NCBI GenBank assembly: GCA_017592665.1
Contig: JAGFNW010000027.1
Coordinates: 28,264 to 92,263, forward strand
DNA from: Streptosporangiaceae bacterium NEAU-GS5
Lineage (GTDB): Bacteria; Actinomycetota; Actinomycetes; Streptosporangiales; Streptosporangiaceae
Direction: 5' to 3'
DNA: 64,000 nt
How positions within the stretch are numbered: the stretch's first letter is position 1; each line of letters opens with the position of its first letter. The position numbers and the translations under genes were made by a program. The notes beneath the pieces were generated by a model. That model had not been told where the DNA came from. It did not search any database and saw nothing but the letters and a program-made list of their open reading frames with translations. Positions 1-64,000 of this stretch are shown one piece after another.

Positions 1-213
1 CCACCGTGACCACAAGCGGCCAGAACGTGACCGTCAAGAGCGTGAGCTTCAACGGCACGCTCGCGCCTGGAGCGAGCACCGGCAGCTTCGGCTTCCAGGT
101 CAACCGCCCCAACGGCGACACCCAGATGCCGACCGCCTACGCCTGCACGACGCCCTGACGAATCACCCGGTGCCCCCCGCCCGGCGCGCCCGGGCGGGGT
201 GCACCATTAGTGG

Positions 214-1170
214 GTGAATGCGAACGTGATGAGGAAGAGTCCACTGGGGAGCACGGGACTGGCCGTGACTCCCCTTTGTGTCGGCACAAGCGCGATGGCC
301 AGCATGCCCGACCTGTACGGCTACGCCGTGAGCGCCGAGCGGGCCGTCGAGACGATGCTGGAGGTGTTCGACAGTGAGATCAACTTCATCGACACCTCCA
401 ACGGCTACGGCGCCGACGGCGCGTCCGAGTTGCGCATCGGCGAAGCGCTCCGCGCCAGGGGCGGCCTGCCGCCGGACGCCGTGCTGGCCACCAAGGTCGA
501 CCCCGACCCGGTGACAGGCGACTTCTCCGGCAAGCGGGTGCGCGCCTCGGTCGAGGAGAGCCTCACCCGGTTGGGCCTCGACCGGCTGCAGCTGCTCTAC
601 TTCCACGATCCTGAGCGGATCGCCTTCGAGGACGCCATGGCGCCTGAGGGGGCGGTCGCGGCGCTGGTCGCGCTGCGCGAGGAAGGCCTGGCCGACCATC
701 TTGGCGTGGCCGGTGGCCCGGTCGGCCTGCTCCGCCGCTACCTCGGCACGGGCGCGTTCGAGGCGGTCATCACGCACAACCGGTACACCCTTGTCGACCG
801 GTCGGCCGAGCCGCTGCTCGCCGACGCGGCCGAACGGGGCGTCGCCGTCGTCAACGGCGCTCCGTACGGCGGCGGCATGCTGGTGAAAGGCCCCGACGCC
901 CAGCCCCTGTACGGCTACCGCCCGGCCTCCGAGGTGGCCAAGGACCGGGTGCGGACGATGCGCCGGATCTGCGATGAGCACGGGATCCCGCCGGCCGCGG
1001 CGGCGTTGCAGTACTCGACGCGGGAGCCGCGGATCGCCTCCACGATCGTCGGCATCACCGCGCCCGGCCGCGTGGCGCAAACCCTTGAGCTGTATCGATG
1101 GCCGATCCCCGATGAGGTGTGGGACCAGTTGGAGCCGCTCGCGGCGCCGGAAGAGGAGTGGCTGCGATGA
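214..1170 (+). CDS. aldo/keto reductase family oxidoreductase
   Basis: 318-aa ORF typical of AKR (NAD(P)H oxidoreductase TIM barrel): 'LGLDRLQLLYFHDPE' and 'GVAGG' blocks. GTG at 214 or ATG at 229 is a possible start. Confidence 0.8.
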   Translation: MNANVMRKSPLGSTGLAVTPLCVGTSAMASMPDLYGYAVSAERAVETMLEVFDSEINFIDTSNGYGADGASELRIGEALRARGGLPPDAVLATKVDPDPVTGDFSGKRVRASVEESLTRLGLDRLQLLYFHDPERIAFEDAMAPEGAVAALVALREEGLADHLGVAGGPVGLLRRYLGTGAFEAVITHNRYTLVDRSAEPLLADAAERGVAVVNGAPYGGGMLVKGPDAQPLYGYRPASEVAKDRVRTMRRICDEHGIPPAAAALQYSTREPRIASTIVGITAPGRVAQTLELYRWPIPDEVWDQLEPLAAPEEEWLR

Positions 1171-2246
1171 GCGCGCCCGGTCGTTTCGGAGTGGTGGGCA
1201 ACGGCTGGCGCTGCGAGTTCTTCCTGCGCCTGGCCCGGCAGCTGCCCGAGCGGCTGTCGGTGTCCGGGATCGTCACCCGCTCGGCCGAGCGCGGCGCCGA
1301 GGTCGAGGAGCGGTGGGGCGTGCCGACGTTCCGCTCGGTGGACGACCTGCTGGCGGCCGAGCGGCCCGACTTCGTGATCCCGTCGGTCCCGTGGCCGGTC
1401 ACCCCCGTGGTGACCAAGGAGCTGGTCGCGCATGACATGCCCGTGCTGGCCGAGACCCCGCCCGCGGCCGATCTGGAAGGGCTGCGCGATCTCTGGAGCG
1501 CGGTCGGTGCGAGCGGCCTGGTGCAGGTGGCCGAGCAGTACATGCTGATGCCGGGCCACGCGGCGCGGCTGGCTCTGGTGCGCGAGCACGTCATCGGCCA
1601 GGTGACGTCGGTGCAGGTGTCGTCGACGCACCTCTACCACGCGGTGTCGATGATCCGGCACCTGCTCGGAGCGGGCTTCGCCGAGGCCGAGGTCACGGCG
1701 CGGGCCTTCACCGCTCCCCTGGCCGACCCGCTGTCCAAGGACGGCTGGACGGGCGGCTTGAACGCCGAGCAGGCCACCACCACGATCGCCATGCTCGACT
1801 TCGGCACCGGCATGGGCCTCTACGACTTCACCGACAACCAGTGGTGGAATCCGCTGCGCGCCCGCCGGATCGTCGTGCGCGGCTCCCTCGGCGAGATCGT
1901 CGACGAGCGCGTCGTACGGATGACCGACCGGCAGTCGGCCGTGGAGTCGCACCTGATCCGCCGGCAGAAGGGGATCGACCTCAACCTCGAGGGTCTCGAG
2001 CTCGATCACATCAGCTTCGACGGCCGGGTGGTCTACCGCAACGAATATCAGGGCGCCCGGTTCTCCGAGGACGACCTCGCCGTTGTCGACCTGCTGTGCC
2101 GGATGACCGACTGGGTGCGGGGCGCGGGCCCCGAGCCCTATCCCCTGGCCGACGGCTGCCAGGACCACCTGCTCAGCCTCGCGATCGAGGAGGCCGTCCG
2201 CACCGGGGCCCCGGTCACCTCCACCCGGGAGGCGTGGGCCGGCTGA
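1167..2246 (+). CDS. Gfo/Idh/MocA family oxidoreductase
   Basis: ATG at 1167 overlaps the upstream stop (ATGA). N-terminal Rossmann 'RFGVVGNGWR', then 'VIPSVPWPVTPVV' and 'AEQYMLMPGH', typical of the Gfo/Idh/MocA fold. Confidence 0.75.
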   Translation: MSAPGRFGVVGNGWRCEFFLRLARQLPERLSVSGIVTRSAERGAEVEERWGVPTFRSVDDLLAAERPDFVIPSVPWPVTPVVTKELVAHDMPVLAETPPAADLEGLRDLWSAVGASGLVQVAEQYMLMPGHAARLALVREHVIGQVTSVQVSSTHLYHAVSMIRHLLGAGFAEAEVTARAFTAPLADPLSKDGWTGGLNAEQATTTIAMLDFGTGMGLYDFTDNQWWNPLRARRIVVRGSLGEIVDERVVRMTDRQSAVESHLIRRQKGIDLNLEGLELDHISFDGRVVYRNEYQGARFSEDDLAVVDLLCRMTDWVRGAGPEPYPLADGCQDHLLSLAIEEAVRTGAPVTSTREAWAG

Positions 2247-3018
2247 CCTGGGCGCCGGGTCTTCCTCGGGTCAGCAGGCCGATCAGCAGCCCGGCGATGA
2301 AGCCGACGACGTGGGCCATGTAGGCCACCCCGCCCGCGGACGAGGTGGCGAGGCCCGCCGAGTAGGCCCACTGCAGCAGGAACCAGCTGCCGAGGACCAG
2401 CCAGGCCGGCAGCCTGATGGGGATGAAGAAGAAGAACGTGAGCAGGCTCCACACCCGGGCTCGCGGGAACAGCGCGAGGTAGGCGCCGAGGACGCCGGCG
2501 ATGGCGCCCGACGCGCCGACCAGCGTCTCCTGCGAGTCCGGCTGGAACAGCGCGAAGCCGTACGTGGCGACGTAGCCGCAGAACACGTAAAAGAGCAGGA
2601 ACACGAACCGGCCGTAGCGGTCTTCGACGTTGTTGCCGAAGATCAGCAGGAACAGCATGTTGCCGAGCAGGTGCAGCCAGCCGCCGTGAAGGAACATGGC
2701 GAACAGCACGGACAGGATGGGGATCTTGTCGTAGCCGGGCCGCCCGGCCTCGCATCCCACCTCGCCGGCGCGCGTCTCGGCCAGTTGGCCCGTGGCCACC
2801 CGGTTGAGCGGGTGGTTGGTGGTCAGCTCGCGGGGAATGGCCGCGTATTCGTCGTAGAAGGCGATCTGCTGGCAGACGCGCACCGCGTCGAGGGTGCCGG
2901 TGACCGTGGCGGGCGCGGCCGGAGTGATCAGGAAGACCACCACGTTGGCGGCGATCAGCAGGTAGGTCACCCACGGGGTGCGCCTCAGCGGGTTCTCGTC
3001 GTGCACAGGCAGGACCAA
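2215..3018 (-). CDS. rhomboid family intramembrane serine protease
   Basis: Multi-TM protein with GxSG catalytic motif ('GASGAIAGVLGAY') and downstream His ('AHVVGFIAG'). Confidence 0.85.
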   Translation of the reverse strand: MVLPVHDENPLRRTPWVTYLLIAANVVVFLITPAAPATVTGTLDAVRVCQQIAFYDEYAAIPRELTTNHPLNRVATGQLAETRAGEVGCEAGRPGYDKIPILSVLFAMFLHGGWLHLLGNMLFLLIFGNNVEDRYGRFVFLLFYVFCGYVATYGFALFQPDSQETLVGASGAIAGVLGAYLALFPRARVWSLLTFFFFIPIRLPAWLVLGSWFLLQWAYSAGLATSSAGGVAYMAHVVGFIAGLLIGLLTRGRPGAQVSRPTPPGWR

Positions 3019-3055
3019 CGCCGCCTCCTTCGAGGAGCCCCTTTTGGGGCCTACT

Positions 3056-3558
3056 TTACGCCGGAGTGATCTCCAAGGAGTAGCGGTGCAACGGCCCCGC
3101 CGGGCCGTCCCGCACGTCGAGCTCGGCCATGCCGAGGCGGCGGGCCACCCGCGCGGAGGCCGCGTTGGCCTCGTCGGTCTCGGCGATCACCCGCGTCAGG
3201 CCGGTCTCCGCCGCGTGCCGCAGCACGGCCCGCGCGGCCTCGGTGACCAGGCCCTGGCCCCACCAGCCCGGGTCGAGGCTGTACAGCAGCTCGGCCTGGC
3301 CGTCCTGGGTCGCCCGCAGGCCGCAGACCCCGACGATGACGCCATCGCTCAGCATGGCCCACAGCCCGTACCCCCGCTCGGCGAAGTCGCTCCGGCTGTC
3401 GTTCACGATCTCCTCGACCAGCCCCTGTGACACCTCCTCGCCGTCGAACAGGTGGCGCCGGACCTCGGGCAGGCTCCAGTGCGCCTGCAAGAACGGCGCG
3501 TCGGCCGGCTCCACGGGACGCAGGGTCAGCCGGTCGCTCGTCAGTCGCGCGTCCACAG
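3056..3558 (-). CDS. GNAT family N-acetyltransferase (RimJ/RimL-like)
   Basis: C-terminal about 167 aa of the long track ORF 3056..4339. Acetyl-CoA-binding block 'GVIVGVCGL...LLYSLDPGWWGQGLVTEAARAV'. Start set at GTG 3558 ('VDARLTSDRLTLRPVE'). The upstream part of the track ORF is a high-GC artefact. Confidence 0.7.
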
Positions 3559-6108
3559 CTCCCCCAGAAGTTCGGCGAGTGCGGCGCGATCGTTGACGCC
3601 GACCTTCTCGTAGACCGCGACGAGCGTGTTGGCCACCGTGCGGATCGACACGACCAGCCGGTCGGCGATCTCCCGGTTGGTCAGGCCGGAGGCCGCCAGC
3701 TGGGCGATCTCGAGCTGCCGCGCCGTCAGGTCGGGCGCGGCGAGGCCGACGAGCGCCGGGGTGCGCGCGCCCGGGCACTGCTGGGCCAGCAGGACGGCGC
3801 GGGTGCGCGCCGCTTGCGCCGACCGGTTGAGGCCCGCGCCGGCGAAGCGTCCGGCGGCCTGGGCCGCCGCCTCGGCGGCGTGCAGGATCATGCCGAGCCG
3901 TTCGAACTCCTGGGACACCTCCTGCAGCTCGCGTGGGTCGCAGGCGGCGGCGTGCCGGGCGAACAGCGCGACGAGCGGGCTCTCGATGCCGAGCCCGGCG
4001 AGCCGGTCGGCCACAAGCTCGGGCCGGCCGAGCCGTACGACGTCGTGGAGGGCGAACGGGACCTGGGCCGGAAGGGCGTCGGATCCCGCGGCGAGGTCGA
4101 GCAGTTCGTCGACGGCGGTGACGAGATCGCCGCGCGCGGCGGCGGTCCAGGCGCGCGCCAGCCGGATGGGGAAGTTGACGGCCGGGCCGTGCCGCAGCGC
4201 GCGCGTCTCGCACTCGGCAAGCGCGCGGGCCGCGCCGTCGGCGTCGCCGAGCAGGGCGCGGGCGTGCGCGAGCCGCCCAAGGACCACGCCCGCCGAATGG
4301 TCGAGCCCGCGCAGGAAGACCGACGCGTCGGCCGCGCACGCGGCGGACTCGCGCGGGCGGCCGCGCAGCAGCCGCACCAGCGCGCTGTGCGCCCCGAGCA
4401 GGACGATGGCCCGATGCCAGCTCCCGTAGCCGCCGTGCAGATCCTCCCCGCGTGCCAGCCAGGCGTCGGCGCCGTCCAGGTCGCCGAGGAGCAGGCAGGC
4501 CTGGAGCCCGTACTCCACGACAGACAGCGACAGGCTCGGCCGCGGCGCTCCATCGAGCGCCAGGACGGCGAGCGCCTGATCGGCGGCGGCCAGCGCCTCG
4601 CGCGGCCGTCCTTCCGCGTACAGCAGGGCCGTCCAGCCGACGCCGCGGGCGCGGTCGAGGTGATATTCAGAAAGCCCCGCCGTCCCCTCGAGCAAGGCCC
4701 TGGCCGAAACCAGGTCGCCGGCCGCCGCGTCGATGGCGGCCCCGATGATCGAGGCTCCGGCGACGTCCTCCGGCCGGGCCAGCCGCTCGACGACGCGGGC
4801 GAGCACGGCCTTGGCCTCATCCAAATGGCCCAGCCCCCAGGCCAGGGCCTCGGCGCGGGCCACGCCGCACTCGACCCGCCGCTCGAAGGTGAGGTCTTTC
4901 GCCCAGGCGGCCCGCAGCGCCTCGTCGGCCTCGGCATAGCGGCCCTGGTAGGCCAGCACGCGGCCGAGCAGCACCAGCAGCTCGCCGGTGGCCGGCCCGT
5001 CGGCGTCGGCGGCGTCGGCGGCGTCGGCGGCGACGGCCGCGCGGGCCAGCCGCTCGGCGAGCTCGAGATCGCGTACGCCCCTGGCCTGCTCGGCCGCTGC
5101 GGCCAGCAGGCCCACGTCGTCGACCTGACCCGCGTCGAGCCGCCACATGGCCACCCGGAGCACGTCGGCGCGGCGGCGCATCCCCGTGGCGGTGACGGCG
5201 TCGGCGAGCGCCCGGAGGACGGCGCGCGTGCGCAGGGCTCCGCAGCGGTCGGCGACGACCTCACCGTAAAGCGGGTGCGCCAGCCGCACCTCCAGGCGGG
5301 CCCCGTCGCTTCGCGCCGTGACCAGCTGCCGATCCTCCAGCCGGGCCACGACGCGTTCACCCGTGAGCCCGGCGAGCAGGTCGGCGCCGAGCGGCTCGCC
5401 GTACGCGAGGAACTCGAGGGCCGCCCGCTCGTCGTCGGCCAGCACCCCGAGCCGGGCCTCGATGGTCTCGCGCAGCGTCGCGGTCAGCGACAGCCGGCCA
5501 CGCCACAGCCACAGGCCGCCCACGTCGGCCAGCATCCCGGAGAGCACGAGCTCACGAAGGTAGAGCGGGTTGCCCCCGCTGACCTCCCACAGTCTCCGTG
5601 ACGTGGTGGCCTCCACCCGCCCGCCCAGCGCTCCCTCCAGCAGAAGACCGGCCTCGTCGGGCGACAGCGGGGCCACGTCGATGCGGGTGGCGAGGTCGTC
5701 CTTCCAGAGCGACACGATGGCGTCGGGCGCGGGCTCTCCCGAGCGTACGGTCCCCACGACCTTGATCCCCCCGCGCGTGACGAGATGGTGCACGAGCGAG
5801 GCCGAGACAGGGTCGAGCAGATGGGCGTCGTCGACGATCAGGGCCGGCGCGCGAAGCGCGGCCGCGGCCCAGCCGAGCGGGTTGCCGCCCGGCGCGACGG
5901 CCGGCAGCAGATGCGCGAACGCGCCGAGGGGGATCTCGGCGGCCGCGGCCGTCGCCCTCACCCAGGCGACGCCCGGCCCGTCGACCGCCTCCGCGACCAG
6001 CCGGCTCTTGCCCACACCGGCAGGACCCGCGACGATGACAGCGCCCCGGGCCGATCGGACGGCCTCCACCAGCGCCGCGCGACCGGCGAAAGGCCACCTG
6101 GCCGCCAT
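3541..6108 (-). CDS. LAL-type (large ATP-binding) LuxR family transcriptional regulator
   Basis: 855 aa. N-terminal Walker A 'GPAGVGKS', long TPR-like helical middle, C-terminal LuxR HTH 'LTARQLEIAQLAASGLTNREIADRLVVSIRTVANTL'. Confidence 0.85.
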   Translation of the reverse strand: MAARWPFAGRAALVEAVRSARGAVIVAGPAGVGKSRLVAEAVDGPGVAWVRATAAAAEIPLGAFAHLLPAVAPGGNPLGWAAAALRAPALIVDDAHLLDPVSASLVHHLVTRGGIKVVGTVRSGEPAPDAIVSLWKDDLATRIDVAPLSPDEAGLLLEGALGGRVEATTSRRLWEVSGGNPLYLRELVLSGMLADVGGLWLWRGRLSLTATLRETIEARLGVLADDERAALEFLAYGEPLGADLLAGLTGERVVARLEDRQLVTARSDGARLEVRLAHPLYGEVVADRCGALRTRAVLRALADAVTATGMRRRADVLRVAMWRLDAGQVDDVGLLAAAAEQARGVRDLELAERLARAAVAADAADAADADGPATGELLVLLGRVLAYQGRYAEADEALRAAWAKDLTFERRVECGVARAEALAWGLGHLDEAKAVLARVVERLARPEDVAGASIIGAAIDAAAGDLVSARALLEGTAGLSEYHLDRARGVGWTALLYAEGRPREALAAADQALAVLALDGAPRPSLSLSVVEYGLQACLLLGDLDGADAWLARGEDLHGGYGSWHRAIVLLGAHSALVRLLRGRPRESAACAADASVFLRGLDHSAGVVLGRLAHARALLGDADGAARALAECETRALRHGPAVNFPIRLARAWTAAARGDLVTAVDELLDLAAGSDALPAQVPFALHDVVRLGRPELVADRLAGLGIESPLVALFARHAAACDPRELQEVSQEFERLGMILHAAEAAAQAAGRFAGAGLNRSAQAARTRAVLLAQQCPGARTPALVGLAAPDLTARQLEIAQLAASGLTNREIADRLVVSIRTVANTLVAVYEKVGVNDRAALAELLGELWTRD
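5004..5039. repeat. in-frame 9-bp tandem repeat (cgtcggcgg x3 plus a degenerate 4th copy) inside the LAL regulator gene
   Basis: Seen directly in the sequence. On the minus strand it encodes the reiterated 'AADAADAADAD' stretch of the regulator. Confidence 0.6.
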
Positions 6109-6174
6109 GCGGCGAGCGTATTCGAGTAGGGCCTACTCATGCGAGCGGGTATCCAACAGCGCGATGGTCGGAAC

Positions 6175-7287
6175 ATGAGCACGACACTGATCACGGAGGA
6201 CGCCATCCACGGCGCCGACCTGACCGCACTGGTCCGCGACCACCTCGGCGACCCCGAGGCCGACATCACCGAACTCGCGGTCGAGGTCATACCGCACGCC
6301 ACCGGCTCGCTCGCCACACGCGGGCTGCACCGGGTCAGCGGCTCCACCACGACCGGCGCCCGCTGGTCGTTCGTGGCCAAGTCGATCAGCAGCATCCGCC
6401 ACTCGCCGGGGCTCTCGATCATTCCCGAGGGCTTCCGCGAAATCGCGGTGGCCACCTTCCCGTGGCGCGCCGACCTCGACGCCTACCTGCGGCCCGCGGT
6501 GCTGCCGGCCGGATTCCGGCTTCCGGTCGTGCACCGGGTCGACGACCTCGGCGACGACCGGATCCTGATGTGGCTCGAGGACATCGAGCAGGTCTCCGGC
6601 GCCTGGGACCCGGCCCGCTTCGACGAGGCGGCGGGCCTGCTCGGCCGCCTTGCCGCGCTGAACCCGGCCCCGGAGGGGAGCGTCTCGGAGTCGCTCCACC
6701 TGTACGCCGACGGCCCGGTCATCAACGGCATGCTGCCGATGCTGCGCGACCCCGCCGTGTGGACGCACCCGCTGGTCGCCGCGGCCGTGGACCCGGCGCT
6801 GCGCGACGACCTCCTGGCGCTCGGCGAGCGCGTCCCCGCCCTGCTCGACGCGATGGATCGGCTGCCGCACACGTTCGGCCACGGCGACGCCTGCCCGCAG
6901 AACCTGCTGGTGCCCGCCGACGGCTCGGCGCGGTTCGTGGCCATCGACTGGAGCTGGCCCGGCCCGCTGCCCATCGGGCACGACCTGTGCCAGCTGCTGG
7001 TCGGCGAGGCGCACGCGGGCCGCATGGAACCCGACCAGCTGCCGGCCCTGCACGAGGCGATCCTCGCCGCGTACGCGGCCCAGGCGGACGCTGACCCGCG
7101 GGCCGTGCGGTTCGGCTACGAGGGGTCGCTCGCCCTGCGCTGCGCCTGGATCGCCCTCCCGCTGGAGCGGCTGGGCGACGAGGCGACCCCCGAGTTGCAC
7201 GACCTGTTCCGCAAGCGGGCTGGATTGGCCCGCTTTATCACCGACCTCGGCCTCGGGCTCACAGAGAACTGTGGTCCATGGACGTGA
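6175..7287 (+). CDS. phosphotransferase (APH/choline-kinase-like) family protein
   Basis: Brenner motif 'HGDACPQNLLV' and Mg-binding 'FVAIDWSW' of aminoglycoside-phosphotransferase-like kinases. ATG at 6175, in frame with track ORF 6139..7287. Confidence 0.65.
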   Translation: MSTTLITEDAIHGADLTALVRDHLGDPEADITELAVEVIPHATGSLATRGLHRVSGSTTTGARWSFVAKSISSIRHSPGLSIIPEGFREIAVATFPWRADLDAYLRPAVLPAGFRLPVVHRVDDLGDDRILMWLEDIEQVSGAWDPARFDEAAGLLGRLAALNPAPEGSVSESLHLYADGPVINGMLPMLRDPAVWTHPLVAAAVDPALRDDLLALGERVPALLDAMDRLPHTFGHGDACPQNLLVPADGSARFVAIDWSWPGPLPIGHDLCQLLVGEAHAGRMEPDQLPALHEAILAAYAAQADADPRAVRFGYEGSLALRCAWIALPLERLGDEATPELHDLFRKRAGLARFITDLGLGLTENCGPWT

Positions 7288-8179
7288 GCGGGCTGCGGTC
7301 CTCCTCGATCACGTCGGCGGCCGACCGCACGATCTGCGGGTCGGGACTGCCGACGATGGGGGTGTCCTTGTTCTCGTAGTCGAACCGGGACAGCACGTGC
7401 CTCATGGCCTCGATCCGGCCGCGCTTCTTGTCGTTGCTCTTGATGATCGTCCAGGGCGCGGCCAGGGTGTCGGTGTGGTGGAAGATCTCCTCCTTGGCCT
7501 TGGTGTAGTCGTCCCACCGGTCGAGCGAGGCGAGGTCCATCGGTGACAGCTTCCACTGCCTGACCGGGTCGACCTGCCGGATGATGAACCGGGTGCGCTG
7601 CTCGTTGCGCGACACGGAGAACCACATCTTGATCAGGTGGATGCCGCTGTCGACCAGCATCTGCTCGAAGGCCGGCGCCTGGGCCATGAACAGCCAGTAG
7701 TCCTCGTCTGAGCAGAATCCCATGACCCGCTCGACCCCGGCCCGGTTGTACCAGGACCGGTCGAACAGCACGATCTCCCCGGCGGCCGGCAGATGCGCGA
7801 TGTAGCGCTGGAAGTACCACTGCGTGCGCTCGCGCTCGCTCGGCTTCTCCAGCGCGACCACAGAGGCTCCGCGGGGGTTGAGGTGCTCCATGAACCGCTT
7901 GATCGTGCCGCCCTTGCCGGCCGCGTCGCGGCCCTCGAACACCATGACCAGCCGGCCGCCCGTGGCCTTCAGCCACTGCTGCAGCTTGAGCAGCTCGATC
8001 TGGAGCAGCCGCTTGTGCTGCTCGTACGTGGAGCGCGACATCCGCTCGTCGTACGGGTAGTGCTCGCGCCAGGTGTCGACCGGACGTCCGTCGGCCCTGA
8101 TCAGAACGGGATCGTCGTCGTCGTTGTCGTCCACCCACAGACCCGGGGTGGACGACAACAAATCCAGAGAATCGCTCAT
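7259..8179 (-). CDS. ppk2: polyphosphate kinase 2 (PPK2 family)
   Basis: 306 aa with PPK2 Walker-A-like 'FEGRDAAGKGGTIKR' and lid 'FDRSWYNRAGVERVMGF'. Its start codon overlaps the stop of the upstream small ORF (ATGA at 8176-8179). Confidence 0.9.
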   Translation of the reverse strand: MSDSLDLLSSTPGLWVDDNDDDDPVLIRADGRPVDTWREHYPYDERMSRSTYEQHKRLLQIELLKLQQWLKATGGRLVMVFEGRDAAGKGGTIKRFMEHLNPRGASVVALEKPSERERTQWYFQRYIAHLPAAGEIVLFDRSWYNRAGVERVMGFCSDEDYWLFMAQAPAFEQMLVDSGIHLIKMWFSVSRNEQRTRFIIRQVDPVRQWKLSPMDLASLDRWDDYTKAKEEIFHHTDTLAAPWTIIKSNDKKRGRIEAMRHVLSRFDYENKDTPIVGSPDPQIVRSAADVIEEDRSPLTSMDHSSL

Positions 8180-8406
8180 TTATCCAGCATCACATAGATA
8201 CCGAGGAGCGCTCCGGCGGCGACGATGAGGAAGCAGAGGCCTGCGATGACCGTTCCGATCGGGTTGGACGAGGCCGTGCCGTCCTCACCGCGCGAGGCGC
8301 CGAGGGAGGCCAGCCCGGCCGCGAAGATCGAGACCAGCCCCGCGCCGGCCACCAGGCCGATGACCAGGACCTTCCACAGCGAATCGAGGTCGATGTAGTC
8401 GCTCAC
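8176..8406 (-). CDS. small two-TM membrane protein, translationally coupled between the PiT transporter and PPK2
   Basis: About 76 aa, strongly GC3-biased, two hydrophobic helices. GTG start overlaps the PiT stop (GTGA at 8403-8406) and its stop overlaps the ppk2 start. The longer track ORF 8176..8892 is an artefact extension. Confidence 0.55.
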   Translation of the reverse strand: MSDYIDLDSLWKVLVIGLVAGAGLVSIFAAGLASLGASRGEDGTASSNPIGTVIAGLCFLIVAAGALLGIYVMLDK

Positions 8407-9545
8407 GGCGCCACCTTCTCCGGGACGAGCTTGCCGGTCCACTCGTGGTTGACGTTCTCGTGGTTCACCGGAGCGCGGCGCGCGGCCATGAACAGCGCCG
8501 CCGCGAGGATCCCCCCGATGACGAACACGATGGCCACGCCGAGCGTGCCGCCGATGAGGTCGGACGCCTTGAAGGCGATGCCGCCGACGAGGGCCGCGGC
8601 CGGCAGCGTGAGCAGCCAGGCGACGCCCATCCGGCCGGCGAGGCTCCAGCGGACCTGCGCCAGCTTCTTGCCCAGGCCGGCGCCGATGATCGAGCCGCTG
8701 CACACGTGCGTGGTCGACAGCGGGAAGCCGAAGTGCGAAGCGGCCAGGATGATCGCGCCCGAGGAGCCCTCGGCGGCGAAGCCCTGCGGGCTCTCGATCT
8801 CCGTCAGGCCCTTTCCGAGCGTGCGGATGACCCGCCAGCCTCCGATGTACGTCCCCGCCGCGATCGTGACGGCGCAGGCCGCGATGACCCAAGTCGGGGT
8901 CCCCGCGTGCGGGCTGATGGTCTTGTTGACGACGAGCGCCAGGGTGATGACGCCCATGGTCTTCTGCGCGTCGTTCGTGCCGTGCGCCAGGGACACCAGC
9001 GACGCCGACCCGATCTGGCCGATGCGGAAGCCCGTCTTACGCACCGAATCGGGCGTCCGCGCGGTGATCCGGTAGGCGAGGTAGGTGCCGACGGTCGCGA
9101 CGGCGATCGCGCACAGCGGGGCGAGCACGGCCGGGATGAGCACCTTGGCCACGATCGCCGAGCCCTTGACCGCGTCGGCGCCCGCCGCGAGGAACGTGGC
9201 TCCGACGACGCCGCCGATGAGCGCGTGCGACGAGCTGGAAGGCAGACCGTAATACCAGGTCAGCAGGTTCCAGGCGAGCCCGCCGACCAGTCCGGCGAAC
9301 ACGACGGGCAGGGTGATCGCGCCGCTGTCCACGATTCCGGACGCGATCGTCGCCGCGACCTTCAGCGACAGGAAGGCCCCGAGGAAGTTCAGGATGGCCG
9401 ACAGCGTGACGGCCACTTTGGGGCTCAGCGCCCCGGTCGCGATGGAGGTCGCCATCGCGTTCGCTGTGTCGTGGAATCCGTTGGTGAAGTCGAACGTGAG
9501 CGCTGTTACGACCACTAAGGCCAGCAAGACGGTAGAGGCGTCCAT
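8403..9545 (-). CDS. pit: inorganic phosphate transporter, PiT (PHO4) family
   Basis: 380 aa polytopic. Duplicated PHO4 signature 'FTNGFHDTANAMATSI' at the N-terminus and 'HGTNDAQKTMGVI' in the second half. Confidence 0.9.
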   Translation of the reverse strand: MDASTVLLALVVVTALTFDFTNGFHDTANAMATSIATGALSPKVAVTLSAILNFLGAFLSLKVAATIASGIVDSGAITLPVVFAGLVGGLAWNLLTWYYGLPSSSSHALIGGVVGATFLAAGADAVKGSAIVAKVLIPAVLAPLCAIAVATVGTYLAYRITARTPDSVRKTGFRIGQIGSASLVSLAHGTNDAQKTMGVITLALVVNKTISPHAGTPTWVIAACAVTIAAGTYIGGWRVIRTLGKGLTEIESPQGFAAEGSSGAIILAASHFGFPLSTTHVCSGSIIGAGLGKKLAQVRWSLAGRMGVAWLLTLPAAALVGGIAFKASDLIGGTLGVAIVFVIGGILAAALFMAARRAPVNHENVNHEWTGKLVPEKVAP

Positions 9546-9839
9546 GTACTGAAACGTCCCAAGTTAGAGGGCCAATAACCACGAAAAGTGCAGAGTTCAC
9601 CTAAATGTCAACCTCAGCGCTGCCGGTCCAATGATCGCGCCAGCCGGGCGAGCCGCAGTCCCACTGCCCGAAACCGTCGGTCGCAACCCGCGTGCCGCGC
9701 GGGAACCGGTGGTCCGGCAGCACCCACCATTTGTCGGCCTCGGGTTGGCAGGGCCGATGACCAGGCCACCAACACCGAATGACGGTCCGATGTACCGCGG
9801 GCGCATAACGATTGCTCCCCGTGGTTCCATCTGTGGCAG

Positions 9840-10310
9840 GTGACGACCCACCATGGACACATGAGCGCGTCCGGCATCGCCCCGGATTCCCAGGCCCGCC
9901 GCGCCCTCACGCGGCTGGCGGAGTGGCCCGCCATACAGATCGTCGCGGCGGGGTGCGGTTCGGGAGTGGGTGTCGGCTTGGCCGCAGACCCACGCCAGAT
10001 CCTCCACCTGCACTCCGATCGCGAGGCGGAGCTCTGCCTGACCCGCACGGCCATCGACCGGCTGCACGACGCGCTGGCCGAAACCGGTGCCGTCGGCGAG
10101 GCCGCCGACGGCGACTGGGCGACCGTCCTGCTCGACAACGACCGCGACATCGATCTCCTGCTGTCCCTGCTGAGCGTCGCGCTCAAGGCGCACGCCGCCG
10201 ATGGAGACCGGCCGCTGCCGCCCTGCTCGATCCAGTTCGCCGCGCAGAGCGCCACGCCCGCCCGGCGCCGACGCCGCCCCCGGTTCTCCGTACGGCCGCA
10301 CCGTCCGTAG
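9840..10310 (+). CDS. hypothetical protein
   Basis: 156-aa ORF with strong GC3 bias and no recognisable domain. No clear RBS, start uncertain (ATG 9840 or 9861). Confidence 0.35.
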   Translation: MTTHHGHMSASGIAPDSQARRALTRLAEWPAIQIVAAGCGSGVGVGLAADPRQILHLHSDREAELCLTRTAIDRLHDALAETGAVGEAADGDWATVLLDNDRDIDLLLSLLSVALKAHAADGDRPLPPCSIQFAAQSATPARRRRRPRFSVRPHRP

Positions 10311-10380
10311 GCGGAGAAATCCGGACCATCCGGAGACGGGTCCGCTCCGAATCGGGAGTGACCGTCTTCTGGAGGACTGA

Positions 10381-11781
10381 ATGCGCGCCATCGGACCCCT
10401 GCGCCCGGGTGACCCCCGCGATCTGGGCGACTATCGAATGATCGGCCGGATCGGCCGGGGCGGCCAGAGCGAGGTGTACCTCGCCGAGGGGCCCGGCGGC
10501 GAGCGCGTCGCCGCCAAGCTGCTGAACGCCGACTCGTGGACCAACGAGCGCGCCCAGCGGGCGTTCATGCGTGAGGTGGCCCTCGCCAAACAGGTCGCGA
10601 GGTTCTGCACGGCCCAGGTCATCGACGCCGGGATGCTCGACGGCCAGCCCTATTTGATCAGTGAGTTCATCGACGGGCCGTCGCTTGCCGAGCAGGTTGC
10701 CGCATCGGGGCCGCTCGAGGGCAGCGCCCTCGAGCGGCTCGCCATCGGCACGGCCACGGCGCTGACCGCCATCCACCAGGCCGGGATCGTGCACCGCGAC
10801 TTCAAGCCGGGAAACGTGCTGATCGGGCCGGACGGGCCGCGTGTGATCGACTTCGGCATCTCCCGCGAGGCCGACTCGACGGCCACGGCCACCAGCCAGA
10901 TCGTGGGAACGCCCGCGTACATCTCCCCCGAGCAACTGGCCGGGGGCCAGGCGGGCGCGCCCTCCGACGTCTTCGCGTGGGGCGTCACCATCGCCTACGC
11001 GGCCACGGGCCGCGCGCCGTTCGGGCAGGACGTCATCCCGGCCGTGATCAACCGGGTGCTCAACCAGTCGCCCGACCTGTCCCGCATCCAGTCGCCGCTC
11101 CGCGAGCTTGTCGCCCGGTGCCTGGCCAAGGACCCGCAGGAGCGGCCCACCGCGCAGGAACTGCTGCTGGCCCTGCTCGGCGGCACACCCGGCGAGGCCA
11201 CCCTGCCGGCGGCCGTGCGCGGCCGCCCGCTCGCGAAGACGTTCACCGCCGTGGCCGCGGCGCTCGTCGTCGGCGCCGGGGCCGGAGCGGGCGCGGCGGC
11301 CGCCCATCCCTGGGCTCCCGCCGCCGCGACCACCACGATCCTCACGGCGCCGCCGGCCACGGCGCCCTCGTCGACACCGTCGCCTTCGCCCACTGTGTCG
11401 GCGACTCCGGTGGCCCCGGACGTCGCCGGAATGTCGCGCAAGGAGGCGGAGTCCCGGATCAAGACGGCAGGCCTCGAGACCGGGAAGATCACCTGGGACT
11501 GCTCGGGCGACGGCACGCCGGACCGCGTGCTCCGGGCCGCGTTCCAGCCGGACTCGTCATCCGTCGACCTCGTCGTCCGCACGGGCAAGGCCCGGATCCC
11601 CGACGCGCGGGGCTGGCCGCTCAGTCAGGGGAAGGCGGCCGTGGAGAAGGCCGGATTCAGGGTGAAGGTCGGTTACAAGCAGGGCCGCGACTGGATCGGC
11701 AAGGTGGCCGCGCTCAAGCCGGCGGCGGGCACGCATGCCTGCGTGGGCTCGGAGGTGGAGCTTCGCGTCGGAGTGCGGTGA
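10381..11781 (+). CDS. Ser/Thr protein kinase with C-terminal PASTA domains
   Basis: Gly loop 'GRIGRGGQSEV', catalytic 'HRDFKPGNVLI' and 'DFGISR'. A Pro/Ala/Thr-rich linker plus predicted TM is followed by two PASTA-like repeats ('GMSRKEAESRIKTAGLETGKITWD', 'GWPLSQGKAAVEKAGFRVKVGY'). Confidence 0.85.
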   Translation: MRAIGPLRPGDPRDLGDYRMIGRIGRGGQSEVYLAEGPGGERVAAKLLNADSWTNERAQRAFMREVALAKQVARFCTAQVIDAGMLDGQPYLISEFIDGPSLAEQVAASGPLEGSALERLAIGTATALTAIHQAGIVHRDFKPGNVLIGPDGPRVIDFGISREADSTATATSQIVGTPAYISPEQLAGGQAGAPSDVFAWGVTIAYAATGRAPFGQDVIPAVINRVLNQSPDLSRIQSPLRELVARCLAKDPQERPTAQELLLALLGGTPGEATLPAAVRGRPLAKTFTAVAAALVVGAGAGAGAAAAHPWAPAAATTTILTAPPATAPSSTPSPSPTVSATPVAPDVAGMSRKEAESRIKTAGLETGKITWDCSGDGTPDRVLRAAFQPDSSSVDLVVRTGKARIPDARGWPLSQGKAAVEKAGFRVKVGYKQGRDWIGKVAALKPAAGTHACVGSEVELRVGVR

Positions 11782-11850
11782 AACCTGCCCGCCGACGGTG
11801 ACCATCGCTTCGCGTCGGGGTGCGGTGAACCGTCCGGTAGGCGGTGACCG

Positions 11851-12159
11851 TCACTCGGCGGCGGCCTCGGCCAGGCGGGGGCGCCACAGCTTGATGTCGT
11901 CGTCGAACACGCCGGCCCGCACATCCTGCACGGCCGTCGCGTAGCCGATCTCGAGCGCGTGCAGGAAGATCTGCAGAATCGCGAGCGGGGTCTCCTTGTA
12001 GTCGAACTGCTCCCACAGCCGGGCCACGGCATCGACCATGTTCGCGTCCGCGGGGTCGGCCACCGCGCGCCCATAGAGTCCGGCGACCGCAAGGGCGAGG
12101 TCGTCGATCTGTTGCTGGGCAATGACCGCCACGCTTTTCAGTATCGGCGTGGCCCCCAA
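11851..12159 (-). CDS. hypothetical small protein
   Basis: 102 aa, GC3-rich ORF, no recognisable domain. Confidence 0.35.
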   Translation of the reverse strand: MGATPILKSVAVIAQQQIDDLALAVAGLYGRAVADPADANMVDAVARLWEQFDYKETPLAILQIFLHALEIGYATAVQDVRAGVFDDDIKLWRPRLAEAAAE

Positions 12160-12214
12160 TAAAAAGCGGGATGTTGGCAGACCGTTAACGCACGTGTCGC
12201 TCGCCCGCCCTCCG

Positions 12215-12880
12215 CTAGCCAGGCGGCTCCGCGATCGGCGTGAGGAAGAGACCGAGCAGGTGGGTCGGCTGCGCGGTGCTGACCGGCAGCCCCTCCAGCA
12301 GGGCCATCAGCTCGCGCTGGAGGGTCTTGGCCTGCTCGGCGTCGAGCGCGAGCGGCGCCCAGTTGAAGGTGACCGCCGGGACCTCGTCGGCCAGCAGGCT
12401 GCCCGGATTCCAGTCGGCGGAACCGGGGGTCATGTCCAGGTGGACCTGGTCGTCGCCGTGGCGGTAGCAGCGCACGACCCAGTCGCCCAGCCCAGCCCTG
12501 GCCGCCTGCCGGGCCAGCGATGCCAGGAAGAAGGCCCGGGCGCCCTCGTCGACCAGGTCGAACAGGTGCAGCAGGTCGGCCTCGGGCAGTAACCCGAGCG
12601 GCGCGCGGAACTCGGCGGCGGCCCGATACATGGTGATGGGCCGGCCTTTGCGCGCGACCTCGCGGGTGATGTCGAGCAGCCCCTTGGCGGCCAGGGCCCG
12701 CACGCGGTAGGCCATCTTCTCGACGCTGACCCCGATTTCGCGGGCCGCCTCGGCCGCGCTGCGCTCGCGGCCCATGAACGGCTCGAGGAACCGCCGATCG
12801 GCCGGGCGGAGCAGCAGCCGGGCCGCCGGCGCCGACGTCACGACGCGGCTGTCCGAGCTACTCGACGGCGGCCCTTCCAT
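12215..12880 (-). CDS. winged-helix (ArsR-like) transcriptional regulator
   Basis: HTH block 'LEPFMGRERSAAEAAREIGVSVEKMAYRVRALAAKGLL'. Divergent from the CPBP protease gene. Start chosen at 'MEGPP' (12880); the track ORF extends to 12934. Confidence 0.6.
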   Translation of the reverse strand: MEGPPSSSSDSRVVTSAPAARLLLRPADRRFLEPFMGRERSAAEAAREIGVSVEKMAYRVRALAAKGLLDITREVARKGRPITMYRAAAEFRAPLGLLPEADLLHLFDLVDEGARAFFLASLARQAARAGLGDWVVRCYRHGDDQVHLDMTPGSADWNPGSLLADEVPAVTFNWAPLALDAEQAKTLQRELMALLEGLPVSTAQPTHLLGLFLTPIAEPPG

Positions 12881-12911
12881 TTCGAGGAGGTTAGCACCGA
12901 GCTTTGCCCCC

Positions 12912-13646
12912 ATGACAGCAACGATTACCCGCACGAGCGGGCAGCCGAAGCTCCACTGGCCGGCCGCGATCGCGCTGCACCTGTTCCCCGGCGCCGCGCT
13001 GCTGGCCTTCTATCTGATCGCGGCTCCGGCGCTCGACCGGGCCGGTCTCCCCCCGGTGTGGGGGCTGCTCGGCGGGATCTTCCTCGTCACCGTCCCGCTC
13101 CTGCTGGGGACGCTCGTACGCGCGCGGCGGCGCGAGGCGTCCGGCCAGAGCATGTCCGCCTTCCTCGGGCTTGGCCGCCCCTCCTTCCGGGTGGCGGTCG
13201 TGGCACTCGCCGTCTCCGTCCTCGCCTCGGGCGCGGTGGCGTGGGCCGAGCCGGCCGTACGGCACGCCGCCTTCGGCTGGCTGCCGCCGTGGTGGACGGC
13301 AGGGACCGGCGCGTTGTCCACAGTCGGGCCGGTGGTCCGGGTGACGACGATCGTCTTGTGGACAGCCGGTGCGGTGGTCGTCGGGCCCATCGTGGAGGAG
13401 CTCTACTTCCGGGGGTGGCTGCTGCCGCGGATGCCGGGTGGGCGGGGGGTCGCGTGGGTGTCCGGAAGCGCGTTGTTCGCCGTGTATCACCTCTGGCAGC
13501 CGTACGCCTGGCTGACCGTGGTGGCGGTCACGCTCCCGCTGGCCTGGGCCCGGTCCAAATCCGGCACTACGGCGACGATCCTCGTCCACTGCGCCATGAA
13601 CGCGCTGGCCTTCGCCGCCCTGCTCGCCGGGGGCCTTCAGCGATGA
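12912..13646 (+). CDS. CPBP family intramembrane glutamic endopeptidase (CAAX protease-like)
   Basis: Polytopic. Motif 1 'EELYFRGWL', motif 2 'FAVYHL', motif 3 'HCAMNA'. ATG at 12912. Confidence 0.8.
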   Translation: MTATITRTSGQPKLHWPAAIALHLFPGAALLAFYLIAAPALDRAGLPPVWGLLGGIFLVTVPLLLGTLVRARRREASGQSMSAFLGLGRPSFRVAVVALAVSVLASGAVAWAEPAVRHAAFGWLPPWWTAGTGALSTVGPVVRVTTIVLWTAGAVVVGPIVEELYFRGWLLPRMPGGRGVAWVSGSALFAVYHLWQPYAWLTVVAVTLPLAWARSKSGTTATILVHCAMNALAFAALLAGGLQR

Positions 13647-13650
13647 CCGG

Positions 13651-14571
13651 CTATCGGGGCCGCTGGGCCGCTTCGACCGCGGCGATCCACGTTTCGGCGA
13701 AGGCCTCCCCGTCGAGATCGGTGACCACCTGGATCGGCCGCCCATCCGAGTGCTCCTCGAAGGTCAGGTCGTCGCCGCTCATGGCCGTACGCAGGCGCTC
13801 CTCGCGCACCTCGGCGCCCGGCCAGCCCACCGCGACGGCGCACGCCACCGGATCCCAGTGGATGTTGAGCAGGTCGCCGGGCAGGGCGGGATGCGCGCGG
13901 CCCAGCTCGGTCATGCCGCTGTCCACGCCGTACGCCTCCGACTGGCGGGCCAGCAGCGCGCCGAGCGGGCCGGAGGCCGCCAGCCGCGGCAGGTGCGCGG
14001 CACGCAGGTGCGCCCTGAACGCCACGGGGAGCGTGACCAGTGTGATCCGGGCGTGCTCGGCCAGGATCCGGGCGGCCGACGTGTCGCACTGGACGTTCCA
14101 GTCCATGCGCGGCCCCCAGTCGGGCAGCCCAGGATCAGGCGGGTGGATCCAGCCGCCCATGGCCACCACGTCCGTCTCGCGCAACAGGCCGGGGTCGACC
14201 ATCGCCAGGTTGGTGAACGGCCCGATGGCCGCGATGGTGGCGCCGAGGCCGGCGCTTCGCTCGATCAGCTGGGCCGCGGCGCCGGGCGGCGCGGGCAGCG
14301 GTGGCACGGCCACGCCCCAATATCGGTCGTGGTCCGGGAGGTCGCCCATGGCCGCGCCCGTGGTCAGCGACGCGCCCGCTCCCGCGACGACGGGTATGTC
14401 CGCGCGCCCGAGCAGCGCGAGGCGGTGGGCCACGTAGCCGGCCCGCCGGCCGTCGGGGTCGGCGGTCGTCGTGATGCCGACGACCTCCACGCCGGGCCAG
14501 CCGAGGACCATCGCCAGCGCGCAGCCGTCGTCCGGATCGCCGCCGAGGTCGGTGTCGATGTGCAGGCGCAT
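13651..14571 (-). CDS. nucleoside hydrolase (IU-NH family)
   Basis: N-terminal aspartate cluster 'IDTDLGGDPDDGCALAM', characteristic of inosine-uridine nucleoside N-ribohydrolases. Confidence 0.85.
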   Translation of the reverse strand: MRLHIDTDLGGDPDDGCALAMVLGWPGVEVVGITTTADPDGRRAGYVAHRLALLGRADIPVVAGAGASLTTGAAMGDLPDHDRYWGVAVPPLPAPPGAAAQLIERSAGLGATIAAIGPFTNLAMVDPGLLRETDVVAMGGWIHPPDPGLPDWGPRMDWNVQCDTSAARILAEHARITLVTLPVAFRAHLRAAHLPRLAASGPLGALLARQSEAYGVDSGMTELGRAHPALPGDLLNIHWDPVACAVAVGWPGAEVREERLRTAMSGDDLTFEEHSDGRPIQVVTDLDGEAFAETWIAAVEAAQRPR

Positions 14572-14635
14572 GCCGTAAGTATCGTGGTCGCCGTCTCGTG
14601 GGCGTCCTCTAGCGGTCGCTGTCTCGTGGGCGCTT

Positions 14636-15499
14636 CTAGAGGTAGCCCCAGGACTCGCACATGGGCTTCAGCTCCTCCGGCACCTCGGCGGCGTCCGGCA
14701 ACGGGCGGCCCGGCTGGACGGATCCGGTGCGGATCTTCTCGCGCCAGTCGCCGATGCCTTTGACGAACTCGCCGTGGTCGTGCCGGCCGTACTGGAGCAT
14801 CTCGGGCTCCCACGGCAAGCCGAGGTGCGCGCACAGGCGGCGCAGCTCCTCTTCGGGCCGCTCGGTCAGCGCCTCGTAGCTCAGGGTGATTCCGGGCGTC
14901 ATCCGCCGGGCGTCGTCCATGTATTTGCCGTACTGCGAGATGAGCCGGACCGCCTCTTCCATAGGACGCATTTCGGGATCGGCCTCGTGCCAGGACTGTG
15001 CGATCGACACCGGATGCCGCTGGAGATAGACGGGCCGGGCGTCCGGCCAGCACGTGGAGATCCGGAGCCAGGCGAAGACGTTGCTCGGCGTCTTCTCGAC
15101 CAGGACGCGCTTGCCGCTGCGGGCCAGTTCGCGGTGGAGCATCCGGTCCCAGAGGATGTGCTCGACGTCGCTGTGGTTGTGCCCCAGCGCGGCCAGCGCC
15201 TGCTGCAGGGGGTCGGTCGGCAGGTTCACCGTCATCCGCCGGAAGTGGGTCTCGTGCGGGGCGTGGATCCACGAGTGGCTGTTCAGCAGGACCCGGAGCA
15301 GTGTCGACCCGGATCGTACGGGGGCCAGCACGAAGACGGGGGCGCGCAACAGGCGGTCATCACGCTCGGCCGGAGGCCGCATCTTGTCGCCCGGCATGCG
15401 TGGCGGAAGAAGCGGGACGGGGTTGCGTGGCCGGACTCGCTGAATGGAGTACCCAATCATCCCCTCAAGCGTGATATTGACCGCTTTCTTCCACTTCAT
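14636..15499 (-). CDS. sulfotransferase family protein
   Basis: PAPS 5'-phosphosulfate-binding loop 'VFVLAPVRSGSTLL' and 3'-PB region 'RHPVSIAQSW'. Start uncertain: ATG 15499 (MKWKK), 15397 or 15382. An AT-rich patch at 15420-15540 looks like the promoter. Confidence 0.7.
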   Translation of the reverse strand: MKWKKAVNITLEGMIGYSIQRVRPRNPVPLLPPRMPGDKMRPPAERDDRLLRAPVFVLAPVRSGSTLLRVLLNSHSWIHAPHETHFRRMTVNLPTDPLQQALAALGHNHSDVEHILWDRMLHRELARSGKRVLVEKTPSNVFAWLRISTCWPDARPVYLQRHPVSIAQSWHEADPEMRPMEEAVRLISQYGKYMDDARRMTPGITLSYEALTERPEEELRRLCAHLGLPWEPEMLQYGRHDHGEFVKGIGDWREKIRTGSVQPGRPLPDAAEVPEELKPMCESWGYL

Positions 15500-15760
15500 G
15501 CGGGTGAAGGGTAGTAAGACCTGGTAAAGGGGACGTGAACTGCGCTTGGGAAACCCGTGAGACCTGCCAGAGGGAGTCCTGAGGACAGTATTGTGAGACG
15601 TGGCGACCGTCCGCGCCCAACCTCCGGCGACCCGCCCCAGCCGGGTCACCCTACGGAGGCAAAGGGAGGCTCACCTCTCGGCCGGGGTCGTCATTTCGGT
15701 CGATCGCGCGCCCGCCGCACGGTCGCTGGGGGATCCGCGGCTGGGACGCGGGAGACGATC

Positions 15761-16873
15761 ATGACAAAGCAGGCCGACTTCAAGCGACGCGTGCGCGCCC
15801 GCATGGCCAAGACCGGCGAGTCCTACTCGGCCGCCCGCAGCATGCTGCTGGCCGAGCACCCGGGCCTGACGCCCGCAGACTCCCCGCTCGACTGGATGCC
15901 CGAGGCGCTGCACATCAGCAACGGCGACGCCACCGACGTGCCGGGCACGGGGCTCGCGACCCGGCTGATCTACTGGCGCGACATCCTGCACGAAGGGCCC
16001 GTGCCCGAGGTCCCGGCCGCCGAGCTGCGCCAGATCAGGGTCGACTACCTCACCCGCTTCGAGAGCGCCGAGCGCGACGTGACCCTGCGCCAGTTCACCG
16101 AGCGCGACCAGGCCGTCGAGGCCAATCGCGCCGGAGAGTACGTCCTGTGGTTCGAGGCCGACCTCTACGACCAGCTGCAGATCGCCGAACTCCTGGCCCG
16201 CGTGGCCGGTCTTGGCGTGCCGGCCGAGCACATCACGTTGATCTGCATTGGCGAGCACGCGGGCATCGCCCGCTTCGGCGGGCTCGGCGAGCTGACCGCC
16301 GACCAGCTGCGCGAACTGCCCAACACGAACGCGTGCGCCCGGCTGACCTCGGCCGCGCTCGAGCTGGCCACCCGCGCCTGGGCCGCCTTCCGCGCGCCCA
16401 CCCCGGAGGGCCTGCCGGCCATCGCCGCCGCGCGCCTCGGCGAGCTGCGGTTCATGGGTGAGGCCTTCGACCGGCTCTGCCGCGAATATCCAGCCACGCG
16501 CGATGGCCTGTCGCTGACCGAGCGCCGGGTCCTGGCCGCCGTCGCCGACGGCGCGCCCAACGCCGGCACGGCATTCGTACGCGCCGGGGCCCGGGAGACC
16601 CGTCCCTACATGGGCGACCTCACGTGCTTCGGCCGGATGGAGCAGATGGCGGCCGGGCCGCACCCGCTGCTCGCCCTCGATCCGCCCGGCGGTCCCGTGG
16701 AGGGGGCGACGGGCCTGCGGCTGACCGAGGCCGGAGCGCGCGTGCTGGCCGGGCAGGCCGACCGGATCGCGCTCAACGGCATCGACCGCTGGATCGGCGG
16801 CGTCCACCTGCAGGGCCACGACGTGCCCTGGCGCTGGGACGACGGCACCGAAACCATCGTTCAAGTCCCATAA
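15761..16873 (+). CDS. DUF1835/DUF3658-like protein with a short N-terminal 'KRRVRARMAKTGESY' motif
   Basis: ATG at 15761 in frame with track ORF 15557..16873. No catalytic motif recognised. Domain assignment is from memory of family architecture only. Confidence 0.55.
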   Translation: MTKQADFKRRVRARMAKTGESYSAARSMLLAEHPGLTPADSPLDWMPEALHISNGDATDVPGTGLATRLIYWRDILHEGPVPEVPAAELRQIRVDYLTRFESAERDVTLRQFTERDQAVEANRAGEYVLWFEADLYDQLQIAELLARVAGLGVPAEHITLICIGEHAGIARFGGLGELTADQLRELPNTNACARLTSAALELATRAWAAFRAPTPEGLPAIAAARLGELRFMGEAFDRLCREYPATRDGLSLTERRVLAAVADGAPNAGTAFVRAGARETRPYMGDLTCFGRMEQMAAGPHPLLALDPPGGPVEGATGLRLTEAGARVLAGQADRIALNGIDRWIGGVHLQGHDVPWRWDDGTETIVQVP

Positions 16874-16883
16874 GCTCCCAAAC

Positions 16884-17720
16884 ATGGCATTGCACATGAA
16901 TGTCCAGTGGATCCACGGCTCACCATCGGCCAAACACAACACCGACCCGGACATCCAGGTCCACCCGTACGACGAGCGCACGCTCATCCTGCGCCAGAAC
17001 AAGGCCGTCAACTACGAGGCCCCGTTCATGTTCCTGCTGTTCGGCGACGAGCGGGCGGTGTTGATCGACACCGGCGCGACGGTCTCGGCCGACTACTTCC
17101 CGTTGCGGTCGACGGTCGACGATCTCATCGAGGAGTGGCTGGCCCGCAACCCGCGCGACGACTACCACCTCCTCGTGCTGCACACGCACGGGCATGGCGA
17201 TCACGTCGCGGGTGACGGCCAGTTCGCCGACCGGCCCCGGACGACCGTCGTGAGCGCCGGCCGCCCCTCGGCCTGGGCGTTCTTCGGATTCGCCGACAAC
17301 CAGGACGCGGTCGCCACGGTCGACCTTGGCGGCCGGGTCCTGGAGTGCCTGGCCACCCCCGGTCACCATGAGGCGGCCGTGACCTACTACGACCAGGCGA
17401 CCGGCCTGTTGTTCACCGGCGACACCGTCTATCGGGGCCGCCTCTACGTGGAGGACTGGCCGGCCTTCGCCCGTACCATCGACCGGATCGTCGCGTTCGC
17501 CGACGCGCGGCCGGTCGCCCACGTCCTCGGCTGCCATATCGAGATGACCATCACGCCGGGGATGGACTATCCGATCGGCACGACCTACCAGCCCGACGAG
17601 CCGCCGCTCGAGATGACCGTGGATCACCTCCGCGCCATCCAGGCGGCGGTCGAGGAGATCGGCGACCGCCCCGGCGTGCACGCCTACTCCGACTTCGTCA
17701 TCTGGAACCAGGACGGCTGA
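16884..17720 (+). CDS. MBL-fold metallo-hydrolase
   Basis: Zn-binding 'HTHGHGDH', with downstream 'TPGHH' and 'GCH' ligands. Confidence 0.85.
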   Translation: MALHMNVQWIHGSPSAKHNTDPDIQVHPYDERTLILRQNKAVNYEAPFMFLLFGDERAVLIDTGATVSADYFPLRSTVDDLIEEWLARNPRDDYHLLVLHTHGHGDHVAGDGQFADRPRTTVVSAGRPSAWAFFGFADNQDAVATVDLGGRVLECLATPGHHEAAVTYYDQATGLLFTGDTVYRGRLYVEDWPAFARTIDRIVAFADARPVAHVLGCHIEMTITPGMDYPIGTTYQPDEPPLEMTVDHLRAIQAAVEEIGDRPGVHAYSDFVIWNQDG

Positions 17721-18872
17721 TCACGCATGCCACATGGCGGCGAGCCGCCGGGTGGCGAGCCGCTGTGGAATGGCGCGGAGCAGCGCGTCGCGCAGCCACG
17801 CCGGGGCGCCGGTCTGCGACGTCAGCCGTGACTGACGGGCCGAGGCCCGCATCAGGCGGTTGGCGCGCGGCCGGCGCTCCGCGTCGTAGGCGAGCAGACG
17901 CTCGGCGACGTCGGCGGGCTCGGCCCCGGCCAGGTGGCGGGTGACCGCGGCCGCGTCCTCGAAGGCCTGGCTGGCGCCTTGGCCGAGATCGGGGGTCATG
18001 GCGTGCGCAGCGTCGCCGAGGAGCGCGATCCGGCCGACGGCGAACGAGGGCAGCGGCTCGGCCAGACAGGCGACCGCGTCAACGTAGATGTCGGCGACCG
18101 GCGTGGCCTCGATCAGCGCGGGCACCACGGGATGCCAGTCGGCCATCAACGACGACAGCCGCTGTCGCGCCTCGCCCGCTTCGGGCGGCGGCGCCGAGCC
18201 GAGGGCGGAGTCGGTGAACCAGTAGAGAACGTCGTCGCCCACCGGAAACAGGCCGAACATCGATCCGCTCCGCCGGTCGATGAGAATGCCGGCCAGGAGT
18301 TCGGTCACGTCCAGGCCGGGAGGGTTGGGCAGCATCCCGCGCAGGTCCAACCGGCCGACCTGGCGTAGCCCCGGATGGCCGGGGAACAGCCGGCCGCGCA
18401 GGCCGCTGGCGATGCCGTCGGCCACGATGACGGCGTCGGCCCTGGCGATGGCCCGGCCGTCGCTTGTCACCGTCACCCCGTCGGCGTCGGGCTCCAGCGC
18501 GTCGATCGGCGTCGCCGTGCGCACGCATTCGGCCGGCAGCGGGGCGCGCAGCGCCCGATGCAGCTCAGTCCGGCTCATCACGCTCACCGCCCCGACCGTC
18601 CGCTGCGCGTCAGCCACGTCGGTGACCAGCAGCGGCCGCCCGCGCCAGTCGCGCAGCCCGCCGCTGACGGCCGGCATGGCCTGATCCCGGACGTGATCGG
18701 CCAATCCCAGCGAATCGAGCGCCCGCACACCGTTGGGCATGATCACGATGGCCGTGCCGGCCTCCCGGAGCTCGGCCCCGCGCTCGCACAACGTCACCTC
18801 GTGCCCGGCGCGACGCAACCCGGCCGCCGCCGACACTCCACCGAGCCCGGCGCCCACGACGACGATTTTCAC
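17721..18872 (-). CDS. FAD-dependent monooxygenase (aromatic-ring hydroxylase family)
   Basis: GTG start gives 'VKIVVVGAGLGGVSAAAGL' (dinucleotide-binding fold) and a 'GDAAH' second FAD motif. The track ORF to 19799 is an upstream artefact. Confidence 0.85.
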   Translation of the reverse strand: MKIVVVGAGLGGVSAAAGLRRAGHEVTLCERGAELREAGTAIVIMPNGVRALDSLGLADHVRDQAMPAVSGGLRDWRGRPLLVTDVADAQRTVGAVSVMSRTELHRALRAPLPAECVRTATPIDALEPDADGVTVTSDGRAIARADAVIVADGIASGLRGRLFPGHPGLRQVGRLDLRGMLPNPPGLDVTELLAGILIDRRSGSMFGLFPVGDDVLYWFTDSALGSAPPPEAGEARQRLSSLMADWHPVVPALIEATPVADIYVDAVACLAEPLPSFAVGRIALLGDAAHAMTPDLGQGASQAFEDAAAVTRHLAGAEPADVAERLLAYDAERRPRANRLMRASARQSRLTSQTGAPAWLRDALLRAIPQRLATRRLAAMWHA

Positions 18873-18926
18873 GACCCCTCCATTCACTACGATCGTACTA
18901 GTATCGATGTAGTTTACGATGGCGGC
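18873..18926. promoter_or_regulatory. divergent promoter/operator between the FAD monooxygenase and TetR genes, with palindromes
   Basis: Lower-GC 54-bp spacer 'cattcactacgatcgtactagtatcgatgtagtttacgat'. It contains the perfect palindromes TACGATCGTA, ACTAGT and ATCGAT. Confidence 0.45.
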
Positions 18927-19523
18927 GTGCCGCCCACCAATCCGGCCCGGCGACGGGCTCTGACCGACGCCGCCATCGAGTTGGTGGCGGCATCGGGAGC
19001 GCACGGATTGACCCATCGCGCGGTCGAGCAGGCCGCCGGGCTGCCGACCGGGACCGCCTCGAACTACTACCGCAGCCGCGAGGCGCTGCTCGTGGCCACC
19101 GCGGAGCGCATCGTCGAACTGCACCTCGCCGACATGGAGCAGGCCGCCGACCGGCACGAAACGCCCGCGGATCTCGCCGGCCTGCTGACCGAGTCGCTGC
19201 TCACCGCGGCCACCACGCTCAGGACCCGCTATCTCGCGATCTTCGAGCTCCAGTTGGAGGCGACGCGGCGGCCGGCGCTCGCCTCGGCTCTCGCCGGGCT
19301 GCAGGACGCCTCCACGCGGTTCACCGTGGGCCACCACCAGGGCCTCGGCCTCGCCGTACCGCCGGAAAGAGTCCCCGTCCTGATCGCGCTCTACGGCGGC
19401 GCGCTCTTCACGCTGGTCACCGCACCTCCCGAGCACATCGGCAGGGAAGCGGTCGAGAGCATCGTCGATGCCATGATCCACGGCGCCCTGCCACAATCGA
19501 ACAATGGTCGGAGCCATCATTGA
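18927..19523 (+). CDS. TetR/AcrR family transcriptional regulator
   Basis: GTG at 18927. HTH 'LTHRAVEQAAGLPTGTASNYYRSREALL', size about 198 aa. Confidence 0.85.
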   Translation: MPPTNPARRRALTDAAIELVAASGAHGLTHRAVEQAAGLPTGTASNYYRSREALLVATAERIVELHLADMEQAADRHETPADLAGLLTESLLTAATTLRTRYLAIFELQLEATRRPALASALAGLQDASTRFTVGHHQGLGLAVPPERVPVLIALYGGALFTLVTAPPEHIGREAVESIVDAMIHGALPQSNNGRSHH

Positions 19524-20493
19524 CAGATTGCTGGCGTCGCCGGAGCCCGCGATCCGCTGGAAGGTCCGCGCACGCGTGCTGGGCGAGCCGGCCGACGCCC
19601 CGGAGATGACGGCGTTACGGGAAGAGGTCCGCGGCTCATCCCTCGTGCGGCGGCTCCTCGCGTCGTTCGGGGCGAGCCCGCGGCCCGGGGCGTACGCCAA
19701 ATGGCAGGGCGCGCACTGGACGCTCGCCGCGCTCGCCGACCTCGGCCACCCGCCGGGCGACCAGGCACTGCACCCGTTGCGCGAGCAGGTGCTCGCCACC
19801 TGGCTGGACGGGACGTACTACCAGGACGTGGAGGTCGCCACCAAGGCGGCCGTCTACCGGCGCCCCGGCGTGCCGGTCATGCGCGGCCGGCACCGCGCGC
19901 ACGCGTCCCAGCAGGGCAACGCACTGTGGTTCCTGCAGGTCCTCGGCCTGGCCGACGACCGCTGCGCGGCCCTGGCCGAGCGGCTCCTGCACTGGCAGTG
20001 GCCCGACGGCGGCTGGAACTGCGACCGCGACCCCGCCGCCGACACCTCGTCGTTCTGCGAAACGCTGCTGCCGATGCGTGGCCTGTGGGCATACGGGACG
20101 TCACCGGCGAAGGCCGCCGCCCGCGCGGCGGCCGAGGTCTTCCTCGTACGGCGGCTGGCCTACCGGGCGAGCACCGGCGAGCTCATCCGGGCCGATTTCG
20201 CCAAGCTGCACTATCCGCTGTACTGGCACTACGACATCCTCGGCGGCCTCAAGGGCATGCTCGACCTCGGGCTGCTGGGCGACCCGCGCTGCGCCGACGC
20301 CCTCGACCTGCTCGAATCAATGATGGTCGCCGACGGCTGGCCGGCCACCGCCCGTTTCTATCGCACCTCGGACGAGATCGCCCTGCATCACGACCGCGTC
20401 GACTGGGGCGGCACGAGCACGCGGCGCGCCAACCCCTGGATCACGGCGGACGCCCTGGCGGTCCTGCGCGCCGCGGGCCGCCTCACTGTGTGA
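19504..20493 (+). CDS. hypothetical protein, possibly alpha/alpha-toroid (prenyltransferase/terpene-cyclase-like repeats)
   Basis: Aromatic-rich repeats 'LHWQWPDGGWNCDRD' and 'YPLYWHYDILGG' resemble QW-type repeats. Overlaps the TetR stop by 20 nt. Weak assignment. Confidence 0.45.
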   Translation: MVGAIIDRLLASPEPAIRWKVRARVLGEPADAPEMTALREEVRGSSLVRRLLASFGASPRPGAYAKWQGAHWTLAALADLGHPPGDQALHPLREQVLATWLDGTYYQDVEVATKAAVYRRPGVPVMRGRHRAHASQQGNALWFLQVLGLADDRCAALAERLLHWQWPDGGWNCDRDPAADTSSFCETLLPMRGLWAYGTSPAKAAARAAAEVFLVRRLAYRASTGELIRADFAKLHYPLYWHYDILGGLKGMLDLGLLGDPRCADALDLLESMMVADGWPATARFYRTSDEIALHHDRVDWGGTSTRRANPWITADALAVLRAAGRLTV

Positions 20494-20968
20494 CCAGCCA
20501 CGCGCGCGCCTGATCGAGATGCGCGCCCGTCAGCCCGACCCCCGGATCGACCTTGACCAGCAGGAACTCCCCCACGCCTGGATGCTCGGCCAGATACTGC
20601 TGGTCGGCGGGCTGATGGGCGTCGTCGAACCAGACGAACGGCCGCCCCTTGACGTACGCGGCGACGGCGTACGCTTTGGGCTCCCTGCCGACCTCGATGA
20701 CCGGGAGATTCGGCAGGCCGATCCGCGGCCCGATCTCCTCGTTGGCCTTGTCCTCCCAGGTCGTGGCCCACACCAGCTGGGCGTCGGTGTCATGGGCCAA
20801 GGCGAGCAGCGCGCGGCCGTGCCGGCGGTTGAGATTCAGCCGGTAGGTCTCGCCGCCGACGGCCACCTCATGACGGCGGAACCCGCGAGAGCGGCGAAAG
20901 GGATTGAGCACGCCATCGACGTCGATGAGCGCGAGTGGAATGACATCCCGGTCGGCCACGGTCACCAC
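20483..20968 (-). CDS. HAD-like hydrolase family protein
   Basis: N-terminal HAD motif I 'IDVDGVLNPF', about 160 aa. Confidence 0.55.
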   Translation of the reverse strand: MVTVADRDVIPLALIDVDGVLNPFRRSRGFRRHEVAVGGETYRLNLNRRHGRALLALAHDTDAQLVWATTWEDKANEEIGPRIGLPNLPVIEVGREPKAYAVAAYVKGRPFVWFDDAHQPADQQYLAEHPGVGEFLLVKVDPGVGLTGAHLDQARAWLVTQ

Positions 20969-21402
20969 GCCAGTTTCGGCAGATTGACGACGATGGCCTC
21001 CTGACTCGAGCGCGCGATGACCACGACGGCCTCGGTGTCCGGGTCGGGGTTCTCCTCGCGGTGCGGCACGAACGGCGGGACGAAGATGTAGTCCCCCGGC
21101 TTGGTGTCGATCCGGATCTCCCGCGGCTCCTCACCCTCGACGTCGAGGAAGACGAACGACGGGGTGCCGCTCACGATGTAGATGGCCGTCTCGCTGTCGC
21201 CGTGGTGGTGGTTGGCCGACATCGTCGCCGGCGCGACGTGCGTCTGGCCCATCCAGAGCCGCGTCGAGCCCACGCTCGCCCCGCTGATGGCGGCCCGCCG
21301 GAACATGCCGGACGTCTGCGCCGTCTCGTCGTTGAGCCCGGCCGGCGCGATGTGGTGCAGCCGTCGGTGGAAGGGGTCCTGCGGCAGATGAAGCTCTGTC
21401 AT
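20962..21402 (-). CDS. cupin domain protein
   Basis: Cupin motifs 'HHHGDSETAIYIVSG' and 'GDYIFVPPFVPH'. ATG at 21402. An AT-rich promoter patch follows at 21403-21590. Confidence 0.75.
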   Translation of the reverse strand: MTELHLPQDPFHRRLHHIAPAGLNDETAQTSGMFRRAAISGASVGSTRLWMGQTHVAPATMSANHHHGDSETAIYIVSGTPSFVFLDVEGEEPREIRIDTKPGDYIFVPPFVPHREENPDPDTEAVVVIARSSQEAIVVNLPKLAW

Positions 21403-21593
21403 GTCTGCAGTATTAGCACTCTGGTCAGCCCGATATGGCATGAGGTTCAATGTGCGTACGGCGCGGTCCATCGCCGAGCCCTCAGGCCTGTCCCCAACCA
21501 GGCCATAAATGGGCGAAGGGGGGCATACTCCCGGGCTGAGACTCTGCTGAGACGTCACCGAGCCGGTGTTGGGGACGGCGGACGGAGACGCTC

Positions 21594-22187
21594 ATGCCAA
21601 GCAACAAGGATCTCAAGCGCCTGGTCCGGGAGCGGATGGCCGCCACGGGCGAGCTGTACACCCAGGCCCTCACCCACATCCTTCAGGAAGAACCGCTGCG
21701 ACCCCTTCCCTCGCCCTGGTTCCTCACCGGAAGCCGCTCGGACGAATACGAGATCGGCCTCGTCGAGCAGTCCGTAGTACGGCTCCGCCTGCGTGCCGGG
21801 GTCGAGCACGCGTCCGGGTTCGGCGCGCTGATGCAGAGCATCTCGGCCCGGCGTCACCTCGGCGGCCGGGTGCGGTTCGCGGCGCGGATGCGCGCCTACG
21901 AGGTCAGCACCTGGGCGGGCCTCTGGCTGCGGATCGACAGCCGCGACGAGGCGCTGGCCCTGGACAACATGCAGGATCGCCCGCTGCGCGGCACCGCCGA
22001 CTGGACGCTCATGGAGATCGTCCTGGAGGTGCCGGAAGAGGCCACCTCGCTGCACTTCGGTGCGCTGCTGACCGGGCCGGGCGCGATCGACCTCACCGAT
22101 CTCGAGCTCCACGCGACCGATCAGGAGATCACGACCCGCGAGTCGACCCTGCCCGAAGAGCCGCAGAACCTCACCTTCCAAGCCTGA
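21594..22187 (+). CDS. hypothetical protein with N-terminal 'KRLVRERMAATGELY' motif
   Basis: 197 aa, no recognised domain. The N-terminal 30 aa resemble the N-terminus of the protein at 15761. Confidence 0.5.
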   Translation: MPSNKDLKRLVRERMAATGELYTQALTHILQEEPLRPLPSPWFLTGSRSDEYEIGLVEQSVVRLRLRAGVEHASGFGALMQSISARRHLGGRVRFAARMRAYEVSTWAGLWLRIDSRDEALALDNMQDRPLRGTADWTLMEIVLEVPEEATSLHFGALLTGPGAIDLTDLELHATDQEITTRESTLPEEPQNLTFQA

Positions 22188-22234
22188 CGGCCTTGTAACC
22201 GCGCCGGGTCCCGCGGAACCCGGCGCGGTCGCGG

Positions 22235-23317
22235 CTAGAACACCACCACAGAGCGCAGCACGTCGCCGTGGTGCATCTTGGTGAACGCCGCCTCGACCTC
22301 GTCGAGCGCGATCGTCTCCGACACGAACGCTTCCAGGTCGAGCCGTCCCTGCCGGTAGAGGTCGATCAGCATCGGGAAGTCGCGCGTGGGCAGGCAGTCG
22401 CCGTACCAGGACGACTTCAGCGCCCCGCCACGGCCGAACACGTCCAGCAGCGGCAGCTCCAGCTTCATGTCCGGCGTCGGCACCCCGACGAGGACCACGG
22501 TGCCGGCCAGGTCGCGGGCGTAGAAGGCCTGCGTGTACGTCTCGGGGCGGCCCACCGCCTCCACCACCACATCGGCGCCGAATCCGCCGGTCAGCTCGCG
22601 GATCGCCTCGACCGGGTCGATCCGGGAGGAGTTGATCGTGTGCGTGGCGCCGAGGCTCCTGGCCCAGTCGAGCTTGCGGTCGTCGATGTCCACCGCGATG
22701 ATCTTGGCGGCGCCGGCCAGCCGGGCCCCGGCGACGGCCGCGTTGCCGACCCCGCCGCACCCGATCACCGCGACGCTGTCGCCCCTGCTCACCCCGCCGG
22801 TGTTCATGGCGGCGCCGAACCCGGCCATCACTCCACAGCCGAGCAGCCCGGCCACCGCCGGGCTCGCGTCGGCGTCCACCTTCGTGCACTGACCCGCGGC
22901 GACCAGCGTCTTCTCGACGAACGCCCCGATCCCCAGCGCCGGCGACAGCACGGTGCCGTCCTCAAGCGTCATCTTCTGCTTGGCGTTGTGGGTGGCGAAG
23001 CAGTACCAGGGACGGCCCCGCAGGCACGCGCGGCACTGCCCGCACACGGCCCGCCAGTTGAGGACCACGAAGTCACCCGGCTCCAGCCCGCTGACCCCCT
23101 CCCCCACGGCCTCGACCACCCCGGCCGCCTCGTGCCCCAGCAGGAACGGGAACTCGTCGTTGATGCCGCCTTCCCGGTAGTGCAGGTCGGTGTGGCAGAC
23201 CCCGCAGGCCTGCACCTGCACCACGGCCTCCCCCGGTCCTGGATCGGGGATCAGGATGGTCTCGATCGAGACGGGCTCTCCCTTGGCCTTGGCCACCACA
23301 CCGCGTACTCGCTGCAT
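22235..23317 (-). CDS. class III Zn-dependent alcohol dehydrogenase / mycothiol-dependent formaldehyde dehydrogenase
   Basis: 'CGVCHTDLH' catalytic Zn site, '[15 protein letters not shown]' structural Zn site, Rossmann '[12 protein letters not shown]'. 360 aa is typical of the actinobacterial S-(hydroxymethyl)mycothiol dehydrogenase. Confidence 0.85.
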
Positions 23318-23389
23318 CGCTGTTCTTCCTCATCGATGGTGATAGGACCCGCATGATCGCCCGGATGCGGACGAATGGCAAGCGTAGCC

Positions 23390-24106
23390 CTATCGTCTGC
23401 GGGCGAGGACGAGACGGCAGCGGGGGGTGCCGTCGTCGCGGTGGCCGAGGGCCGTCAGCGGGGCCGTCGTCACGGTGAATCCGGTCAGCGTCAGGTCGTC
23501 GCGGAGCGCGTGCAGCGAGCACGTGCCGTAGTACATGACGAACGGGGGCCGCCAGACGGCGTTCCGCACCTGCATGGCCAGGTCGAATCCCACCATGGCC
23601 CAGTAGGCGGCCGAGGTGACGGGCGGCGGCGCGGCGACCGGGAAGGCGAACAGGCCGCCCGGCCGTAAGGCGCGATAGACGCCGGCGAAGAGCGCCGGGC
23701 GCTCGGCCGGCAGGAAGTGCCCGAGCGCGCCGAAGCTGACCGCGAGGTCGAACTCCTCGGCGAAGGGCAGGTCGCGTACGTCGGCCTGCACCCATCGGGC
23801 GTCCGGGTGCGCCTGGCGCGCCTCCGCGAGCATGCCGGCGCTGAAGTCGACGCCCGAGATCTGTCCCTGGCATAACGGCCCGAGGGTGCGCAGGCCCGCG
23901 CCGGTGCCGCAGCACACGTCCAGCGCCTGCTCGAACGGCCCGAGTGGGCGCAGCGCGTCGGTGGTCGCGTCGAGAATGCGGTCGGGAGTGCGGAAAGGCG
24001 TGTGCTCGAACTTCGGCGCGAGCAGGTCGTAGCCGCGCTCCACCGAGGACAGCGCCTGGACCATGAGCTCACGCAGCGAGGGGCCTTGAGGCGAGAACAC
24101 CAACAA
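23390..24106 (-). CDS. class I SAM-dependent methyltransferase
   Basis: Motif I 'ALDVCCGTGAG', post-I acidic 'VDFS', motif 'LRPGGLFAF'. Confidence 0.8.
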   Translation of the reverse strand: MLVFSPQGPSLRELMVQALSSVERGYDLLAPKFEHTPFRTPDRILDATTDALRPLGPFEQALDVCCGTGAGLRTLGPLCQGQISGVDFSAGMLAEARQAHPDARWVQADVRDLPFAEEFDLAVSFGALGHFLPAERPALFAGVYRALRPGGLFAFPVAAPPPVTSAAYWAMVGFDLAMQVRNAVWRPPFVMYYGTCSLHALRDDLTLTGFTVTTAPLTALGHRDDGTPRCRLVLARRR

Positions 24107-24178
24107 AGGTTACTTCTCGGGCTTGAGGAGAGGGGTCGCGTGCTCCACCATGGGTCCCGCGTCGGGAAGGCGGCGGGG

Positions 24179-24682
24179 GTGGCCATTGCGGGGTTGATCG
24201 GCCGGGTGGTGACCAACGTGCACTGGTCGACCGGCGGCCTGCTCTGGTATCAGACGGACTGGATGGGCGACGACTACACCGAGAAAGACCTGCTCACCGC
24301 CGCGTCGGGCATTCACCCGGAGCTTCACGTTCAGCAGTCGGGACACGGAGGCCTGTTTCCTGACTGGCCGTTCAACGTGCCGGCGGGCATCGGCTGGGTG
24401 GCCGGCGCCGCGTGGGTCGTCACGCTCCTGCTGATGTTGAACACTCCGGAGCCGCGTTACGCCAACCGCTGGGCCTGGTTCTGGATGTTCACGGTCGGAC
24501 AGGCCGGCGCGATCCTGTTCCTGCTGCTCGAGCCGCGCTCCCTCTGGTATGGCACGCAGCCGCAGGCTCCGAGGCCGACACGCATGAGCGGCGGCAACGG
24601 CTGCCTCACCTCGATCCTGCTGGGCATCGTCACAAGCGTCTCATTGGCGCTGTTCGCCAAGGGAATCGAGTGGTTCTACTAA
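24179..24682 (+). CDS. hypothetical membrane protein
   Basis: Trp-rich N-terminus followed by 3-4 hydrophobic helices. Start uncertain (GTG 24140 or 24179). Confidence 0.45.
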   Translation: MAIAGLIGRVVTNVHWSTGGLLWYQTDWMGDDYTEKDLLTAASGIHPELHVQQSGHGGLFPDWPFNVPAGIGWVAGAAWVVTLLLMLNTPEPRYANRWAWFWMFTVGQAGAILFLLLEPRSLWYGTQPQAPRPTRMSGGNGCLTSILLGIVTSVSLALFAKGIEWFY

Positions 24683-24699
24683 GTCCGACTTGGCCACGC

Positions 24700-26397
24700 T
24701 CAGCGGCGGCCGGCGCGGATGGCGATGCGGTCGAGATAGAAGCCCTGCGCGAGGGCCAGCGCCAGCGCGGCGAGCACCACGACCGTGGCCGGTAAGGCGA
24801 GGTTGACCGGCGCCTGGCTGGACACGGCGAGCTGCTCCGACGACAACAGCAGCGCCACCGGACCGGTGAGCCGATCGGGCTCGCTGCCGACCAGGAGCGG
24901 CCACGTCAGGTCTTGCGCCTGGACCAGCCAGGTGAGGCCGCCCAGCAGCGCCAGCAGCGGCAGACCCGGGATGAGCGTGCGGACGAAGGCGTCGCCCGGC
25001 GCGACCCCCTGGGCGACCAGCTCCTGGCTGCGGCGCTGCTGACCCCTGAAGAACAGCGTGAACACGAACAGCGCCGGAATCGCGATCGCGACCGGCGGGA
25101 TGAGCCCGAAGAACGTGTTCAGCCGCTCGGCCTGCTGCGCGCTCTGCCATTTGGCGAGCGCCAGTGGGCCGATGCCGACGAACAGCCACGGCGCGAACGG
25201 CAGCAGCAGCAACTCGCTGAGGCGGCCGAGCGGCCGCAGCGCGCCGATCGCGAACCCGGCCAGCGCGGCGAGGCCGACGCCGATGATCGCGGAGATCAGC
25301 GTCGGCCCCCACGTGTTGAGTGCGATGGTGCCGGACGACGCCGCCGCGGGCAGGTCGCCGCCGGACCCGCTGATGCTGCGCGACAGCGCCGGCCAGATCC
25401 CGCGCCAGGCGAAGAACATCACGATGATCAGCCCGAGGCCGCCGAGGATCAACGCGATGCTCCGGCCGCTCGACCAGACGGGAGTCTCGTCGGCCGATCG
25501 CGCCGTCGGGTCGAACTCCACGCGGAGGCCGCTGAGGATGATCACGAGGGTCGCCACGACGCCGAGCAGTGCGAGCACGAGCAGGACGATGGTCGACACG
25601 GCCGCCCCGGCCCCGGGCCGCAGGATCCGGAAGCCGAAGTCGAACATGTCGAGCATGGGCGTCATCGTGGAGCGATTGGGCCCGCCGTTGGTGACGACGA
25701 ACGGGAACACGAACTCCTGCACCGCGATGGCCGGCGCCGCGATCACGCCGAGCCCGGTCACCACCAGCAGCCCCGGCCAGATCGGCCTGCCCGGCTCCCG
25801 CCGGCGCAGCGCCGCGAGATAGAGCGTGACGCCGACGCCGCACACCAGCCCGAACGTCGTGCCCCACGCCGCGCCGAGCAGCGCGCCGGGAGCGGTGACC
25901 GGGTCGGAGATGAGCCGCCGCGCGTCGCCATTCGGGTCGAACAGGTCGAGCCGCCAGCTCACGGCCAGCGCCGTCGAGGCCACGCCCACCACCATCGGCA
26001 CCGCGAACGCGATCCGGATCACCCAGCGGCTCGCCTGGCCGGCCAGGTGCGCCGCGAAGGCCAGCAGCGGAGCGGCGATGAGGAACGTGAGCAACGGCAG
26101 CAGGCAGAACGACAGCGCGAACGCGAAGTCGTGGAACGCGCGCGTGCCGATCGCGGAGTAGTTGCTGGTGCCGACCGAGCGCGCGGTGCCGCTGACCAGA
26201 TTCACGTCCTGGAAGCTGGTGCGCACCGTCCAGATGGTGGGCCCGAGGTAGCTCCAATAGAGCGCGAGCAGAGCCGGCAGCAGCAGGGCCAGCGCGACGA
26301 CGACCCGCCCGGCTCCCGAACCGCCCCCGGAGGGCGGCGGCGGTTGCGGTGAAACCGGTCGCGGCTGGTCAGGCTGCGGCTGCGGGAACGGTTGCAT
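24700..26397 (-). CDS. carbohydrate ABC transporter permease, fused double (MalF/MalG-like) domains, Pro-rich N-terminus
   Basis: 565 aa, about 12 TM. EAA-like loop regions and 'FVFPFVVTNGGPNRSTMTPML', characteristic of CUT1 sugar permeases. No ATPase or solute-binding protein gene is adjacent. Confidence 0.75.
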   Translation of the reverse strand: MQPFPQPQPDQPRPVSPQPPPPSGGGSGAGRVVVALALLLPALLALYWSYLGPTIWTVRTSFQDVNLVSGTARSVGTSNYSAIGTRAFHDFAFALSFCLLPLLTFLIAAPLLAFAAHLAGQASRWVIRIAFAVPMVVGVASTALAVSWRLDLFDPNGDARRLISDPVTAPGALLGAAWGTTFGLVCGVGVTLYLAALRRREPGRPIWPGLLVVTGLGVIAAPAIAVQEFVFPFVVTNGGPNRSTMTPMLDMFDFGFRILRPGAGAAVSTIVLLVLALLGVVATLVIILSGLRVEFDPTARSADETPVWSSGRSIALILGGLGLIIVMFFAWRGIWPALSRSISGSGGDLPAAASSGTIALNTWGPTLISAIIGVGLAALAGFAIGALRPLGRLSELLLLPFAPWLFVGIGPLALAKWQSAQQAERLNTFFGLIPPVAIAIPALFVFTLFFRGQQRRSQELVAQGVAPGDAFVRTLIPGLPLLALLGGLTWLVQAQDLTWPLLVGSEPDRLTGPVALLLSSEQLAVSSQAPVNLALPATVVVLAALALALAQGFYLDRIAIRAGRR

Positions 26398-26717
26398 CGA
26401 GATCCCTCTGCTACGCGTAGGGGTCGGTCGCCGATCAGTGCCAGGCCATCATCCCCGATGTCACTGACAGAAAGTCAGGAATTCGAAACGACCGACGTCA
26501 CCCGAGGCTCACGTCGCGGTCACGCTCGTCGGCTGGGCGTCGTCCCCACGCCTGGCGTGCCGATATCGGACGTCCTCCGGGACGCGGCCGCCGGATCGAC
26601 CCGCCTGCTGATCGTGGACGACTGCGAGCACATGATCGCGGACGCCGCGGAGCTGATCGCCGGCCTGAACGCGTTTGTGTCGTCCGGGAGTGGCAGTCTG
26701 CGGGGAGGAGGAATCGC

Positions 26718-28049
26718 GTGATCCTGGATCTGTTCTATCTGCTCGGCGCCGCGGTGCTGATCGCCGCGAACGCGGTTTTCGTCGCCGCGGAGTTCTCCCT
26801 GGTCACGGTCGAGCGCGCGCAGGTGGCCGAGCTCGCCGAAGCCGGCGACCGGGGCGCCCAGGGCATGCAGTCGGCGCTGCGCCGGCTGTCGTTCCACCTG
26901 TCGGGGGCGCAGCTCGGCATCACGATCACCTCGCTGCTGCTGGGGGTCCTCGCGGAGCCTGCCATCGCCGACCTGATCCGCCCGGCGTTCACCGCGATGG
27001 GCCTGCCGGAGGGGCTCGGCACCTCGGTCGCCGCCACCCTGGCGCTGTTCATCGCGACCGTGATCCAGATGATCCTCGGCGAACTCGTGCCGAAGAACGC
27101 AGCCCTGGCCAAACCCCTGCTCGTGGCCCGGCTGTCGATCCCGCCGCAACGGGTCTTCTCGGCCGTGTTCTCGCCTCTCATCCGGGCCTGCAACGCCACC
27201 GCCAACGCCATCGTGCGCGTCTTCGGCGCCGAGCCCCAAGACGAGCTCGCGTCGGCCCGTTCGCCCGACGAGCTGAGCCTGCTCGTGCGGCTGTCGGCCG
27301 AGGCCGGGGCGCTGCCGCCCAGCACGGCGGCCATGCTGCGCCGCGCCCTGCGCTTCGGCGACAAGACCGCGGGCGAGGCCATGACGCCGAGGACCTTCTG
27401 CGTGACCGTGCCCGAGCTCGCCACCGTCGCCGACTTCCTTGACGTGGCCTCACGCGAGCGGCATCTGCGGCTGCCGGTCGTCGGGGCGGAGGTGGACGAC
27501 ATCGTGGGCATCGCCGCGCTGCCCGGGGCGTACGCGATCGACGAGGCGGCGCGATCATCGACGCCGGTGACCCAGATCGTGCGGCACCCGGTGCGGGTGC
27601 CCGAGTCTGTGGCGCTGACCACGGTGCAGGAGCAGCTGATCGACGCCGACGCCGAGATGGCGGTCGTGGTCGACGAATATGGGGGATTCGCCGGCGTCAT
27701 CACCATTGAAGACCTTGCCGAAGAGCTGGTCGGCGAACTGGCCGACGAGTATGACCTTCCCGAAGAGGATTCGGCCGCGCCGGAGCCCGCACGACTCGCC
27801 CCCGAGACGTCCGTCGCCCTCCCCGCTCTGCTACGGGCCGACGAGGTGGAGGAGCGGACCGGTTTCCGGATGCCGGAGGGACCCTATGAGACGTTGGCCG
27901 GATTGGTGATCGCTCACCTCGGCCGCCTGGCCGAGCGCGGAGACGAGGTCGCCGTCGCCGGCTGGACCTTGCGGGTCGACTCGGTGCGCGGCCATCGGAT
28001 CGACCAGATCTCGCTGACCGCTCCCCGACGCGAAGGAGAGACGTCGTGA
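26718..28049 (+). CDS. hemolysin-family CNNM (DUF21)-CBS-CorC/HlyC transporter-associated protein
   Basis: GTG preceded by a strong RBS GGAGGAGG. N-terminal DUF21 TM domain 'AEFSLVTVERAQVAELAE', CBS pair and a CorC_HlyC C-terminus. Confidence 0.85.
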   Translation: MILDLFYLLGAAVLIAANAVFVAAEFSLVTVERAQVAELAEAGDRGAQGMQSALRRLSFHLSGAQLGITITSLLLGVLAEPAIADLIRPAFTAMGLPEGLGTSVAATLALFIATVIQMILGELVPKNAALAKPLLVARLSIPPQRVFSAVFSPLIRACNATANAIVRVFGAEPQDELASARSPDELSLLVRLSAEAGALPPSTAAMLRRALRFGDKTAGEAMTPRTFCVTVPELATVADFLDVASRERHLRLPVVGAEVDDIVGIAALPGAYAIDEAARSSTPVTQIVRHPVRVPESVALTTVQEQLIDADAEMAVVVDEYGGFAGVITIEDLAEELVGELADEYDLPEEDSAAPEPARLAPETSVALPALLRADEVEERTGFRMPEGPYETLAGLVIAHLGRLAERGDEVAVAGWTLRVDSVRGHRIDQISLTAPRREGETS

Positions 28050-29083
28050 GCCTTCTCGATCTCGCCATCGTCGTCGTCCTGCTGGCGGTCAACGGCTTCT
28101 TCGTGGGCGCGGAGTTCGCCCTGATCTCGGCGCGCCGTACGCAGATCGAGCCCGGCGCCGCGGCGGGTTCGCGCCGCGCCCGCGCCGTCCTGGCGGCCAT
28201 GGACGCCGTCCCGACCATGCTGGCAGCCGCGCAACTGGGCGTGACGCTGGCCTCGCTCGCGCTCGGCGCCGTAGCCGAGCCCGTGCTCGGGCACGCGCTC
28301 GAAACGCTCTTCGCGGACGTGGGCCTGCCCACGGAACTGGCCGATCCCGTGGGTCTCGCGCTCGCCCTGCTGGTGGTGGTGACGGCGCACGTGATCATCG
28401 GCGAGATGGTGCCCAAGAACCTGGCGCTGTCCGGCCCGGACACGGCCGCGTTGTGGCTGGTCCCACCGCTGCTCTTCGTCGCGCGGGTCACGCGCCCGCT
28501 GCTCGCCGCCATTCAGGCCACCGCCACGTTGGTCCTGCGCGGGCTGGGCATCCCTCCAACGTCGGAGGTGCGGTCGGTCTACACCTCAGACGAGCTGCCC
28601 GCGCTGATCGAAGAATCGCGCCGGCACCGGCTGCTCGACCAGCGCGAGCGCGACCGGATGCTGGCCACCCTGGCCCTGCATGCCCGGCCCGTACGCTCCG
28701 TGCTGGTGCCGATCGACCAGGTCGTCAGCGTGCCGGCGGCGACCGACGCGACCCGGCTCCAGCAATACACGGCGCGCCACGGCCACTCGCGGTTTCCCGT
28801 CCACGGAGACGATCCCCAGGAGCTGCGCGGATATCTGCACGCCCTCGACGCGCTCAACCGGCACGACCCGAAGAAGAACGGAAGCCGCGAGCCGCTTCCC
28901 GTCCGTCCCCTTCTGCGCATCGGCGAGACCGCCAGCCTGGCGGAGGTGCTGGCCACCCTGCGCGGCAGTCGCGCCCAGCTGGCCGTCGTCGTCGACGCCG
29001 ACGGGCAGGCCCTCGGCATCGTGACGCTCCGCGACGTCCTGGCCGGGCTCCTGCCCGAAAGAGGGCGTGAAGTGAGCGGCTGA
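28046..29083 (+). CDS. CNNM (DUF21)-CBS domain protein, paralogue of the upstream gene
   Basis: ATGA overlap with the upstream gene. 'GAEFALISARRTQIE' DUF21 domain plus CBS domains. Confidence 0.85.
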   Translation: MSLLDLAIVVVLLAVNGFFVGAEFALISARRTQIEPGAAAGSRRARAVLAAMDAVPTMLAAAQLGVTLASLALGAVAEPVLGHALETLFADVGLPTELADPVGLALALLVVVTAHVIIGEMVPKNLALSGPDTAALWLVPPLLFVARVTRPLLAAIQATATLVLRGLGIPPTSEVRSVYTSDELPALIEESRRHRLLDQRERDRMLATLALHARPVRSVLVPIDQVVSVPAATDATRLQQYTARHGHSRFPVHGDDPQELRGYLHALDALNRHDPKKNGSREPLPVRPLLRIGETASLAEVLATLRGSRAQLAVVVDADGQALGIVTLRDVLAGLLPERGREVSG

Positions 29084-29102
29084 CGGCCAGGCCGTGCACG
29101 CA

Positions 29103-30170
29103 TCAGTAGCGTGCGATCAGCGCTAGCCCCTGCTCGGTCGCGAGAGCGCCATCGGTGACGAAGCTGACGAAGGCGCCCGTGGCCATCGCCATCTCGATGA
29201 TGTCGTCGACGGCGTCGTGAGTGTCGCCGGCCGGACCGGCGACGAAGTGGTCGCCCTCGAAGTGGCCGGGCGCGTGATAGCTCTCTTCGACGACGAGATG
29301 AGCGCCCCGGCCCTGCTCGACCAGCGGCCAGATCTCGTCGACCCCGGTGACGTACAGCTTCGCGCTGCGGGCCCGGTCGAGCTCCTCCATGACCTGGTCC
29401 TGGCGGCGGGCGACGTAGTCGGCGATCGCCGGCTCGACCACTTCGGCGATCTGGGCCGGGCTCGCGGAGTCGTAGTTGCCGAGGACGCGCTCGGTGACCC
29501 GCTTGCCGAGGCCGCTCACCTCGTCGAGAAAGGCGTGATAGCGGTCCACGCCCAGCACGATGAGGGGCAGGTCGTCGTGCTTGACGACCTGCTCGGTGGC
29601 GTCGGCGACCTGCCGGAAGAACTGCCGGTGCCGCTCGTCGCGATGGGCGGAGGGGTTGATCCCCAGCCCGCCCGGCAACTGCTGAGCGCCGCCCGGACCT
29701 GTATGCGTCAGGGGGAAGCCGTCGCCGTGGATCTCCCGCACCTGGTCGCCGCTGCCGAGGAACATCCTCGTGTCGTTCTCCGACAGCGCGAGCACCCAGT
29801 AGTGCCGGGCCCGGTCGTAGGCGCGGACCAGATCACGGGTGTCGAACGTGTCGGCCAGAACGACCCGCTCGCCCACGGTGAACGGCAGGCTGAACGCGTG
29901 ATGTTCGCCCTCGGCGGCGTACAGTGCCAGCGCGTCGAGAGGGCGGAGGGTCGCCGACATCTCGGCCGCCTGCTCCAGCTCGGCCATGATGCGGCGGGCG
30001 CATTCCTTGTCGGTACGCTCGGTGAGCTGCCGCTCCGCCTCGGCGAGCAGGTTGCCCAGCCGGATGGGATCCTGCGCGTTCTCCGGGGCGTGCCGATGAG
30101 CCGGCATGAGCACGCTGACGGCAGGAGTGCTGTGGGGCTGCTGCAGCTTGATGATCTGATCGCGGTCCAC
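29103..30170 (-). CDS. release-factor-like (baeRF/eRF1-Pelota-like) domain protein, hypothetical
   Basis: 355 aa. Blocks 'VSVLMPAHR', 'TRMFLGSGDQV', 'LIVLGVDRY', 'AKLYVTGVDEIWPLVEQGRGAHLVVEE' and 'DDIIEMAMATGAFVSF' resemble the bacterial eRF1-like fold. Assigned from memory of the family, not a search. Confidence 0.5.
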   Translation of the reverse strand: MDRDQIIKLQQPHSTPAVSVLMPAHRHAPENAQDPIRLGNLLAEAERQLTERTDKECARRIMAELEQAAEMSATLRPLDALALYAAEGEHHAFSLPFTVGERVVLADTFDTRDLVRAYDRARHYWVLALSENDTRMFLGSGDQVREIHGDGFPLTHTGPGGAQQLPGGLGINPSAHRDERHRQFFRQVADATEQVVKHDDLPLIVLGVDRYHAFLDEVSGLGKRVTERVLGNYDSASPAQIAEVVEPAIADYVARRQDQVMEELDRARSAKLYVTGVDEIWPLVEQGRGAHLVVEESYHAPGHFEGDHFVAGPAGDTHDAVDDIIEMAMATGAFVSFVTDGALATEQGLALIARY

Positions 30171-30255
30171 GGTCCCCCCGAGATGTTTCGTCCGACATCA
30201 GGGCGATTCCGCCCTCAGACCACCGCCATGCATCCCCGGCAAAGCCTTTACCACC

Positions 30256-31122
30256 TCATGCGCCATCAATGCCGGCGCTATGCCGCAGAACTCGTTGCCC
30301 ATGCGGATCCACCACAGCCGTCACCAGATCGCGCACTTCGGGAGCGTGTAGGTAGTTCCTGACGAGATGAAAGTCGAACCGATGGATCCGCAATGGGTCA
30401 TGTTGCTCCACATTGTCGAAGCGACTGCGGAGATCGAATGGCAGCGCGACCAGATCGCCGACGTCGGCGAGGTTGATCCAGCGGCGTACCCCCGGCGGCC
30501 GCCCGCATCGGTCATTCATCGGACCGGGCTGAAGCCGTTGAAAGATCACCTTGTTCATGCCTAGCGGACTGCCGAGGGTGATCAGAAGGTCGACCTTGGG
30601 ATCGGGCTGTGCCCAGAGCGCCTCGTAGGCTATGACGCTGCCCAAAGAGTGCGCGATCACCACCTGAGCTTGATTGGCGCGGATGGTTTCGGCGACCGTG
30701 GTGCGAGCTCTTATGCGGAACGACTCATCGCGAGGGCTTAGATAGGTGGCGACCTCGCGGACGAATGTGGTCCCCAGCCGCCGAGCGGTCGTGCCGTAGC
30801 GCTCAGTCAGCCATTCGGCGGCCTGCCGCACCTTCGCTGTGGCAGGCCCTTGCGAGGTGTGCGGCACGCCCATGAGCGACTCCACCCAGGCGACCAGCAA
30901 CTCCTGCTCTTCAGGCTCCAGCAGCGTCACGTCGTCCACGCCTTGCGCCGTACCCCGGTGCAACACGTCCGCGTAGTACGACACCGTAACTCGCGGCGCG
31001 GATTCAACCGACAGCCACCTGCTCCAGTCTTGGCTGATGGCCTCAGTAGCGGCATGCACCGAACCATGTTCGATCAGGTAGGAGTAGTTCCCGATCCCAT
31101 GGACCCCGACAATCCGAGTCAC
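30256..31122 (-). CDS. alpha/beta-hydrolase (lipase/esterase-like, PGAP1/DUF676-like) with GxSxG nucleophile
   Basis: 'VGVHGIG' N-terminus, nucleophile elbow 'AHSLGSVIAYEAL', 'ITLGSPLGM'. Lies 85 bp upstream of, and co-directional with, the release-factor-like gene. Confidence 0.7.
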   Translation of the reverse strand: MTRIVGVHGIGNYSYLIEHGSVHAATEAISQDWSRWLSVESAPRVTVSYYADVLHRGTAQGVDDVTLLEPEEQELLVAWVESLMGVPHTSQGPATAKVRQAAEWLTERYGTTARRLGTTFVREVATYLSPRDESFRIRARTTVAETIRANQAQVVIAHSLGSVIAYEALWAQPDPKVDLLITLGSPLGMNKVIFQRLQPGPMNDRCGRPPGVRRWINLADVGDLVALPFDLRSRFDNVEQHDPLRIHRFDFHLVRNYLHAPEVRDLVTAVVDPHGQRVLRHSAGIDGA

Positions 31123-31333
31123 GCCTTCTCCTCGTCTGATATGAGGTGTGCGAATCGACCGTGCGTCATGGTCGAGGCTCGTCTATCCAGAACGAATCAG
31201 GCAATCACCACTCTTACGAAAGTTCATAATTTCCACTCACTTTCAAGGTGCGTCGACCATAATAGAATCCGACCGACTGCGGCGGAAGCGTAGCTGGTCA
31301 TTTCACATCACCTGGTTGTGGAGGTTAGCCAGC
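31123..31333. promoter_or_regulatory. AT-rich divergent promoter region between the alpha/beta-hydrolase operon and the flotillin/STAND operon
   Basis: About 210 bp at roughly 45-50% GC against a background above 70% ('ttacgaaagttcataatttccactcactttcaagg', 'ccataatagaatcc'). RBS GGAGG lies 9 nt before ATG 31334. Confidence 0.5.
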
Positions 31334-32668
31334 ATGAGTGGGGCGTGGGTGGCTTTATTGGTGATTGTGGGACTGCTGTTACTCGCGGCTCTGGTTCTCA
31401 GGCATTGGTGGGAGACTCCGTCGCCGCAGCATGCGGTGGTTTTTCCGGGGAGCGGGTTCGGCAAGAGCGGCGATGCCGCGAATCTACGTGTCGTGGTCGG
31501 GCGTCCGCGACTGGTCCTGCCACCACGCCGCCACCGCGGGCGACTGAATCTCGGGACGCGCAATATTGAAGTGACGCTCGACTGCATGACGAATCAGGCA
31601 TTAAGGGTGAGAGTGGTAATCAGTATCACATATCGGGTCGGTAATTCTCCCGAGCAGATCCGGCGCGCGGCACTGCGATTCCTGAAAGACCCGGAGAGGC
31701 TGCTGGAGGTGGCCGTCAAGAATCTTGTCCAGCACAACGTGCGTACCGTGGTCGGTGAGGGTCCATACACGGCCCTGGTCCTGAATCTGGGAGAAGTCAA
31801 CGGAAAGGTCAAGGAGCGCATCCGCCAGGACTTTCAAGCCTTCGGCCTGGTGCTCGAGAACGCGGGCTTCGTCACCATCGATGATGTGGACGGGCACGGC
31901 ACGGCGTTACGCCGAGCGGCGGAGGTGGAGGCCGAGCTCAAGAAGGTGGAAGCCGACCAGCGGTTGCTGGTCGAAACGGCCCGCGCGCGAGCCGAGGCCG
32001 CGGCGGAAGTGCACGATCACAACGTGCGCTCCCACGCACTGAGCCTGGAGATCGCCACGCTTGAGGCGGATCTGGAGCGTAAGAAGCAGGAGCTCGCGGC
32101 TCGAAACATTCAGCTCGACAAACAGGACGAGTTGAGTAAGGCCCAGATCGATCACAAGATCCAGGTCCTCCATGTCGACACACGCAGCTATGAAGTCAAA
32201 CGGCGTATTGATATGGAGAGGGCCGAGCGCGAGGCCCGGAATGCGACGGACATCGAGTTGCGTCACGCGCTCGACCGGGCCGACGCGGAGAAGGGGATGG
32301 TGGAGGCCAAAGCCGAGGCCGTCCGGATTAAGGAGCGAGTCCAGGGCCTCACACCCGCGGAGGCGCAGGCGTTGATCACCCTTGAGCTCGCCGGGAAAAT
32401 GGACAAGATAGCTGCCGCGGCGAAGGTGGAGCTACCCAGCCTGGAACGGGTGATCACGTCGAGCAGCGACTCCAAGACCCTGCTCGACAACCTGATCGGA
32501 TTCGGGCTCCCGATCGCCGAGATGGTGGGCGAGATGTTCAGCCGAATGCGGGAGGCCGACCCGGCCAAGACGATCACGACGGTCGTTCAGCCGGAGATCC
32601 AGCCGCCCACGAAGCATGCCGATGAGGGACAGGCCGACGGGCGTGACGACATGCCCTCCTCCCAATGA
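31334..32668 (+). CDS. flotillin-like SPFH/band-7 domain membrane protein
   Basis: N-terminal TM 'MSGAWVALLVIVGLLLLAALVL', SPFH core ('LRVVVGRP...ALRVRVVISITYRV...QDFQAFGLVLENAGFVTIDDV') and a long Glu/Ala/Arg-rich coiled coil, as in FloT/flotillins. ATG at 31334 in track ORF 31148..32668. Confidence 0.85.
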   Translation: MSGAWVALLVIVGLLLLAALVLRHWWETPSPQHAVVFPGSGFGKSGDAANLRVVVGRPRLVLPPRRHRGRLNLGTRNIEVTLDCMTNQALRVRVVISITYRVGNSPEQIRRAALRFLKDPERLLEVAVKNLVQHNVRTVVGEGPYTALVLNLGEVNGKVKERIRQDFQAFGLVLENAGFVTIDDVDGHGTALRRAAEVEAELKKVEADQRLLVETARARAEAAAEVHDHNVRSHALSLEIATLEADLERKKQELAARNIQLDKQDELSKAQIDHKIQVLHVDTRSYEVKRRIDMERAEREARNATDIELRHALDRADAEKGMVEAKAEAVRIKERVQGLTPAEAQALITLELAGKMDKIAAAAKVELPSLERVITSSSDSKTLLDNLIGFGLPIAEMVGEMFSRMREADPAKTITTVVQPEIQPPTKHADEGQADGRDDMPSSQ

Positions 32669-35600
32669 CCACGGGTCCGACGGCACGGGCAATTGTGATC
32701 GCGATCACGGGGTTCGTCTCGGACCGCTGGTCGGCCCTGCCGTTCGCCGCCGCCCGCGCGTACGCCATACGGCGCGCCCTGCTCTCGCACGGATATCACT
32801 GCGTGACGCACATCACCGCGAGACTCACGTCCGCCGAGTTCGGCACGCTGGTACGGAACGAACTTCGCCGCGCCGGGCCAGATGACACCCTTCTTATCCA
32901 TATCCTCACGCATGGCGACATTGCCAACAAAAGCGTCCTGTACGCCCTGGGCAGCGATGGCCTCCGTCACCCCGACACGGACGTAGAGGCGTGGATCAGG
33001 ACAGTACAGAACGTCGACGGCCACCCCTTCACCCTGTTCTTGCTCGATATGTGCTACGGCGGGACGATGGCCCGGCTCTCGTGGCAGGCGAGCATCGGCC
33101 GCGCCGACACGCGAGCCTGGGTCATCGCCGCCTGCCAGCCGGACGAGGCGGCTTTCGACGGCCGCTTCAGCCAGGCCGTGGCCACCGTGCTCGACCTGCT
33201 GAGACAGGGCGACCTCGAGATCGACCCAAGCCACGCGTATGTGCCGTTCGGCGCGATCGCCCGCGCCATCCGGCAGGAGGTGAACCGGCTCGCAGGAGAT
33301 GGCCTGCGCCAACAGGTCACCGCCACGAGCGAAGATCCCGGAGATGAGGCCGCGGCGCCTCCCTTTTTCCGCAACACGGCTCACACACGCAGACGCCTCC
33401 CGGAACCGGCGAGCCAGGGGCCGGCCGACGGGGGTGCCTGGATCGTGGCGTACTTCGCCGACCAGGCGGCCGGAGCGGCGGTCTCCGGCGAAGGGGGGGC
33501 GGACCGGCCGAGAGCGGGCCGTTTCACTGGACGCAGAGATCAGCTCGGTCATCTGGCACCCTGGGTCAACCGCCTGACGGCAGGTGATCTCGCCGTGGTC
33601 ACCGGTGGCCCTGGCAGCGGCAAATCGGCACTGCTCGGCGTGCTGGTGTGCGCCGCCCATCCACTGTTGTACGCGACGGCACGGGATCTGCTGGCCGAGG
33701 TGACCCCCCTGCCCGCGCCTGTGCTCGACGGGTTCGCCGCGGTGCACGTGGCACAACGCGGGCTCGCCACGGTGTGCGACGCCATCGGACGGCAGCTGGG
33801 GCTACCCGCGGATCTCTCGGCCGACGAGCTGATCGAGCGGGTGCTTGAACGCGACCGCCCACCGGTATTGGTGATCGACGGGCTCGACGAGGCCGACGAC
33901 GGGCCGGCCATCATGCGGCGGCTGCTGCTTCCCCTGGTGAGCACGCGACGTCCCGACGGGTGGGCCGCAGCGCGGCTGCTGGTAGGCAGTCGCACATACG
34001 AGGAGTTCGAGCCGCTGCTCGAACGCGCTCGCGTCGCCGGCAATCTCATCGACCTTGACGTCGTGCCACCTGAGGACCTGCGCAAGGACCTTGCCACGTA
34101 CATATTTCGGTTGCTTCAGGACGAGCCGGCCTACCTGCGGCACGGCGCCGTGCAGGGCGCGTTCGCCGGCGCCGTGGCGGAGACTCTCACAGCGCCGCAT
34201 GGAAAAGGGCGGCAGCAGGGGGAGTTCCTCGTCGCCGGACTGTACACACGTCATTTCGTCGCCGCACACGCTCACGCTCCCATGACCGACCCAGATCGGG
34301 CCCGGGCGCTGGGACAGCGCGCGCCGAGAACGCTGGCCGAGGTGTTCGAGTTGGACATCGCGGATCGGCCTGCCTTGCGCGAGCTGCTGACCGTTCTCGC
34401 CACGGCGCGTGAACCCGGCATGCCAGTCGGCGTACTGTTCCGGATGATCACCGCCGGGCAACGTCCAGGCAGGGGCGCGAGGACAGGAACGAGCGCTGAG
34501 GTGACGACGGGCTCGCCGGCAGAAACGGGCGCCGCCGCGGACCGCATGACCATCGGACGAGTACGCGCGATGCTGCGCGAGGGTCGGCATTACCTGCGTC
34601 AGTCGACCGACACGCGGGACGGCACCACCCTCTATCGCCTATTTCACCGCAGCTTGATCGACCACCTCGCCGTGCCGGGGATAGCAGGCGACAGCCTGGA
34701 GGCGATGCTCGGGATACTGGGGCCGGCGTCCGCCCGTGACTGGGAGATGGCCGAGCCATACCTGCTCGATCACGCATGGGCATACGCGGTCGCCGCCGGA
34801 CGCGCGGCCGAGTTGCTCGATGATCCCGAATACCTGCTGAATCTCACTTCCGGGCCGCTGACGGCCGTCCTGCGAGAAGCCGGAGATCTCCCGCTCCTGT
34901 CAGCGTTCGCCGAAGTCCCGCCGATCGGGGCGGCGCCGCTGTCGGAACGGCGGTATGCGCTGGCCCTCGCGGCCGCCCGGGCGGACCGCACGCAATTCGC
35001 GGCACGCGCCGCGCGGCCACCCACCACGCAGCCGCTGCCGTGGCAACCTCTCTGGTCGAAGGGAACGCCCGTCGCGGCTGGATCACCGAGTGCGTCCACG
35101 GCCTCGCCTGCGTCCGTGCCGGCTCCGCCCTCGCCGGCCGGCGATTTCGAGCTGGCCAAGAGCAGAAGGAAACAGGAGGTCCAGGCGCTGGCCACGGCCT
35201 CGATCGAAGGGCGGCCCGTTCTCGCGGCGGCCGGCGACGACGGCCGAATACAGCTTTGGGATCTCGCCTCCCGGAAGGTCTCACTGCCACCGCTCACCGG
35301 CCACGCCGGGTCCGTGAATGCGATCGCCTGCTTCACGACGGGCGGACGGGCGAAGGCCGTCACGGCCGGATCCGACGGCACCTTACGGATATGGGACCTG
35401 GCCAGGCGGCAGTCCGAGCACATCTGGAACCTTGGTCAGGAGAGTTTTCTGCGCGGCGTGGCGTGCGCCTGGGTCGGCGACCAACAGGTAGCGGTAGTGG
35501 CCAGCGGTGACGGCTGGCTTCGCATGTGGGACGTGGTCCAGGGACGGCCCGTCGGCGGGCGGCTGGGCGAGCGGCCGGGCATTCTCACTGGTGTGGCCTG

Positions 35601-36738
35601 CGCGCAGGCTCACGGCCGTGCCGTCGCCGTCACCACGGACGAGGACGGGGAGGTGTCCGCAGTCGATCTCGGGAGTGGCGAGGTGATCGGCCGGCACGAG
35701 TATGCGCACGACGGTTCCGCGCGCGCGGTGGCCTGCACCGCGGCGGCCGATCCCCCGCTGGTCGTGACGACCGGCGACGGCGGCGTGATCCGTGTCTGGA
35801 AGCTGACCGACACTCTTGTCCCCCTCTTCAAGCTCACGGGACATCGGGACACGGTCGAGGCGGTGGCGTGCGCCACGCTTGGCGGCCGGGACGTGGTGAT
35901 CAGCGGCGACGTCGACGGCAGGGTCATCGTCTGGGATGTGGCGGAGGGGGTTCAGATCTACCAGGCTCGGCTGCGCCGCGGCTTGGTTCGGGCCGTGGCC
36001 GGCACCCTTCTCGGCACACGACCCTTCGTCCTGACCGCCGCTTCCGGGGGCGCGCTGGCCGGGCGGGATTTGAGCGAAGCGCTGTCCGGCCGGCAAGCAG
36101 CCGAGCGATCGACCGGCAGCGCGGCGGCTGCGGCCCCTCGTGGCGTCCAGATCACCCGGCTCGACGTCTTGAGTGATGAGACCGTGCGCCTCGTCTTCGC
36201 GCACGCCGGCGCCATCATTGTGGACCCGCGAACTGGTAAGGCCATCGACGGCGAGGTGGCCATGCGGGAACCCGCCGCAAATCCGCGGCAGGACGATGAC
36301 TCCCCCGTTGCCGCGACATCCGCGACGTTCTCCTTGCATGGTCGCACTATGGTGGCCGAGGTCGGTGACGACCCTCGGACCCTGCGGCTACGCGAAGCGA
36401 CATCCCACGCTCCATCACGCCCCGTTGATGATCATGGGCGCCCGTTGGGCCGTCACGAGAGCCGCATAACGACGGTGTCGGTCGCCAAGCCGGTTGGTGG
36501 CGCACCGCCCCTGCTGTTCAGCGGTGACGTGGACGGCACCGTGCGGGTCTGGGATCCGGTGCACGGGCGTGCAATGCCGGGCTTCACCTTGCCGGGGGAG
36601 ATCGTCGGTATCACGCCGCTGCGAGGGGAACTGGTCCTGGTCGACATCGGCGGTGAGATCATCGCGCTGCACCGTGCCACGACCACCGAGCACCGCGCAT
36701 CCGCCGATGGAACGGGACCCAGAGCGTCGGTCACATAA
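32665..36738 (+). CDS. caspase-like (peptidase C14) / NACHT ATPase / WD40 beta-propeller STAND protein
   Basis: 1356 aa. ATG overlaps the flotillin stop (ATGA 32665-32668). Caspase His 'IHILTHGD' (H83) and Cys 'FLLDMCYGG' (C130). NACHT Walker A 'VVTGGPGSGKS' (~aa 315) and Walker B 'PVLVIDGLDEADD' (~aa 405). From about aa 835 onward, at least 12 WD40 repeats ('RIQLWDL', 'TLRIWDL', 'WLRMWDV', 'VIRVWKL', 'RVIVWDV', 'TVRVWDP'). Confidence 0.9.
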   Translation: MTTGPTARAIVIAITGFVSDRWSALPFAAARAYAIRRALLSHGYHCVTHITARLTSAEFGTLVRNELRRAGPDDTLLIHILTHGDIANKSVLYALGSDGLRHPDTDVEAWIRTVQNVDGHPFTLFLLDMCYGGTMARLSWQASIGRADTRAWVIAACQPDEAAFDGRFSQAVATVLDLLRQGDLEIDPSHAYVPFGAIARAIRQEVNRLAGDGLRQQVTATSEDPGDEAAAPPFFRNTAHTRRRLPEPASQGPADGGAWIVAYFADQAAGAAVSGEGGADRPRAGRFTGRRDQLGHLAPWVNRLTAGDLAVVTGGPGSGKSALLGVLVCAAHPLLYATARDLLAEVTPLPAPVLDGFAAVHVAQRGLATVCDAIGRQLGLPADLSADELIERVLERDRPPVLVIDGLDEADDGPAIMRRLLLPLVSTRRPDGWAAARLLVGSRTYEEFEPLLERARVAGNLIDLDVVPPEDLRKDLATYIFRLLQDEPAYLRHGAVQGAFAGAVAETLTAPHGKGRQQGEFLVAGLYTRHFVAAHAHAPMTDPDRARALGQRAPRTLAEVFELDIADRPALRELLTVLATAREPGMPVGVLFRMITAGQRPGRGARTGTSAEVTTGSPAETGAAADRMTIGRVRAMLREGRHYLRQSTDTRDGTTLYRLFHRSLIDHLAVPGIAGDSLEAMLGILGPASARDWEMAEPYLLDHAWAYAVAAGRAAELLDDPEYLLNLTSGPLTAVLREAGDLPLLSAFAEVPPIGAAPLSERRYALALAAARADRTQFAARAARPPTTQPLPWQPLWSKGTPVAAGSPSASTASPASVPAPPSPAGDFELAKSRRKQEVQALATASIEGRPVLAAAGDDGRIQLWDLASRKVSLPPLTGHAGSVNAIACFTTGGRAKAVTAGSDGTLRIWDLARRQSEHIWNLGQESFLRGVACAWVGDQQVAVVASGDGWLRMWDVVQGRPVGGRLGERPGILTGVACAQAHGRAVAVTTDEDGEVSAVDLGSGEVIGRHEYAHDGSARAVACTAAADPPLVVTTGDGGVIRVWKLTDTLVPLFKLTGHRDTVEAVACATLGGRDVVISGDVDGRVIVWDVAEGVQIYQARLRRGLVRAVAGTLLGTRPFVLTAASGGALAGRDLSEALSGRQAAERSTGSAAAAAPRGVQITRLDVLSDETVRLVFAHAGAIIVDPRTGKAIDGEVAMREPAANPRQDDDSPVAATSATFSLHGRTMVAEVGDDPRTLRLREATSHAPSRPVDDHGRPLGRHESRITTVSVAKPVGGAPPLLFSGDVDGTVRVWDPVHGRAMPGFTLPGEIVGITPLRGELVLVDIGGEIIALHRATTTEHRASADGTGPRASVT

Positions 36739-36802
36739 TCCCTGTCGGGCCTACCTCAGCTATTGGCACGACCGCCGCGGACCAGCACGAACCGTCCTTG
36801 GC

Positions 36803-38308
36803 TCATTGTGCGAGTTCCACCGTCGGCATCCCGGTGAGGGCGATGAGAGCTTCGGCGAAGGCGTTGAGCGCTGCGGGGGAAACGTCGCCGGGCGACACGT
36901 CGGGTGAGATCTGCACGGTCAGGCCTCCTCGCGCATTGGCGCGTATGCCGATCCGCGTCGCGTCGAGGCCGACGATGACGCGGAACCAGGTTCGAACAGT
37001 TTCGTCCAGATCGTCGGTGAGCGGCAGGGGTGCCATCCGGTCGGCACCGACCGACTCAAGGATCGTCCACTCCTGTCCGCCGAGCTCGTCCAGTAACCGG
37101 GGGATGTCAGTGCTGACGACATAAAGGCAGCGCATCCCGACCCGAGACGCCGACCCCGTATGACAACCGGCCACCAAGGACCCCACCCCGAACGACGTCA
37201 GGGCCGCATTCACCCGAGGTGACTTGACGAAGTCCTTCGGCAGTCGCCAGGCAACGCTCAGTTCGATCAATTTGGTATCGGCGGAGTGGTGTATGGAGGC
37301 GCCGTTCACCACCCTGCCGTCGAGGGCGGGCGCGGCCATCGCGATCACCTGCTCGGCCACCGAATCGAGGTCTCCTGCTCTGAGGGCACTCAAGACCGGT
37401 CCCCACGCATCTGCATGTAGGTGGCCGAGCAACTCCCAGGCACACCCGCTGAGAATCGCTTGACGGGTGCGTTCACGGTGTTCCCGGGTCTCGGACCCGG
37501 GACAGGCCGCGACCAGGCCTTTGATCAGGCATGCCGCCAGTGGACCGAGATACGACCCGATTTCCGCGACGGGCACGCCGTAGTCACGGGCGCGGCGATG
37601 CAGCGTGTCCAGATCGCAGTCGGCCTGCGCGATCCAACCCTCGACGCGCAGGCGTTCCATGGCGCTGCCGGTGCCGTAAAGCGAGGGCAGCGCGCGAGCC
37701 AACCGCGTCAGTCCCTCCGCATGCTCGCGGATCTGGGTCAGGACGGCCGAGCGCCTGGCTTCGCGGCGCAGTTCGCTATGCGGATCACGCTCGATGACCG
37801 CGGACTCCACTCCCACGATCTCCAGGAAGCCGCCTGCCAACGTCGTCGCCCACTGCTCGACGATCGGAGCGATCTCGAAGCCGTGCCGTCTGACCTGCTC
37901 GTAGTCGAGATCAGCGAGTAACCTGCGAACGCGTCCGTCGAACTCGTTACGCAGCGTGGCCTCGTCCGTGAGCGTGCCGATGTCGTATTCCTCGACCCAT
38001 TCGATCAGTTCCTCGTCGTCGACGAAGGCCAGCCGCACCAGCGCGGTGACGGACAGTTGGACGAGCGCGCCGTCTCGCAGCCGAATCTGCGGGATCGTCG
38101 ACGAGTGGCGTACGACGCTCCGACTGAAGGTGACGATTTCGAGATGGCCGAGCAGCGGAACCCCGGACAGCGGGCCATGACGCCCCGGGCCGAGGACTCG
38201 GCGGCGAGGCCGGCCGTTGTGTTTGACCACCACACGTTCTGACGCGTCAACGGGGAATGCGCGCCTCGGCCATTCCTCCCAGGTGATCAGTAACCCAAGT
38301 GACATCAT
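36803..38308 (-). CDS. soluble SPFH/band-7-like domain protein with large C-terminal helical region
   Basis: N-terminal region 'VVVKHNGRPRRRVLGPGRHGPLSGVPLLGHLEIV...IRLRDGALVQLSVTALVRLAFVD...GGFLEIVGVESAVIERDP' follows the SPFH consensus. No TM segment. Convergent with the STAND gene, 64-bp gap. Confidence 0.6.
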   Translation of the reverse strand: MMSLGLLITWEEWPRRAFPVDASERVVVKHNGRPRRRVLGPGRHGPLSGVPLLGHLEIVTFSRSVVRHSSTIPQIRLRDGALVQLSVTALVRLAFVDDEELIEWVEEYDIGTLTDEATLRNEFDGRVRRLLADLDYEQVRRHGFEIAPIVEQWATTLAGGFLEIVGVESAVIERDPHSELRREARRSAVLTQIREHAEGLTRLARALPSLYGTGSAMERLRVEGWIAQADCDLDTLHRRARDYGVPVAEIGSYLGPLAACLIKGLVAACPGSETREHRERTRQAILSGCAWELLGHLHADAWGPVLSALRAGDLDSVAEQVIAMAAPALDGRVVNGASIHHSADTKLIELSVAWRLPKDFVKSPRVNAALTSFGVGSLVAGCHTGSASRVGMRCLYVVSTDIPRLLDELGGQEWTILESVGADRMAPLPLTDDLDETVRTWFRVIVGLDATRIGIRANARGGLTVQISPDVSPGDVSPAALNAFAEALIALTGMPTVELAQ

Positions 38309-38372
38309 CGCTCATTTCACACGCGGCCAGTGAGACCGGCCCGGCGGCGCTCACCGGAACGGTTTCGCCTCG

Positions 38373-39683
38373 TCACATTTCCCGGGTGTACAGATCGTCA
38401 TCTGCCATGCGCCGCAACCGGCGTGATCGCTGCTCCTGGTAGTACCGGTCGTCGGCGAGCTCGAGCCGGGCCATGTCGCGCATGTGCCGTCCGCGCTCGC
38501 GCATTCTTGTCCGCGCATTCGCGATCTTCTCGTCCTTGGTGAGGATGCGCAGCTCGGAGGCTTCCTCCAGCTCGGCCTCCCGGGCGGCGAGCAGATTCTC
38601 GTAAGGGCTTTTCCCGCCACTTCCCATGAGCGCCTTCCCGGCCACCGGAAGAACGTCGACCAGAATGATCAGCAAGGCGAGCACGAGATGGCGGAAGAAC
38701 ACCGAAGTGTGCTCACCACTCAGCGTCGACAACGCCTCCATACGAATGAGCAGTCCGTCGACCTCACGGTTGGCCGACTCCTCCAACGCGATTCTCTTGT
38801 CACGGTCGGCCTCGAGTTCGCGTTGTTTCAGACGCAACCTCTCTTCCTCTTCTTTGAGCGAGCGATCCTCGGCTGCTATCTTCTGGTCGATGCCCTTCAG
38901 CGTCGCGTTGAGATCGCGGACCGTATCCTGCTGGTCTCGCATCTGACTCTTCTTCTGTAGGGCCGAAGGGCCCTCGCCGGGAAGATGAGTGTTACTCTTG
39001 CCATCGATCTCATCGTCAAGCCTGGTCTGCAGCTTGTCTAGCTGTTCACCGGCATCCTTGATCTTTTGCTCCTGTCCCGCATGCTGATGCCGCAATTGCC
39101 GCAGGCGTTCCGAGGGCTGTCCGGCCGCCTTTATCTGCTGGTCCAGCGCGTTTATCTGCTGTGTTAGGTCGCTTCGGCCGACTGCCCTGTCGGCCTCGTC
39201 CATCCGCTCCCTCCTGATGGCGGCGACCTCGGCGGTTACCTCGGGCTCGAAGATGACCAGGATGAGCGGCTCGGAGATCGTTAGCCCCAAGATCACTGAC
39301 AGGAAAAGACGTGGAGCCAACGCCCCGATTTTCGCCTTACCGGACATCTTGGACCGATAGCTAGATACGAGCCACCGGTCAAGATTGAATATCGCGACAG
39401 CCCACAGCGCGCCAACGATCGCATTCACGGCGAAAGATGTCTTGAACGCCAAGGAGACAGAAACCACCATCGCCGTGCCGGCCATCACTGCCGTGGTGAC
39501 GACCCCGCCCCCCAATCCCTGATATCGGGTCGTCTCGGCTCGTGGACACCGGTCGAGTATGTCGCGGTCAGCACCGCTCGCAAAGATCATGAATCGCTCG
39601 ACGAAGCCGCGAGGGCCCTTCAAGCGGACCGGGGTGATGGATGAACGCATATCGGCGGACCCATTCACCGAATTGAGCGACAT
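38373..39683 (-). CDS. DUF4407-like membrane protein with long coiled coil
   Basis: N-terminus 'FASGADRDILDRCPRAETTRYQGLGGGVVTTAVMAG...FNLDRWLVSSY' matches the DUF4407 pattern (LSGA...P.ER.R...G..IL). Then 3 TM and about 200 aa of Glu/Arg/Gln coiled coil. Start uncertain (three in-frame Met). Confidence 0.65.
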   Translation of the reverse strand: MSLNSVNGSADMRSSITPVRLKGPRGFVERFMIFASGADRDILDRCPRAETTRYQGLGGGVVTTAVMAGTAMVVSVSLAFKTSFAVNAIVGALWAVAIFNLDRWLVSSYRSKMSGKAKIGALAPRLFLSVILGLTISEPLILVIFEPEVTAEVAAIRRERMDEADRAVGRSDLTQQINALDQQIKAAGQPSERLRQLRHQHAGQEQKIKDAGEQLDKLQTRLDDEIDGKSNTHLPGEGPSALQKKSQMRDQQDTVRDLNATLKGIDQKIAAEDRSLKEEEERLRLKQRELEADRDKRIALEESANREVDGLLIRMEALSTLSGEHTSVFFRHLVLALLIILVDVLPVAGKALMGSGGKSPYENLLAAREAELEEASELRILTKDEKIANARTRMRERGRHMRDMARLELADDRYYQEQRSRRLRRMADDDLYTREM

Positions 39684-40035
39684 GAAAGTCCCGTCAATCG
39701 TCGAAGGCGCATCCTATTGCGCAGGACAGTCTAGGCGGATAAGACCCCATCGTGCGCAGCCATAGGAATTCGGATCGGGCGGAGGACTGTTGTCCCCGGT
39801 GTGGGTGATGGGCTGGAACAGGACTGACCATGGAGCGGAGGCACCCGCCAAACCGACTCCTGTGGTGCGTGCTATTTCGCCGCGCCGCAACGCATCGAGC
39901 CACGACGCTCACCCACGCCGAGCACTCGGTCCAATTCCCGGCGCTCTACGCTTTGGAATCCCTCGAAACGCCCGCGGCCGCCGCACGACGCCGATCGACC
40001 AAAGAGAGACCTTGCGGGGTGATCTACCGGGTCAC

Positions 40036-40395
40036 CTAGAGCTTGATCTGATCGACGTGCTGTTCCACCCACGTGCGCAACAGCGCCAAGGGAACGGTCA
40101 CGCTCTGCCCCAAGGAGGTGAGGGCGTATTCCACATGCAGGGGGACGGCCGGATAGATGGTGCGGTCGAGGAAGCCCGCATCTTCGAGTCGCCGCAGTGT
40201 CTGAGTCAGCACCTTCGGGCTGACCCCCTGCAGGTGGCGTTGCAACGCGCCGAAGCGCTGCGGCCCGGCCTCCAGAGCGCCGATGACCAGGGCCGACCAC
40301 TTGTTGGCCAGCAGATCCAGCACGTCACGGCACGGGCAGAGCGCCGAGTAGACGTCATGATGGTCGTGCTCGCCGCTCTCACATCGCATCACCAC
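40036..40395 (-). CDS. HxlR family (winged-helix) transcriptional regulator
   Basis: 'CPCRDVLDLLANKWSALVIGALEAGPQRFGALQRHLQGVSPKVLTQTLRRLEDAGFLDR'. Confidence 0.85.
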   Translation of the reverse strand: MVMRCESGEHDHHDVYSALCPCRDVLDLLANKWSALVIGALEAGPQRFGALQRHLQGVSPKVLTQTLRRLEDAGFLDRTIYPAVPLHVEYALTSLGQSVTVPLALLRTWVEQHVDQIKL

Positions 40396-40505
40396 AGCCG
40401 ACCTCCTTACTTCCCAATAGATAGTAATCCTCCTTGCGGGTCACTACCATCCGGCAGATAGCTTGCGGTCGTCTCGAACGAGGACGGAACAACGAGGAGA
40501 CAGCC

Positions 40506-41471
40506 ATGAATGGATCGACGATGCGAGCGGTCAGCCAGTCGGAGTTCGGCGGCCCCGAGGTCCTGAAGGAGGTCGAAGAGGCCAAGCCTCAACCGCTGCC
40601 CACCGAGGTGCTGGTGCGCGTGCGCGCCGCAGGCGTCAACCCGGTGGACTGGAAGACCCGCGCCGGGCGCGGCATGGCGGGAGTGCTCGGCGAGCCGCCC
40701 TTCATCCTCGGGTGGGACGTGTCGGGTGTGGTGGAGGAGATCGGATTCGGCGTCACCGTGTGGAAGCCGGGCGACGAGGTGTACGGCATGCCCTGGTTCC
40801 CCCGCGCCGCCGGCGCCTACGCCGAATACGTGACCGCCCCGGCCCGCCAGTTCGCCCGCAAACCGGCCACGGTCAGCCACGAGCAGGCCGGCGCCGTGCC
40901 CCTTGCGGCCCTGACCGCGTGGCAGACGCTGGTCGACACCGCGCACGTCGAAGCGGGACAGCGGGTCCTGATCCACGCCGGCGGCGGCGGTGTGGGCCAT
41001 CTGGCGGTCCAGATCGCCCGCCACCTGGGCGCGTACGTCATCACCACGGCCAGCGCCGCCAAGCACCAGTGGCTGCGTGAGTTGGGCGCCGAGGAGACCA
41101 TCGACTACACGACGACCGCCTTCGAGGACGTCGTACATGACGTCGACGTGGTGCTCGACCTGGTGGGAGACGGGATCGACCACACCAGCCACCGCTCGCT
41201 GAAGGTGCTGCGCCCCGGCGGGCTCCTCATCGCGGTGCCCTCGGGCGCGGCGCACGATCTCCTGGACAGTGCCCACGCCGCCGGCGTGCGCGCCACCCCG
41301 TTCCTGGTCGAGCCGGACGGTACGGCTCTCGCCCGCATCGCCGATCTGATCGACCGTGGTGAGATCGCGGTCGAAGTCGAGGCGGTGCTGCCGCTGGGCC
41401 AAGCCGCCGAGGCGCACCAGCGCGGCGAGCAGGGCCGTACCCGTGGCAAGATCGTCCTCAGCCTCGGCTGA
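40506..41471 (+). CDS. NADPH:quinone oxidoreductase / MDR family zinc-type ADH-like
   Basis: Rossmann 'VLIHAGGGGVGHLAVQIA'. Divergent from HxlR. RBS GGAGA before ATG 40506. Confidence 0.85.
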   Translation: MNGSTMRAVSQSEFGGPEVLKEVEEAKPQPLPTEVLVRVRAAGVNPVDWKTRAGRGMAGVLGEPPFILGWDVSGVVEEIGFGVTVWKPGDEVYGMPWFPRAAGAYAEYVTAPARQFARKPATVSHEQAGAVPLAALTAWQTLVDTAHVEAGQRVLIHAGGGGVGHLAVQIARHLGAYVITTASAAKHQWLRELGAEETIDYTTTAFEDVVHDVDVVLDLVGDGIDHTSHRSLKVLRPGGLLIAVPSGAAHDLLDSAHAAGVRATPFLVEPDGTALARIADLIDRGEIAVEVEAVLPLGQAAEAHQRGEQGRTRGKIVLSLG

Positions 41472-41572
41472 GCCGGCCTCGACTTCGTGACCGACTCGCT
41501 CGATTCCGCCGGGCCCTATGCTGCGCAGTGCGGATGGCGGCGGACTCCGCCCGGCAGGAGCTGACGAGTCTG

Positions 41573-42592
41573 ATGCGAGCTGTATGGATCACCAAAGCAG
41601 GCGGACCTGAGGTGCTGACAGTACGGGAGACGGCCGACCCCGAGCCGGGCCCCGGTCAGATCCGGGTCCGGGTGCGGGCGGCCGGACTGAGCTTCTCCGA
41701 CGTGATGGCCCGCCAGGGCCTATACCCAGACGCGCCCAAACCCCCGTGCGTGGTCGGATACGAGATCGCCGGCGTCGTCGACAAGCTCGGTCCCGCTGTC
41801 ACCGCCTTTGCGGTCGGGACACGCGTCATGGCGTTGGTGCGGTTCGGCGGCCACGCCGACGTCGCCTGTCTTCCGGCCGAGCAGGCGGTGGAGATACCTG
41901 ACGAGATGGGTTTCGAGCAGGCCGCGGCCATCCCCGTCAACTATCTCACCGCCTATCACATGCTGTTCCGGGTCGCGAGCGTACGGCCGGGCGAGCGGGT
42001 CCTGGTTCACATGGCGGCCGGTGGCGTCGGGATCGCCGTCCTGCAGCTCTGCCGGACGATCGGCGGCGTCGTCACCTACGGCACCGCATCGGCCGGCAAG
42101 CACGATGTTCTGCGCGCGGAGGGCTGTACTCATCCGATCGACTACCACAGCGACGACTATGTCCGGCGGATCCGTGAGTTGACGGACGGTGAAGGCGTGG
42201 ATGTCGTGCTCGATCCGCTGGGCGGCGGCGACTGGAAGAAGGGGCTGTCCCTGCTGCGCCCGGCCGGCCGGCTTGTCGCCTACGGCTTCGCCAATCTGAG
42301 CGGCGGCGAGCGCCGCAGCCTCGGCCGGCTCATTCGACAGGCGCTCGGCGTGCCACTGATCACCCCGCTGGGGCTGATGGATCGCAACCGTACGGTCAGC
42401 GGCGTCAACCTCGGCCATCTGTGGGGTCAGATGACATTGATGCGCGAAGGACTCCAGGCCCTGGTCACGCTGTCACGTGCGGGAGATGTCACCCCGCGTA
42501 TCGACGCCGTCGTCCCGTTCGCGGACGCCGCACAGGCGCATCGCCGCATCATCCAGCACCGCAACATCGGCAAGATCGTCCTAATCCCCTGA
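41573..42592 (+). CDS. MDR family quinone oxidoreductase (second paralogue)
   Basis: 'VLVHMAAGGVGIAVLQL', same family as the upstream gene. ATG at 41573. Confidence 0.8.
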   Translation: MRAVWITKAGGPEVLTVRETADPEPGPGQIRVRVRAAGLSFSDVMARQGLYPDAPKPPCVVGYEIAGVVDKLGPAVTAFAVGTRVMALVRFGGHADVACLPAEQAVEIPDEMGFEQAAAIPVNYLTAYHMLFRVASVRPGERVLVHMAAGGVGIAVLQLCRTIGGVVTYGTASAGKHDVLRAEGCTHPIDYHSDDYVRRIRELTDGEGVDVVLDPLGGGDWKKGLSLLRPAGRLVAYGFANLSGGERRSLGRLIRQALGVPLITPLGLMDRNRTVSGVNLGHLWGQMTLMREGLQALVTLSRAGDVTPRIDAVVPFADAAQAHRRIIQHRNIGKIVLIP

Positions 42593-42642
42593 CCAGGAGA
42601 ATGGTGCCGTCCGCCGGCTACGAGCGAACGGCGTAGCCAGGT

Positions 42643-43428
42643 CTAGGAGCGCTCGATCGAGTCGTCCGGGGACCGCGTACGGATGACCTCCCATCCGTCG
42701 GCTCGCGCTAGATCGGCGAAGCGTACGGCGTCGTGGATGGCGGCGCCGCCCTGGTCGTTGTTGAAATAGACGTACGCCTGACGGCCGTCGCGGTCTTCGC
42801 CGTTCAGGGCCTCACCGATCCGCTGTAGCCAGCTTTCCAGGGCCTGGTCGCCGTATTGAGGCCAAGGGTGCGCGGCTCCCTCATGAAATCGCAGGTATAT
42901 CCAGTCGGTGGTGTGCCACAAGGGTGTCAGCGGCCTGCCGCGGCGGTCCGTCCAGCACAGCGCCGCCCCGTGCCGTTCCAGTACGGCGCGCACCTCCGAC
43001 GTCCACCACGACGGGTGGCGAGGCTCGACGGCGACGCGGACGTGGTCAGGGAAACAGCGCAGGCAGGATGCCAGGCGTTCGGCGTCGGCGGGCAGGGCCG
43101 GCGGCAGTTGGAGCAGGATCGGCCCGAGCTTGGCTCCAAGTCCATCGGCTGAGCGCATGAGACGGCGCACCGGCTCTTCGGGGTCCTTGAGCCGTTTCAT
43201 GTGGGTCAGGTAGCGGCTGGCCTTGACCGCCATCACGAAACCGGGTGGCGTGCTGTCACGCCAGCGCACGAAGACGTCTCGCGTGGGCAGCCGGTAGAAG
43301 GCGTTGTTGTTCTCAACCGTCGGAAAGTGGTCGCCATACCACTCCAGCCACTGCCGCTGCGGCACCTCGGCTGGATAGACCCGGCCACGCCAATCCTTGT
43401 ACTGCCATCCGGATGTGCCGATCAACAT
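42643..43428 (-). CDS. DUF72 (YecE-like) domain protein
   Basis: 'MLIGTSGWQYKDWRGRVYP' N-terminus, typical of DUF72. Confidence 0.8.
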   Translation of the reverse strand: MLIGTSGWQYKDWRGRVYPAEVPQRQWLEWYGDHFPTVENNNAFYRLPTRDVFVRWRDSTPPGFVMAVKASRYLTHMKRLKDPEEPVRRLMRSADGLGAKLGPILLQLPPALPADAERLASCLRCFPDHVRVAVEPRHPSWWTSEVRAVLERHGAALCWTDRRGRPLTPLWHTTDWIYLRFHEGAAHPWPQYGDQALESWLQRIGEALNGEDRDGRQAYVYFNNDQGGAAIHDAVRFADLARADGWEVIRTRSPDDSIERS

Positions 43429-43506
43429 CCTGGATCCCTTCCCCAGCCGCGACGTGGCATACAAGCCGTGCTGTTAGCCGCCATGCCGTACGGGAACAAG
43501 ACACCA

Positions 43507-44367
43507 ATGCCAGACGACCACAAAACGCCGCCACCTCAGAATCAGGAATACCCCGGTCACACCGGCGACATGGCCCCTGAGCCACGCGACGAGATGCGGC
43601 ACTACGCCGGCCGTGACCTGCTCAAAGACAAGGTCGCCCTGATCACCGGCGGCGACTCCGGGATCGGGCGGGCCGTCGCGGTCGCCTTCGCCAAGGAGGG
43701 CGCGGACGTCGCGATCGCCTATCTGAGCGAGGACGCCGACGCCGAGCACACCCGCAAACTCGTAGAAGAGACGGGGCGGCGCTGTCTGCCGCTCCGCGGC
43801 GACCTGTCCACCGCCGACCATTGCCAGAAGGTCGTGGACCGTGTGGTCGCGGAGTTCGGCGGCCTGAATGTGCTGGTCAACAACGTGGCTTACCAGGCGC
43901 CGGTCGACTCGCTGGGCGAGCTGAGCGACGAGCAGTGGGAATACACGTTCGCCGTCAACATCCACAGTTACTTCCGGGTGACGAAGGCGGCTCTGCGCCA
44001 CATGGGCGAGGGCTCGGCGATCGTCAACACGTCGTCCATCAACGGGCTGCGCGGGAACAAGACGCTGATCGACTATGCGGCGACCAAGGGCGCCATCAAC
44101 GCGTTCACCTACTCGATGGCGCAGAATCTCCTGGATCGCAAGATCCGCGTGAACGCGGTGGCGCCGGGTCCCGTGTGGACGCCGCTGATCCCGGCCACCT
44201 TCCCGCAGGAGAAGGTGGAGAAGTTCGGCGAGCAGGCCCCGATGAAGCGCGCCGCCGATCCTGACGAGATCGCGCCGTCGTATGTGTTCTTCGCTTCCGA
44301 GCGCCTGTCGTCCTACTACACGGGCGAGGTGCTGGCGCCCATCGGCGGCGAGACCCTGCCTGGCTGA
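43507..44367 (+). CDS. SDR family oxidoreductase (general-stress YhdF-like)
   Basis: 'ALITGGDSGIGRA' cofactor motif, 'NNVA' and catalytic 'YAATKGA'. ATG at 43507. Confidence 0.85.
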   Translation: MPDDHKTPPPQNQEYPGHTGDMAPEPRDEMRHYAGRDLLKDKVALITGGDSGIGRAVAVAFAKEGADVAIAYLSEDADAEHTRKLVEETGRRCLPLRGDLSTADHCQKVVDRVVAEFGGLNVLVNNVAYQAPVDSLGELSDEQWEYTFAVNIHSYFRVTKAALRHMGEGSAIVNTSSINGLRGNKTLIDYAATKGAINAFTYSMAQNLLDRKIRVNAVAPGPVWTPLIPATFPQEKVEKFGEQAPMKRAADPDEIAPSYVFFASERLSSYYTGEVLAPIGGETLPG

Positions 44368-44483
44368 GACCCGGCTGAGGCCCGGCTGAGCGAGCACTTT
44401 TCCCGGCCCGCTGACTGACACCACGACTGCTTGGGCCCGTAGCGGGCAGCCGTTCACGGTCGCCTGGTTGGGAGAGGTGAAGC

Positions 44484-46922
44484 ATGCCACAGAGAGATCG
44501 GATCGCCGAGCCGTGGGGGGTTCGCACACCGTACGAGCCGGGGGACGCCTGGCCGGTCCGGGTCGACTCCTACCTGAGAGAGGGCCTCAGCGCCGGTGAC
44601 GTGGACCGGTGGGTGCCGGCCGCCTCGCTGCTGCACTCCAACGGCGACGCCATGGACATCGCGGTCAAGGACGGGGCGATGGTCGGGGTGCGCGGCCGCG
44701 CCCACGACCGGGTCAACCGCGGCCGTCTCGATCCGAAGGACCTGTTCGGCTGGCAGGCCAACGCCTCCACCGACCGGCTCACCCGTCCTCTCGTACGCGA
44801 GGGCGACGAGCTCGTCGAGACCGACTGGGACACGGCGATGAGCCGGATCGTGGCACGGACCCGCGCGCTGCTGGACGAGCAGGGGCCGTCGGCGATCGGC
44901 TTCTACACCTCCGGGCAGCTGTTCCTGGAGGAGTCCTACACCGTGGCCGTCATCGCGCACGGCGGCATCGGCACCAACCACGTGGACGGCAACACCCGCC
45001 TGTGCACGGCCACCGCCGCCGAAGCGCTGAAGGAGTCGTTCGCCTGCGACGGCCAGCCGGGCTCGTACGAGGACGTCGACCACGCCGACGTGATCGCCCT
45101 GTTCGGGCACAACATGGCCGAGACGCAGCCGGTGCTGTGGAGCCGCGTGCTCGACCGGCTGGCCGGATCCCGGCCACCGGCCATCATCTGCGTCGACCCG
45201 CGGCCCACCCCCGTCGCGCGAGCGGCCGACGTTCATCTGGCCCCGCTGCCGGGCACCAACGTGGCGCTGATGAACGGCCTGCTACACGAGATCATCGCCC
45301 ACGGCTGGATCGACCGCGACTACCTCGACGCCCACGTGGTGGGCTTCGACGAGCTGGAGCAGCGCGTCAAGAAGTATCCGCCCGAACGCGTGGCGGAGAT
45401 CTGCCGCGTCCCGGCCGAGCAGATCCGGCGGGCGGCCGAGATCCTGGGCCGCGCCGAGCGGCTGCTGTCGACCGTGCTGCAGGGCTTCTATCAGTCCCAC
45501 CAGGCCACCGCCGCGGCCGTACAGGTCAACAACCTGCACCTGATCCGCGGCATGCTCGGTCGTCCGGGCTGCGGCGTCCTGCAGATGAACGGCCAGCCCA
45601 CCGCCGAGAACACCCGCGAGTGCGGCGCCGACGGCGACCTGCCGGGCTTTCGCAACTGGTCCAACGACGCGCACGTCGCCGACCTCGCGAAGGTGTGGAA
45701 CCTCGAGCCGGAGCAGATCCCGCACTACGCGCCGCCGACCCATCTCATGCAGATGATGCGGTACGCCGAGGAGGGCTCGATCCGCATGCTGTGGGTGATG
45801 GGCACCAATCCCGCGGTGTCCCTGCCGGAGCTGCACCGGATCCGCTCGATCCTGTCGCAGGAGCGGCTGTTCCTGGTCGTGCAGGACCTCTTCCTCACCG
45901 AGACGGCCCGGTTCGCCGACGTCGTACTGCCCGCCGCGACGTGGGGCGAGAAGACCGGCACCCAGACCAACGCCGACCGCACGGTGCACCTGTCGGAGAA
46001 GGCCGTGGAGCCGCCCGGCGAGGCCCGCTCCGACCTCGACATCTTCCTCGACTTCGCGGCCCGGCTGGATCTGCGGGACAAGGACGGCGGTCCGCTCGTG
46101 ACGTGGAAGGACCCGGAGTCGGCGTTCGAGGCGTGGAAGGAGTGCAGCCGCGGCCGTCCCTGCGACTACAGCGCCATGACGTACGGCAAGCTGCGCGAAC
46201 GCGGCGGCATCCAGTGGCCGTGCGACGCCGAGCACCCCGACGGGACCGAACGGCTCTACGCCGGCGGCCGGTTCTACAGCGACCCGGACTACTGCGAGAC
46301 CTACGGCCGCGACCTGGTCACCGGCGCCCCCGTGGAGCCCACCGAATATCGCGCCATGAACCCGGGCGGCAGAGCCGTCATCAAGGCCGCCGAACATCTG
46401 CCGCCACACGAACTGCCCAGCGAGGAACATCCGCTGGTCCTCATCACCGGCCGCACCCTGTACCACTTCCATACGAGGACCAAGACCGCACGCGCCCCGC
46501 AACTCCAACAGGCCGCGCCGGATGTGTGGGCCGAACTGTCCGAGCCGGACGCGCGGCTGGCGGGCGTCACCGAGGGCGACCTGCTGGAGATCGCGACCCC
46601 GCGCGGCACGGTCCAGGCCGCCGCGCGGATCACCGGCATCCGCGAAGGAGTGGTCTTCCTGCCGTTCCACTACGGCTACTGGGACACCGACTCCAGGTCC
46701 AATGATCGCGCCGGCAACGAGCTGACCATCACCGACTGGGATCCCGCGTCCAAGCAACCCATCAACAAGACGGCCGCGGCCCGCGTACGGCTGCTGGAGC
46801 GCCGGGACGCCCCGGCCCCGGCGCCCACCACGACCGCCTCGGCGCCCAGGACGGCCAGCATCCCACCGACCGCCGGCGCGCCGGGGGCCACCGCCGATGA
46901 GGACCTGGCAGGTGCGATGTGA
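44484..46922 (+). CDS. molybdopterin-dependent oxidoreductase (MopB superfamily) lacking N-terminal Fe-S cysteine motif
   Basis: 812 aa with MopB-family layout. The N-terminal region has 'LLHSNGDAMD' where CxxCxxxC normally sits. RBS GGGAGAGGTG precedes ATG 44484. Confidence 0.8.
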   Translation: MPQRDRIAEPWGVRTPYEPGDAWPVRVDSYLREGLSAGDVDRWVPAASLLHSNGDAMDIAVKDGAMVGVRGRAHDRVNRGRLDPKDLFGWQANASTDRLTRPLVREGDELVETDWDTAMSRIVARTRALLDEQGPSAIGFYTSGQLFLEESYTVAVIAHGGIGTNHVDGNTRLCTATAAEALKESFACDGQPGSYEDVDHADVIALFGHNMAETQPVLWSRVLDRLAGSRPPAIICVDPRPTPVARAADVHLAPLPGTNVALMNGLLHEIIAHGWIDRDYLDAHVVGFDELEQRVKKYPPERVAEICRVPAEQIRRAAEILGRAERLLSTVLQGFYQSHQATAAAVQVNNLHLIRGMLGRPGCGVLQMNGQPTAENTRECGADGDLPGFRNWSNDAHVADLAKVWNLEPEQIPHYAPPTHLMQMMRYAEEGSIRMLWVMGTNPAVSLPELHRIRSILSQERLFLVVQDLFLTETARFADVVLPAATWGEKTGTQTNADRTVHLSEKAVEPPGEARSDLDIFLDFAARLDLRDKDGGPLVTWKDPESAFEAWKECSRGRPCDYSAMTYGKLRERGGIQWPCDAEHPDGTERLYAGGRFYSDPDYCETYGRDLVTGAPVEPTEYRAMNPGGRAVIKAAEHLPPHELPSEEHPLVLITGRTLYHFHTRTKTARAPQLQQAAPDVWAELSEPDARLAGVTEGDLLEIATPRGTVQAAARITGIREGVVFLPFHYGYWDTDSRSNDRAGNELTITDWDPASKQPINKTAAARVRLLERRDAPAPAPTTTASAPRTASIPPTAGAPGATADEDLAGAM

Positions 46923-47401
46923 AGATCGGACTCGTCATGCGCGACCTGCACGGCCGCGAGAACGACCTGGCCCATCACCTGCTGCTCGTCTCCGAGCGGC
47001 ACAAGGCCGACCACGAGGTCTACCATCTGGCCCGCGACCTCGCCGTCTGGTCCCAGCGGCACGTCCGCGCCCTGGCCGAGGCGGCCCCCTCGTACGGCAT
47101 CGACCTGTCGGCCGAGCCCGAAGGGAAGGCCACGCTCGCCGAGCGCCTGCGCGAGAGGGGCAGCGAGTTGCTGGGCCTGCGCAGCGACGCCGGCCTGCTG
47201 ATGCTGCGGGATCTCCGCACCGTCTACACCGAGGCCGCCGGCATCTCCCTCGACTGGGAGATGGTCGGCCAGGCCGCCAAGGCCGCTCAGGATGACCAGT
47301 TGCTCCAGCTCGTACAGCAGTGCCACCCCGACACCCTCCGCCAGATGCGCTGGGCCAACGCCAAACTCAAGGAGTCCAGCCCCCAAGTCCTGGTCGGCTG
47401 A
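46919..47401 (+). CDS. hypothetical protein, translationally coupled to the molybdoenzyme gene
   Basis: GTG 46919 overlaps the upstream stop (ATGTGA). 160 aa, no recognised domain. Confidence 0.45.
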   Translation: MKIGLVMRDLHGRENDLAHHLLLVSERHKADHEVYHLARDLAVWSQRHVRALAEAAPSYGIDLSAEPEGKATLAERLRERGSELLGLRSDAGLLMLRDLRTVYTEAAGISLDWEMVGQAAKAAQDDQLLQLVQQCHPDTLRQMRWANAKLKESSPQVLVG

Positions 47402-47519
47402 CGCGCTCTGGCCGAGCGGCGGTGTTTGCCCCGGACGCCAGGGGCAGGGGATGCCGCGCCACTGAGCCACCACTGTTCGGCAGCCCGACCCGCTCGATCA
47501 TCCGCGATCTGCGGGGTAG

Positions 47520-47912
47520 TTGTCATTCGTGAGGTACGGAATATGGGCGGGCGCCGTCGCGGTGTCGCTTCTCGCCGGATGCGCGAGCGCACAGGCCCCC
47601 GCCGCGACGCGCGTCGCCGAGGGCTTCTACGCCGCCGTCGCCGCCGCGGACGGCGCCGTGGCATGCGCCTACCTGACACCGTCCGCCGCTGAGTCGCTGG
47701 CCGACGACGGCGACTGCGCGAGCGCCTTGCTCGACCTGAAACTCACGGCGACCCCCGCACCCGCCCGGACCGAGATCTGGGGAGATGAGGCGCAGGTCAA
47801 GCTCGGCGGCGACACGCTCTTCCTGCACCGCAGCGGCCAGGGGTGGCGGATCCGTGCGGCGGGTTGCCGGCCGATGGGCGTGCGGCCTTACCAGTGCGAA
47901 ATCGAGGGCTGA
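47520..47912 (+). CDS. putative lipoprotein
   Basis: Signal peptide with lipobox 'SLLAGCAS'. Start uncertain. Confidence 0.5.
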   Translation: MSFVRYGIWAGAVAVSLLAGCASAQAPAATRVAEGFYAAVAAADGAVACAYLTPSAAESLADDGDCASALLDLKLTATPAPARTEIWGDEAQVKLGGDTLFLHRSGQGWRIRAAGCRPMGVRPYQCEIEG

Positions 47913-48222
47913 GATGCGGACCATGTTCGTGATCACGCTTGCAGGATCCGGTGAGCTGGGGCGGCTATGTGGCCTCTGCGGATTTCTGGAACCGGACGTT
48001 GCAGAACTGGCAGTCGGAATTCCTTGCCGTCCTGTCCATGGTCGCGTTGTCGATCTATCTGCGCCAGCGCGGATCACCCGAGTCGAAGCCGGTCGGCACC
48101 CCGCACGAAACGACGAGCGAGGAGAATTAGGGCAGCGCCACCGCGTGTCGACGCTTTCCACGAGGCTGGTAGGGAGGGCAAGCCGAGTGTGCCGGCATGA
48201 AAGGTGGGGGAAGGGCTGGATT

Positions 48223-48783
48223 ATGCGCGATGAGACCAATGACCGCACGCCCGCGACGGCTGTTGTCGTCATGGACATGCTGAACACCTACGACCACGAT
48301 GACGCCGAACTTCTGGCCATGAACGTGGAACCGATGGTCCCCTCCCTGTCCGAACTCATTCAGCGCGCTCGGACCACCGAAGGCGTCCAGCTTGTCTTCG
48401 TAAACGACTCTCACGGCGACTTCACGGCCACGCGGGACGACATCGTGGCTCGTGCGCTCACCGGCAGGCGCCCGGATCTCGTGAAGCCGTTGCTGCCGAT
48501 AGATGACTGCGCGTTCCTGCCGAAGGTTCGGCACAGTGCCTTCTTCGGCACGCCGCTTGAATATCTGCTGCGCCGCGAGAGGATCGAGACGGTTGTGCTC
48601 GCTGGACAGGTGACGGAGCAATGCGTCCTTTACAGCGCACTAGACGCTTATATCCGGGAATTTGCCGTCCGAGTGGCTTCCAACTGCGTCGCCGCCATCC
48701 ATTCGAATCTGGGTAAAGCGGCTCTGGAGATGATCGAGCGGAACATGCGCGGCGAAGTCCGCCCGGCGGAGGCATGCCTCTGA
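48223..48783 (+). CDS. isochorismatase-family cysteine hydrolase
   Basis: 'AVVVMDMLNTY...VFVNDSHGDF...VVLAGQVTEQCVLYSALDA' covers the catalytic D/K/C triad region. ATG at 48223. Confidence 0.8.
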   Translation: MRDETNDRTPATAVVVMDMLNTYDHDDAELLAMNVEPMVPSLSELIQRARTTEGVQLVFVNDSHGDFTATRDDIVARALTGRRPDLVKPLLPIDDCAFLPKVRHSAFFGTPLEYLLRRERIETVVLAGQVTEQCVLYSALDAYIREFAVRVASNCVAAIHSNLGKAALEMIERNMRGEVRPAEACL

Positions 48784-48854
48784 ACGGCCGGGCATGAGCC
48801 CGAAGTGGCCCGGTGCACGCCCCCCATGACGGGAATCCACAATGATGGACCTTC

Positions 48855-49271
48855 ATGGACGCAGCCGGTGCACGAGATCGAGTGGCCGCGGCCCAGGTGG
48901 CCCGCCTGGCAACCGTTGGCGCCGACGGCATCCCCCACCTTGTGCCGGTGACATTCGCGCAGCAGGAAGACCACATCGTCATCGCGGTCGATCACAAGCC
49001 GAAGAAGTCGGTGAATCTCCGGCGGCTGCGCAACATCGCCGAGAACCCGCACGTCTGCATCCTCGTCGATCACTACGCCGACGACTGGACCCAGCTGTGG
49101 TGGGCGCGGGCGGACGGCATCGCCACCATCCACGAGAACGACGAGCGCAGTGACGAGGCGCTTGCCCTGCTCGTCGCCAAATACGACCAATATCGAGAGC
49201 ACATCCCCGAGGGGCCGATCATCGACATCGGGGTCACCCGGTGGACCGGCTGGTCCTACACGGCGGAATGA
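48855..49271 (+). CDS. PPOX-class (pyridoxamine 5'-phosphate oxidase-like) F420-dependent protein
   Basis: 'VARLATVGADGIPHLVPVTF...NPHVCILVDHYADDW' is typical of the TIGR03618-like split-barrel family. Confidence 0.75.
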   Translation: MDAAGARDRVAAAQVARLATVGADGIPHLVPVTFAQQEDHIVIAVDHKPKKSVNLRRLRNIAENPHVCILVDHYADDWTQLWWARADGIATIHENDERSDEALALLVAKYDQYREHIPEGPIIDIGVTRWTGWSYTAE

Positions 49272-49692
49272 CACATGCTCCCCATCAACCCCGACGCACC
49301 CCCACTAGCCACCGGCCGCGACGCCGACACCTAGGACGCACCGCCACGGGCGACCGCGTCCTCGCGATCGTGCTCGGCCCGCTGGAACGTCAGACGCCCC
49401 TTCGGCCGGCAGTGGCGTCGATGTTGAGCGCCGAGTCCAAGGAGCCGGTGATGAGACGGAGCGGGCAGGGAAGTCCGTGACGGCGATGCTCACGGTCGGC
49501 GGCCTTGCGCTTACCCGGGTTGTCTGCCGCGCGAGGACCAGAAGATCGCGCTGCACCTGCCCGGCACCACGCCCTGCCGGCCGGATCGTCTTCCACGGCG
49601 AACACCTGCCGGCATCCGGCCTGTTCGCCGAGCCCACCCGCCCTGGCCGTGCTTTACCTGGCCAGGGGTCTTACCTTGCCGATCTGCGGCCG

Positions 49693-49765
49693 TGCCCCCG
49701 GCGGGACTTGAACCCGCACTCGAGCCCTTTTAAGGGGCTTGCCTCTGCCATTGGGCTACGGGGGC
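49693..49765 (-). tRNA. class-I tRNA-like gene with anticodon UAA (reads UUA), 73 nt, discriminator A73, no encoded CCA
   Basis: Manually folded from the sequence: 7-bp acceptor stem GCCCCCG/CGGGGGC, T arm GCGGG-TTCAAGT-CCCGC, anticodon stem AGCCC/GGGCT with loop CUUAAAA, 5-nt variable loop. The short variable arm is atypical for tRNA-Leu. Confidence 0.55.
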
Positions 49766-49892
49766 GCCGCGATCATACGGCACGGACTCCGCTTCTGTAA
49801 CGGGTTGGACCTTACGCCCCCGGGTGATCGTTTGTACGGCTCTCGCCCCGATTGGTCAGCGGAAAAAGCCCAGATAGGCATACATGTGCCGA

Positions 49893-49917
49893 GCGCCGGA
49901 CAAGATCCGTCCGGCGC
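49893..49917. terminator. perfect 9-bp stem hairpin (gcgccggac-aagatcc-gtccggcgc) about 95 bp downstream of ndh
   Basis: Seen directly in the sequence. No U-tract, as is usual for actinobacterial terminators. Confidence 0.35.
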
Positions 49918-50008
49918 CCGTGAGCGGGTCAGTCTGAAATTTCAAAGCGGCACACGAGCGCCGCCGCGCGCCTCCAGCCCCAGGCGACGCCTTGTGCCGC
50001 AGGCCCGG

Positions 50009-51346
50009 CTAGGTCGTGTGCTTGGTCGCGGCGCGGAAGACGTCGCGAGGGTGTTCGAGCTCGCCGAGGGAGACGGTCTCACGGCGGAAGAACAGCGAGA
50101 GCGTCCAGTCGGCCACGACGCGGACCTTGCGGTTCCAGGTCGGGATCCGCGACAGGTGGTACGTGCGGTGCATGAACCACGCGGGGAAGCCGCGCAGCTT
50201 GATGCCGTAGACGTTGGCCACGCCCCGATGGAGGCCCAGCCCGGCCACCGACCCGGCGTACTTGTGGCGGTACTCCGCGAGCGGCTGGTCCCGCAGATAG
50301 GCGGTGATGTTGTCGCCGAGGACCTTGGCCTGCCGTACGGCGTGCTGGGCGTTGGGGGCGCAGTATTCGCCCGGCTTGGTGACGTCGGGAACACCGGCCA
50401 CGTCGCCGGCGGCGAAGGCGTCCTTGACCCCGGCGACCGTGAGCCGCGTGGTGGTCTTGATCCGGCCGCGCTCGTCCAGGGGCAGGTCGCCGGCGTTGAC
50501 GATCGGGCTGGCCTTCACGCCCGCGGTCCACACGATCGTGGCCGACTCGAACTCGTCGCCGTCCGACGTCTTGACCAGCCCGCCTTCGCAGGACTTCAGC
50601 AGGGTCTCCATCTTGAGCTCGATGCCGCGCTCGCGCAGCTGCTCGGCCGTCCATTCGCCCATCTCGGGGCCGACTTCGGGCAGGATCCGGTTGGACGCCT
50701 CGATCAGCACCCAGCGCAGCTCGTCGCGTTTGATCGACGGGTAGTACTTGATCGCGTCGCTGGTCATGTCTTCGAGCTCGGCGAGGGCCTCGATGCCGGC
50801 GAAGCCGCCGCCGACGACCACGAAGGTCAGGGCGCGCCGCCGGATGTCCTCGGCGTCCGGGCTCTCGGGGTCGGCCGACTCGGCCCGGTCGAGCAGGGCG
50901 AGGACCCGGTTGCGCAGCGCGATGGCCTCACCGACGGTCTTGAAGCCGATGGCGGCGTCGGCCAGGCCGGGGATCGGCAGCGTACGCGAGATGGATCCGG
51001 CGGCCATCACGACGACGTCGTAGGTGATTTCGCGGGCCTGACCGGCGACCGGCTCGAAGGTGAGGGTGCGCGCCTCGTGGTGCACCTTGGACACGCGCCC
51101 GTTGAGGATGCGCACCTGCGGCAGGACCCGGCGGAGCGGGGCGACGACGTGCCGCGGCGAGATGTTGCCGGCCGCCGCCTCGGGCAGGAACGGCTGGTAG
51201 GTCATGTAGGACTGGGGGTCGATGAGCGTGATCCGCACACTTCCGTCGCGCAGCTCCCGGCGGAGCGTGCGCTGCAGGCGCAGACCGGTGTAGAGGCCGA
51301 CGTATCCACCGCCAACGATCACGATGTGCTTCGCTTTGGCGTTCAC
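50009..51346 (-). CDS. ndh: type II NADH dehydrogenase (NDH-2)
   Basis: 'HIVIVGGGYVGL' and second dinucleotide fold 'FVVVGGGFAGIE', about 445 aa. Confidence 0.9.
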   Translation of the reverse strand: MNAKAKHIVIVGGGYVGLYTGLRLQRTLRRELRDGSVRITLIDPQSYMTYQPFLPEAAAGNISPRHVVAPLRRVLPQVRILNGRVSKVHHEARTLTFEPVAGQAREITYDVVVMAAGSISRTLPIPGLADAAIGFKTVGEAIALRNRVLALLDRAESADPESPDAEDIRRRALTFVVVGGGFAGIEALAELEDMTSDAIKYYPSIKRDELRWVLIEASNRILPEVGPEMGEWTAEQLRERGIELKMETLLKSCEGGLVKTSDGDEFESATIVWTAGVKASPIVNAGDLPLDERGRIKTTTRLTVAGVKDAFAAGDVAGVPDVTKPGEYCAPNAQHAVRQAKVLGDNITAYLRDQPLAEYRHKYAGSVAGLGLHRGVANVYGIKLRGFPAWFMHRTYHLSRIPTWNRKVRVVADWTLSLFFRRETVSLGELEHPRDVFRAATKHTT

Positions 51347-51385
51347 TTGGGTCCCCTCAGACAGCTTGTGAAATCATTCACAAGC

Positions 51386-52159
51386 TTACCCGAGGGCCTT
51401 GGCCCGGGCGAATACCCCATCCAGCATGATTTCCGTCACTCTTCCCGTGAAGGTGTTCTGCTGGCTCGGGTGATAGCAGCCCAGCACATGCCGGCCCTCG
51501 GGCAGCTCGACCTCCACCCCGTGCCCGAACGGCGGCCGCCGCGGCGGCCGATAACCGGCCTCACGCAGCACCGGCCACAGCGCCTGCCAGGCGAAACCGC
51601 CGAGCGCCACGATCACCCGGGGATCGACCAGCTCCAGCTCCCGGCGCAGCCAGGGAAGGCACGTGTCGCGCTCCTCGACCGTCGGCTTGTTCGCGGGCGG
51701 CGCGCAGCGCACGGTCGCGACCATGCGCGCCCCCAGCAGCCGCTGCCCGTCCCCCGCATAGGTGCTGGTCGGCTGGGCCGCCAGCCCGGTCCGATACAGT
51801 GACGCGAAAAGCCAGTCGCCGCTCCGGTCTCCCGTGAAGACCCGCCCCGTACGGTTGCCACCGTGCGCGGCGGGCGCCAGCCCGACGATGAGCACCCGCG
51901 GATCGTCGTCGCCCCATCCTGCGATGGGACGGCCCCAGTATGTCTCGTCCGCGAACGCCTTCCGCTTCACGTCGGCGACGTCCTCACGCCACTCCACCAG
52001 CCGCGGGCAGGCCCGGCAGACCGACACGCGCGCCGTCAACTCGCCGAGCGTACGGCTCTCGCGCGCCAGCTCGGCGACCTCGGCGCCCGAGCCTGCCACG
52101 GGCGTGTCCGGCGTCGCCGGATCGTCCGGCCAGCCCGATCCAGGAGGTACGAAACTCAT
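51386..52159 (-). CDS. uracil-DNA glycosylase, family 4
   Basis: 'CRACPRL' Fe-S Cys region and '[19 protein letters not shown]' family-4 UDG motif. Confidence 0.85.
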
Positions 52160-52189
52160 CCCCCGAGGTTAGGGCGTGGCCGACACTCC

Positions 52190-53212
52190 CTAGCCGGCCG
52201 ACGGCGACGGCGACGGCGTCGGAGCAGGCGAAGGCGCAGGAGTAGGAGCAGGAGCGGCGGGCAGGCATGCCGGTGACGGATCCGGCATGGGCACGGACTT
52301 GCCGTCCTGGATCAGCGTCCTCTTCTGGGCGAGCATCTCGGAGACGCGGGTCAGCGGCAGCGGATACGTGGAGTCGCTCGTGGGCTCGCCGCCGCACGTC
52401 TGCGTCAGCATGTAGCCATACATTTCCGGCTGCAGCCGGATCGGCCGCCCGTCCTGGTCGTAGAGCCGCACACCATGCAATGGCGTCCCGTCCGCCGCAT
52501 ACGGGACGATGTTGTAGACCTCGCCGCCGAAACCGGACTCATATTTGATCGCGAGCGCCACCTGCCGGTCTTGCGAGAATCCCGGATAGCCGTCCTCATC
52601 CGCGGCGGCGGCGCCCATGGCCACGCCGCTGAGCAGCGCAAGCGCCGCCGCCGCGTTCGTGATGAAGAGCACCGCACGCCACGACCGCGATCTCGGCTCG
52701 CCGGCCATGGTGCGCATTCCCAGCCACACCGAGATCCAGATGGCGCCGAGCGCGAACAGCCATCCCACGATGTGCGACGGCACGATCTGCGGCTGCTCCA
52801 CAAGCGATAACCCGAGCACCGCCAGCGCGTATCCACGGAACACCCACCACGCCGGGCGCAGATCCGGCAGGAACGCGACGGCCTGCCGGTAGGCCGTCAG
52901 CCCCAGCATCCGCTCGTGGGCGCGGAGTGGCAGCCCGGCGAGCCCCCGCCGCAGCCCCCGCCGCTGTCCGCGCCGCGCGGGCGACGGCCGCGTGTCCCCG
53001 GCTCCCGCGTTCCCAGACTCGGGCTCGTAGGCGGCCCGGAGTTCGGCCGCGTACGCCTCGGGCGAGCCGAGCCGCTCCTCGAGCGGGGTCTCCGACTCGG
53101 CCGCGATGTCGGCCAGGTGGTCGTCCAAATCCTCGAGCAGCTCGTCTCGCTCGGCCTCGGGCAGGTCGGCCAGGGCATCCCGTACGGCTTGCGCATATTC
53201 GCCCGGAGTCAT
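52190..53212 (-). CDS. HAAS/DUF1700-like PadR-associated membrane protein with Pro-rich C-terminus
   Basis: Start ATG 53212 overlaps the PadR stop. N-terminus 'MTPGEYAQAVRDALADLPEAERDELLEDLDDHL' matches DUF1700, followed by TM helices. Confidence 0.6.
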   Translation of the reverse strand: MTPGEYAQAVRDALADLPEAERDELLEDLDDHLADIAAESETPLEERLGSPEAYAAELRAAYEPESGNAGAGDTRPSPARRGQRRGLRRGLAGLPLRAHERMLGLTAYRQAVAFLPDLRPAWWVFRGYALAVLGLSLVEQPQIVPSHIVGWLFALGAIWISVWLGMRTMAGEPRSRSWRAVLFITNAAAALALLSGVAMGAAAADEDGYPGFSQDRQVALAIKYESGFGGEVYNIVPYAADGTPLHGVRLYDQDGRPIRLQPEMYGYMLTQTCGGEPTSDSTYPLPLTRVSEMLAQKRTLIQDGKSVPMPDPSPACLPAAPAPTPAPSPAPTPSPSPSAG

Positions 53213-53559
53213 CACTCGCCAACCTCCTTGAGCAGGCCCTTCATAGTGACGGCGAAGGACGTCCACGTCTTCGCGGACGACGAGAGCAGCGCGCGGCCGG
53301 CCTCGTTGAGCCCGTAGTACTTACGGTGCGGGCCTTCGTCGGACGCGACCACGTACGACGTGAGAGCGCCGGCCTTGAACAGGCGGCGCAACGTCCCGTA
53401 GACCGAGGCGTCGCCGACCTCGGACAGGCCCGCGTCGCGTAGCCGGCGCACCACGTCGTAGCCGTAGCCGTCACCTTCGCGCAGCACGGCGAGCACGGCG
53501 AGATCGAGGACGCCTTTCAGCAGCTGGCTAGTGTCCACACAATGCAGAGTACTGCGCAA
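53212..53559 (-). CDS. PadR family transcriptional regulator
   Basis: 'LAVLAVLREGDGYGYDVVRRL...YGTLRRLFKAGALT...HRKYYGLNEAG'. Confidence 0.85.
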   Translation of the reverse strand: MRSTLHCVDTSQLLKGVLDLAVLAVLREGDGYGYDVVRRLRDAGLSEVGDASVYGTLRRLFKAGALTSYVVASDEGPHRKYYGLNEAGRALLSSSAKTWTSFAVTMKGLLKEVGE

Positions 53560-53565
53560 TGCGCA

Positions 53566-54477
53566 CTACCGGAAGGCCAGCGACCAGGCGATCCCGTCGA
53601 GGATGTCGTGCTCGCTCACAACGACCTCGGCGAAGCCGTAGCGGGCCACGATCCGGTCGAGGATGAGCGCTCCGGCGCCGATGACGTCGACCCGGCCCGG
53701 GTGCATGACCGGGATGGCCGCCCGCTCCTCGTGCGTCATGGTCAGCAGCCGCGCCGTGATCTCGTGCACCTGCCCGGCCGGGATCACCGAGCGGTGGATG
53801 GCGGCCGAGTCGTACGCCGGGAGGCCGAGGGCGATGCCCGCGACCGTGGTCACCGATCCGGCGAGGCCGACCAGCGTGCGTGCGTCCCTGATCGGGACGG
53901 CCTGCTCCACCCGGTCGAGCGCCGCCTCGATGTCGGCCGTCGTGGCGGCGATCGCGGCCGCGTCGGGCGGGTCGTCCTTGAGATGCCGCTCGGTGAGCCG
54001 CACGCACCCGATGTCGACCGACAGGGCGGCCTCGACGACGGCCGACCCGACGACGAACTCGGTGGACCCGCCGCCGATGTCGGTCACGAGGAACGGCTCG
54101 TCGTGGCCGGTCAGCCCACGGGTGGCCCCGGTGAACGAGAGCCGGGCCTCCTCGTCGCCGCTGATCACCTCGGGCGGCACGCCGAAGATCTCCCGCACGC
54201 CCGCGACGAACTCGTCGCGGTTGGCGGCGTCGCGGGTCGCGCTGGTGGCCACGACACGCACCCGCACACCCTCCCCGATCAGCTTCCGATAGCCGCGCAT
54301 GGCCGTGAACGTGCGTTCAAGCGCCTCCGGCGCCAGCCGCCCGGTCTTGTCCACCCCCTGACCGAGCCGGACGATCTCCATGGTCCGCTCGACGTCCGTG
54401 AGGGTGTCGCCGTCGATGTCGGCGATCAGGAGCCGCACCGAATTGGTCCCGCAGTCGATCGCCGCGACCCTGGTCAT
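53566..54477 (-). CDS. ppx: exopolyphosphatase / Ppx-GppA family phosphatase
   Basis: ASKHA fold motifs 'AAIDCGTNSVRLLIA' and 'DIGGGSTE'. ATG at 54477 overlaps the DUF501 stop. The track ORF to 54894 is an artefact. Confidence 0.9.
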   Translation of the reverse strand: MTRVAAIDCGTNSVRLLIADIDGDTLTDVERTMEIVRLGQGVDKTGRLAPEALERTFTAMRGYRKLIGEGVRVRVVATSATRDAANRDEFVAGVREIFGVPPEVISGDEEARLSFTGATRGLTGHDEPFLVTDIGGGSTEFVVGSAVVEAALSVDIGCVRLTERHLKDDPPDAAAIAATTADIEAALDRVEQAVPIRDARTLVGLAGSVTTVAGIALGLPAYDSAAIHRSVIPAGQVHEITARLLTMTHEERAAIPVMHPGRVDVIGAGALILDRIVARYGFAEVVVSEHDILDGIAWSLAFR

Positions 54478-54983
54478 GAATCCTCCGCGAGACATGGGTT
54501 GAGCCACCATTCGGGAAGCAGGTCGAGCGCCTCGCGGCCGAACGGGTTGACCCCCGGGACGGCCAGCTCGTGCGCGACCAGGGCGTGCAGGCATTTGACC
54601 CGGTCGGGCATGCCGCCGGCGCTCTGTGTGCCGGGTGGCAGCGGCTCGAGGCCGTCTTCCTTGGCGGCCGCATCCCGGCGGGCCACGTAATCCTCGTGGG
54701 CCGCGCGATAGGCCTCGGCCGGCTCGGGATCCGCGGCGAGCCGATCCTGCATCCGCCGCATCAGCCCGGACGCCTCCAGCGTGCCGATGGCCGATGCCGC
54801 CTTCGGGCAGGTCAGGTAGTAGAGCGTGGGAAACGGCGAGCCGTCGGCGAGGCGGGGCGAGGTCTCCACCACGTCGGGACGCCCGCAGGGACACCGATGC
54901 GCGACCCCGCGCATCCCCCGCGGCGAACGGCCCAGCTGCGCCTCCACGGCCGCCACATCGGCCGGGTCAACCACCCGTCGCAA
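54474..54983 (-). CDS. DUF501 domain protein
   Basis: Conserved actinobacterial DUF501, positioned between ftsB and ppx. 'CPCGRPDVVETSPRL...PFPTLYYLTCP'. Confidence 0.75.
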   Translation of the reverse strand: MRRVVDPADVAAVEAQLGRSPRGMRGVAHRCPCGRPDVVETSPRLADGSPFPTLYYLTCPKAASAIGTLEASGLMRRMQDRLAADPEPAEAYRAAHEDYVARRDAAAKEDGLEPLPPGTQSAGGMPDRVKCLHALVAHELAVPGVNPFGREALDLLPEWWLNPCLAEDS

Positions 54984-55368
54984 CCCCCTTGCCGCTGTCC
55001 GCGGCCTGCACAGATTCCCACAACGTCAGATACCAGGGGGCCTTGGCCGCGTTCTTCGCGGCCAGTTTGGCCGTGGCACGCCCCGGATCGTCGTCGAGCA
55101 CCACGTAACACTTGGCGTCCGGCTCGCACATGTGCAGCCGGCGCTTTGCCTGCTGCTTTATGTATTCCGGGTCTTCGAGCTGCTTGCGCCGCTCGACCAG
55201 CTTGCCGAGCTGCTGCAGCGCCGCCGTCTTCTGCTGCTCGAGTTGCGCGATCTGGCGGCGCTGCGCGACGTATTCACGAATCGGATAGGCGAGGCTCATG
55301 GAGATGGCGCACACGACGACCGCCAAGATCGCCGCCCGTCCTGTCAGCTGAGGGCGTTTAGTGCTCAT
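54967..55368 (-). CDS. septum formation initiator FtsB/DivIC-like protein
   Basis: Single TM plus coiled coil 'IAQLEQQKTAALQQLGKLVERRKQLEDPEYIKQQAKRRL', immediately downstream of eno. Confidence 0.75.
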   Translation of the reverse strand: MSTKRPQLTGRAAILAVVVCAISMSLAYPIREYVAQRRQIAQLEQQKTAALQQLGKLVERRKQLEDPEYIKQQAKRRLHMCEPDAKCYVVLDDDPGRATAKLAAKNAAKAPWYLTLWESVQAADSGKGVATGG

Positions 55369-55465
55369 CTACCTCGCTTCGCTCAGCGGCTCGGGTGCTC
55401 AGACCCGGCGCCCTCCCTCGTCAGGCCGGACGCCGGCACACCCTCCTGGGCCATGGTTGCCCAAT

Positions 55466-56755
<1,290 letters not shown>

Positions 56756-56789
56756 CTAAGGAGTGGCTGGACAAACTGGCGTCGAAATC

Positions 56790-57686
56790 CTAGCGGCCCT
56801 GCCTGGACTCCCACGCTTCGACCCGGCGGCGGTAGGCGCGCGCGGCGGCGCGAAGGTCGGCCTCGAGGTCGCGGTCGCCGGCCTGCCGTACGAGATCGAA
56901 CAGATCGCCGAGACCCTCGGCGAGCTCGGGCGGCGCGCCGGCGCGGGCCGCCTTGCGGAGCAGCTGCGCGGCGAGGATCAGCGCGGGCTGCCCCATCGGG
57001 ACGTCCACGGCCGACCGGCCGGCCTTCTCCGCCTTCTTGATCGCCTCCCAGTTGGCGTTGACCTCGTCGGCGCCGCTGACCTCGACGCCCGCGAACACGT
57101 GCGGATGCCGGCGGATCAGCTTGGTGACGATGCCCTCGGCCACGTCGTCGACGTCGAAGCCCTCGGCGATCCGCGAATGGAACGCCACCTGGAACAGCAG
57201 GTCGCCCAGCTCCTCCTTGAGCGCACCGTAATCACCGGATTCGATGGTCTCCACGACCTCGTAGGCCTCTTCGAGGAGATACGGGACGAGCGTCTCATGG
57301 GTCTGCCGCCCATCCCACGGGCACTCTTCGCGCAGCCGGTCCATCACCTCGACCATGTCGAGCAGGCGCGCCCCTGGCAGGTCGTACGACCCGGGGATGA
57401 CCTCGATCTCCGGCGGGTCGTCGAGCGCCAGCGCCGCGTGTCCCGCGGCGCGCAGGAAGCCCGCGTCGCCGTCCTGCGCGGCAAGCCAGACCACATTCCC
57501 CGTACGGCTCTCGCCGACGATCCACACCGGATCGTCCTTGACCGTGACGGGCCCGTCCAGATACGGCAGCAGCGGATGATCCGCCGCCCCGGTGAACACG
57601 GGCCCGTCCCGCAGCGCCGCCCACGCCTGCGCGCTGAGCAACCCGGGAGCCACCCGCGGCGAGGAGGTGACGACGATGAGGGCCAT
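56790..57686 (-). CDS. mazG: MazG nucleoside triphosphate pyrophosphohydrolase
   Basis: Tandem MazG domains ('EEAYEV...', 'ELGDLLFQVAFHSRIAE'). Conserved position next to eno and mfd. Confidence 0.85.
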   Translation of the reverse strand: MALIVVTSSPRVAPGLLSAQAWAALRDGPVFTGAADHPLLPYLDGPVTVKDDPVWIVGESRTGNVVWLAAQDGDAGFLRAAGHAALALDDPPEIEVIPGSYDLPGARLLDMVEVMDRLREECPWDGRQTHETLVPYLLEEAYEVVETIESGDYGALKEELGDLLFQVAFHSRIAEGFDVDDVAEGIVTKLIRRHPHVFAGVEVSGADEVNANWEAIKKAEKAGRSAVDVPMGQPALILAAQLLRKAARAGAPPELAEGLGDLFDLVRQAGDRDLEADLRAAARAYRRRVEAWESRQGR

Positions 57687-58330
57687 CAGGGAGTGGCGGC
57701 CGCCGGAGCGGGCGAGGCCGGGATCTTGCCGAAGCGCTCGTCGGCCACCCAGCCCTTGGTGGCGTCGAACTGGCCGTAGCGCGGGTTGACCCGGAGCGGG
57801 ATCACCTTGTCCATCTCCTGCGCCAGCTTGGCGGCGGCGGCCTGCTGGGCGGCCTGATCCTGCCCCGCGCCCATCTGCTGGAGCAGCTTGTTGCGCTGGA
57901 CCAGCGCCTTGATGGCGTCCGGCAGGCGGGCCGGCGTGATGCCGGACTGGACCGCGACCTGCTCGAGCTGCTGCATGCCGCCCTGGCCCTGCGCGACCTG
58001 GGTGAGCACGGCGTCGATCTCACCCGGAGTTACGGTGATGCCCTTGCTCGTGGCGTACTGGTCGGTCTGCACCTCGAACATGATCTGCTGCAGGATCACC
58101 TGGGGGACCGAGCCGGCCAGCTGCATGTTCGCAGTATTGATCTTGTGCGAGGTCAGATACTGCTGGTAGCTGCGGACGTCGGCGTCCAGCCGATCAGAGG
58201 TGATCCGCTCCTGGCCGACGATGGCGGCCGCGCCCGCGTGGACCGGACCGCATCCCACAAGCGCGGCTCCTGCGGCCACGGCGACGAGCAGCACACGAAT
58301 GGACTTCTTAGAGATCTCAGAAGTCGGCAT
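57686..58330 (-). CDS. SurA N-terminal-domain lipoprotein
   Basis: Lipobox 'LVGCG', Gln-rich chaperone-like domain. Start ATG 58330 (MPTSEISKKS). Confidence 0.6.
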   Translation of the reverse strand: MPTSEISKKSIRVLLVAVAAGAALVGCGPVHAGAAAIVGQERITSDRLDADVRSYQQYLTSHKINTANMQLAGSVPQVILQQIMFEVQTDQYATSKGITVTPGEIDAVLTQVAQGQGGMQQLEQVAVQSGITPARLPDAIKALVQRNKLLQQMGAGQDQAAQQAAAAKLAQEMDKVIPLRVNPRYGQFDATKGWVADERFGKIPASPAPAAATP

Positions 58331-58375
58331 GAGATTTCTCCGGAACACTGACATTCCTCTCAGGGCAAGTGCCGG

Positions 58376-61840
<3,465 letters not shown>

Positions 61841-61935
61841 TTGCTCCCCACGATGGCAGCGCGACCACCCCCGTCCTCATGAGGTACGGGGGTTTCGGCT
61901 CCTAGGTTACCTCTCCCGAACGCCGGAAATCCCGC

Positions 61936-62694
61936 ATGATCCGAATCCGGTTGACTACGCTTCGTGACATGTCACAGGTTCTCGACAGCATTGCCGACGG
62001 CGTCTTCACGCACCGGATCCGCGAGCAGTGGACCGAACAGCTCGGCCGCCGGCTCGACATTCTGATCGCCGGCTGCGGCCGGGAGACTGTGATCTTCGAG
62101 GATCGGCTGGACAGCCGGGTCGTCGGAATCGACGAAGACCGCCCGCCGCTTCGGGTGCACACGGCCTCCCGCGCCGACCTCGCCGCCTGGCATCTGGGCG
62201 ACCTGCGCGCCGTGCCACTGCCGCCCCGCGCCTACGACGTGGTGCAGGCGCCGTTCCTGCTGGAGCGGATCGAGCACGCCGAGCTCGTGCTCGACCGGCT
62301 GGTGGCGGCGCTGCGCCCGGGCGGCCTGCTGCTGGTCCGCCTCCGCGACCGGGCCAGCGCGTACGGCTTCTGCGTGCGGATGACCCCTTCCTGGGCGCGG
62401 CGCGCGCTCTGGAAGGGGTTCGTCCGCGCGGGCACGGTCGGGCCTCTGCCGGCCGTCTACGAGGAGGTGTCCTCACGCGAGGGCCTGCACGCCTACTGCC
62501 TCATGCGGGGCCTGATGGTCGCCGAAGAGTATCCGGCGACCAGCGGCGACGCCCGCATCGGGCCGCGCGCGAGCCTGACCGGCATGGTCTGCCGGCTGGT
62601 CGACCGGCTCTCCGGAGGCCGCCTTCCGTCGGACCACGACGAGATCGCCTTCGTGATCCGCAAGCCGCAGAACCACTTCGCCCGGCTCATCTGA
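61936..62694 (+). CDS. SAM-dependent methyltransferase-like protein
   Basis: 'LDILIAGCGRE...VVGIDED' motif I/II and 'LRPGGLLLV'. Start uncertain. Confidence 0.55.
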   Translation: MIRIRLTTLRDMSQVLDSIADGVFTHRIREQWTEQLGRRLDILIAGCGRETVIFEDRLDSRVVGIDEDRPPLRVHTASRADLAAWHLGDLRAVPLPPRAYDVVQAPFLLERIEHAELVLDRLVAALRPGGLLLVRLRDRASAYGFCVRMTPSWARRALWKGFVRAGTVGPLPAVYEEVSSREGLHAYCLMRGLMVAEEYPATSGDARIGPRASLTGMVCRLVDRLSGGRLPSDHDEIAFVIRKPQNHFARLI

Positions 62695-63898
62695 GCGTGA
62701 ACACGGGCTCCCAGGATCCTGGTTTCTGGCTGTTCTCCCGATATCCGGTGAGCTGGGCGACCTCCGTGCCGTCGACCTTCACCAGCACGTACGCGTTGCT
62801 GAACTCGTTCTTGCACGTGCCGGCGCATTTGAGCGCGATCAGGTGATCGTTGTCGGCCCAGGCGACCAGCTGCTCCATCACCTGCGTGCCCACGATCGCG
62901 CCGGTGGCGGCGTCGCGGACCGTGGTCTGCGGACCGGGAGCGGCGCCCGCCGCGGCCAGGAGCATCCCGTCCGGAGAGAATCCGGCCTCCATGTACTGCT
63001 GTTCGCGCGACCACCCGGGGGGCGGCGGCACGGTGGTGCCGTCGAGATCGTAGAAGATCCTGCCGGGCTTGCCGGGCGCCATCTCCGAGATGCGGCTCCC
63101 GTCGGCACTCCACTGGAAGGGGGTGGGCCGCGCCGTGTAGAACCCTTCGTCCGGGGGTGGGGCAGACCGGAAAACGGCCGACCTGGCCGCCGCGTCCACG
63201 AGGTAATAGCCCGGGCGCTTGATCGGCGGCACGGTCGACGAGGTACGCGCCTTGTCGCGGTATTTCGCGGAGGTCGGGTCGCGGTCATACGCGGTGGCGA
63301 GCAGCTTGGTCCCGTCGGGAGACCAGTCGACCGTGGCGACCGGGTGATCCAGGTCGATCCACGCCGTCACCTCGCGCGTGGTCAGATCGAGCAGGCCGAT
63401 GCGCCTGGCGGGCAGCGGCCACTCCAGCACCGCGGCCTGCCGCAGTCCCGGCGCCACCGCTATCACCCCGTACGGAACCTCCAGGTAGGTCCCGGTGGTC
63501 GGGTCATAGACGTGCCAAGTCCGGTGAACGACGGTGTAGCCGTCGGCCATGTCCTCGTACTTCCAGCTCGACCACGCGGATATGGCCACCCGACCCGCGG
63601 CGACGAACCGCTGGGGAGGGGCGTTGTCCGCGATGGCCTGGATGTCGGTCTGGATGTCGGTCGGCGCGGACGTGGGGTCACCCGCCCGGATCGTTCCCGT
63701 CGGCGCCTCGCCTCCGCGGATGCCCGGCAGGATCAGCGCGACGGCCACGGCCGCGGCCACGGCCATCAGGCCCGTGCCCAGGTGGATGAAGCGCCGTCTG
63801 CGTCGGCGGCGCAGCGCGCGACCGGCGAGCCCGGGCGGCACACGCGCCTCCTGCGCCCACTCTCGGAGCGTTTCCCTGATCTGGGTGTCCATGTTCAC
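62687..63898 (-). CDS. anti-sigma factor-like membrane protein with extracytoplasmic beta-propeller (TolB-like) domain
   Basis: Cytoplasmic N-terminus, one TM ('LGTGLMAVAAAVAVALIL') and a periplasmic repeat domain. Its GTG start overlaps the stop of the upstream ECF sigma gene (GTGA). Confidence 0.55.
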   Translation of the reverse strand: MNMDTQIRETLREWAQEARVPPGLAGRALRRRRRRRFIHLGTGLMAVAAAVAVALILPGIRGGEAPTGTIRAGDPTSAPTDIQTDIQAIADNAPPQRFVAAGRVAISAWSSWKYEDMADGYTVVHRTWHVYDPTTGTYLEVPYGVIAVAPGLRQAAVLEWPLPARRIGLLDLTTREVTAWIDLDHPVATVDWSPDGTKLLATAYDRDPTSAKYRDKARTSSTVPPIKRPGYYLVDAAARSAVFRSAPPPDEGFYTARPTPFQWSADGSRISEMAPGKPGRIFYDLDGTTVPPPPGWSREQQYMEAGFSPDGMLLAAAGAAPGPQTTVRDAATGAIVGTQVMEQLVAWADNDHLIALKCAGTCKNEFSNAYVLVKVDGTEVAQLTGYRENSQKPGSWEPVFTLR

Positions 63899-64000
63899 GG
63901 CTTCAGCTCCTCGAACTCGGGTGACAGCGCCCGCAGGCGGGCCAGGGAGCGATGGGCCGTGCTGCGCACGGTCCCGACGGAGCAGCCCATGATCCGTGCG
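63895..64000 (-). CDS. ECF (sigma-70 region 4) RNA polymerase sigma factor, 3' end only; gene continues beyond the window
   Basis: Reverse-strand translation ends '...ARIMGCSVGTVRSTAHRSLARLRALSPEFEELKP*', a sigma-70 region 4.2 HTH. Confidence 0.7.
   Translation of the reverse strand, partial: ARIMGCSVGTVRSTAHRSLARLRALSPEFEELKP

Follow-up and report, generated by a model that had tools for sequence, protein, structure and literature searches.

The window analysed here, a stretch of DNA of 64 kb, carries on its plus strand two genes whose products begin alike. Protein A (15761-16873, ATG start, 370 aa plus stop) is made of an N-terminal motif, a Pro/Asp-rich linker and a DUF1835-like body, and protein B (21594-22187, ATG start, 197 aa plus stop) of the same motif, a short linker and a predicted beta-sandwich of the CBM/galactose-binding-like type. 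Their first 30 codons translate as MTKQADFKRRVRARMAKTGESYSAARSMLL (15761-15850, plus strand) and MPSNKDLKRLVRERMAATGELYTQALTHIL (21594-21683, plus strand), respectively. In each protein the basic motif occupies codons 1-32, on the plus strand at 15761-15856 in protein A (MTKQADFKRRVRARMAKTGESYSAARSMLLAE) and at 21594-21689 in protein B (MPSNKDLKRLVRERMAATGELYTQALTHILQE), and is predicted to form an alpha-hairpin, carried over to protein A from the model of protein B. When the full-length proteins are compared by BLASTP, the alignment is confined to residues 1-42 (50% identity, E 1e-7), and all segments outside these residues have E>5. Six-frame scans of the window with a regular expression and with an HMM agree on exactly two copies of the motif.

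The two bodies are unrelated. That of protein A bears a weak likeness to DUF1835 from residue 68 on (E 0.0017, below the Pfam cut-off), and its architecture is repeated in the orthologues L001-L046. Searches of Pfam and NCBIfam with protein B gave no match, and its AlphaFold model (pLDDT 85.9) shows a CBM-like beta-sandwich, for which Foldseek retrieves 4d0q (E 1.7e-7) as well as CBM4, CBM22 and CBM61 structures. Essentially all of the ~120 listed members of the protein B family carry the motif, at a query coverage of 99-100%; a few of them bear the JGI label 'AraC family transcriptional regulator'.

A 34-column profile of the motif, run against 1.84 billion cluster representatives, recovers 3,944 proteins at E<=1e-3 and 811 at E<=1e-10, far beyond chance. 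The earlier note had described, from the letters alone, a basic N-terminal motif shared by two otherwise unrelated proteins, and both the motif and the unrelatedness of the bodies behind it hold up in these comparisons. Its idea of a portable N-terminal module is borne out as well, since at least 14-18 unrelated bodies are found behind the motif, including DUF1835-like, DUF4287-like, CN_hydrolase, BtrH_N, ClpX zinc finger (zf-C4_ClpX), Clp_N, APH, KH (KH_2) and other proteins. In nearly all profile matches it starts at residue 1, and the linker behind it is flexible and variable in length. We also considered that it might be simply the N-terminus of DUF1835. In protein A the match to this family (PF08874) runs from residue 68 to 144 (profile 26-106), and in a second DUF1835-like protein, P0151, from residue 38 to 92 (profile 1-60), leaving motif residues 1-32 outside in both. 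Some motif proteins seemed to be stand-alone mini-proteins of 35-70 aa. Two of these were checked in the DNA: one (L009) is a frameshifted full-length gene and the other (L053) a gene truncated beside a tRNA-like sequence. Several other short matches come from contigs of ~1 kb or less.

The AlphaFold model of the protein B copy is a small alpha-hairpin, with a helix at residues 4-18, a turn (T18-G19-E20) and a second helix at residues 22-32, followed by the linker. Its hydrophobic core is formed by F7, V11 and M15 on one side and Y22, A25 and L29 on the other. Only three residues precede helix 1, and the model has no N-terminal beta-strand. Six motif peptides, searched alone, match no Pfam or NCBIfam model, ribbon-helix-helix (RHH) or other, even at E<=10; with the full proteins A and B, no RHH family is found in Pfam at E<=1 and none in NCBIfam, and a profile search of PDB sequences with the motif came back empty. 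Of the RHH-like nucleic-acid-binding helix proposed earlier, a two-helix fold is indeed predicted, while membership in the RHH class finds no profile match and no beta-strand to go with it. Residues 8-17 (KRRVRARMAK) form a short and highly basic segment of the arginine-rich-motif (ARM) type, in which K8, R12 and R14 show little or no variation among 173 sequences, and the peptide has 5-6 K/R per 12 residues. This conserved basic surface suggests that the peptide may bind nucleic acid. Synonymous codons are free at invariant residues: V11 is encoded by GTG, GTC, GTT and GTA and S21 by TCG, TCC and AGC, with a TCN/AGC serine switch, V11, R12 and R14 use 4-6 codons each, and the two window copies differ at the synonymous sites of four invariant residues. 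Selection therefore acts on the peptide.

Upstream of each gene, on the same strand, lies a structured leader RNA of ~135-160 nt that extends from beside a -10-like box to the start codon. Leader A (15600-15760) is the entire 5' UTR of protein A and is matched by our covariance model R1 at 15600-15688 with 106 bits. A -10-like hexamer, TATTGT (15589-15594), lies 13 nt 5' of the first paired base, and because of its position transcription probably starts just 5' of helix P1. Four helices show covariation: P1 (15602-15605/15614-15617), P2 (15621-15625/15655-15659), P3 (15629-15634/15642-15647, with the loop CCCCAGC at 15635-15641) and P4 (15664-15669/15674-15679). In the first pseudoknot (PK1) the P1 loop (15607-15612) pairs with 15680-15685, with one mismatch in this copy; in the second (PK2) the P3 loop pairs with its covarying complement GCUGGGG (15725-15731). 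Two further hairpins are indicated by compensatory variants in the alignment, P5 (15701-15706/15720-15725) and P6 (15735-15739/15747-15751), and the Shine-Dalgarno (SD) sequence GGGAGA follows at 15750-15755. The ~160 nt upstream of protein A orthologues are 80-93% identical across many genera.

Leader B (21458-21593) was absent from the seed of the R1 model, which recovers it at 21458-21541 with 32.7 bits (E 3.8e-4 in 64 kb). It has the same elements: P1 (21460-21463/21472-21475), P2 (at about 21479-21481/21511-21513), P3 (21485-21490/21499-21504, with the loop UCCCCAAC at 21491-21498), P4 (21518-21523/21528-21532), the 3' strand of PK1 (GGGCUG, 21533-21538), a PK2 3' strand (GUUGGGGA, 21568-21575) that is the perfect complement of the 8-nt P3 loop, and the SD sequence GGAGA (21584-21588). 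Its putative -10 hexamer, TTCAAT (21446-21451), lies 14 nt 5' of P1 and is weaker than the box of leader A; the same hexamer precedes the leader of a Nonomuraea orthologue (L203). This leader subtype also occurs upstream of four other genes of the protein B family (L201-L204). A recent local duplication as the source of two copies within 6 kb was considered and rejected, the leaders being of different subtypes and having no similarity detectable by blastn. The window copies belong to different and old RNA/peptide subtypes that track their body families.

Across the class, the architecture consists of helices P1-P4, two pseudoknots to downstream sequence, one or two further hairpins and the SD sequence. 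PK1 joins the P1 loop to the 6 nt after P4, and PK2 joins the P3 loop to a segment whose spacing from the AUG is fixed at 35-45 nt. Among 154 distinct upstream regions, 110 have a TANNNT sequence at its peak position, 10-14 nt before P1, and conservation upstream of P1 is limited to this -10 box. In the alignment, 98.1% of P1-P4 cells are paired, against 41.1-67.2% when the partners are slid, and in an independent set the corresponding values are 97.5% and 37.8-60.7%. Compensatory changes were found in 18 of 21 pairs, with observed values reached by none of 500 shuffles, and in the independent set they affect all six pairs of P3 and four of the six of P4. For PK1 we observed the covarying variants CCGUCC/GGACGG, CGAUCC/GGAUCG, GCAUCC/GGAUGC and CUGCC/GGCAG. 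For PK2, 70 of 79 sequences contain a Watson-Crick complement of at least 7 nt, where shuffling gives a mean of 2.4, again with several covarying loop/partner variants. In leaders of the Solirubrobacterales type PK2 becomes a loop-loop contact, between the P3 loop and the loop of a downstream hairpin; no single joint model could accommodate the 3' domains of these and of the Actinomycetes-type leaders. Invariant unpaired or core positions (CCUCC/GGAGG, (C/U)A(A/G)A and GG) are shared by all subtypes, and the core contains SD-like or anti-SD-like CCUCC, GGAGG and GGGAGG. In their conserved structure with covariation and their position in a 5' UTR, on the strand of the gene, they agree with cis-regulatory leader RNAs.

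Single-sequence folding energies are ordinary for this GC-rich DNA (z = -1.3 and -1.1, not significant) and were not taken as evidence of structure; in the minimum-free-energy fold of leader A, the place of P1 is taken by a long-range helix that lacks covariation support. We also dropped a long-range pairing between the 5' strand of P1 and CGGUCGC beside PK2, as there is no covariation at its central position. From MAFFT alignments of the 3' half, RNAalifold recovers P4 and a tiny hairpin and nothing more, P5 and P6 having been read from compensatory variants in the alignment. As for an expression platform, the 3' strand of P6 overlaps the SD sequence by 1-2 nt, so that the latter is at most partly occluded and no clear ON/OFF platform was found; in the leader alignment, we saw no intrinsic terminator and identified no conserved SD-sequestering switch.

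The leader and the peptide are almost never apart. R1 matches 78 of 80 motif loci, ending ~70-80 nt before the ATG, and one more leader could be recognised by eye (79/80). In the window, R1 finds both motif genes and nothing else credible, and at a minus-strand match found independently of the motif (L014) a motif ORF follows again. In the opposite direction, a scan of metagenomes with a pattern of the RNA only gave 120 matches. Twelve of these are not real RNA hits, seven run off the contig end and five are visibly decayed; the motif follows 81-109 nt downstream in 96, that is in 96 of 101 usable matches, the other five being the decayed ones, and no intact leader without the peptide was found among the matches. 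The leader is also present at genes of the protein B family and at Clp_N, HicB-like and Sinorhizobium CN_hydrolase genes. At two motif genes, one of LRR type (L209) and one of KH type (in L124), the only leader is a diverged look-alike without an R1 score. Since the motif is almost always preceded by the pseudoknotted leader, the portable unit is promoter, RNA and peptide rather than the peptide alone. RNA and peptide are the two parts of an expression cassette that is inherited together, with the motif on the protein side; it comprises a -10-type promoter box, the leader RNA and the start of the ORF. Each of the two halves is under selection of its own, as shown by base-pair covariation in the RNA and synonymous-codon freedom in the peptide. 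Gene callers often extend motif ORFs upstream and thereby translate the leader RNA, as in the window (ORF 15557-16873) and in P0155, P0161, P0168 and P0209.

The cassette occurs in at least six phyla (represented by Actinomycetota, Alphaproteobacteria, Myxococcota, Gemmatimonadota, Chloroflexota and Acidobacteriota), among others in Nonomuraea, Frankia and Dactylosporangium and on plasmids of Sinorhizobium meliloti; no copy was found in phage genomes, and one partial motif protein is labelled Planctomycetota. Neither the leader RNA nor the peptide was retrieved from Rfam 15, Pfam, NCBIfam or PDB sequences, or by the literature searches. Rfam 15 gave noise alone at E<=1 for window positions 15000-22500 and at E<=10 for both leader types, and literature searches on the peptide, the RNA, the DUF names and the subject in general returned nothing relevant. 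The leader is a previously undescribed and widespread class of structured RNA with two well-supported pseudoknots, absent from Rfam 15, and the peptide, present in thousands of protein clusters but in neither Pfam nor NCBIfam, is a new mini-domain of the N-terminus.

What the two halves do together can be approached from their coupling and from the basic face of the hairpin. These lead us to favour, tentatively and at not quite even odds, an autogenous control in which the hairpin binds its own leader and thereby regulates translation or mRNA stability. The basic face (K8, R9, R12, R14, K17, R26) would recognise the folded leader of its own mRNA, acting either co-translationally in cis or in trans on all cassette mRNAs of the cell, and binding would stabilise or remodel the pseudoknotted core just upstream of the ribosome-binding site. 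The outcome would be control of translation or mRNA stability following the logic of ribosomal-protein leaders, as a transferable module. In favour of mutual recognition we count, as indirect evidence, that the coupling is nearly obligate in both directions over unrelated bodies and several phyla, that basic residues of the peptide and the core of the RNA are invariant, and that PK2 keeps a fixed distance from the AUG. Against it, we count that proteins so unlike each other have no evident need of a common feedback, that the contiguity of the DNA for RNA and peptide could by itself hold the two together if both serve one regulon through a third factor, that no clear ON/OFF platform is apparent, that folding energies are ordinary, and that the L209 and L124 leaders go unscored. 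Co-variation between peptide and RNA, tried as a direct-contact test, is confounded with shared descent, since the subtypes of RNA and peptide go with the body family.

In a different and rather unlikely explanation, the leader would be a riboswitch-like sensor that responds to a small molecule, an ion, temperature or an unrelated protein or sRNA acting in trans, and the peptide an independent tag. Such a tag might anchor the protein to the ribosome, the nucleoid or another RNA, act as a helix for partner binding or targeting, or be a Clp degron. Their travelling together would follow from contiguity on ~270 bp of DNA and membership in one regulon. The position in the 5' UTR, the compact pseudoknots and the conserved junctions are hallmarks of aptamers, a portable N-terminal helix with a linker is typical of targeting peptides, and the bodies include Clp adaptor-type domains (zf-C4_ClpX, Clp_N) and the RNA-binding KH_2. 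However, riboswitch regulons are normally united by a pathway and not by a common N-terminal peptide, whereas the peptide is here the sole common denominator of the downstream genes; the lack of intact leaders without it, of an intrinsic terminator and of a clear SD-sequestering alternative points the same way. An improbable variant of autogenous control would restrict it to cis: the nascent hairpin would act on its own ribosome or leader and limit the rounds of translation per mRNA, a logic akin to that of arrest peptides or tubulin-MREI. The motif lies strictly at residue 1, is always followed by the flexible, variable linker, has the leader physically tethered nearby and, with ~32 aa, has about the length that is commonly given for the ribosomal exit tunnel. 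Yet the N-terminal position follows trivially from the contiguity of the cassette, and a stable alpha-hairpin with a hydrophobic core, as predicted, would be a folded domain rather than an arrest peptide interacting with the tunnel.

A minimal DNA-binding module of RHH/HTH type repressing its own promoter, with the upstream DNA serving partly as operator, is more improbable still. By inspection of the sequence, the helix/G-x-S turn/helix pattern recalls helices A and B of RHH proteins, and there are the 'AraC family transcriptional regulator' labels on a few protein B relatives; but compensatory pairs and covarying pseudoknots are the signature of an RNA and not of an operator, conservation upstream of P1 does not go beyond the -10 box, and neither an RHH/HTH profile match nor a beta-strand in the model is at hand. 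That the peptide is functionless, a translated extension of the RNA whose residues are conserved as a by-product of nucleotide constraint, is hardly credible. A 'junk' N-terminal extension would suit the linker, the unrelated bodies and the contiguity of leader and coding start, but it is contradicted by the use of all synonymous codons at invariant residues, including TCN and AGC at S21.

The most far-reaching reading of autogenous control by the peptide is a self-recognising RNA-peptide module of ~270 bp (promoter, double-pseudoknot leader and 32-codon hairpin) grafted onto at least 14 unrelated protein families, which we regard as conceivable at somewhat less than an even chance. Any protein fused behind it would then acquire a built-in feedback or join a shared RNA-mediated regulon. 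If RNA and peptide work together, they would constitute a regulatory unit undescribed in the libraries searched, in which leader and tag evolve together and are transferred as a unit. Such a module would add a new class to the gene-control elements of bacteria and could serve synthetic biology as an off-the-shelf part. Even conservatively, the cassette defines a regulon that is accessible to experiment and whose proteins are mostly uncharacterised (DUF1835, DUF4287, BtrH_N/DUF4872, CN_hydrolase and others), and its presence in cultivable genera and on plasmids of the model organism S. meliloti makes the hypothesis directly testable.

Several known systems resemble parts of the cassette. RHH proteins (CopG/Arc/MetJ) also have two short helices with a G-x-S/T-type turn and occur N-terminally on diverse proteins such as antitoxins. 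The superfamily is defined by an N-terminal beta-strand that pairs in the dimer into the DNA-reading ribbon; this strand is absent here, and the conserved partner is an RNA structure instead of a DNA operator. Encapsulation or targeting peptides of bacterial microcompartments (BMC) are likewise short helical N-terminal tags with a flexible linker on unrelated enzymes, but those tags consist of one amphipathic helix and come with no RNA element, and no compartment genes are linked in the context of the window. Pseudoknotted translational riboswitches (preQ1-II/III, SAM-II/V, guanidine-III) are cis elements of the 5' UTR with covarying helices and pseudoknots that end near the SD sequence, whereas the cassette has no match in Rfam 15 and its regulon is not defined by a pathway, the genes sharing the N-terminal peptide alone.

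On the side of the peptide, the Rop/Rom protein of ColE1 is an alpha-hairpin as well, whose helix-1 face binds a loop-loop (kissing) RNA complex, comparable to PK2 of the Solirubrobacterales type. It differs in being an unfused protein of 63 aa that forms a four-helix-bundle dimer and acts in trans on antisense RNAs, and has no sequence relationship with the motif, the PDB profile search being empty. Arginine-rich-motif peptides (lambda N/boxB, HIV Tat/TAR, Rev/RRE) share a short basic peptide, N-terminal in lambda N, and the recognition of structured RNA that is proposed here; however, they fold only on binding and act in trans on simple hairpins, whereas the cassette combines a predicted folded alpha-hairpin with a two-pseudoknot leader of ~135-160 nt in its own mRNA. 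Finally, the operators of ribosomal proteins (L20, S15, S8, L1 and L10 leaders) and of ThrRS (thrS) are structured and often pseudoknotted leaders beside the SD sequence, which take up the whole 5' UTR and lie upstream of the gene for the binder, as we propose for the cassette. Each of them has one specific binder whose rRNA or tRNA site the leader mimics, whereas in the cassette, whose leader has no match in Rfam, the proposed binder is a portable module of 30 aa carried by at least 14 unrelated proteins.

The two stretches that carry the shared N-terminal motif (15761-15850 and 21594-21683) translate exactly as the earlier note described, and both open ATG ORFs: protein A (15761-16873 (+), 370 aa), with a DUF1835-like body, and protein B (21594-22187 (+), 197 aa). 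BLASTP of the full proteins aligns them over residues 1-42 only (50% identity, E 1e-7), and six-frame scans of the 64 kb window, by regex and by HMM, found no third copy. Protein B matches a hypothetical protein of Streptosporangiaceae bacterium NEAU-GS5 at 100% identity. Both the observation and the proposal of a portable module stand, but the main feature, a conserved leader RNA just upstream, had been missed.

A 34-column motif profile built from the two window copies and 16 short homologues retrieved 3,944 matches at E<=1e-3, and 811 at E<=1e-10, from 1.84 billion representative proteins. In nearly all of the 150 best matches the motif starts at residue 1; the exceptions are proteins with a start called too far upstream. 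Pfam scans together with all-against-all clustering distinguish at least 14-18 unrelated bodies behind it: DUF1835-like, DUF4287-like (often with an SRPBCC/AHSA1 tail), CN_hydrolase, BtrH_N+DUF4872 and zf-C4_ClpX, as well as Clp_N, APH, KH_2, LRR, a HicB-like fold, the protein-B family and several without Pfam match. As the Pfam DUF1835 model starts only behind the motif, the latter is not simply a known DUF1835 N-terminus, and profile searches place it outside every Pfam, NCBIfam and PDB-sequence profile. In the protein-B family (~200 aa, >120 clusters) virtually all members have the motif; some members bear the JGI name 'AraC family transcriptional regulator', for which the fold gives no support.

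Conservation of the motif reflects selection on the peptide itself. Across 173 distinct coding sequences its invariant residues use the full synonymous-codon range (V11: GTG 79, GTC 41, GTT 27, GTA 18; S21: TCG 63, TCC 45, AGC 39; R12: six different codons), a freedom that rules out a functionless translated extension. An AlphaFold2 model of protein B, based on a family alignment of 54 sequences (mean pLDDT 85.9), predicts the motif to be an alpha-hairpin (helix 4-18, turn T18-G19-E20, helix 22-32), followed by a linker and a beta-sandwich. The placing of F7/V11/M15 against Y22/A25/L29 is as expected for a hydrophobic core of the hairpin and, as read from the sequence, a conserved basic surface would consist of K8, R9, R12, R14, K17 and R26. 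An N-terminal beta-strand is absent from the model, which sets the peptide apart from a canonical ribbon-helix-helix (RHH); the earlier note had raised an RHH-like module as one possibility. The sandwich of protein B resembles carbohydrate-binding modules, residues 43-175 forming a confident CBM/galactose-binding-like fold (Foldseek 4d0q, CBM4, CBM22). Because its N-terminus is a basic hairpin not recognisable as a signal peptide, protein B may be cytoplasmic.

The leader RNA came to light through a start-calling error. Proteins with mis-called upstream starts share recurrent translated strings (...EAKGG.P... and ...REVHLSAG..VDRAPAA...), indicating that the DNA ahead of the start codon is itself conserved. 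In the window, a mechanical ORF list calls protein A from a GTG at 15557 (15557-16873 (+), 438 aa) and includes a 54-aa ORF at 15600-15764 (+) that overlaps the leader; this ORF and the upstream extension of protein A are translated leader RNA. Public calls P0155, P0161, P0168, P0171, P0204, P0209, P0245 and P0284 contain the same error, with '...EAKGG...' or the second string as prefix. When the 300 nt upstream of protein A were used as blastn query, the last 160 nt before the ATG proved 80-93% identical at ~48 loci in many genera, and the first ~80 nt of that stretch were recognisable, at 72-77%, in other phyla and ahead of other bodies. A genome scan for the motif gave at least 482 confirmed sites, the best 80 of which (loci L001-L080) are mainly from Actinomycetota, with others from Gemmatimonadota, Myxococcota, Chloroflexota and Acidobacteriota.

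Inspection of the upstream sequences suggested four helices (P1-P4) and two pseudoknots (PK1, PK2). R1, a covariance model of the 5' domain (89 positions, 21 base pairs) seeded with 13 Actinomycetes-type sequences only, matches the window directly upstream of both motif ORFs, at 15600-15688 (leader A, 106 bits) and at 21458-21541 (leader B, a copy absent from the seed; 32.7 bits, E 3.8e-4), with no other credible match in the 64 kb. It also matches 78 of the 80 genome loci at a constant position. Standard pairs occupy 98.1% of cells (slid controls 41-67%), and 18 of the 21 pairs show compensatory changes, values reached by none of 500 shuffles. A second, independent set of 96 metagenomic matches, in which P1 and P2 are fixed by the search pattern, is 97.5% paired, with compensatory changes in 6/6 pairs of P3 and 4/6 of P4.

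PK1 and PK2 lie outside the covariance model, which therefore adds no bias to the evidence for them. In PK2, 70 of 79 sequences (shuffled mean 2.4, maximum 7) contain, 35-45 nt ahead of the ATG, a segment fully Watson-Crick complementary to the 7-nt P3 loop; the covarying pairs include CCCCAGC/GCUGGGG, CUCACGC/GCGUGAG, CCCACGC/GCGUGGG, CCCGCGC/GCGCGGG and CCCUGGC/GCCAGGG, and UCCCCAAC/GUUGGGGA in leader B. In PK1, the P1 loop pairs with six nt after P4, again with covariation (CCGUCC/GGACGG, CGAUCC/GGAUCG, GCAUCC/GGAUGC, CGUCCC/GGGACG, CUGCC/GGCAG); at least 5 nt are Watson-Crick paired in 28/79 sequences versus 4.9 expected, and leader A has one mismatch. The Actinomycetes-type 3' half adds a P5 helix abutting the PK2 strand and a P6 hairpin with compensatory variants (CCGCG/CGCGG, GCGCG/CGCGC, CCACG/CGUGG), which ends 0-2 nt into the Shine-Dalgarno (SD) sequence; we found no clear switch involving the SD in the leader. 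Single-sequence folding energies are unremarkable, and the evidence for the structure is comparative. In 110 of 154 distinct upstream regions there is a TANNNT box ahead of P1, with a peak at 13 nt, and Sinorhizobium copies have an additional TTGACG -35, from which we infer that transcription would start at P1 and that the leader would be the entire 5' UTR.

The leader core of all subtypes pairs CCUCC with GGAGG, followed by a second SD-like GGGAGG (15621-15625 and 15655-15669 in the window). The CCUCC at 15621-15625, within CAACCUCC, is anti-SD-like and reminiscent of the 16S rRNA 3' end. These elements lie ~95 nt upstream of the real SD, and conceivable roles are an SD/anti-SD duplex mimic or a ribosome standby or decoy site. 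Elsewhere in the window, an Rfam EAV_LTH match at 20954-20998 (-) is almost certainly noise (22 bits, where the gathering score is 70; E 0.096); the region is a GC-rich hairpin inside or adjoining the 20483-20968 ORF.

The association of motif and leader holds in both directions. The leader is present at 79 of the 80 genome loci, being seen by eye at L056 and absent within 190 nt upstream at L074. It also precedes four out of four further protein-B-family genes, Clp_N and HicB-like examples, two S. meliloti plasmid genes and a Nonomuraea gerenzanensis gene. The motif-bearing KH_2 gene of L124 (minus strand, start near plus-strand 3007, adjoining a decayed cassette at 2256-2343 (+)) and LRR gene of L209 (275-1429) have upstream only diverged look-alikes of the core, GGUGAGGACAAGGG and GUGAGGCAAGAGG, to which R1 gives no score; additional RNA subtypes may exist. 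Conversely, a scan of metagenome contigs with an RNA-only pattern (CGCCNNACCTCC...GGAGGYARAGG) produced 120 matches, 96 of them with the motif 81-109 nt downstream. Among the other 24, 12 have no R1 match and are therefore false positives of the pattern, 7 lie <150 nt from the contig end and 5 are decayed: in L120 (372-960) an internal deletion after MTKQAAFKRR joins motif codon 10 to the C-terminal part of the body, the L124 copy keeps only ...KTGESYTVA, and the RNAs of L116, L175 and L192 are truncated or degenerate. L120 is a product of cassette decay, as are L009 (2501-3400), a frameshifted DUF1835-type gene on a MAG contig (39-aa call), and L053 (2501-2611), which stops after 36 codons adjoining sequence that translates like a tRNA gene. 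Among these 120 matches and the R1 matches examined, we could not find any intact leader ahead of a motif-less ORF.

In L014 (Pilimelia sp. MAG contig DASQDS010000505.1), a second R1 match, found independently of the motif, lies upstream of a BtrH_N-type motif ORF divergent from the first, DUF1835-type gene. Both cassettes (422-509 (-) and 817-904 (+)) are complete, lie ~300 nt apart and differ in PK2 (CCCCAGC, CCCACGC). Together with the two window copies, 5.8 kb apart, this pair hints at clustering of cassette genes.

RNA subtype, peptide subtype and body family travel together: CN_hydrolase genes have peptide RARAAKTGESYTAAL and P4 GGGACU/GUCUC, Solirubrobacterales DUF4287-type genes GGAGGUAAAGGUGGC, and the protein-B family GGGCGAAGGGGGG. 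This indicates that the fusions are old, each cassette co-evolving with its own body, and speaks against recent duplication as the origin of the two window copies. Invariant in all subtypes are the P2 CCUCC/GGAGG, the (C/U)A(A/G)A junction and the G-rich P4 start of the RNA, and K8, V11, R12, R14, T18, G19, E20, Y22 and A25 of the peptide; peptide-RNA co-variation could not be told apart from shared descent.

Cassettes ahead of genes annotated 'carbon-nitrogen hydrolase family protein' occur on Sinorhizobium, Rhizobium, Phyllobacterium and Microvirga plasmids, with a clear TTGACG -35 / -10 promoter and a leader of ~61% GC. One precedes a CN_hydrolase-type gene on S. meliloti LMB1 plasmid pB (L205, NZ_CP141214.1 188535-189524). 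Another, on pSmeSM11a (L206, NC_013545.1 near 136454), has ATA where ATG is expected and is unannotated, and may for these reasons be a pseudogene. N. gerenzanensis NZ_LT559118.1 (L207) has two tblastn matches to the motif query, and the one fetched has the leader (R1, 94 bits); this 11.85 Mb sequence, a 'plasmid' in PLSDB, is evidently a chromosome.

Promoter, pseudoknotted leader and N-terminal basic alpha-hairpin thus make up a composite cassette whose parts are separately selected and almost never apart, and the comparative evidence for its existence is strong. Its mechanism is a matter of hypothesis. As the downstream genes have only the peptide in common, an interaction between RNA and peptide is the simplest reading. 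We tentatively propose that the basic alpha-hairpin would bind the folded leader of the mRNA that encodes it, either in cis while that mRNA is translated or in trans on every cassette mRNA, and that the bound hairpin would modulate translation initiation or mRNA stability. Somewhat less likely, the leader instead senses a ligand or factor, with the peptide as an independently acting tag. A purely co-translational, nascent-chain mechanism is improbable, and a DNA-binding, RHH-like autorepressor more so, since the covariation points to RNA.

Taken together, the cassette joins a new class of structured RNA firmly to a new mini-domain at the protein N-terminus. The leader has no match among Rfam 15 models, nor the peptide among protein-family models (Pfam, NCBIfam) or solved structures (PDB sequence profile search), and full-text literature searches (sequence strings, DUF names, topic) turned up no account of the cassette. 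Although a member of none of these systems, it has among its closest functional analogues the autogenous operators of ribosomal proteins and ThrRS, ARM peptides (lambda N/boxB) and Rop, a kissing-loop-binding alpha-hairpin, and it is closest in architecture to the pseudoknotted translational riboswitches.

What the first reader, a model, noticed from the sequence alone, without database searches (positions are those of the whole stretch)
29103..39700. About 10.6-kb island with AT-rich promoters: candidate membrane-associated cell-death or defence locus
The block sits between the housekeeping-looking CNNM pair (ending 29083) and the HxlR/quinone-oxidoreductase genes (from 40036). It holds only unusual genes: an alpha/beta-hydrolase, a release-factor-like protein, a flotillin, a caspase-NACHT-WD40 STAND protein, an SPFH-like protein and a DUF4407 protein.

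The AT-rich stretch at 31123-31333 contrasts with GC above 70% in the flanks. That fits horizontal acquisition or xenogeneic-silencer-type regulation.

Each gene pair combines a putative effector (lipase-like hydrolase, caspase) with a sensor or scaffold. This architecture resembles abortive-infection islands. As a unit it appears undescribed.
Basis: inference. Interest (0 to 1): 0.85.

Follow-up and report, generated by a model that had tools for sequence, protein, structure and literature searches.

The report
Rare five-gene membrane caspase-STAND cassette
A 9.4-kb, horizontally acquired five-gene cassette combines an Apaf-1-like caspase/NTPase/WD40 protein with two flotillin-type scaffolds, a DUF4407 membrane protein and a lipase-like hydrolase. 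It is probably an undescribed variant of bacterial cell-death or immunity systems, and the neighbouring "release-factor-like" gene is an ordinary Balon-type ribosome hibernation factor.

Summary
The six genes are not one unit.

**What does not belong.** Gene 29103-30170 is a Balon-family ribosome hibernation factor. It matches PDB 8RD8_B at 3e-33 over its full length. Its codon usage is host-like (GC3 0.90), and it is absent from every related locus.

**The real unit.** It spans 30256-39683 and holds five genes:
- a Ser-Asp-His alpha/beta-hydrolase;
- a TM-anchored flotillin, translationally coupled (ATGA overlap) to a caspase-like/STAND/WD40 protein;
- a convergent DUF4407 -> SPFH2 operon.

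**Evidence that it is a unit.**
- These five genes have the lowest GC3 in the window (0.74-0.80 against 0.89±0.05, p=1e-5).
- The four-gene core recurs, in the same arrangement but in different flanks, in Acrocarpospora catenulata, Sinosporangium siamense and Actinomadura graeca.
- The hydrolase travels with this STAND clade in 3 of 5 loci.

**Rarity and context.**
- The SPFH2 family is very rare: 15 hits among 1.84 billion representative proteins.
- PADLOC finds no named system.
- Remote DUF4407 and SPFH2 relatives sit at the ends of E1/JAB, vWA-PP2C-kinase and CHAT operons.

**Best reading.** This is a membrane-associated, STAND-gated caspase system for cell death or defence. It is a new variant of a known kind. 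The function is inferred, not shown.

The parts
30256..31122 (-). Lipase-like alpha/beta-hydrolase (288 aa, soluble). It is an accessory fifth gene that travels with this caspase-STAND clade.
   Evidence: Pfam hits are weak (Abhydrolase_6, PGAP1). HG, the HSLGS elbow (Ser159), Asp220/223 and His252 are invariant in 3 homologues. Homologues at 42% identity lie next to the cassette in A. graeca (L006 8920-9861) and directly after the STAND gene in metagenome contig L019. GC3 is 0.74.
31123..31333 (.). Divergent intergenic region between the hydrolase and the flotillin gene. It is the most AT-rich stretch of the 64-kb window and is the presumed promoter region.
   Evidence: GC is 0.52, with a 100-nt minimum of 0.44, the lowest of 21 intergenic regions. 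A CATAAT...GACCGnCTGnGGCGG block is shared with the Acrocarpospora upstream region. No sigma-70 consensus hit was found.
31334..32668 (+). Flotillin-like SPFH protein (444 aa). It has an N-terminal TM helix, an SPFH domain and a long Glu/Ala/Arg-rich coiled coil.
   Evidence: Band_7 scores 50.5 bits. The TM helix spans residues 1-27. Only 2 homologues reach E<=1e-10 in the 5.8-billion-sequence index. The stop codon overlaps the STAND start (ATGA) in all 4 cassettes. A TTA codon at position 8 is conserved with Acrocarpospora.
32665..36738 (+). Caspase-like peptidase / STAND P-loop NTPase / WD40 beta-propeller protein (1357 aa, no TM). The caspase-like domain covers about aa 1-240, Walker A GGPGSGKS is at 314-321, and the WD40 region covers about aa 820-1340.
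   Evidence: NCBIfam caspase_w_EACC1 gives 1.8e-7 over the full model length. His83 and Cys130 are invariant in the three orthologues aligned. AAA_16 scores 41 bits, while NACHT (22 bits) and nSTAND1 are below cut-off. Orthologues are 40-59% identical over the full length, and the WD40 part is the most divergent.
36803..38308 (-). SPFH2: a soluble 501-aa protein. It has an N-terminal SPFH-like domain, a helical middle part and a conserved C-terminal alpha/beta region (Cys382 in the VAGC motif is invariant). It is the second gene of the convergent operon.
   Evidence: Band_7 scores 22.4 bits against a cut-off of 23.6. A flotillin-2 PDB hit has E=0.36. Only 15 proteins reach E<=1e-3 among 1.84 billion representatives. 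The AF2 model is poor, at pLDDT 46.
38373..39683 (-). DUF4407 membrane protein (436 aa). It has three N-terminal TM helices, a coiled-coil hairpin of about 180 aa, a fourth TM helix and a long charged C-terminal helix. It is the first gene of the convergent operon.
   Evidence: PF14362 scores 233 bits. The AF2 model has pLDDT 81.5. No specific structural relative was found. The protein is 100% identical to a protein of Streptosporangiaceae bacterium NEAU-GS5.
39684..40035 (.). 352-bp region upstream of the DUF4407-SPFH2 operon. It marks the right-hand edge of the low-GC3 block.
   Evidence: GC is 0.63. The sequence was read. No repeats or tRNA lie at the edge.

Best explanation
The functional unit is a horizontally acquired five-gene cassette (30256-39683). 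It is built around an Apaf-1-like protein made of a caspase-like peptidase, a STAND NTPase and WD40 propellers.

**Shown.**
- The STAND gene is translationally coupled to a membrane-anchored flotillin.
- It always faces a convergent DUF4407 -> SPFH2 operon.
- A Ser-Asp-His alpha/beta-hydrolase accompanies this STAND clade in 3 of 5 loci.
- The caspase His/Cys dyad and the Walker A motif are intact.

**Inferred mechanism.**
1. The two SPFH proteins and DUF4407 build a membrane-microdomain platform that holds the soluble STAND protein at the membrane.
2. The WD40 propellers bind a trigger, either an invader protein or a damage signal.
3. NTP-dependent oligomerisation brings the caspase domains together.
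4. The activated protease cleaves a cassette-encoded partner. The candidates are the flotillin, SPFH2, DUF4407 or the hydrolase.
5. This unleashes membrane damage, lipolytic where the hydrolase is present, and causes growth arrest or death of the affected hyphal compartment.

A conserved rare TTA codon at the 5' end of the flotillin gene suggests bldA-type developmental gating of the flotillin-STAND operon.

The adjacent Balon-like gene is a resident stress gene and is not part of the system.
For: **Unit composition.**
- The four core proteins are homologous over their full length in A. catenulata, S. siamense and A. graeca. Divergence is comparable across the four proteins (30-67% identity).
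- Order and orientation are identical in all four cassettes, and all four have the 4-nt flotillin/STAND overlap. The flanks are unrelated.
- Hydrolase homologues lie beside the A. graeca cassette, on the opposite side. In L019 one lies directly downstream of a STAND orthologue that has no membrane genes.

**Foreign origin.** GC3 is 0.74-0.80 against 0.89±0.05, Mann-Whitney p=1e-5. The Balon gene has GC3 0.90.

**Catalytic competence.**
- His83 and Cys130 are invariant in the three orthologues aligned.
- GGPGSGKS is present in all four.
- The hydrolase triad is invariant.

**Sensor-like behaviour.** The WD40 region is the least conserved part of the STAND protein.

**Membrane association.** The flotillin has a TM helix and DUF4407 has four. 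The STAND protein, SPFH2 and the hydrolase have none.

**Conflict-system context of the unusual parts.**
- DUF4407 is the last gene of a Ubl-like/JAB/E1 operon inside a defence island with SIR2, DUF4238, nSTAND5, PemK and an integrase (L007).
- It is also the last gene of vWA/PP2C-like/kinase operons.
- It is fused to a Ser/Thr kinase on a Rhodococcus plasmid.
- SPFH2-like proteins follow JAB+E1 (L013), precede a CHAT-TPR protein (Parafrankia, L014), or follow a vWA protein (L015).

**Published parallels.**
- The EACC1-caspase two-gene membrane system, and Band7-like domains in effector positions (PMC7159879).
- Bacterial Apaf-1-like STANDs with an N-terminal caspase and WD40 sensors (PMC13581612).

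**TTA codons.**
Against: - There is no experimental evidence for any step.
- No cassette protein matches a PADLOC family.
- Three of the four genomic loci lie among housekeeping or metabolic genes, not in defence islands. Only A. graeca has a PDC-S48 candidate next door.
- Caspase assignment rests on weak profile scores (30.9 bits against a cut-off of 140; PDB E=0.095) plus the conserved dyad. No structure was predicted for that domain.
- It is not resolved which component is the sensor, the scaffold or the executioner. The DUF4407-kinase fusions fit a sensor role for DUF4407 at least as well as an effector role.
- The sample is small: four genomes and one metagenome contig.
- TTA enrichment in the window could partly reflect its lower GC3.
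Confidence: 0.5

Rival explanations
1. This is a membrane-integrity or envelope-stress surveillance module, or a developmental cell-death module, rather than anti-phage immunity. Under this reading DUF4407 and the SPFH proteins sense or organise the membrane, as HflK/C, stomatin and flotillin scaffolds do for membrane proteases. The caspase-STAND then processes endogenous substrates during stress or differentiation of the mycelium.
For: - SPFH proteins classically regulate membrane proteases (established knowledge; the Tavernarakis 1999 paper on SPFH domains and protein turnover appears in the reference list of PMC7159879).
- DUF4407 is repeatedly tied to Ser/Thr kinase, PP2C and FHA signalling, including a fusion.
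- The cassette lies among housekeeping or metabolic genes in 3 of 4 genomes.
- A conserved 5' TTA codon points to bldA-like developmental control.
- All hosts are filamentous Streptosporangiales.
Against: - The distribution is extremely patchy, and the window copy has foreign codon usage. This fits an accessory conflict module better than a developmental core function.
- Remote relatives of both unusual proteins sit in a defence island or next to E1/JAB and CHAT modules.
- The STAND + WD40 + N-terminal protease architecture is typical of immune receptors (PMC13581612).
Confidence: 0.27
2. One reading: all six genes between CNNM and HxlR, including the release-factor-like protein, form one 10.6-kb defence island made of three effector/sensor pairs.
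For: - The six genes are contiguous.
- The hydrolase and the RF-like gene are on the same strand and 85 bp apart.
- baeRF-1 families were proposed to act in conflict-related ribosome rescue (PMC6514570).
Against: - The RF-like protein is a Balon-family hibernation factor. NF052287 scores 313 bits, and PDB 8RD8_B gives 3e-33 over the full length.
- Its GC3 is 0.90, like the host genes.
- No homologue occurs within 10 kb of the cassette in any other locus.
- The hydrolase is found without any Balon gene in L006 and L019.
Confidence: 0.04
3. There is no functional unit. The genes are unrelated accessory genes that happen to lie together.
For: No protein-protein or expression data exist, and no named system matches.
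Against: - The same four genes occur in the same order and orientation, with a conserved 4-nt overlap, in four genomes. Protein identity is 30-67% and the flanks are unrelated.
- SPFH2 and this flotillin subfamily are essentially found only in this cassette.
Confidence: 0.03

Closest known systems
EACC1-caspase two-gene membrane-associated conflict system (Kaur, Burroughs, Iyer & Aravind 2020, eLife; PMC7159879, 'System 4')
   Same: A 5' gene encodes a single-TM membrane protein. It is followed by a gene whose product starts with a caspase-superfamily peptidase and continues with variable domains, including STAND NTPases and repeat sensors. The system is enriched in actinobacteria with a multicellular habit. 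The best NCBIfam hit of the caspase domain here is the EACC1-associated caspase model.
   Different: The 5' protein here is a 444-aa flotillin-type SPFH protein, not the short EACC1 domain (Pfam finds only Band_7). The caspase scores 30.9 bits against the model's 140-bit cut-off. This cassette adds a convergent DUF4407-SPFH2 operon and a lipase-like hydrolase, which are not described for that system.
[quoted passage not shown]
   Same: The layout is tripartite: N-terminal protease effector, STAND NTPase, C-terminal beta-propeller sensor. The sensor region is the most divergent part.
   Different: No PADLOC Avs or NACHT model matches. Pfam NACHT and nSTAND1 are below cut-off. Described Avs and bNACHT systems are mostly single genes, whereas this one is locked to three membrane-associated partners and a hydrolase.
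Bacterial gasdermin-protease operons
   Same: A membrane-acting protein gene lies immediately upstream of a caspase-like protease that is often fused to NACHT and repeat domains. The logic is proteolytic activation followed by membrane damage.
   Different: No gasdermin domain was detected in any cassette protein. The upstream protein is an SPFH scaffold with its own TM anchor. Cleavage has not been tested.
SPFH scaffold-protease pairs (HflK/C-FtsH, stomatin-NfeD/STOPP, prohibitin-mAAA; established knowledge)
   Same: An SPFH-family membrane scaffold is genetically coupled to a protease.
   Different: The protease here is a cytosolic caspase-like STAND protein, not FtsH or NfeD. No NfeD gene is present. 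There are two divergent SPFH paralogues plus DUF4407.
Balon / baeRF-1 ribosome hibernation factors (Helena-Bueno et al. 2024, Nature; PMC10901736). This applies to gene 29103-30170 only.
   Same: It matches Balon (PDB 8RD8_B) over the full length at 3e-33. NF052287 scores 313 bits and Pfam baeRF_family3 scores 147.8 bits.
   Different: It is 17 bits below the NCBIfam equivalog cut-off (330). It lies next to CNNM transporter genes rather than raiA/hpf. Ribosome binding has not been tested.

Membership tests
EACC1-caspase two-gene system | The 5' gene encodes the EACC1 domain (a short single-TM domain with a Gly-rich helix). | tested here: not met
   The upstream protein is 444 aa, and Pfam finds only Band_7. 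It does have one N-terminal TM helix.
EACC1-caspase two-gene system | The 3' protein begins with the EACC1-associated caspase domain (NCBIfam NF047832 at or above 140 bits). | tested here: not met
   The score is 30.9 bits, E=1.8e-7, aligned over model positions 2-208 of 211. The His/Cys dyad is conserved. The domain is related but is not a member by the curated threshold.
Caspase superfamily (clan CD) peptidase | A His...Cys catalytic dyad in the conserved order on a caspase/hemoglobinase fold. | tested here: inconclusive
   His83 (LTHG) and Cys130 (LLDxC) are invariant in the three orthologues aligned (the fourth was not checked at these columns). The profile hit to caspase-3 has E=0.095. 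Pfam gives no hit even at E<=1. The fold was not modelled.
STAND NTPase (NACHT / AP-ATPase type) | A P-loop NTPase domain passing a STAND family model, followed by repeat sensors. | tested here: inconclusive
   AAA_16 scores 41.8 bits against 32.6 and passes. NPHP3_N scores 25.5 against 24.8 and passes marginally. NACHT (22.1 against 26.7) and nSTAND1 (17.3 against 27.1) fail. Walker A is conserved. WD40 repeats are present.
Named anti-phage defence systems (PADLOC-DB v2.0.0) | Cassette proteins match the system's HMMs. | tested here: not met
   There are only spurious repeat or coiled-coil hits (HEAT-ARM_XIII at 28.6 bits on the WD40 region; JetC at 13.9 bits on the coiled coil). Orthologues in L006 and L019 also give no hit. 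DefenseFinder was not available.
Bacterial gasdermin system | A gasdermin-domain protein adjacent to the protease. | tested here: not met
   No gasdermin family appears among the Pfam hits of any cassette protein.
SPFH / Band 7 superfamily (flotillin gene 31334-32668) | Pfam PF01145 above its gathering score. | tested here: met
   The score is 50.5 bits against 23.6. It is not the FloT equivalog, scoring 43 bits against 700.
SPFH / Band 7 superfamily (SPFH2 gene 36803-38308) | Pfam PF01145 above its gathering score. | tested here: inconclusive
   The score is 22.4 bits against 23.6. The profile hit to flotillin-2 has E=0.36. Remote relative P0018 carries a weak Band_7 hit, and P0017 is named HflC-like by its source.
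DUF4407 (PF14362) | A Pfam model match above its gathering score. | tested here: met
   The score is 233 bits against 31.3, covering model positions 1-297 of 297.
Balon-type ribosome hibernation factor (gene 29103-30170) | Full-length similarity to Balon/aeRF1-like factors that passes curated models. | tested here: inconclusive
   Pfam baeRF_family3 scores 147.8 against 31.5 and is met. PDB 8RD8_B gives 3.3e-33 over residues 8-355. NCBIfam NF052287 scores 313 against 330, just below. Ribosome binding cannot be tested here.
Genomic island (horizontally acquired) | Atypical composition relative to the host. | tested here: met
   GC3 is 0.74-0.80 for 5 genes against 0.89±0.05 for 44 genes, p=1e-5.
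Genomic island (horizontally acquired) | Homologous block in different genomic contexts in other taxa. | tested here: met
   Four genomes have four unrelated sets of flanks.
Genomic island (horizontally acquired) | Mobility hallmarks: integrase or transposase, a tRNA target, flanking direct repeats. | tested here: not met
   No tRNA lies at the edges; the only tRNA is at 49692. No convincing flanking repeats were found, and the neighbours are metabolic genes.
Genomic island (horizontally acquired) | Empty site between the same flanks in close relatives. | not testable with these tools
   No close relative of NEAU-GS5 was reachable. The genome scan with the Balon protein found nothing. The flanks are not syntenic in Nonomuraea gerenzanensis.

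The most novel reading that the evidence does not exclude
The cassette is a previously undescribed membrane-platform 'apoptosome'. Two flotillin-type scaffolds and DUF4407 assemble a microdomain that docks an Apaf-1-like caspase-STAND receptor. Once activated, its protease releases a lipolytic or membrane-disrupting execution step.

More generally, DUF4407 and the SPFH2 family would be a new class of interchangeable membrane output (or input) modules. They would be shared by STAND-caspase, CHAT, E1/JAB ubiquitin-like and vWA-PP2C-kinase conflict systems of filamentous bacteria. Expression would be gated by the rare-codon tRNA bldA.
Probability: 0.3. Interest if true: 0.75.

Novelty: new variant of a known kind. 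Interest (0 to 1): 0.6.

Why it matters
STAND receptors with protease effectors are the bacterial counterparts of apoptosomes and inflammasomes. How they connect to an execution step is known only for a few cases, such as gasdermins and nucleases.

This cassette links such a receptor, through translational coupling and conserved synteny, to flotillin-type SPFH scaffolds, to an uncharacterised membrane protein family (DUF4407) and to a lipase-like hydrolase. That gives a concrete, testable case of lipid-raft-like scaffolding in prokaryotic cell death or immunity.

The analysis also gives DUF4407 a first functional context. It appears as the terminal module of E1/JAB, vWA-PP2C-kinase and STAND-caspase operons. 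A very rare SPFH-like family recurs in similar systems.

Practically, the work removes a false member (the Balon gene) and defines the exact five-gene block to clone.

Tried and rejected
- **Genome scan with the Balon-like protein.** Intended to test presence or absence between the same flanks. The exact peptide patterns found no relative.
- **Exact look-up of the flotillin.** Not on record.
- **Synteny test in Nonomuraea gerenzanensis** (its chromosome is filed among the plasmids). The CNNM pair and the HxlR/QOR pair lie about 4.7 Mb apart. The CNNM copies are only 37-43% identical. The test is therefore uninformative.
- **AlphaFold2 of SPFH2 with a 2-sequence alignment.** pLDDT was 46.5, unusable, so no fold search was run on it.
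- **PDB sequence searches.** The NTPase region, the flotillin and the hydrolase gave no significant hits.
- **Promoter and terminator scan.** No excess over shuffled sequence.
- **Convergent junction 36739-36802.** It has no stable hairpin; z = -0.29.
- **Flanking direct and inverted repeats.** Only chance-level short matches.
- **DUF4407 in phages and plasmids.** No phage match, and only two remote matches in the plasmid collection (a Rhodococcus plasmid, plus the N. gerenzanensis record that is really its chromosome).
- **Xenogeneic silencing of the AT-rich region.** Not testable here and not pursued.

Full report
**1. What is in the sequence**

The window has about 70% GC. It comes from Streptosporangiaceae bacterium NEAU-GS5: the DUF4407 and SPFH2 proteins are 100% identical to proteins of that strain.

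ORF listing and third-position GC identify these genes around the finding:

| Coordinates | Strand | Gene |
|---|---|---|
| 26718-28049 | + | CNNM1 |
| 28046-29083 | + | CNNM2 |
| 29103-30170 | - | baeRF_family3 protein |
| 30256-31122 | - | divergent alpha/beta-hydrolase |
| 31334-32668 | + | flotillin-like Band_7 protein |
| 32665-36738 | + | 1357-aa caspase-like/STAND/WD40 protein |
| 36803-38308 | - | 501-aa protein with a sub-threshold Band_7 match ('SPFH2') |
| 38373-39683 | - | DUF4407 protein |
| 40036-40395 | - | HxlR |
| 40434-41471 | + | quinone oxidoreductase |

It swapped the order of the hydrolase and the release-factor-like gene. The 'NACHT' label is also not established: AAA_16 passes, while NACHT and nSTAND1 are below cut-off.

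The AT-rich stretch at 31123-31333 is real. At 52% GC it is the lowest of 21 intergenic regions in the window. The genes directly next to it are 62-63% GC, not above 70%.

**2. The release-factor-like gene is a Balon-type hibernation factor and does not belong**

- It aligns end to end with NCBIfam NF052287, 'AOC03_06830 family ribosome hibernation factor', at 313 bits against a cut-off of 330.
- It aligns with PDB 8RD8 chain B at E=3.3e-33 over residues 8-355. 8RD8 is one of the coordinate sets of the Balon paper (PMC10901736).
- That paper shows that Balon homologues are widespread stress-operon genes that occupy the ribosomal A site.
- Its GC3 is 0.90, like the surrounding host genes.
- No homologue lies within 10 kb of the related cassettes elsewhere.

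**3. The real unit**

The flotillin has only two homologues at E<=1e-10 in the 5.8-billion-sequence index. They come from Acrocarpospora catenulata (67% identity) and Sinosporangium siamense (37%).

In both genomes the flotillin gene is followed by a STAND-WD40 gene with a 4-nt overlap. That pair faces a convergent pair made of a DUF4407 gene and then a gene of about 500 aa. A DUF4407 search added Actinomadura graeca, which has the same four genes in the same relative arrangement.

All four proteins align over their full length, with parallel divergence:
- window vs Acrocarpospora: 55-67% identity;
- window vs Sinosporangium: 34-43%;
- window vs A. graeca: 30-45%.

The flanks are unrelated in every case:
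- DoxX and a 2OG oxygenase in Acrocarpospora;
- the obg-proBA-nadD-rsfS housekeeping cluster and an LPMO gene in Sinosporangium;
- a DEDDh exonuclease and DUF1905 genes in A. graeca;
- CNNM/Balon and HxlR in the window.

A degenerate-pattern scan of 185,579 species genomes with the SPFH2 alignment found only Acrocarpospora and Sinosporangium. A full HMMER search of 1.84 billion representative proteins found 15 proteins at E<=1e-3. Only three of them reach E<1e-30, and these are the cassette orthologues. The cassette is therefore very rare, and so far restricted to Streptosporangiales.

**4. The hydrolase is a fifth, facultative member**

- A 42%-identical homologue lies next to the A. graeca cassette, but on the DUF4407 side rather than the flotillin side.
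- The single metagenome scan, run with the caspase-domain alignment, returned one actinobacterial contig (L019). There a 39%-identical STAND orthologue carries an extra IF2_N domain. It is followed directly by a 42%-identical hydrolase, and no flotillin, SPFH2 or DUF4407 lies within 10 kb.
- The hydrolase therefore tracks this STAND clade in 3 of 5 loci, independently of the membrane genes.
- Its HG motif, HSLGS nucleophile elbow, Asp220/223 and His252 are invariant.

**5. Composition**

- The five genes from 30256 to 39683 have GC3 of 0.74-0.80.
- 44 other genes of the window average 0.89±0.05 (Mann-Whitney p=1e-5).
- In the other three genomes the cassette has host-like GC3 of 0.86-0.95. The NEAU-GS5 copy therefore looks like the more recent arrival.
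- No tRNA, integrase or flanking repeat marks the edges.
- An empty-site comparison with a close relative could not be made.

**6. Anatomy of the proteins**

*Flotillin.* It has a TM helix at residues 1-27, an SPFH domain and a long coiled coil.

*STAND protein.*
- The caspase-like domain has invariant His83 (LTHG) and Cys130 (LLDxC).
- Walker A GGPGSGKS lies at 314-321 in the window protein, and the motif is present in all four orthologues.
- WD40 propellers cover about residues 820-1340, and this is the least conserved region.
- It has no convincing TM segment.

*SPFH2.* It is soluble, with an SPFH-like N-terminus and a conserved C-terminal region. Its AF2 model was unusable.

*DUF4407.*
- The AF2 model has pLDDT 81.5. 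It shows three TM helices, a coiled-coil hairpin of about 180 residues, a fourth TM helix and a long C-terminal helix.

**7. Context of the two unusual families elsewhere**

*DUF4407 relatives (26-34% identity):*
- One is the last gene of a Ubl-like/JAB/ThiF-E1 operon. That operon sits in a defence island with SIR2, DUF4238, an nSTAND5 protein, PemK and an integrase (L007).
- Others are the last gene of vWA/PP2C-like/kinase operons or follow two kinase-like genes.
- One is fused to a Ser/Thr kinase next to NYN, PP2C and FHA genes on a conjugative Rhodococcus plasmid.

*Remote SPFH2-like proteins:*
- They head a second conserved triad, followed by a protein of about 330-390 aa and a HerA/TraG-like P-loop protein of about 950 aa.
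- That triad is preceded by JAB+E1 in L013, followed by a CHAT-TPR protein in Parafrankia elaeagni (L014), and preceded by a vWA protein in L015.

Both families thus recur as terminal modules of signalling-type, conflict-like operons. Whether they are outputs or membrane sensors is open. The kinase fusion argues for a sensor role at least sometimes.

**8. Mechanism**

*Shown:* the gene linkage, the translational coupling, the intact catalytic motifs, the membrane anchoring of two components and the fast-evolving WD40 region.

*Inferred:* the SPFH/DUF4407 proteins form a membrane platform for the STAND protein. Ligand binding by the WD40 propellers drives NTP-dependent oligomerisation. The caspase domains, brought into proximity, cleave a cassette partner. 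Membrane damage follows, lipolytic where the hydrolase is present.

*Rival:* the main rival is a non-immune role in envelope-stress surveillance or developmental cell death. Several points favour it:
- the housekeeping neighbourhoods in 3 of 4 genomes;
- the link between DUF4407 and kinases;
- a conserved rare TTA codon.

TTA is codon 8 of the flotillin gene in both the window and Acrocarpospora (where GC3 is 0.91). It is codon 7 in Sinosporangium. Each flotillin orthologue has at least one TTA codon. A tRNA-Leu(UAA) gene lies at 49692-49765.

Only A. graeca has a defence candidate (PDC-S48) next to the cassette.

**9. Comparison with known systems**

- *Closest published analogue.* This is the EACC1-caspase two-gene membrane system of Kaur et al. 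2020. The same paper notes Band7-like domains in effector positions of vWA proteins. The membership tests fail: the 5' protein is not EACC1, and the caspase scores 30.9 bits against a cut-off of 140.
- *Apaf-1-like STANDs.* Bacterial versions with an N-terminal caspase and WD40 sensors are known (PMC13581612).
- *PADLOC.* No PADLOC v2 model matches.
- *DUF4407 in the literature.* It is mentioned only incidentally, in three papers.
- *SPFH or flotillin defence systems.* The two literature searches listed no paper whose title or abstract describes one; the hits were not opened.

**10. Verdict**

The finding is best described as a rare, horizontally acquired five-gene caspase-STAND cassette with a novel membrane module. 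It is a new variant of a known kind, and its function is still inferred.

Noticed in passing
window 29103-30170 (-): Balon-family ribosome hibernation factor: baeRF_family3, NF052287 at 313 bits, PDB 8RD8_B at 3e-33. It lies 19 bp downstream of a CNNM/CorC transporter pair, on the opposite strand, and has native codon usage.
   Followed up: yes
window 31355-31357 (flotillin codon 8); L001 codon 8; L002 codon 7; tRNA at window 49692-49765 (-): A rare TTA Leu codon is conserved at the 5' end of the flotillin gene in three orthologues, even where GC3 is about 0.9. The window cassette holds 8 TTA codons. A tRNA-Leu(UAA), bldA-like, is the only tRNA in the window. This suggests bldA-type translational gating of the flotillin-STAND operon.
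   Followed up: partly
L013 4355-10263; L014 10001-15528; L015 10001-20168: A second conserved triad exists: an SPFH2-like protein, a protein of about 330-390 aa without a Pfam hit, and a HerA/TraG-like P-loop protein of about 950 aa (46-51% identical between loci). It lies next to JAB+E1, CHAT-TPR, or vWA/DO-GTPase2-like genes. It looks like another undescribed conflict-type module.
   Followed up: partly
L007 6399-11437; L009 6969-11278; L010 2331-6799; L016 6896-9382: DUF4407 recurs as the terminal gene of Ubl-like/JAB/E1 operons and of vWA/PP2C-like/kinase operons. It also occurs as an 828-aa DUF4407-Ser/Thr kinase fusion next to NYN, PP2C and FHA genes on Rhodococcus plasmid pLW2.
   Followed up: partly
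L006 18495-19754 (-): In Actinomadura graeca the gene next to the flotillin is a DEDDh (RNase_T) exonuclease matching PADLOC candidate PDC-S48 (E=7e-70). Its GC3 is low (0.75), so it may be a neighbouring acquired defence gene.
   Followed up: no
L019 708-4607 (+): The metagenomic STAND orthologue carries an N-terminal IF2_N domain (44.7 bits) ahead of the caspase-like domain. The window protein has no such domain.
   Followed up: no
L006 about 18018 (-): The A. graeca flotillin gene call (start 17985) probably starts too late. An in-frame ATG 11 codons upstream restores the N-terminal TM helix (MLWVVTIAAVAVPIFG...).
   Followed up: partly
window 47785-48783 (+): An isochorismatase-domain ORF has the lowest GC3 of the window (0.70). 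It lies about 900 bp from the tRNA-Leu(UAA) gene and may be another acquired gene.
   Followed up: no
window 3541-6108 (-): A large LuxR-family regulator with AAA_16, TPR and GerE domains (855 aa). It is an ordinary actinobacterial STAND-type transcription factor and is unrelated to the cassette.
   Followed up: no
window 40036-42592: An HxlR regulator is divergent from a quinone oxidoreductase, and a second, 35%-identical zinc-dehydrogenase paralogue follows. The HxlR/oxidoreductase pair is conserved as a pair in Streptomyces, Kitasatospora and Nonomuraea records.
   Followed up: partly

What the first reader, a model, noticed from the sequence alone, without database searches (positions are those of the whole stretch)
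29103..31122. Alpha/beta-hydrolase (GHSLGS) plus release-factor-like protein operon, divergent from the flotillin/STAND operon
Two co-directional minus-strand genes are 85 bp apart. The first (30256-31122) is a lipase/esterase-like alpha/beta-hydrolase with nucleophile elbow AHSLGS. The second (29103-30170) is a 355-aa protein whose conserved blocks resemble the eRF1/Pelota fold, i.e. the bacterial 'baeRF'-type release-factor-like families. Those families have been linked in comparative genomics to conflict and translation-quality-control systems.

The pair is transcribed divergently from the same AT-rich promoter region as the flotillin/STAND operon. This suggests co-regulation: a phospholipase-like membrane effector plus a ribosome- or translation-sensing component.
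Basis: partly seen in the sequence, partly recalled or inferred. Interest (0 to 1): 0.65.

Follow-up and report, generated by a model that had tools for sequence, protein, structure and literature searches.

The report
Hibernation-factor gene beside caspase-linked hydrolase

Summary
The ORFs, the 85-bp gap and the AHSLGS motif are all present.

**Release-factor-like gene (29103-30170, minus strand).** It is a clear Balon-family ribosome hibernation factor:
- Pfam baeRF_family3, E 5e-43.
- Full-length match to the solved Psychrobacter Balon, E 3e-33.
- The AlphaFold model hits Balon first, then aRF1, eRF1 and Pelota.

**Hydrolase (30256-31122, minus strand).** It has an alpha/beta fold with an invariant Ser159/Asp/His252. 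It belongs to the actinobacterial clade that sits beside caspase-STAND genes, in 38 of 80 genomic loci. Kaur et al. (2020) predicted this pairing. Evans et al. (2025) showed that one such hydrolase is a zymogen cut twice by its caspase into a death effector.

The adjacent STAND protein carries a caspase domain (His83/Cys130). STAND-linked hydrolases share two [Q/M/L]-Gly motifs, at Q60-G61 and Q91-G92 here, in loops of the model.

**The pairing is not conserved.**
- 0 of 80 hydrolase loci carry a Balon gene.
- 0 of 86 Balon loci carry the hydrolase or the STAND gene.
- Third-position GC is 0.90 for Balon and 0.74 for the hydrolase, which matches the flotillin-to-DUF4407 island.

**Verdict.** Two known kinds lie side by side. 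The hydrolase-STAND link holds. The proposed hydrolase plus release-factor functional pair (operon) does not.

The parts
29103..30170 (-). Balon-type (baeRF family 3, AOC03_06830 family) ribosome hibernation factor gene, 355 aa. It is a host-like core gene and not part of the neighbouring immune module.
   Evidence: Pfam PF18845: E 5e-43, 147.8 bits against a cut-off of 31.5. NCBIfam NF052287: E 3.5e-93, 313 bits against a cut-off of 330, covering profile positions 3-361 of 361. phmmer against PDB 8rd8_B (Balon): E 3.3e-33, residues 8-355 against 7-369. AF2 model pLDDT 82.4; Foldseek best hits are 8rdw_B/8rd8_B at E 3.6e-29, then Msmeg1130, aRF1, eRF1 and Pelota. No GGQ or NIKS motif; the family motif H25-R26-x-x-P29-x-N31-x-Q33-D34-P35 is kept. 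GC3 is 0.90.
30171..30255 (-). 85-bp spacer between the hydrolase stop and the Balon start. The compositional switch from island to core falls at about this point.
   Evidence: GC 63.5%. No terminator-like or promoter-like site. The fold is no more stable than shuffled sequence, z -0.26. Co-transcription can be neither shown nor excluded.
30256..31122 (-). Cytoplasmic alpha/beta-hydrolase, 288 aa, of the caspase-associated clade; a putative protease-activated death effector (zymogen). Candidate catalytic residues are Ser159 (30646-30648), Asp220 or Asp223, and His252, with the oxyanion-region motif GVHG at residues 6-9.
30847..30945 (-). Segment coding residues Q60 to G92. It is bounded by two [Q/M/L]-Gly motifs: Q60-G61 at 30940-30945 and Q91-G92 at 30847-30852. 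These are the candidate caspase cleavage sites that would excise helix 70-84.
   Evidence: Both motifs occur in 24 of 24 STAND-linked hydrolases and in 1 of 42 non-linked ones. Both lie in loops of lower pLDDT that flank helix 70-84. The layout parallels the two R|G sites (R73, R117) of LcHydrolase (PMC12642450). Cleavage itself is inferred, not shown.
31123..31333 (.). Divergent AT-rich intergenic region between the hydrolase and the flotillin/caspase-STAND operon.
   Evidence: 51.7% GC against 69.7% for the window; lowest 0.13% of 211-nt stretches. No sigma-70 consensus match, which is uninformative for actinobacteria.
31334..32668 (+). Flotillin-like SPFH/Band_7 membrane protein, 444 aa from ATG 31334 (the mechanical ORF starts at 31148). 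It is translationally coupled to the STAND gene through an ATGA overlap at 32665-32668.
   Evidence: PF01145, E 2.5e-13. An N-terminal hydrophobic helix follows the GGAGG-ATG start. Only two real homologues exist, and both sit in the same four-gene cassette.
32665..36738 (+). [quoted passage not shown] It is the presumed sensor and activator of the hydrolase.
   Evidence: AAA_16, NACHT and WD40 hits. NCBIfam caspase_w_EACC1, E 1.8e-7. H83-G84 and D128-x-C130 are invariant in the 20-sequence alignment A2 and kept in all 37 hydrolase-linked STAND proteins printed. The profile hits 163 caspase and paracaspase chains in PDB, best E 4.5e-6, with the catalytic His aligned. 13 of 20 members hit Peptidase_C14.
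36803..38308 (-). Second, divergent SPFH-like protein, 501 aa, and a conserved member of the flotillin/STAND cassette.
   Evidence: Band_7, E 1.4e-4, just below the cut-off. A protein of similar length (487-504 aa) sits at the same position in L169 and L170; the L169 one gives the same weak Band_7 hit. GC3 is 0.78.
38373..39683 (-). DUF4407 membrane protein, 436 aa, and a conserved member of the cassette. It marks the right end of the low-GC3 island.
   Evidence: PF14362, E 6e-69. The same position is occupied in L169 and L170. A DUF4407 gene lies directly upstream of the caspase-STAND and hydrolase genes in two Lentzea loci, L019 and L033.

Best explanation
The two minus-strand genes are neighbours, not partners.

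**Gene 29103-30170** encodes a Balon-type ribosome hibernation factor. By homology it is a catalytically dead aeRF1-like protein. Under stress it would occupy the ribosomal A site independently of mRNA, together with EF-Tu-GDP, and so park and protect ribosomes. It has the base composition of the host core genome.

**Gene 30256-31122** encodes the alpha/beta-hydrolase partner of the caspase-like protease that forms the N-terminus of the STAND/WD40 protein across the AT-rich spacer.

The likely mechanism runs as follows. The first two points are shown here; the last two are inferred.
1. The WD40-STAND sensor carries a caspase domain with an intact His/Cys dyad (shown).
2. Hydrolases of this clade nearly always sit beside such a caspase-STAND gene, and they alone carry two conserved X-Gly motifs in surface loops that flank one helix (shown).
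3. On sensing an invader or a stress signal, the STAND protein oligomerises and its caspase cuts the hydrolase at or near Q60|G61 and Q91|G92, removing helix 70-84. This converts an inactive zymogen into an active Ser159-Asp-His252 esterase, lipase or peptidase that kills or arrests the cell (inferred, by analogy with LcCaspase and LcHydrolase in Evans et al. 2025).
4. Because the sensor is co-translated with a flotillin and the island also encodes a second SPFH-like protein and a DUF4407 membrane protein, the target may be a membrane lipid (weakly inferred).

The hydrolase, flotillin, STAND, SPFH-like and DUF4407 genes form one low-GC3 island, about 30.2-39.7 kb, that abuts the Balon gene.
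For: **Balon identity**
- Pfam, NCBIfam and PDB sequence matches.
- The structure model matches Balon first, then Msmeg1130, aRF1, eRF1 and Pelota.
- No GGQ or NIKS motif, and the conserved N-terminal motif is present.
- Function is taken from PMC10901736.

**Hydrolase**
- Invariant H8, S159, D220 and H252.
- Confident alpha/beta fold.

**Link to the caspase-STAND gene**
- 38 of 80 genomic loci carry a homologue of the window's STAND protein. In 36 of them the nearest aligned piece lies within 1.6 kb of the hydrolase, and in 37 the alignment covers the caspase catalytic region.
- All four orientations occur; 25 are directly upstream on the same strand, often with a 4-nt overlap.
- The pair also travels on plasmids, between a Tn3 transposase and an integrase in Streptomyces, and next to an annotated 'caspase family protein' in Sinorhizobium.
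- In Streptomyces loci the pair sits with MoxR and VMAP/EAD2 genes, which is the context in which Kaur et al. described the caspase/hydrolase pair.
- Caspase dyad evidence.
- [Q/M/L]-G at both sites in 24 of 24 linked hydrolases against 1 of 42 unlinked, in loops of the model.
- Hydrolase identity and caspase identity to the window's proteins correlate weakly (rho 0.38, p 0.02).
- Published mechanism: PMC12642450.

**No hydrolase-Balon link**
- 0 of 80 and 0 of 86 in the reciprocal tests.
- GC3 z-scores: Balon +0.37, hydrolase -2.30, flotillin -2.07, STAND -1.33, SPFH-like -1.66, DUF4407 -2.12.
Against: **Possible co-transcription.** The two genes are co-directional and only 85 bp apart, with no recognisable terminator. 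Read-through transcription of Balon from the hydrolase promoter cannot be excluded.

**Hydrolase not always beside the cassette.** The orthologous flotillin/caspase-STAND cassettes in Acrocarpospora and Sinosporangium have no hydrolase next to them. In Sinosporangium the hydrolase most like this one (70% identity) is an orphan among housekeeping genes. Adjacency here could therefore be secondary, and the caspase may have other substrates.

**Cleavage sites differ from the published case.** The candidate motifs are Q/M/L-Gly, 31 residues apart. The published sites are Arg-Gly, 44 residues apart, and Gln at P1 is unusual for caspase-fold proteases. No cleavage was tested.

**Gaps in homology evidence.** PADLOC 2023 models recognise neither gene. 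The Balon score is 17 bits under NCBIfam's equivalog cut-off.

**Weak island evidence.** The island boundaries rest on composition alone. There are no flanking repeats, no tRNA, and no island-free relative for comparison.
Confidence: 0.72

Rival explanations
1. The hydrolase and the baeRF protein form a two-gene operon that works as one conflict or translation-quality-control system: the release-factor-like protein senses ribosome state, and the hydrolase is the membrane effector, co-regulated with the flotillin/STAND operon.
For: The genes share a strand, lie 85 bp apart and have no predicted terminator between them. Burroughs and Aravind proposed that baeRF-1 proteins arose in the context of conflicts that target the ribosome (PMC6514570). 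The hydrolase is part of a conflict system.
Against: There is no co-occurrence in either direction: 0 of 80 hydrolase loci and 0 of 86 Balon loci. Third-position GC changes sharply between the two genes. The same cassette in two other genera lacks Balon. The nearest Balon homologues are stand-alone genes in unrelated contexts. The family has an established hibernation role that needs no partner enzyme (PMC10901736).
Confidence: 0.06
2. The hydrolase is an ordinary housekeeping esterase, lipase or peptidase that happens to lie next to the STAND operon. It is constitutively active and is not a protease-gated effector.
For: About half of the family (the 'N-type' clade, 40-45% identical) sits in a conserved housekeeping neighbourhood of HAD phosphatases, ArfB, PhoD and an MFS transporter, with no STAND gene. 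The closest Sinosporangium homologue is an orphan among GlnE, TetR and PfkB genes. The orthologous flotillin/STAND cassettes in two genera lack an adjacent hydrolase.
Against: This protein belongs to the STAND-linked clade by identity. It carries both clade-specific X-Gly motifs (24 of 24 against 1 of 42). Its island-like composition matches the cassette, and it shares a divergent promoter region with a caspase-bearing gene. The caspase/hydrolase pairing is a published rule.
Confidence: 0.14
3. The Balon gene has been secondarily recruited to the island. Read-through from the hydrolase promoter would raise Balon when the immune module is induced, so that ribosomes hibernate during an abortive-infection response.
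For: Only the gene arrangement supports this. Balon can bind ribosomes that are still translating (PMC10901736), which would suit a rapid shutdown.
Against: The arrangement is seen in this genome only, with no conservation. No regulatory element was detected. The model is purely speculative.
Confidence: 0.05

Closest known systems
Balon (AOC03_06830) of Psychrobacter urativorans; PDB 8RD8, 8RDV, 8RDW; Helena-Bueno et al., Nature 2024 (PMC10901736)
   Same: Same length class (355 against 369 aa) and alignable end to end, E 3.3e-33. It is the best structural match, E 3.6e-29. Same Pfam family, baeRF_family3. It lacks GGQ and NIKS. The N-terminal H-R-x-x-P-x-N-x-Q-D-P-I block and the GFP..H.GPGG..SA[HY]RDERHRQFFR block are conserved.
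   Different: Only 26-27% identical. It scores 313 bits, under the NCBIfam equivalog cut-off of 330. The local motif reads HRHAP, where Balon has HREHP. No RaiA, Hsp20 or other stress gene is adjacent; the nearest neighbours are two CNNM/CorC genes and the immune island. No close orthologue is known; the next best hit is 47% identical. Ribosome binding is untested.
LcHydrolase/LcCaspase of Lysobacter capsici AZ78, a protease-activated alpha/beta-hydrolase zymogen (Evans et al., bioRxiv 2025, PMC12642450)
   Same: An alpha/beta-hydrolase of about 290 aa with no assigned family, encoded next to a caspase-like Cys protease. The catalytic Cys is at 129 there and at 130 here. The family is described as widespread in Actinobacteria and Pseudomonadota, with proteases fused to beta-transducin (WD40) or STAND sensors. 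Both have two conserved X-Gly sites in the N-terminal third that bracket a short helical segment. Structural neighbours are lipases and peptidases.
   Different: The motifs here are Q/M/L-Gly at 60/61 and 91/92, against R|G at 73 and 117. Here the caspase is the N-terminal domain of a 1357-aa STAND-WD40 protein. The hydrolase is transcribed divergently rather than downstream. A flotillin gene is coupled to the sensor. Direct sequence comparison with LcHydrolase was not possible, and cleavage, toxicity and substrate are untested here.
Caspase/alpha-beta-hydrolase pairing in the NTP-dependent conflict systems (vWA-MoxR/VMAP, GAP1) of multicellular bacteria (Kaur, Burroughs, Iyer and Aravind, eLife 2020, PMC7159879)
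   Same: It follows the same rule: a caspase-superfamily domain is accompanied by a neighbouring alpha/beta-hydrolase gene. Streptomyces members of this very hydrolase clade sit beside MoxR, VMAP/EAD2 and NB-ARC-TPR genes.
   Different: This locus has no vWA, MoxR or VMAP component. Instead the caspase is fused to a STAND-WD40 protein and embedded in a flotillin, SPFH-like and DUF4407 cassette that the paper does not mention.
[quoted passage not shown]
   Same: The domain order is caspase, then P-loop STAND, then WD40 beta-propellers.
   Different: That survey does not mention a partner hydrolase or flotillin. Clade membership was not tested here.
Msmeg1130/Rv2629, the mycobacterial Balon homologues (NCBIfam NF052288; PDB 8V9J, 8V9K, 8V9L)
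   Same: Same fold, and the second-best structural matches (E 5e-21). They are also actinobacterial.
   Different: A different subfamily: only 49 bits against NF052288, whose cut-off is 480.

Membership tests
Balon / baeRF family 3 ribosome hibernation factors | Sequence membership in Pfam PF18845 (baeRF_family3) above the gathering score | tested here: met
   147.8 bits against 31.5, E 5e-43, covering profile positions 1-168 of 168.
Balon / baeRF family 3 ribosome hibernation factors | NCBIfam NF052287 (AOC03_06830 family RHF) equivalog cut-off | tested here: inconclusive
   E 3.5e-93 with full-length coverage (3-361 of 361), but 313 bits against a curated cut-off of 330. The sister model NF052288 gives only 49 bits. 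The protein is clearly a family homologue; equivalog status is not certified.
Balon / baeRF family 3 ribosome hibernation factors | Three-domain aeRF1-like fold most similar to ribosome-bound Balon | tested here: met
   phmmer against 8rd8_B: E 3.3e-33 over residues 8-355. AF2 model (pLDDT 82.4): Foldseek 8rdw_B E 3.6e-29, Msmeg1130 E 5e-21, aRF1 E 1.6e-15, eRF1 and Pelota below those.
Balon / baeRF family 3 ribosome hibernation factors | Absence of the GGQ (peptide release) and NIKS (stop-codon) motifs, and presence of the family's decoding-centre motif region | tested here: met
   There is no GGQ or NIKS. The local 'GGAQQ' is not conserved in the family: at positions 163-164 the commonest residues are Ala and Pro. 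H25, R26, P29, N31, Q33, D34 and P35 are each kept in at least 117 of 120 homologues and are present here. They align with THREHPANDQDPI of Balon.
Balon / baeRF family 3 ribosome hibernation factors | Binds the A site of vacant and translating 70S ribosomes with EF-Tu-GDP under stress | not testable with these tools
   This needs ribosome co-sedimentation or cryo-EM.
Caspase-associated alpha/beta-hydrolase zymogens (Kaur 2020; Evans 2025) | Alpha/beta-hydrolase fold with a Ser-Asp-His triad | tested here: met
Caspase-associated alpha/beta-hydrolase zymogens (Kaur 2020; Evans 2025) | A neighbouring gene encodes a caspase-like protease with an intact His/Cys dyad | tested here: met
   The STAND gene 32665-36738 has an N-terminal domain with H83 and C130. 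Its profile hits caspases in PDB (E 4.5e-6), and 13 of 20 members hit Peptidase_C14. It lies 1.5 kb away on the other side of the divergent spacer, with only the flotillin gene between them.
Caspase-associated alpha/beta-hydrolase zymogens (Kaur 2020; Evans 2025) | The association is conserved across genomes and independent of gene order | tested here: met
   38 of 80 loci carry the association, in four orientations, and it also occurs on plasmids. However, the two orthologous flotillin/STAND cassettes lack an adjacent hydrolase.
Caspase-associated alpha/beta-hydrolase zymogens (Kaur 2020; Evans 2025) | Two conserved protease cleavage sites (R|G in the Lysobacter clade) that release a short middle fragment | tested here: inconclusive
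   Two conserved sites exist at the equivalent region and are specific to the STAND-linked clade (24 of 24 against 1 of 42). They read Q/M/L-Gly rather than R-Gly, and lie 31 rather than 44 residues apart. Cleavage was not tested.
Caspase-associated alpha/beta-hydrolase zymogens (Kaur 2020; Evans 2025) | Sequence homology to the characterised LcHydrolase | not testable with these tools
   The LcHydrolase sequence is not held, and the paper has no supplement held as text. Indirect evidence: 27% identity, E 4e-18, to a Sinorhizobium plasmid hydrolase that overlaps a 'caspase family protein' gene.
Caspase-associated alpha/beta-hydrolase zymogens (Kaur 2020; Evans 2025) | Toxic only after cleavage | not testable with these tools
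   This needs fragment-expression toxicity and protease assays.
   0 of 80 hydrolase loci (+/-10 kb) contain a Balon homologue. 0 of 86 Balon loci (574 kb in total) contain the hydrolase, STAND or flotillin gene.
   PGAP1 scores 16.4 bits against 24.3, Abhydrolase_6 18.4 against 26.3 and LCAT 13.4 against 21. Lipase_3 and DUF676 are not reported. NCBIfam gives no hit.

The most novel reading that the evidence does not exclude
The hydrolase is the executioner of a rare, undescribed, membrane-raft-organised 'bacterial apoptosome'. This would be a four-gene cassette found so far in only three Streptosporangiaceae genera: a flotillin coupled to a caspase-STAND-WD40 gene, plus an SPFH-like gene and a DUF4407 gene. 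Its caspase would license the hydrolase by cutting after Gln, Met or Leu before Gly, a P1 preference not reported for caspase-fold proteases, and would release a phospholipase-type activity at flotillin microdomains. A bolder add-on is that the neighbouring Balon gene is read through, so that ribosomes are parked during the response.
Probability: 0.2. Interest if true: 0.6.

Novelty: new member of a known kind. Interest (0 to 1): 0.3.

Why it matters
The result separates two things that look like one operon.

**Balon.** It adds a divergent actinobacterial member to the Balon hibernation-factor family, only 26-27% identical to the solved protein and with no close orthologue.

**Hydrolase.** It places the hydrolase in the newly characterised class of protease-gated death effectors. 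Three leads can be tested:
- The actinobacterial STAND-linked clade carries Q/M/L-Gly where the Lysobacter protein has Arg-Gly, so the associated caspases may differ in specificity.
- The same hydrolase family has a sister clade that lacks both motifs and sits in a housekeeping neighbourhood. This gives a natural pair for asking how a zymogen effector evolved from, or into, an ordinary enzyme.
- Here the caspase-STAND sensor is welded to a flotillin and travels with an SPFH-like and a DUF4407 protein. That points to the membrane as the place to look for the hydrolase's still unknown substrate.

None of this changes the picture of either family. The claimed link between a ribosome-sensing factor and a lipase effector is not there.

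Tried and rejected
- **PADLOC defence models.** No hit for the hydrolase, Balon, flotillin or SPFH-like protein, and only weak repeat hits for the STAND and DUF4407 proteins.
- **PDB sequence search with the hydrolase.** Only chance-level MglB hits.
- **Promoter and terminator scan, and folding of the 85-bp spacer.** Nothing above the shuffled background, so co-transcription stays open.
- **Rfam over the whole window.** Only one tRNA, at 49.7 kb.
- **Island ends.** No convincing direct or inverted repeats and no tRNA at the borders. The boundaries rest on composition only.
- **The window's own Balon gene in the assembly index.** Not on record.
- **AlphaFold-database fold search.** The library was unavailable.
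- **Supplement of Evans et al.** Not held, so there is no LcHydrolase sequence.
- **The 'GGAQQ' in the Balon middle-domain loop as a cryptic GGQ.** Rejected, because the Gln positions are not conserved in 120 homologues.
- **An HxlR homologue near one N-type hydrolase locus (L076), as a hint that the window's hydrolase occupies the ancestral N-type position.** Rejected, because none of the N-type context genes is in the window.
- **Literature on DUF4407 or on SPFH proteins in anti-phage systems.** Nothing relevant in the library.
- **Co-evolution of hydrolase and caspase.** Only a weak correlation that is confounded by phylogeny (rho 0.38).


Full report
**1. Observation**

The window is about 70% GC. 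A 100% protein match identifies the source as Streptosporangiaceae bacterium NEAU-GS5, locus tags J5X84_32020 and J5X84_32025.

The two minus-strand ORFs exist as described:
- 30256-31122 codes 288 aa.
- 29103-30170 codes 355 aa.
- They are separated by 85 bp.

Both start at a GTG behind a purine-rich ribosome-binding site, and both show the codon-position GC pattern of real genes.

The flotillin ORF on the other strand most likely starts at ATG 31334, which follows GGAGG and precedes a transmembrane helix, not at 31148. That leaves a 211-bp divergent spacer of 51.7% GC, the most AT-rich stretch of the whole window.

**2. The release-factor-like gene is a Balon-type ribosome hibernation factor**

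- Pfam gives baeRF_family3 at E 5e-43, with weaker hits to six other baeRF families.
- NCBIfam gives the 'AOC03_06830 family ribosome hibernation factor' at E 3.5e-93 over the whole model. The score of 313 bits is just under the equivalog cut-off of 330.
- AOC03_06830 is Balon of Psychrobacter urativorans. The protein aligns end to end with the solved chain 8rd8_B at E 3.3e-33.
- An AlphaFold model (pLDDT 82.4) finds the three Balon entries first (E 3.6e-29). The mycobacterial Balon homologues come next, then aRF1, eRF1, Pelota and Dom34.

The protein lacks GGQ and NIKS. A local 'GGAQQ' is not conserved in 120 homologues, whereas the family's N-terminal HRxxPxNxQDP block and the GPGG...SAHRDERHRQFFR block are kept.

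According to Helena-Bueno et al., Balon occupies the A site of vacant or translating ribosomes with EF-Tu-GDP during cold shock and stationary phase. It occurs in about 20% of bacteria, usually in stress operons. Burroughs and Aravind had already predicted that baeRF-1 proteins are non-catalytic translation blockers linked to HPF.

This copy is isolated. Its best relatives are only 44-47% identical and are mostly from Chloroflexi. Its immediate neighbours are two convergent CNNM/CorC genes.

**3. The hydrolase**

No curated family reaches threshold: PGAP1 scores 16.4 bits against 24.3, and NCBIfam gives nothing. The protein nevertheless has 631 homologues. Nearly all are actinobacterial, and sources name them 'serine peptidase' or 'GPI inositol-deacylase'.

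- H8 (in GVHG), S159, D220 or D223, and H252 are invariant.
- The AlphaFold model is confident (pLDDT 89.7).
- There is no signal peptide or membrane helix, so it acts inside the cell.

**4. What the hydrolase travels with**

I fetched 80 genomic loci encoding relatives, each with 10-kb flanks, and searched them with the window's neighbouring proteins.

- A Balon homologue was found in 0 of 80.
- A homologue of the STAND protein was found in 38 of 80. In 36 of these the nearest aligned piece is within 1.6 kb of the hydrolase, and in 37 the alignment covers the caspase catalytic region.
- The orientation varies: 25 upstream on the same strand (often with a 4-nt overlap), 9 convergent, 3 downstream on the same strand, 1 divergent.

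Clustering all neighbours splits the family in two:
- **S-type.** The clade closest to the window's protein, always beside a caspase-STAND gene.
- **N-type.** A clade 40-45% identical, in a conserved Streptosporangiales neighbourhood: HAD phosphatase, ArfB, hydrolase, HAD, PhoD, FG-GAP, MFS transporter. It has no STAND gene.

In Streptomyces S-type loci the pair sits with MoxR and VMAP/EAD2 genes. The pair also occurs on plasmids, between a Tn3 transposase and an integrase in Streptomyces. In Sinorhizobium pSinB it overlaps an annotated 'caspase family protein'; that hydrolase is 27% identical to this one, E 4e-18.

**5. The protease**

The N-terminal 240 residues of the STAND protein contain ...ILTHGD... 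(His83) and ...LLDMCYGG... (Cys130).

- These residues are kept in all 37 hydrolase-linked STAND proteins compared and are invariant in the 20-sequence alignment.
- A profile of the domain retrieves 163 caspase and paracaspase chains from the PDB, best E 4.5e-6, with the catalytic His aligned.
- 13 of 20 members reach Pfam Peptidase_C14 hits.

The remainder of the protein is a P-loop STAND NTPase followed by WD40 propellers. This matches the Apaf-1-like bacterial architecture noted in PMC13581612.

**6. Known biology that fits**

Kaur et al. (2020) stated that in these conflict systems a caspase domain is always accompanied by a neighbouring alpha/beta-hydrolase gene.

Evans et al. (2025) reported the following:
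- The Lysobacter hydrolase is an inactive zymogen that its caspase cuts at R73|G and R117|G.
- The substrate is unknown and is not nucleic acid.

In my alignment every S-type hydrolase (24 of 24) has [Q/M/L]-Gly at two positions, Q60-G61 and Q91-G92 here, against 1 of 42 N-type sequences. In the model both motifs lie in lower-confidence loops that flank helix 70-84. This is the layout expected for a double-cut zymogen. The residue before Gly differs from the published Arg, and cleavage is inferred only.

**7. Why the two genes are not a pair**

- The forward test gave 0 of 80.
- The reverse test is also negative. Six loci of the nearest Balon homologues and 80 metagenomic Balon loci, 574 kb in all, contain no hydrolase, STAND, flotillin, CNNM or DUF4407 homologue.
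- GC3 is 0.90 for Balon and its CNNM neighbours (z about +0.3). It is 0.74-0.80 for five consecutive genes from the hydrolase to DUF4407 (z from -1.3 to -2.3). The compositional border therefore falls in or near the 85-bp spacer.
- The flotillin has only two real homologues. Both lie in the same four-gene cassette in Acrocarpospora and Sinosporangium: Band_7, then caspase-STAND-WD40 with a 4-nt overlap, then a convergent SPFH-like gene and a DUF4407 gene. The STAND proteins are 59% and 42% identical to the window's and keep the caspase dyad. Neither locus has Balon.

**8. Caveats**

- Those two cassettes also lack an adjacent hydrolase, and Sinosporangium's 70%-identical hydrolase is an orphan among housekeeping genes. 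Adjacency of the hydrolase to this particular cassette is thus seen only here, although it fits the general rule.
- There is no terminator or promoter signal in the spacer, so read-through into Balon cannot be excluded.
- Island borders have no repeats or tRNA.
- PADLOC models miss the system.

**9. Verdict**

Both protein identities and the hydrolase-STAND link hold. The hydrolase/release-factor functional pair (operon) and the 'ribosome-sensing component' do not.

Each gene is a new member of a known kind: the Balon family, and the caspase-gated alpha/beta-hydrolase effectors. Residual novelty lies in three places:
- the Q/M/L-Gly motifs;
- the S-type/N-type split of the hydrolase family;
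- the rare flotillin/SPFH/DUF4407 cassette around the sensor, for which I found no literature.

Interest is 0.30.

Noticed in passing
L023, L028, L035, L040, L043-L045, L047, L048, L051, L057-L059, L061, L063, L064, L067, L069, L075, L076, L079 (for example L067:9346-9771, minus strand): In the non-STAND ('N-type') paralogous hydrolase loci of Streptosporangiales, the gene directly upstream of the hydrolase and divergent from it is a 141-aa RF-1-domain protein with GPGGQGVN, an ArfB-like peptidyl-tRNA hydrolase (Pfam PF00472, E 1.4e-20). A hydrolase of this family therefore sits beside a 'release-factor-like' gene in a second, unrelated way. This is probably just synteny within one order, because Nonomuraea has insertions between the two genes.
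   Followed up: partly
window 31334-39683; L169:1186-9064; L170:10001-17991: A four-gene cassette is conserved in three Streptosporangiaceae genera: flotillin/Band_7, then caspase-STAND-WD40 with a 4-nt overlap, then a convergent SPFH-like gene of about 500 aa and a DUF4407 gene. The flotillin has no other real homologues among 5.8 billion clusters. I found no literature on it.
   Followed up: partly
window 31148-31333: The mechanical flotillin ORF starts at GTG 31148, 25 bp from the hydrolase start. The likely true start is ATG 31334 (GGAGG ribosome-binding site, then a hydrophobic helix), which gives 444 aa and a 211-bp divergent spacer.
   Followed up: partly
window 30256-30315 (hydrolase residues about 270-288): The window's hydrolase has an 18-20-residue C-terminal tail (DPHGQRVLRHSAGIDGA) that is absent from most homologues and has pLDDT below 50. 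It lies right at the compositional border. It may be read-through created when the island joined the core genome.
   Followed up: no
L019:3761-5218 and L033:3295-5193: In two Lentzea genomes a DUF4407 gene lies directly upstream of the caspase-STAND and hydrolase genes on the same strand. DUF4407 thus recurs with this module outside the flotillin cassette.
   Followed up: partly
L088:1-10104 (Streptomyces sp. NBC_01591 plasmid): A 1606-aa 'AAA family ATPase' and an overlapping 'serine peptidase' (a hydrolase homologue) sit between a Tn3-family transposase and a tyrosine recombinase. The two-gene module is therefore mobile.
   Followed up: no
L002:9896-10819 (Sinosporangium siamense): The second-closest relative of the window's hydrolase (70% identity, both X-Gly motifs present) is an orphan among GlnE, TetR, PfkB and ADH genes. 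The same genome carries the flotillin/caspase-STAND cassette on another contig, so the hydrolase may act in trans there.
   Followed up: partly
window 26718-29083: Two tandem, overlapping CNNM/CBS (CorC/HlyC-type) transporter genes lie convergent to the Balon gene. Only the first carries the CorC_HlyC C-terminal domain.
   Followed up: no
window 47785-49765: A second patch of low GC3 (gene 47785-48783 has GC3 0.70, z -2.8) lies next to the only tRNA of the window, tRNA-Leu(taa) at 49692-49765. It may be another inserted element.
   Followed up: no
window 24700-26397 (minus strand): A 565-aa ORF with strong coding signal (GC3 0.95) has no Pfam family at E <= 0.01.
   Followed up: no
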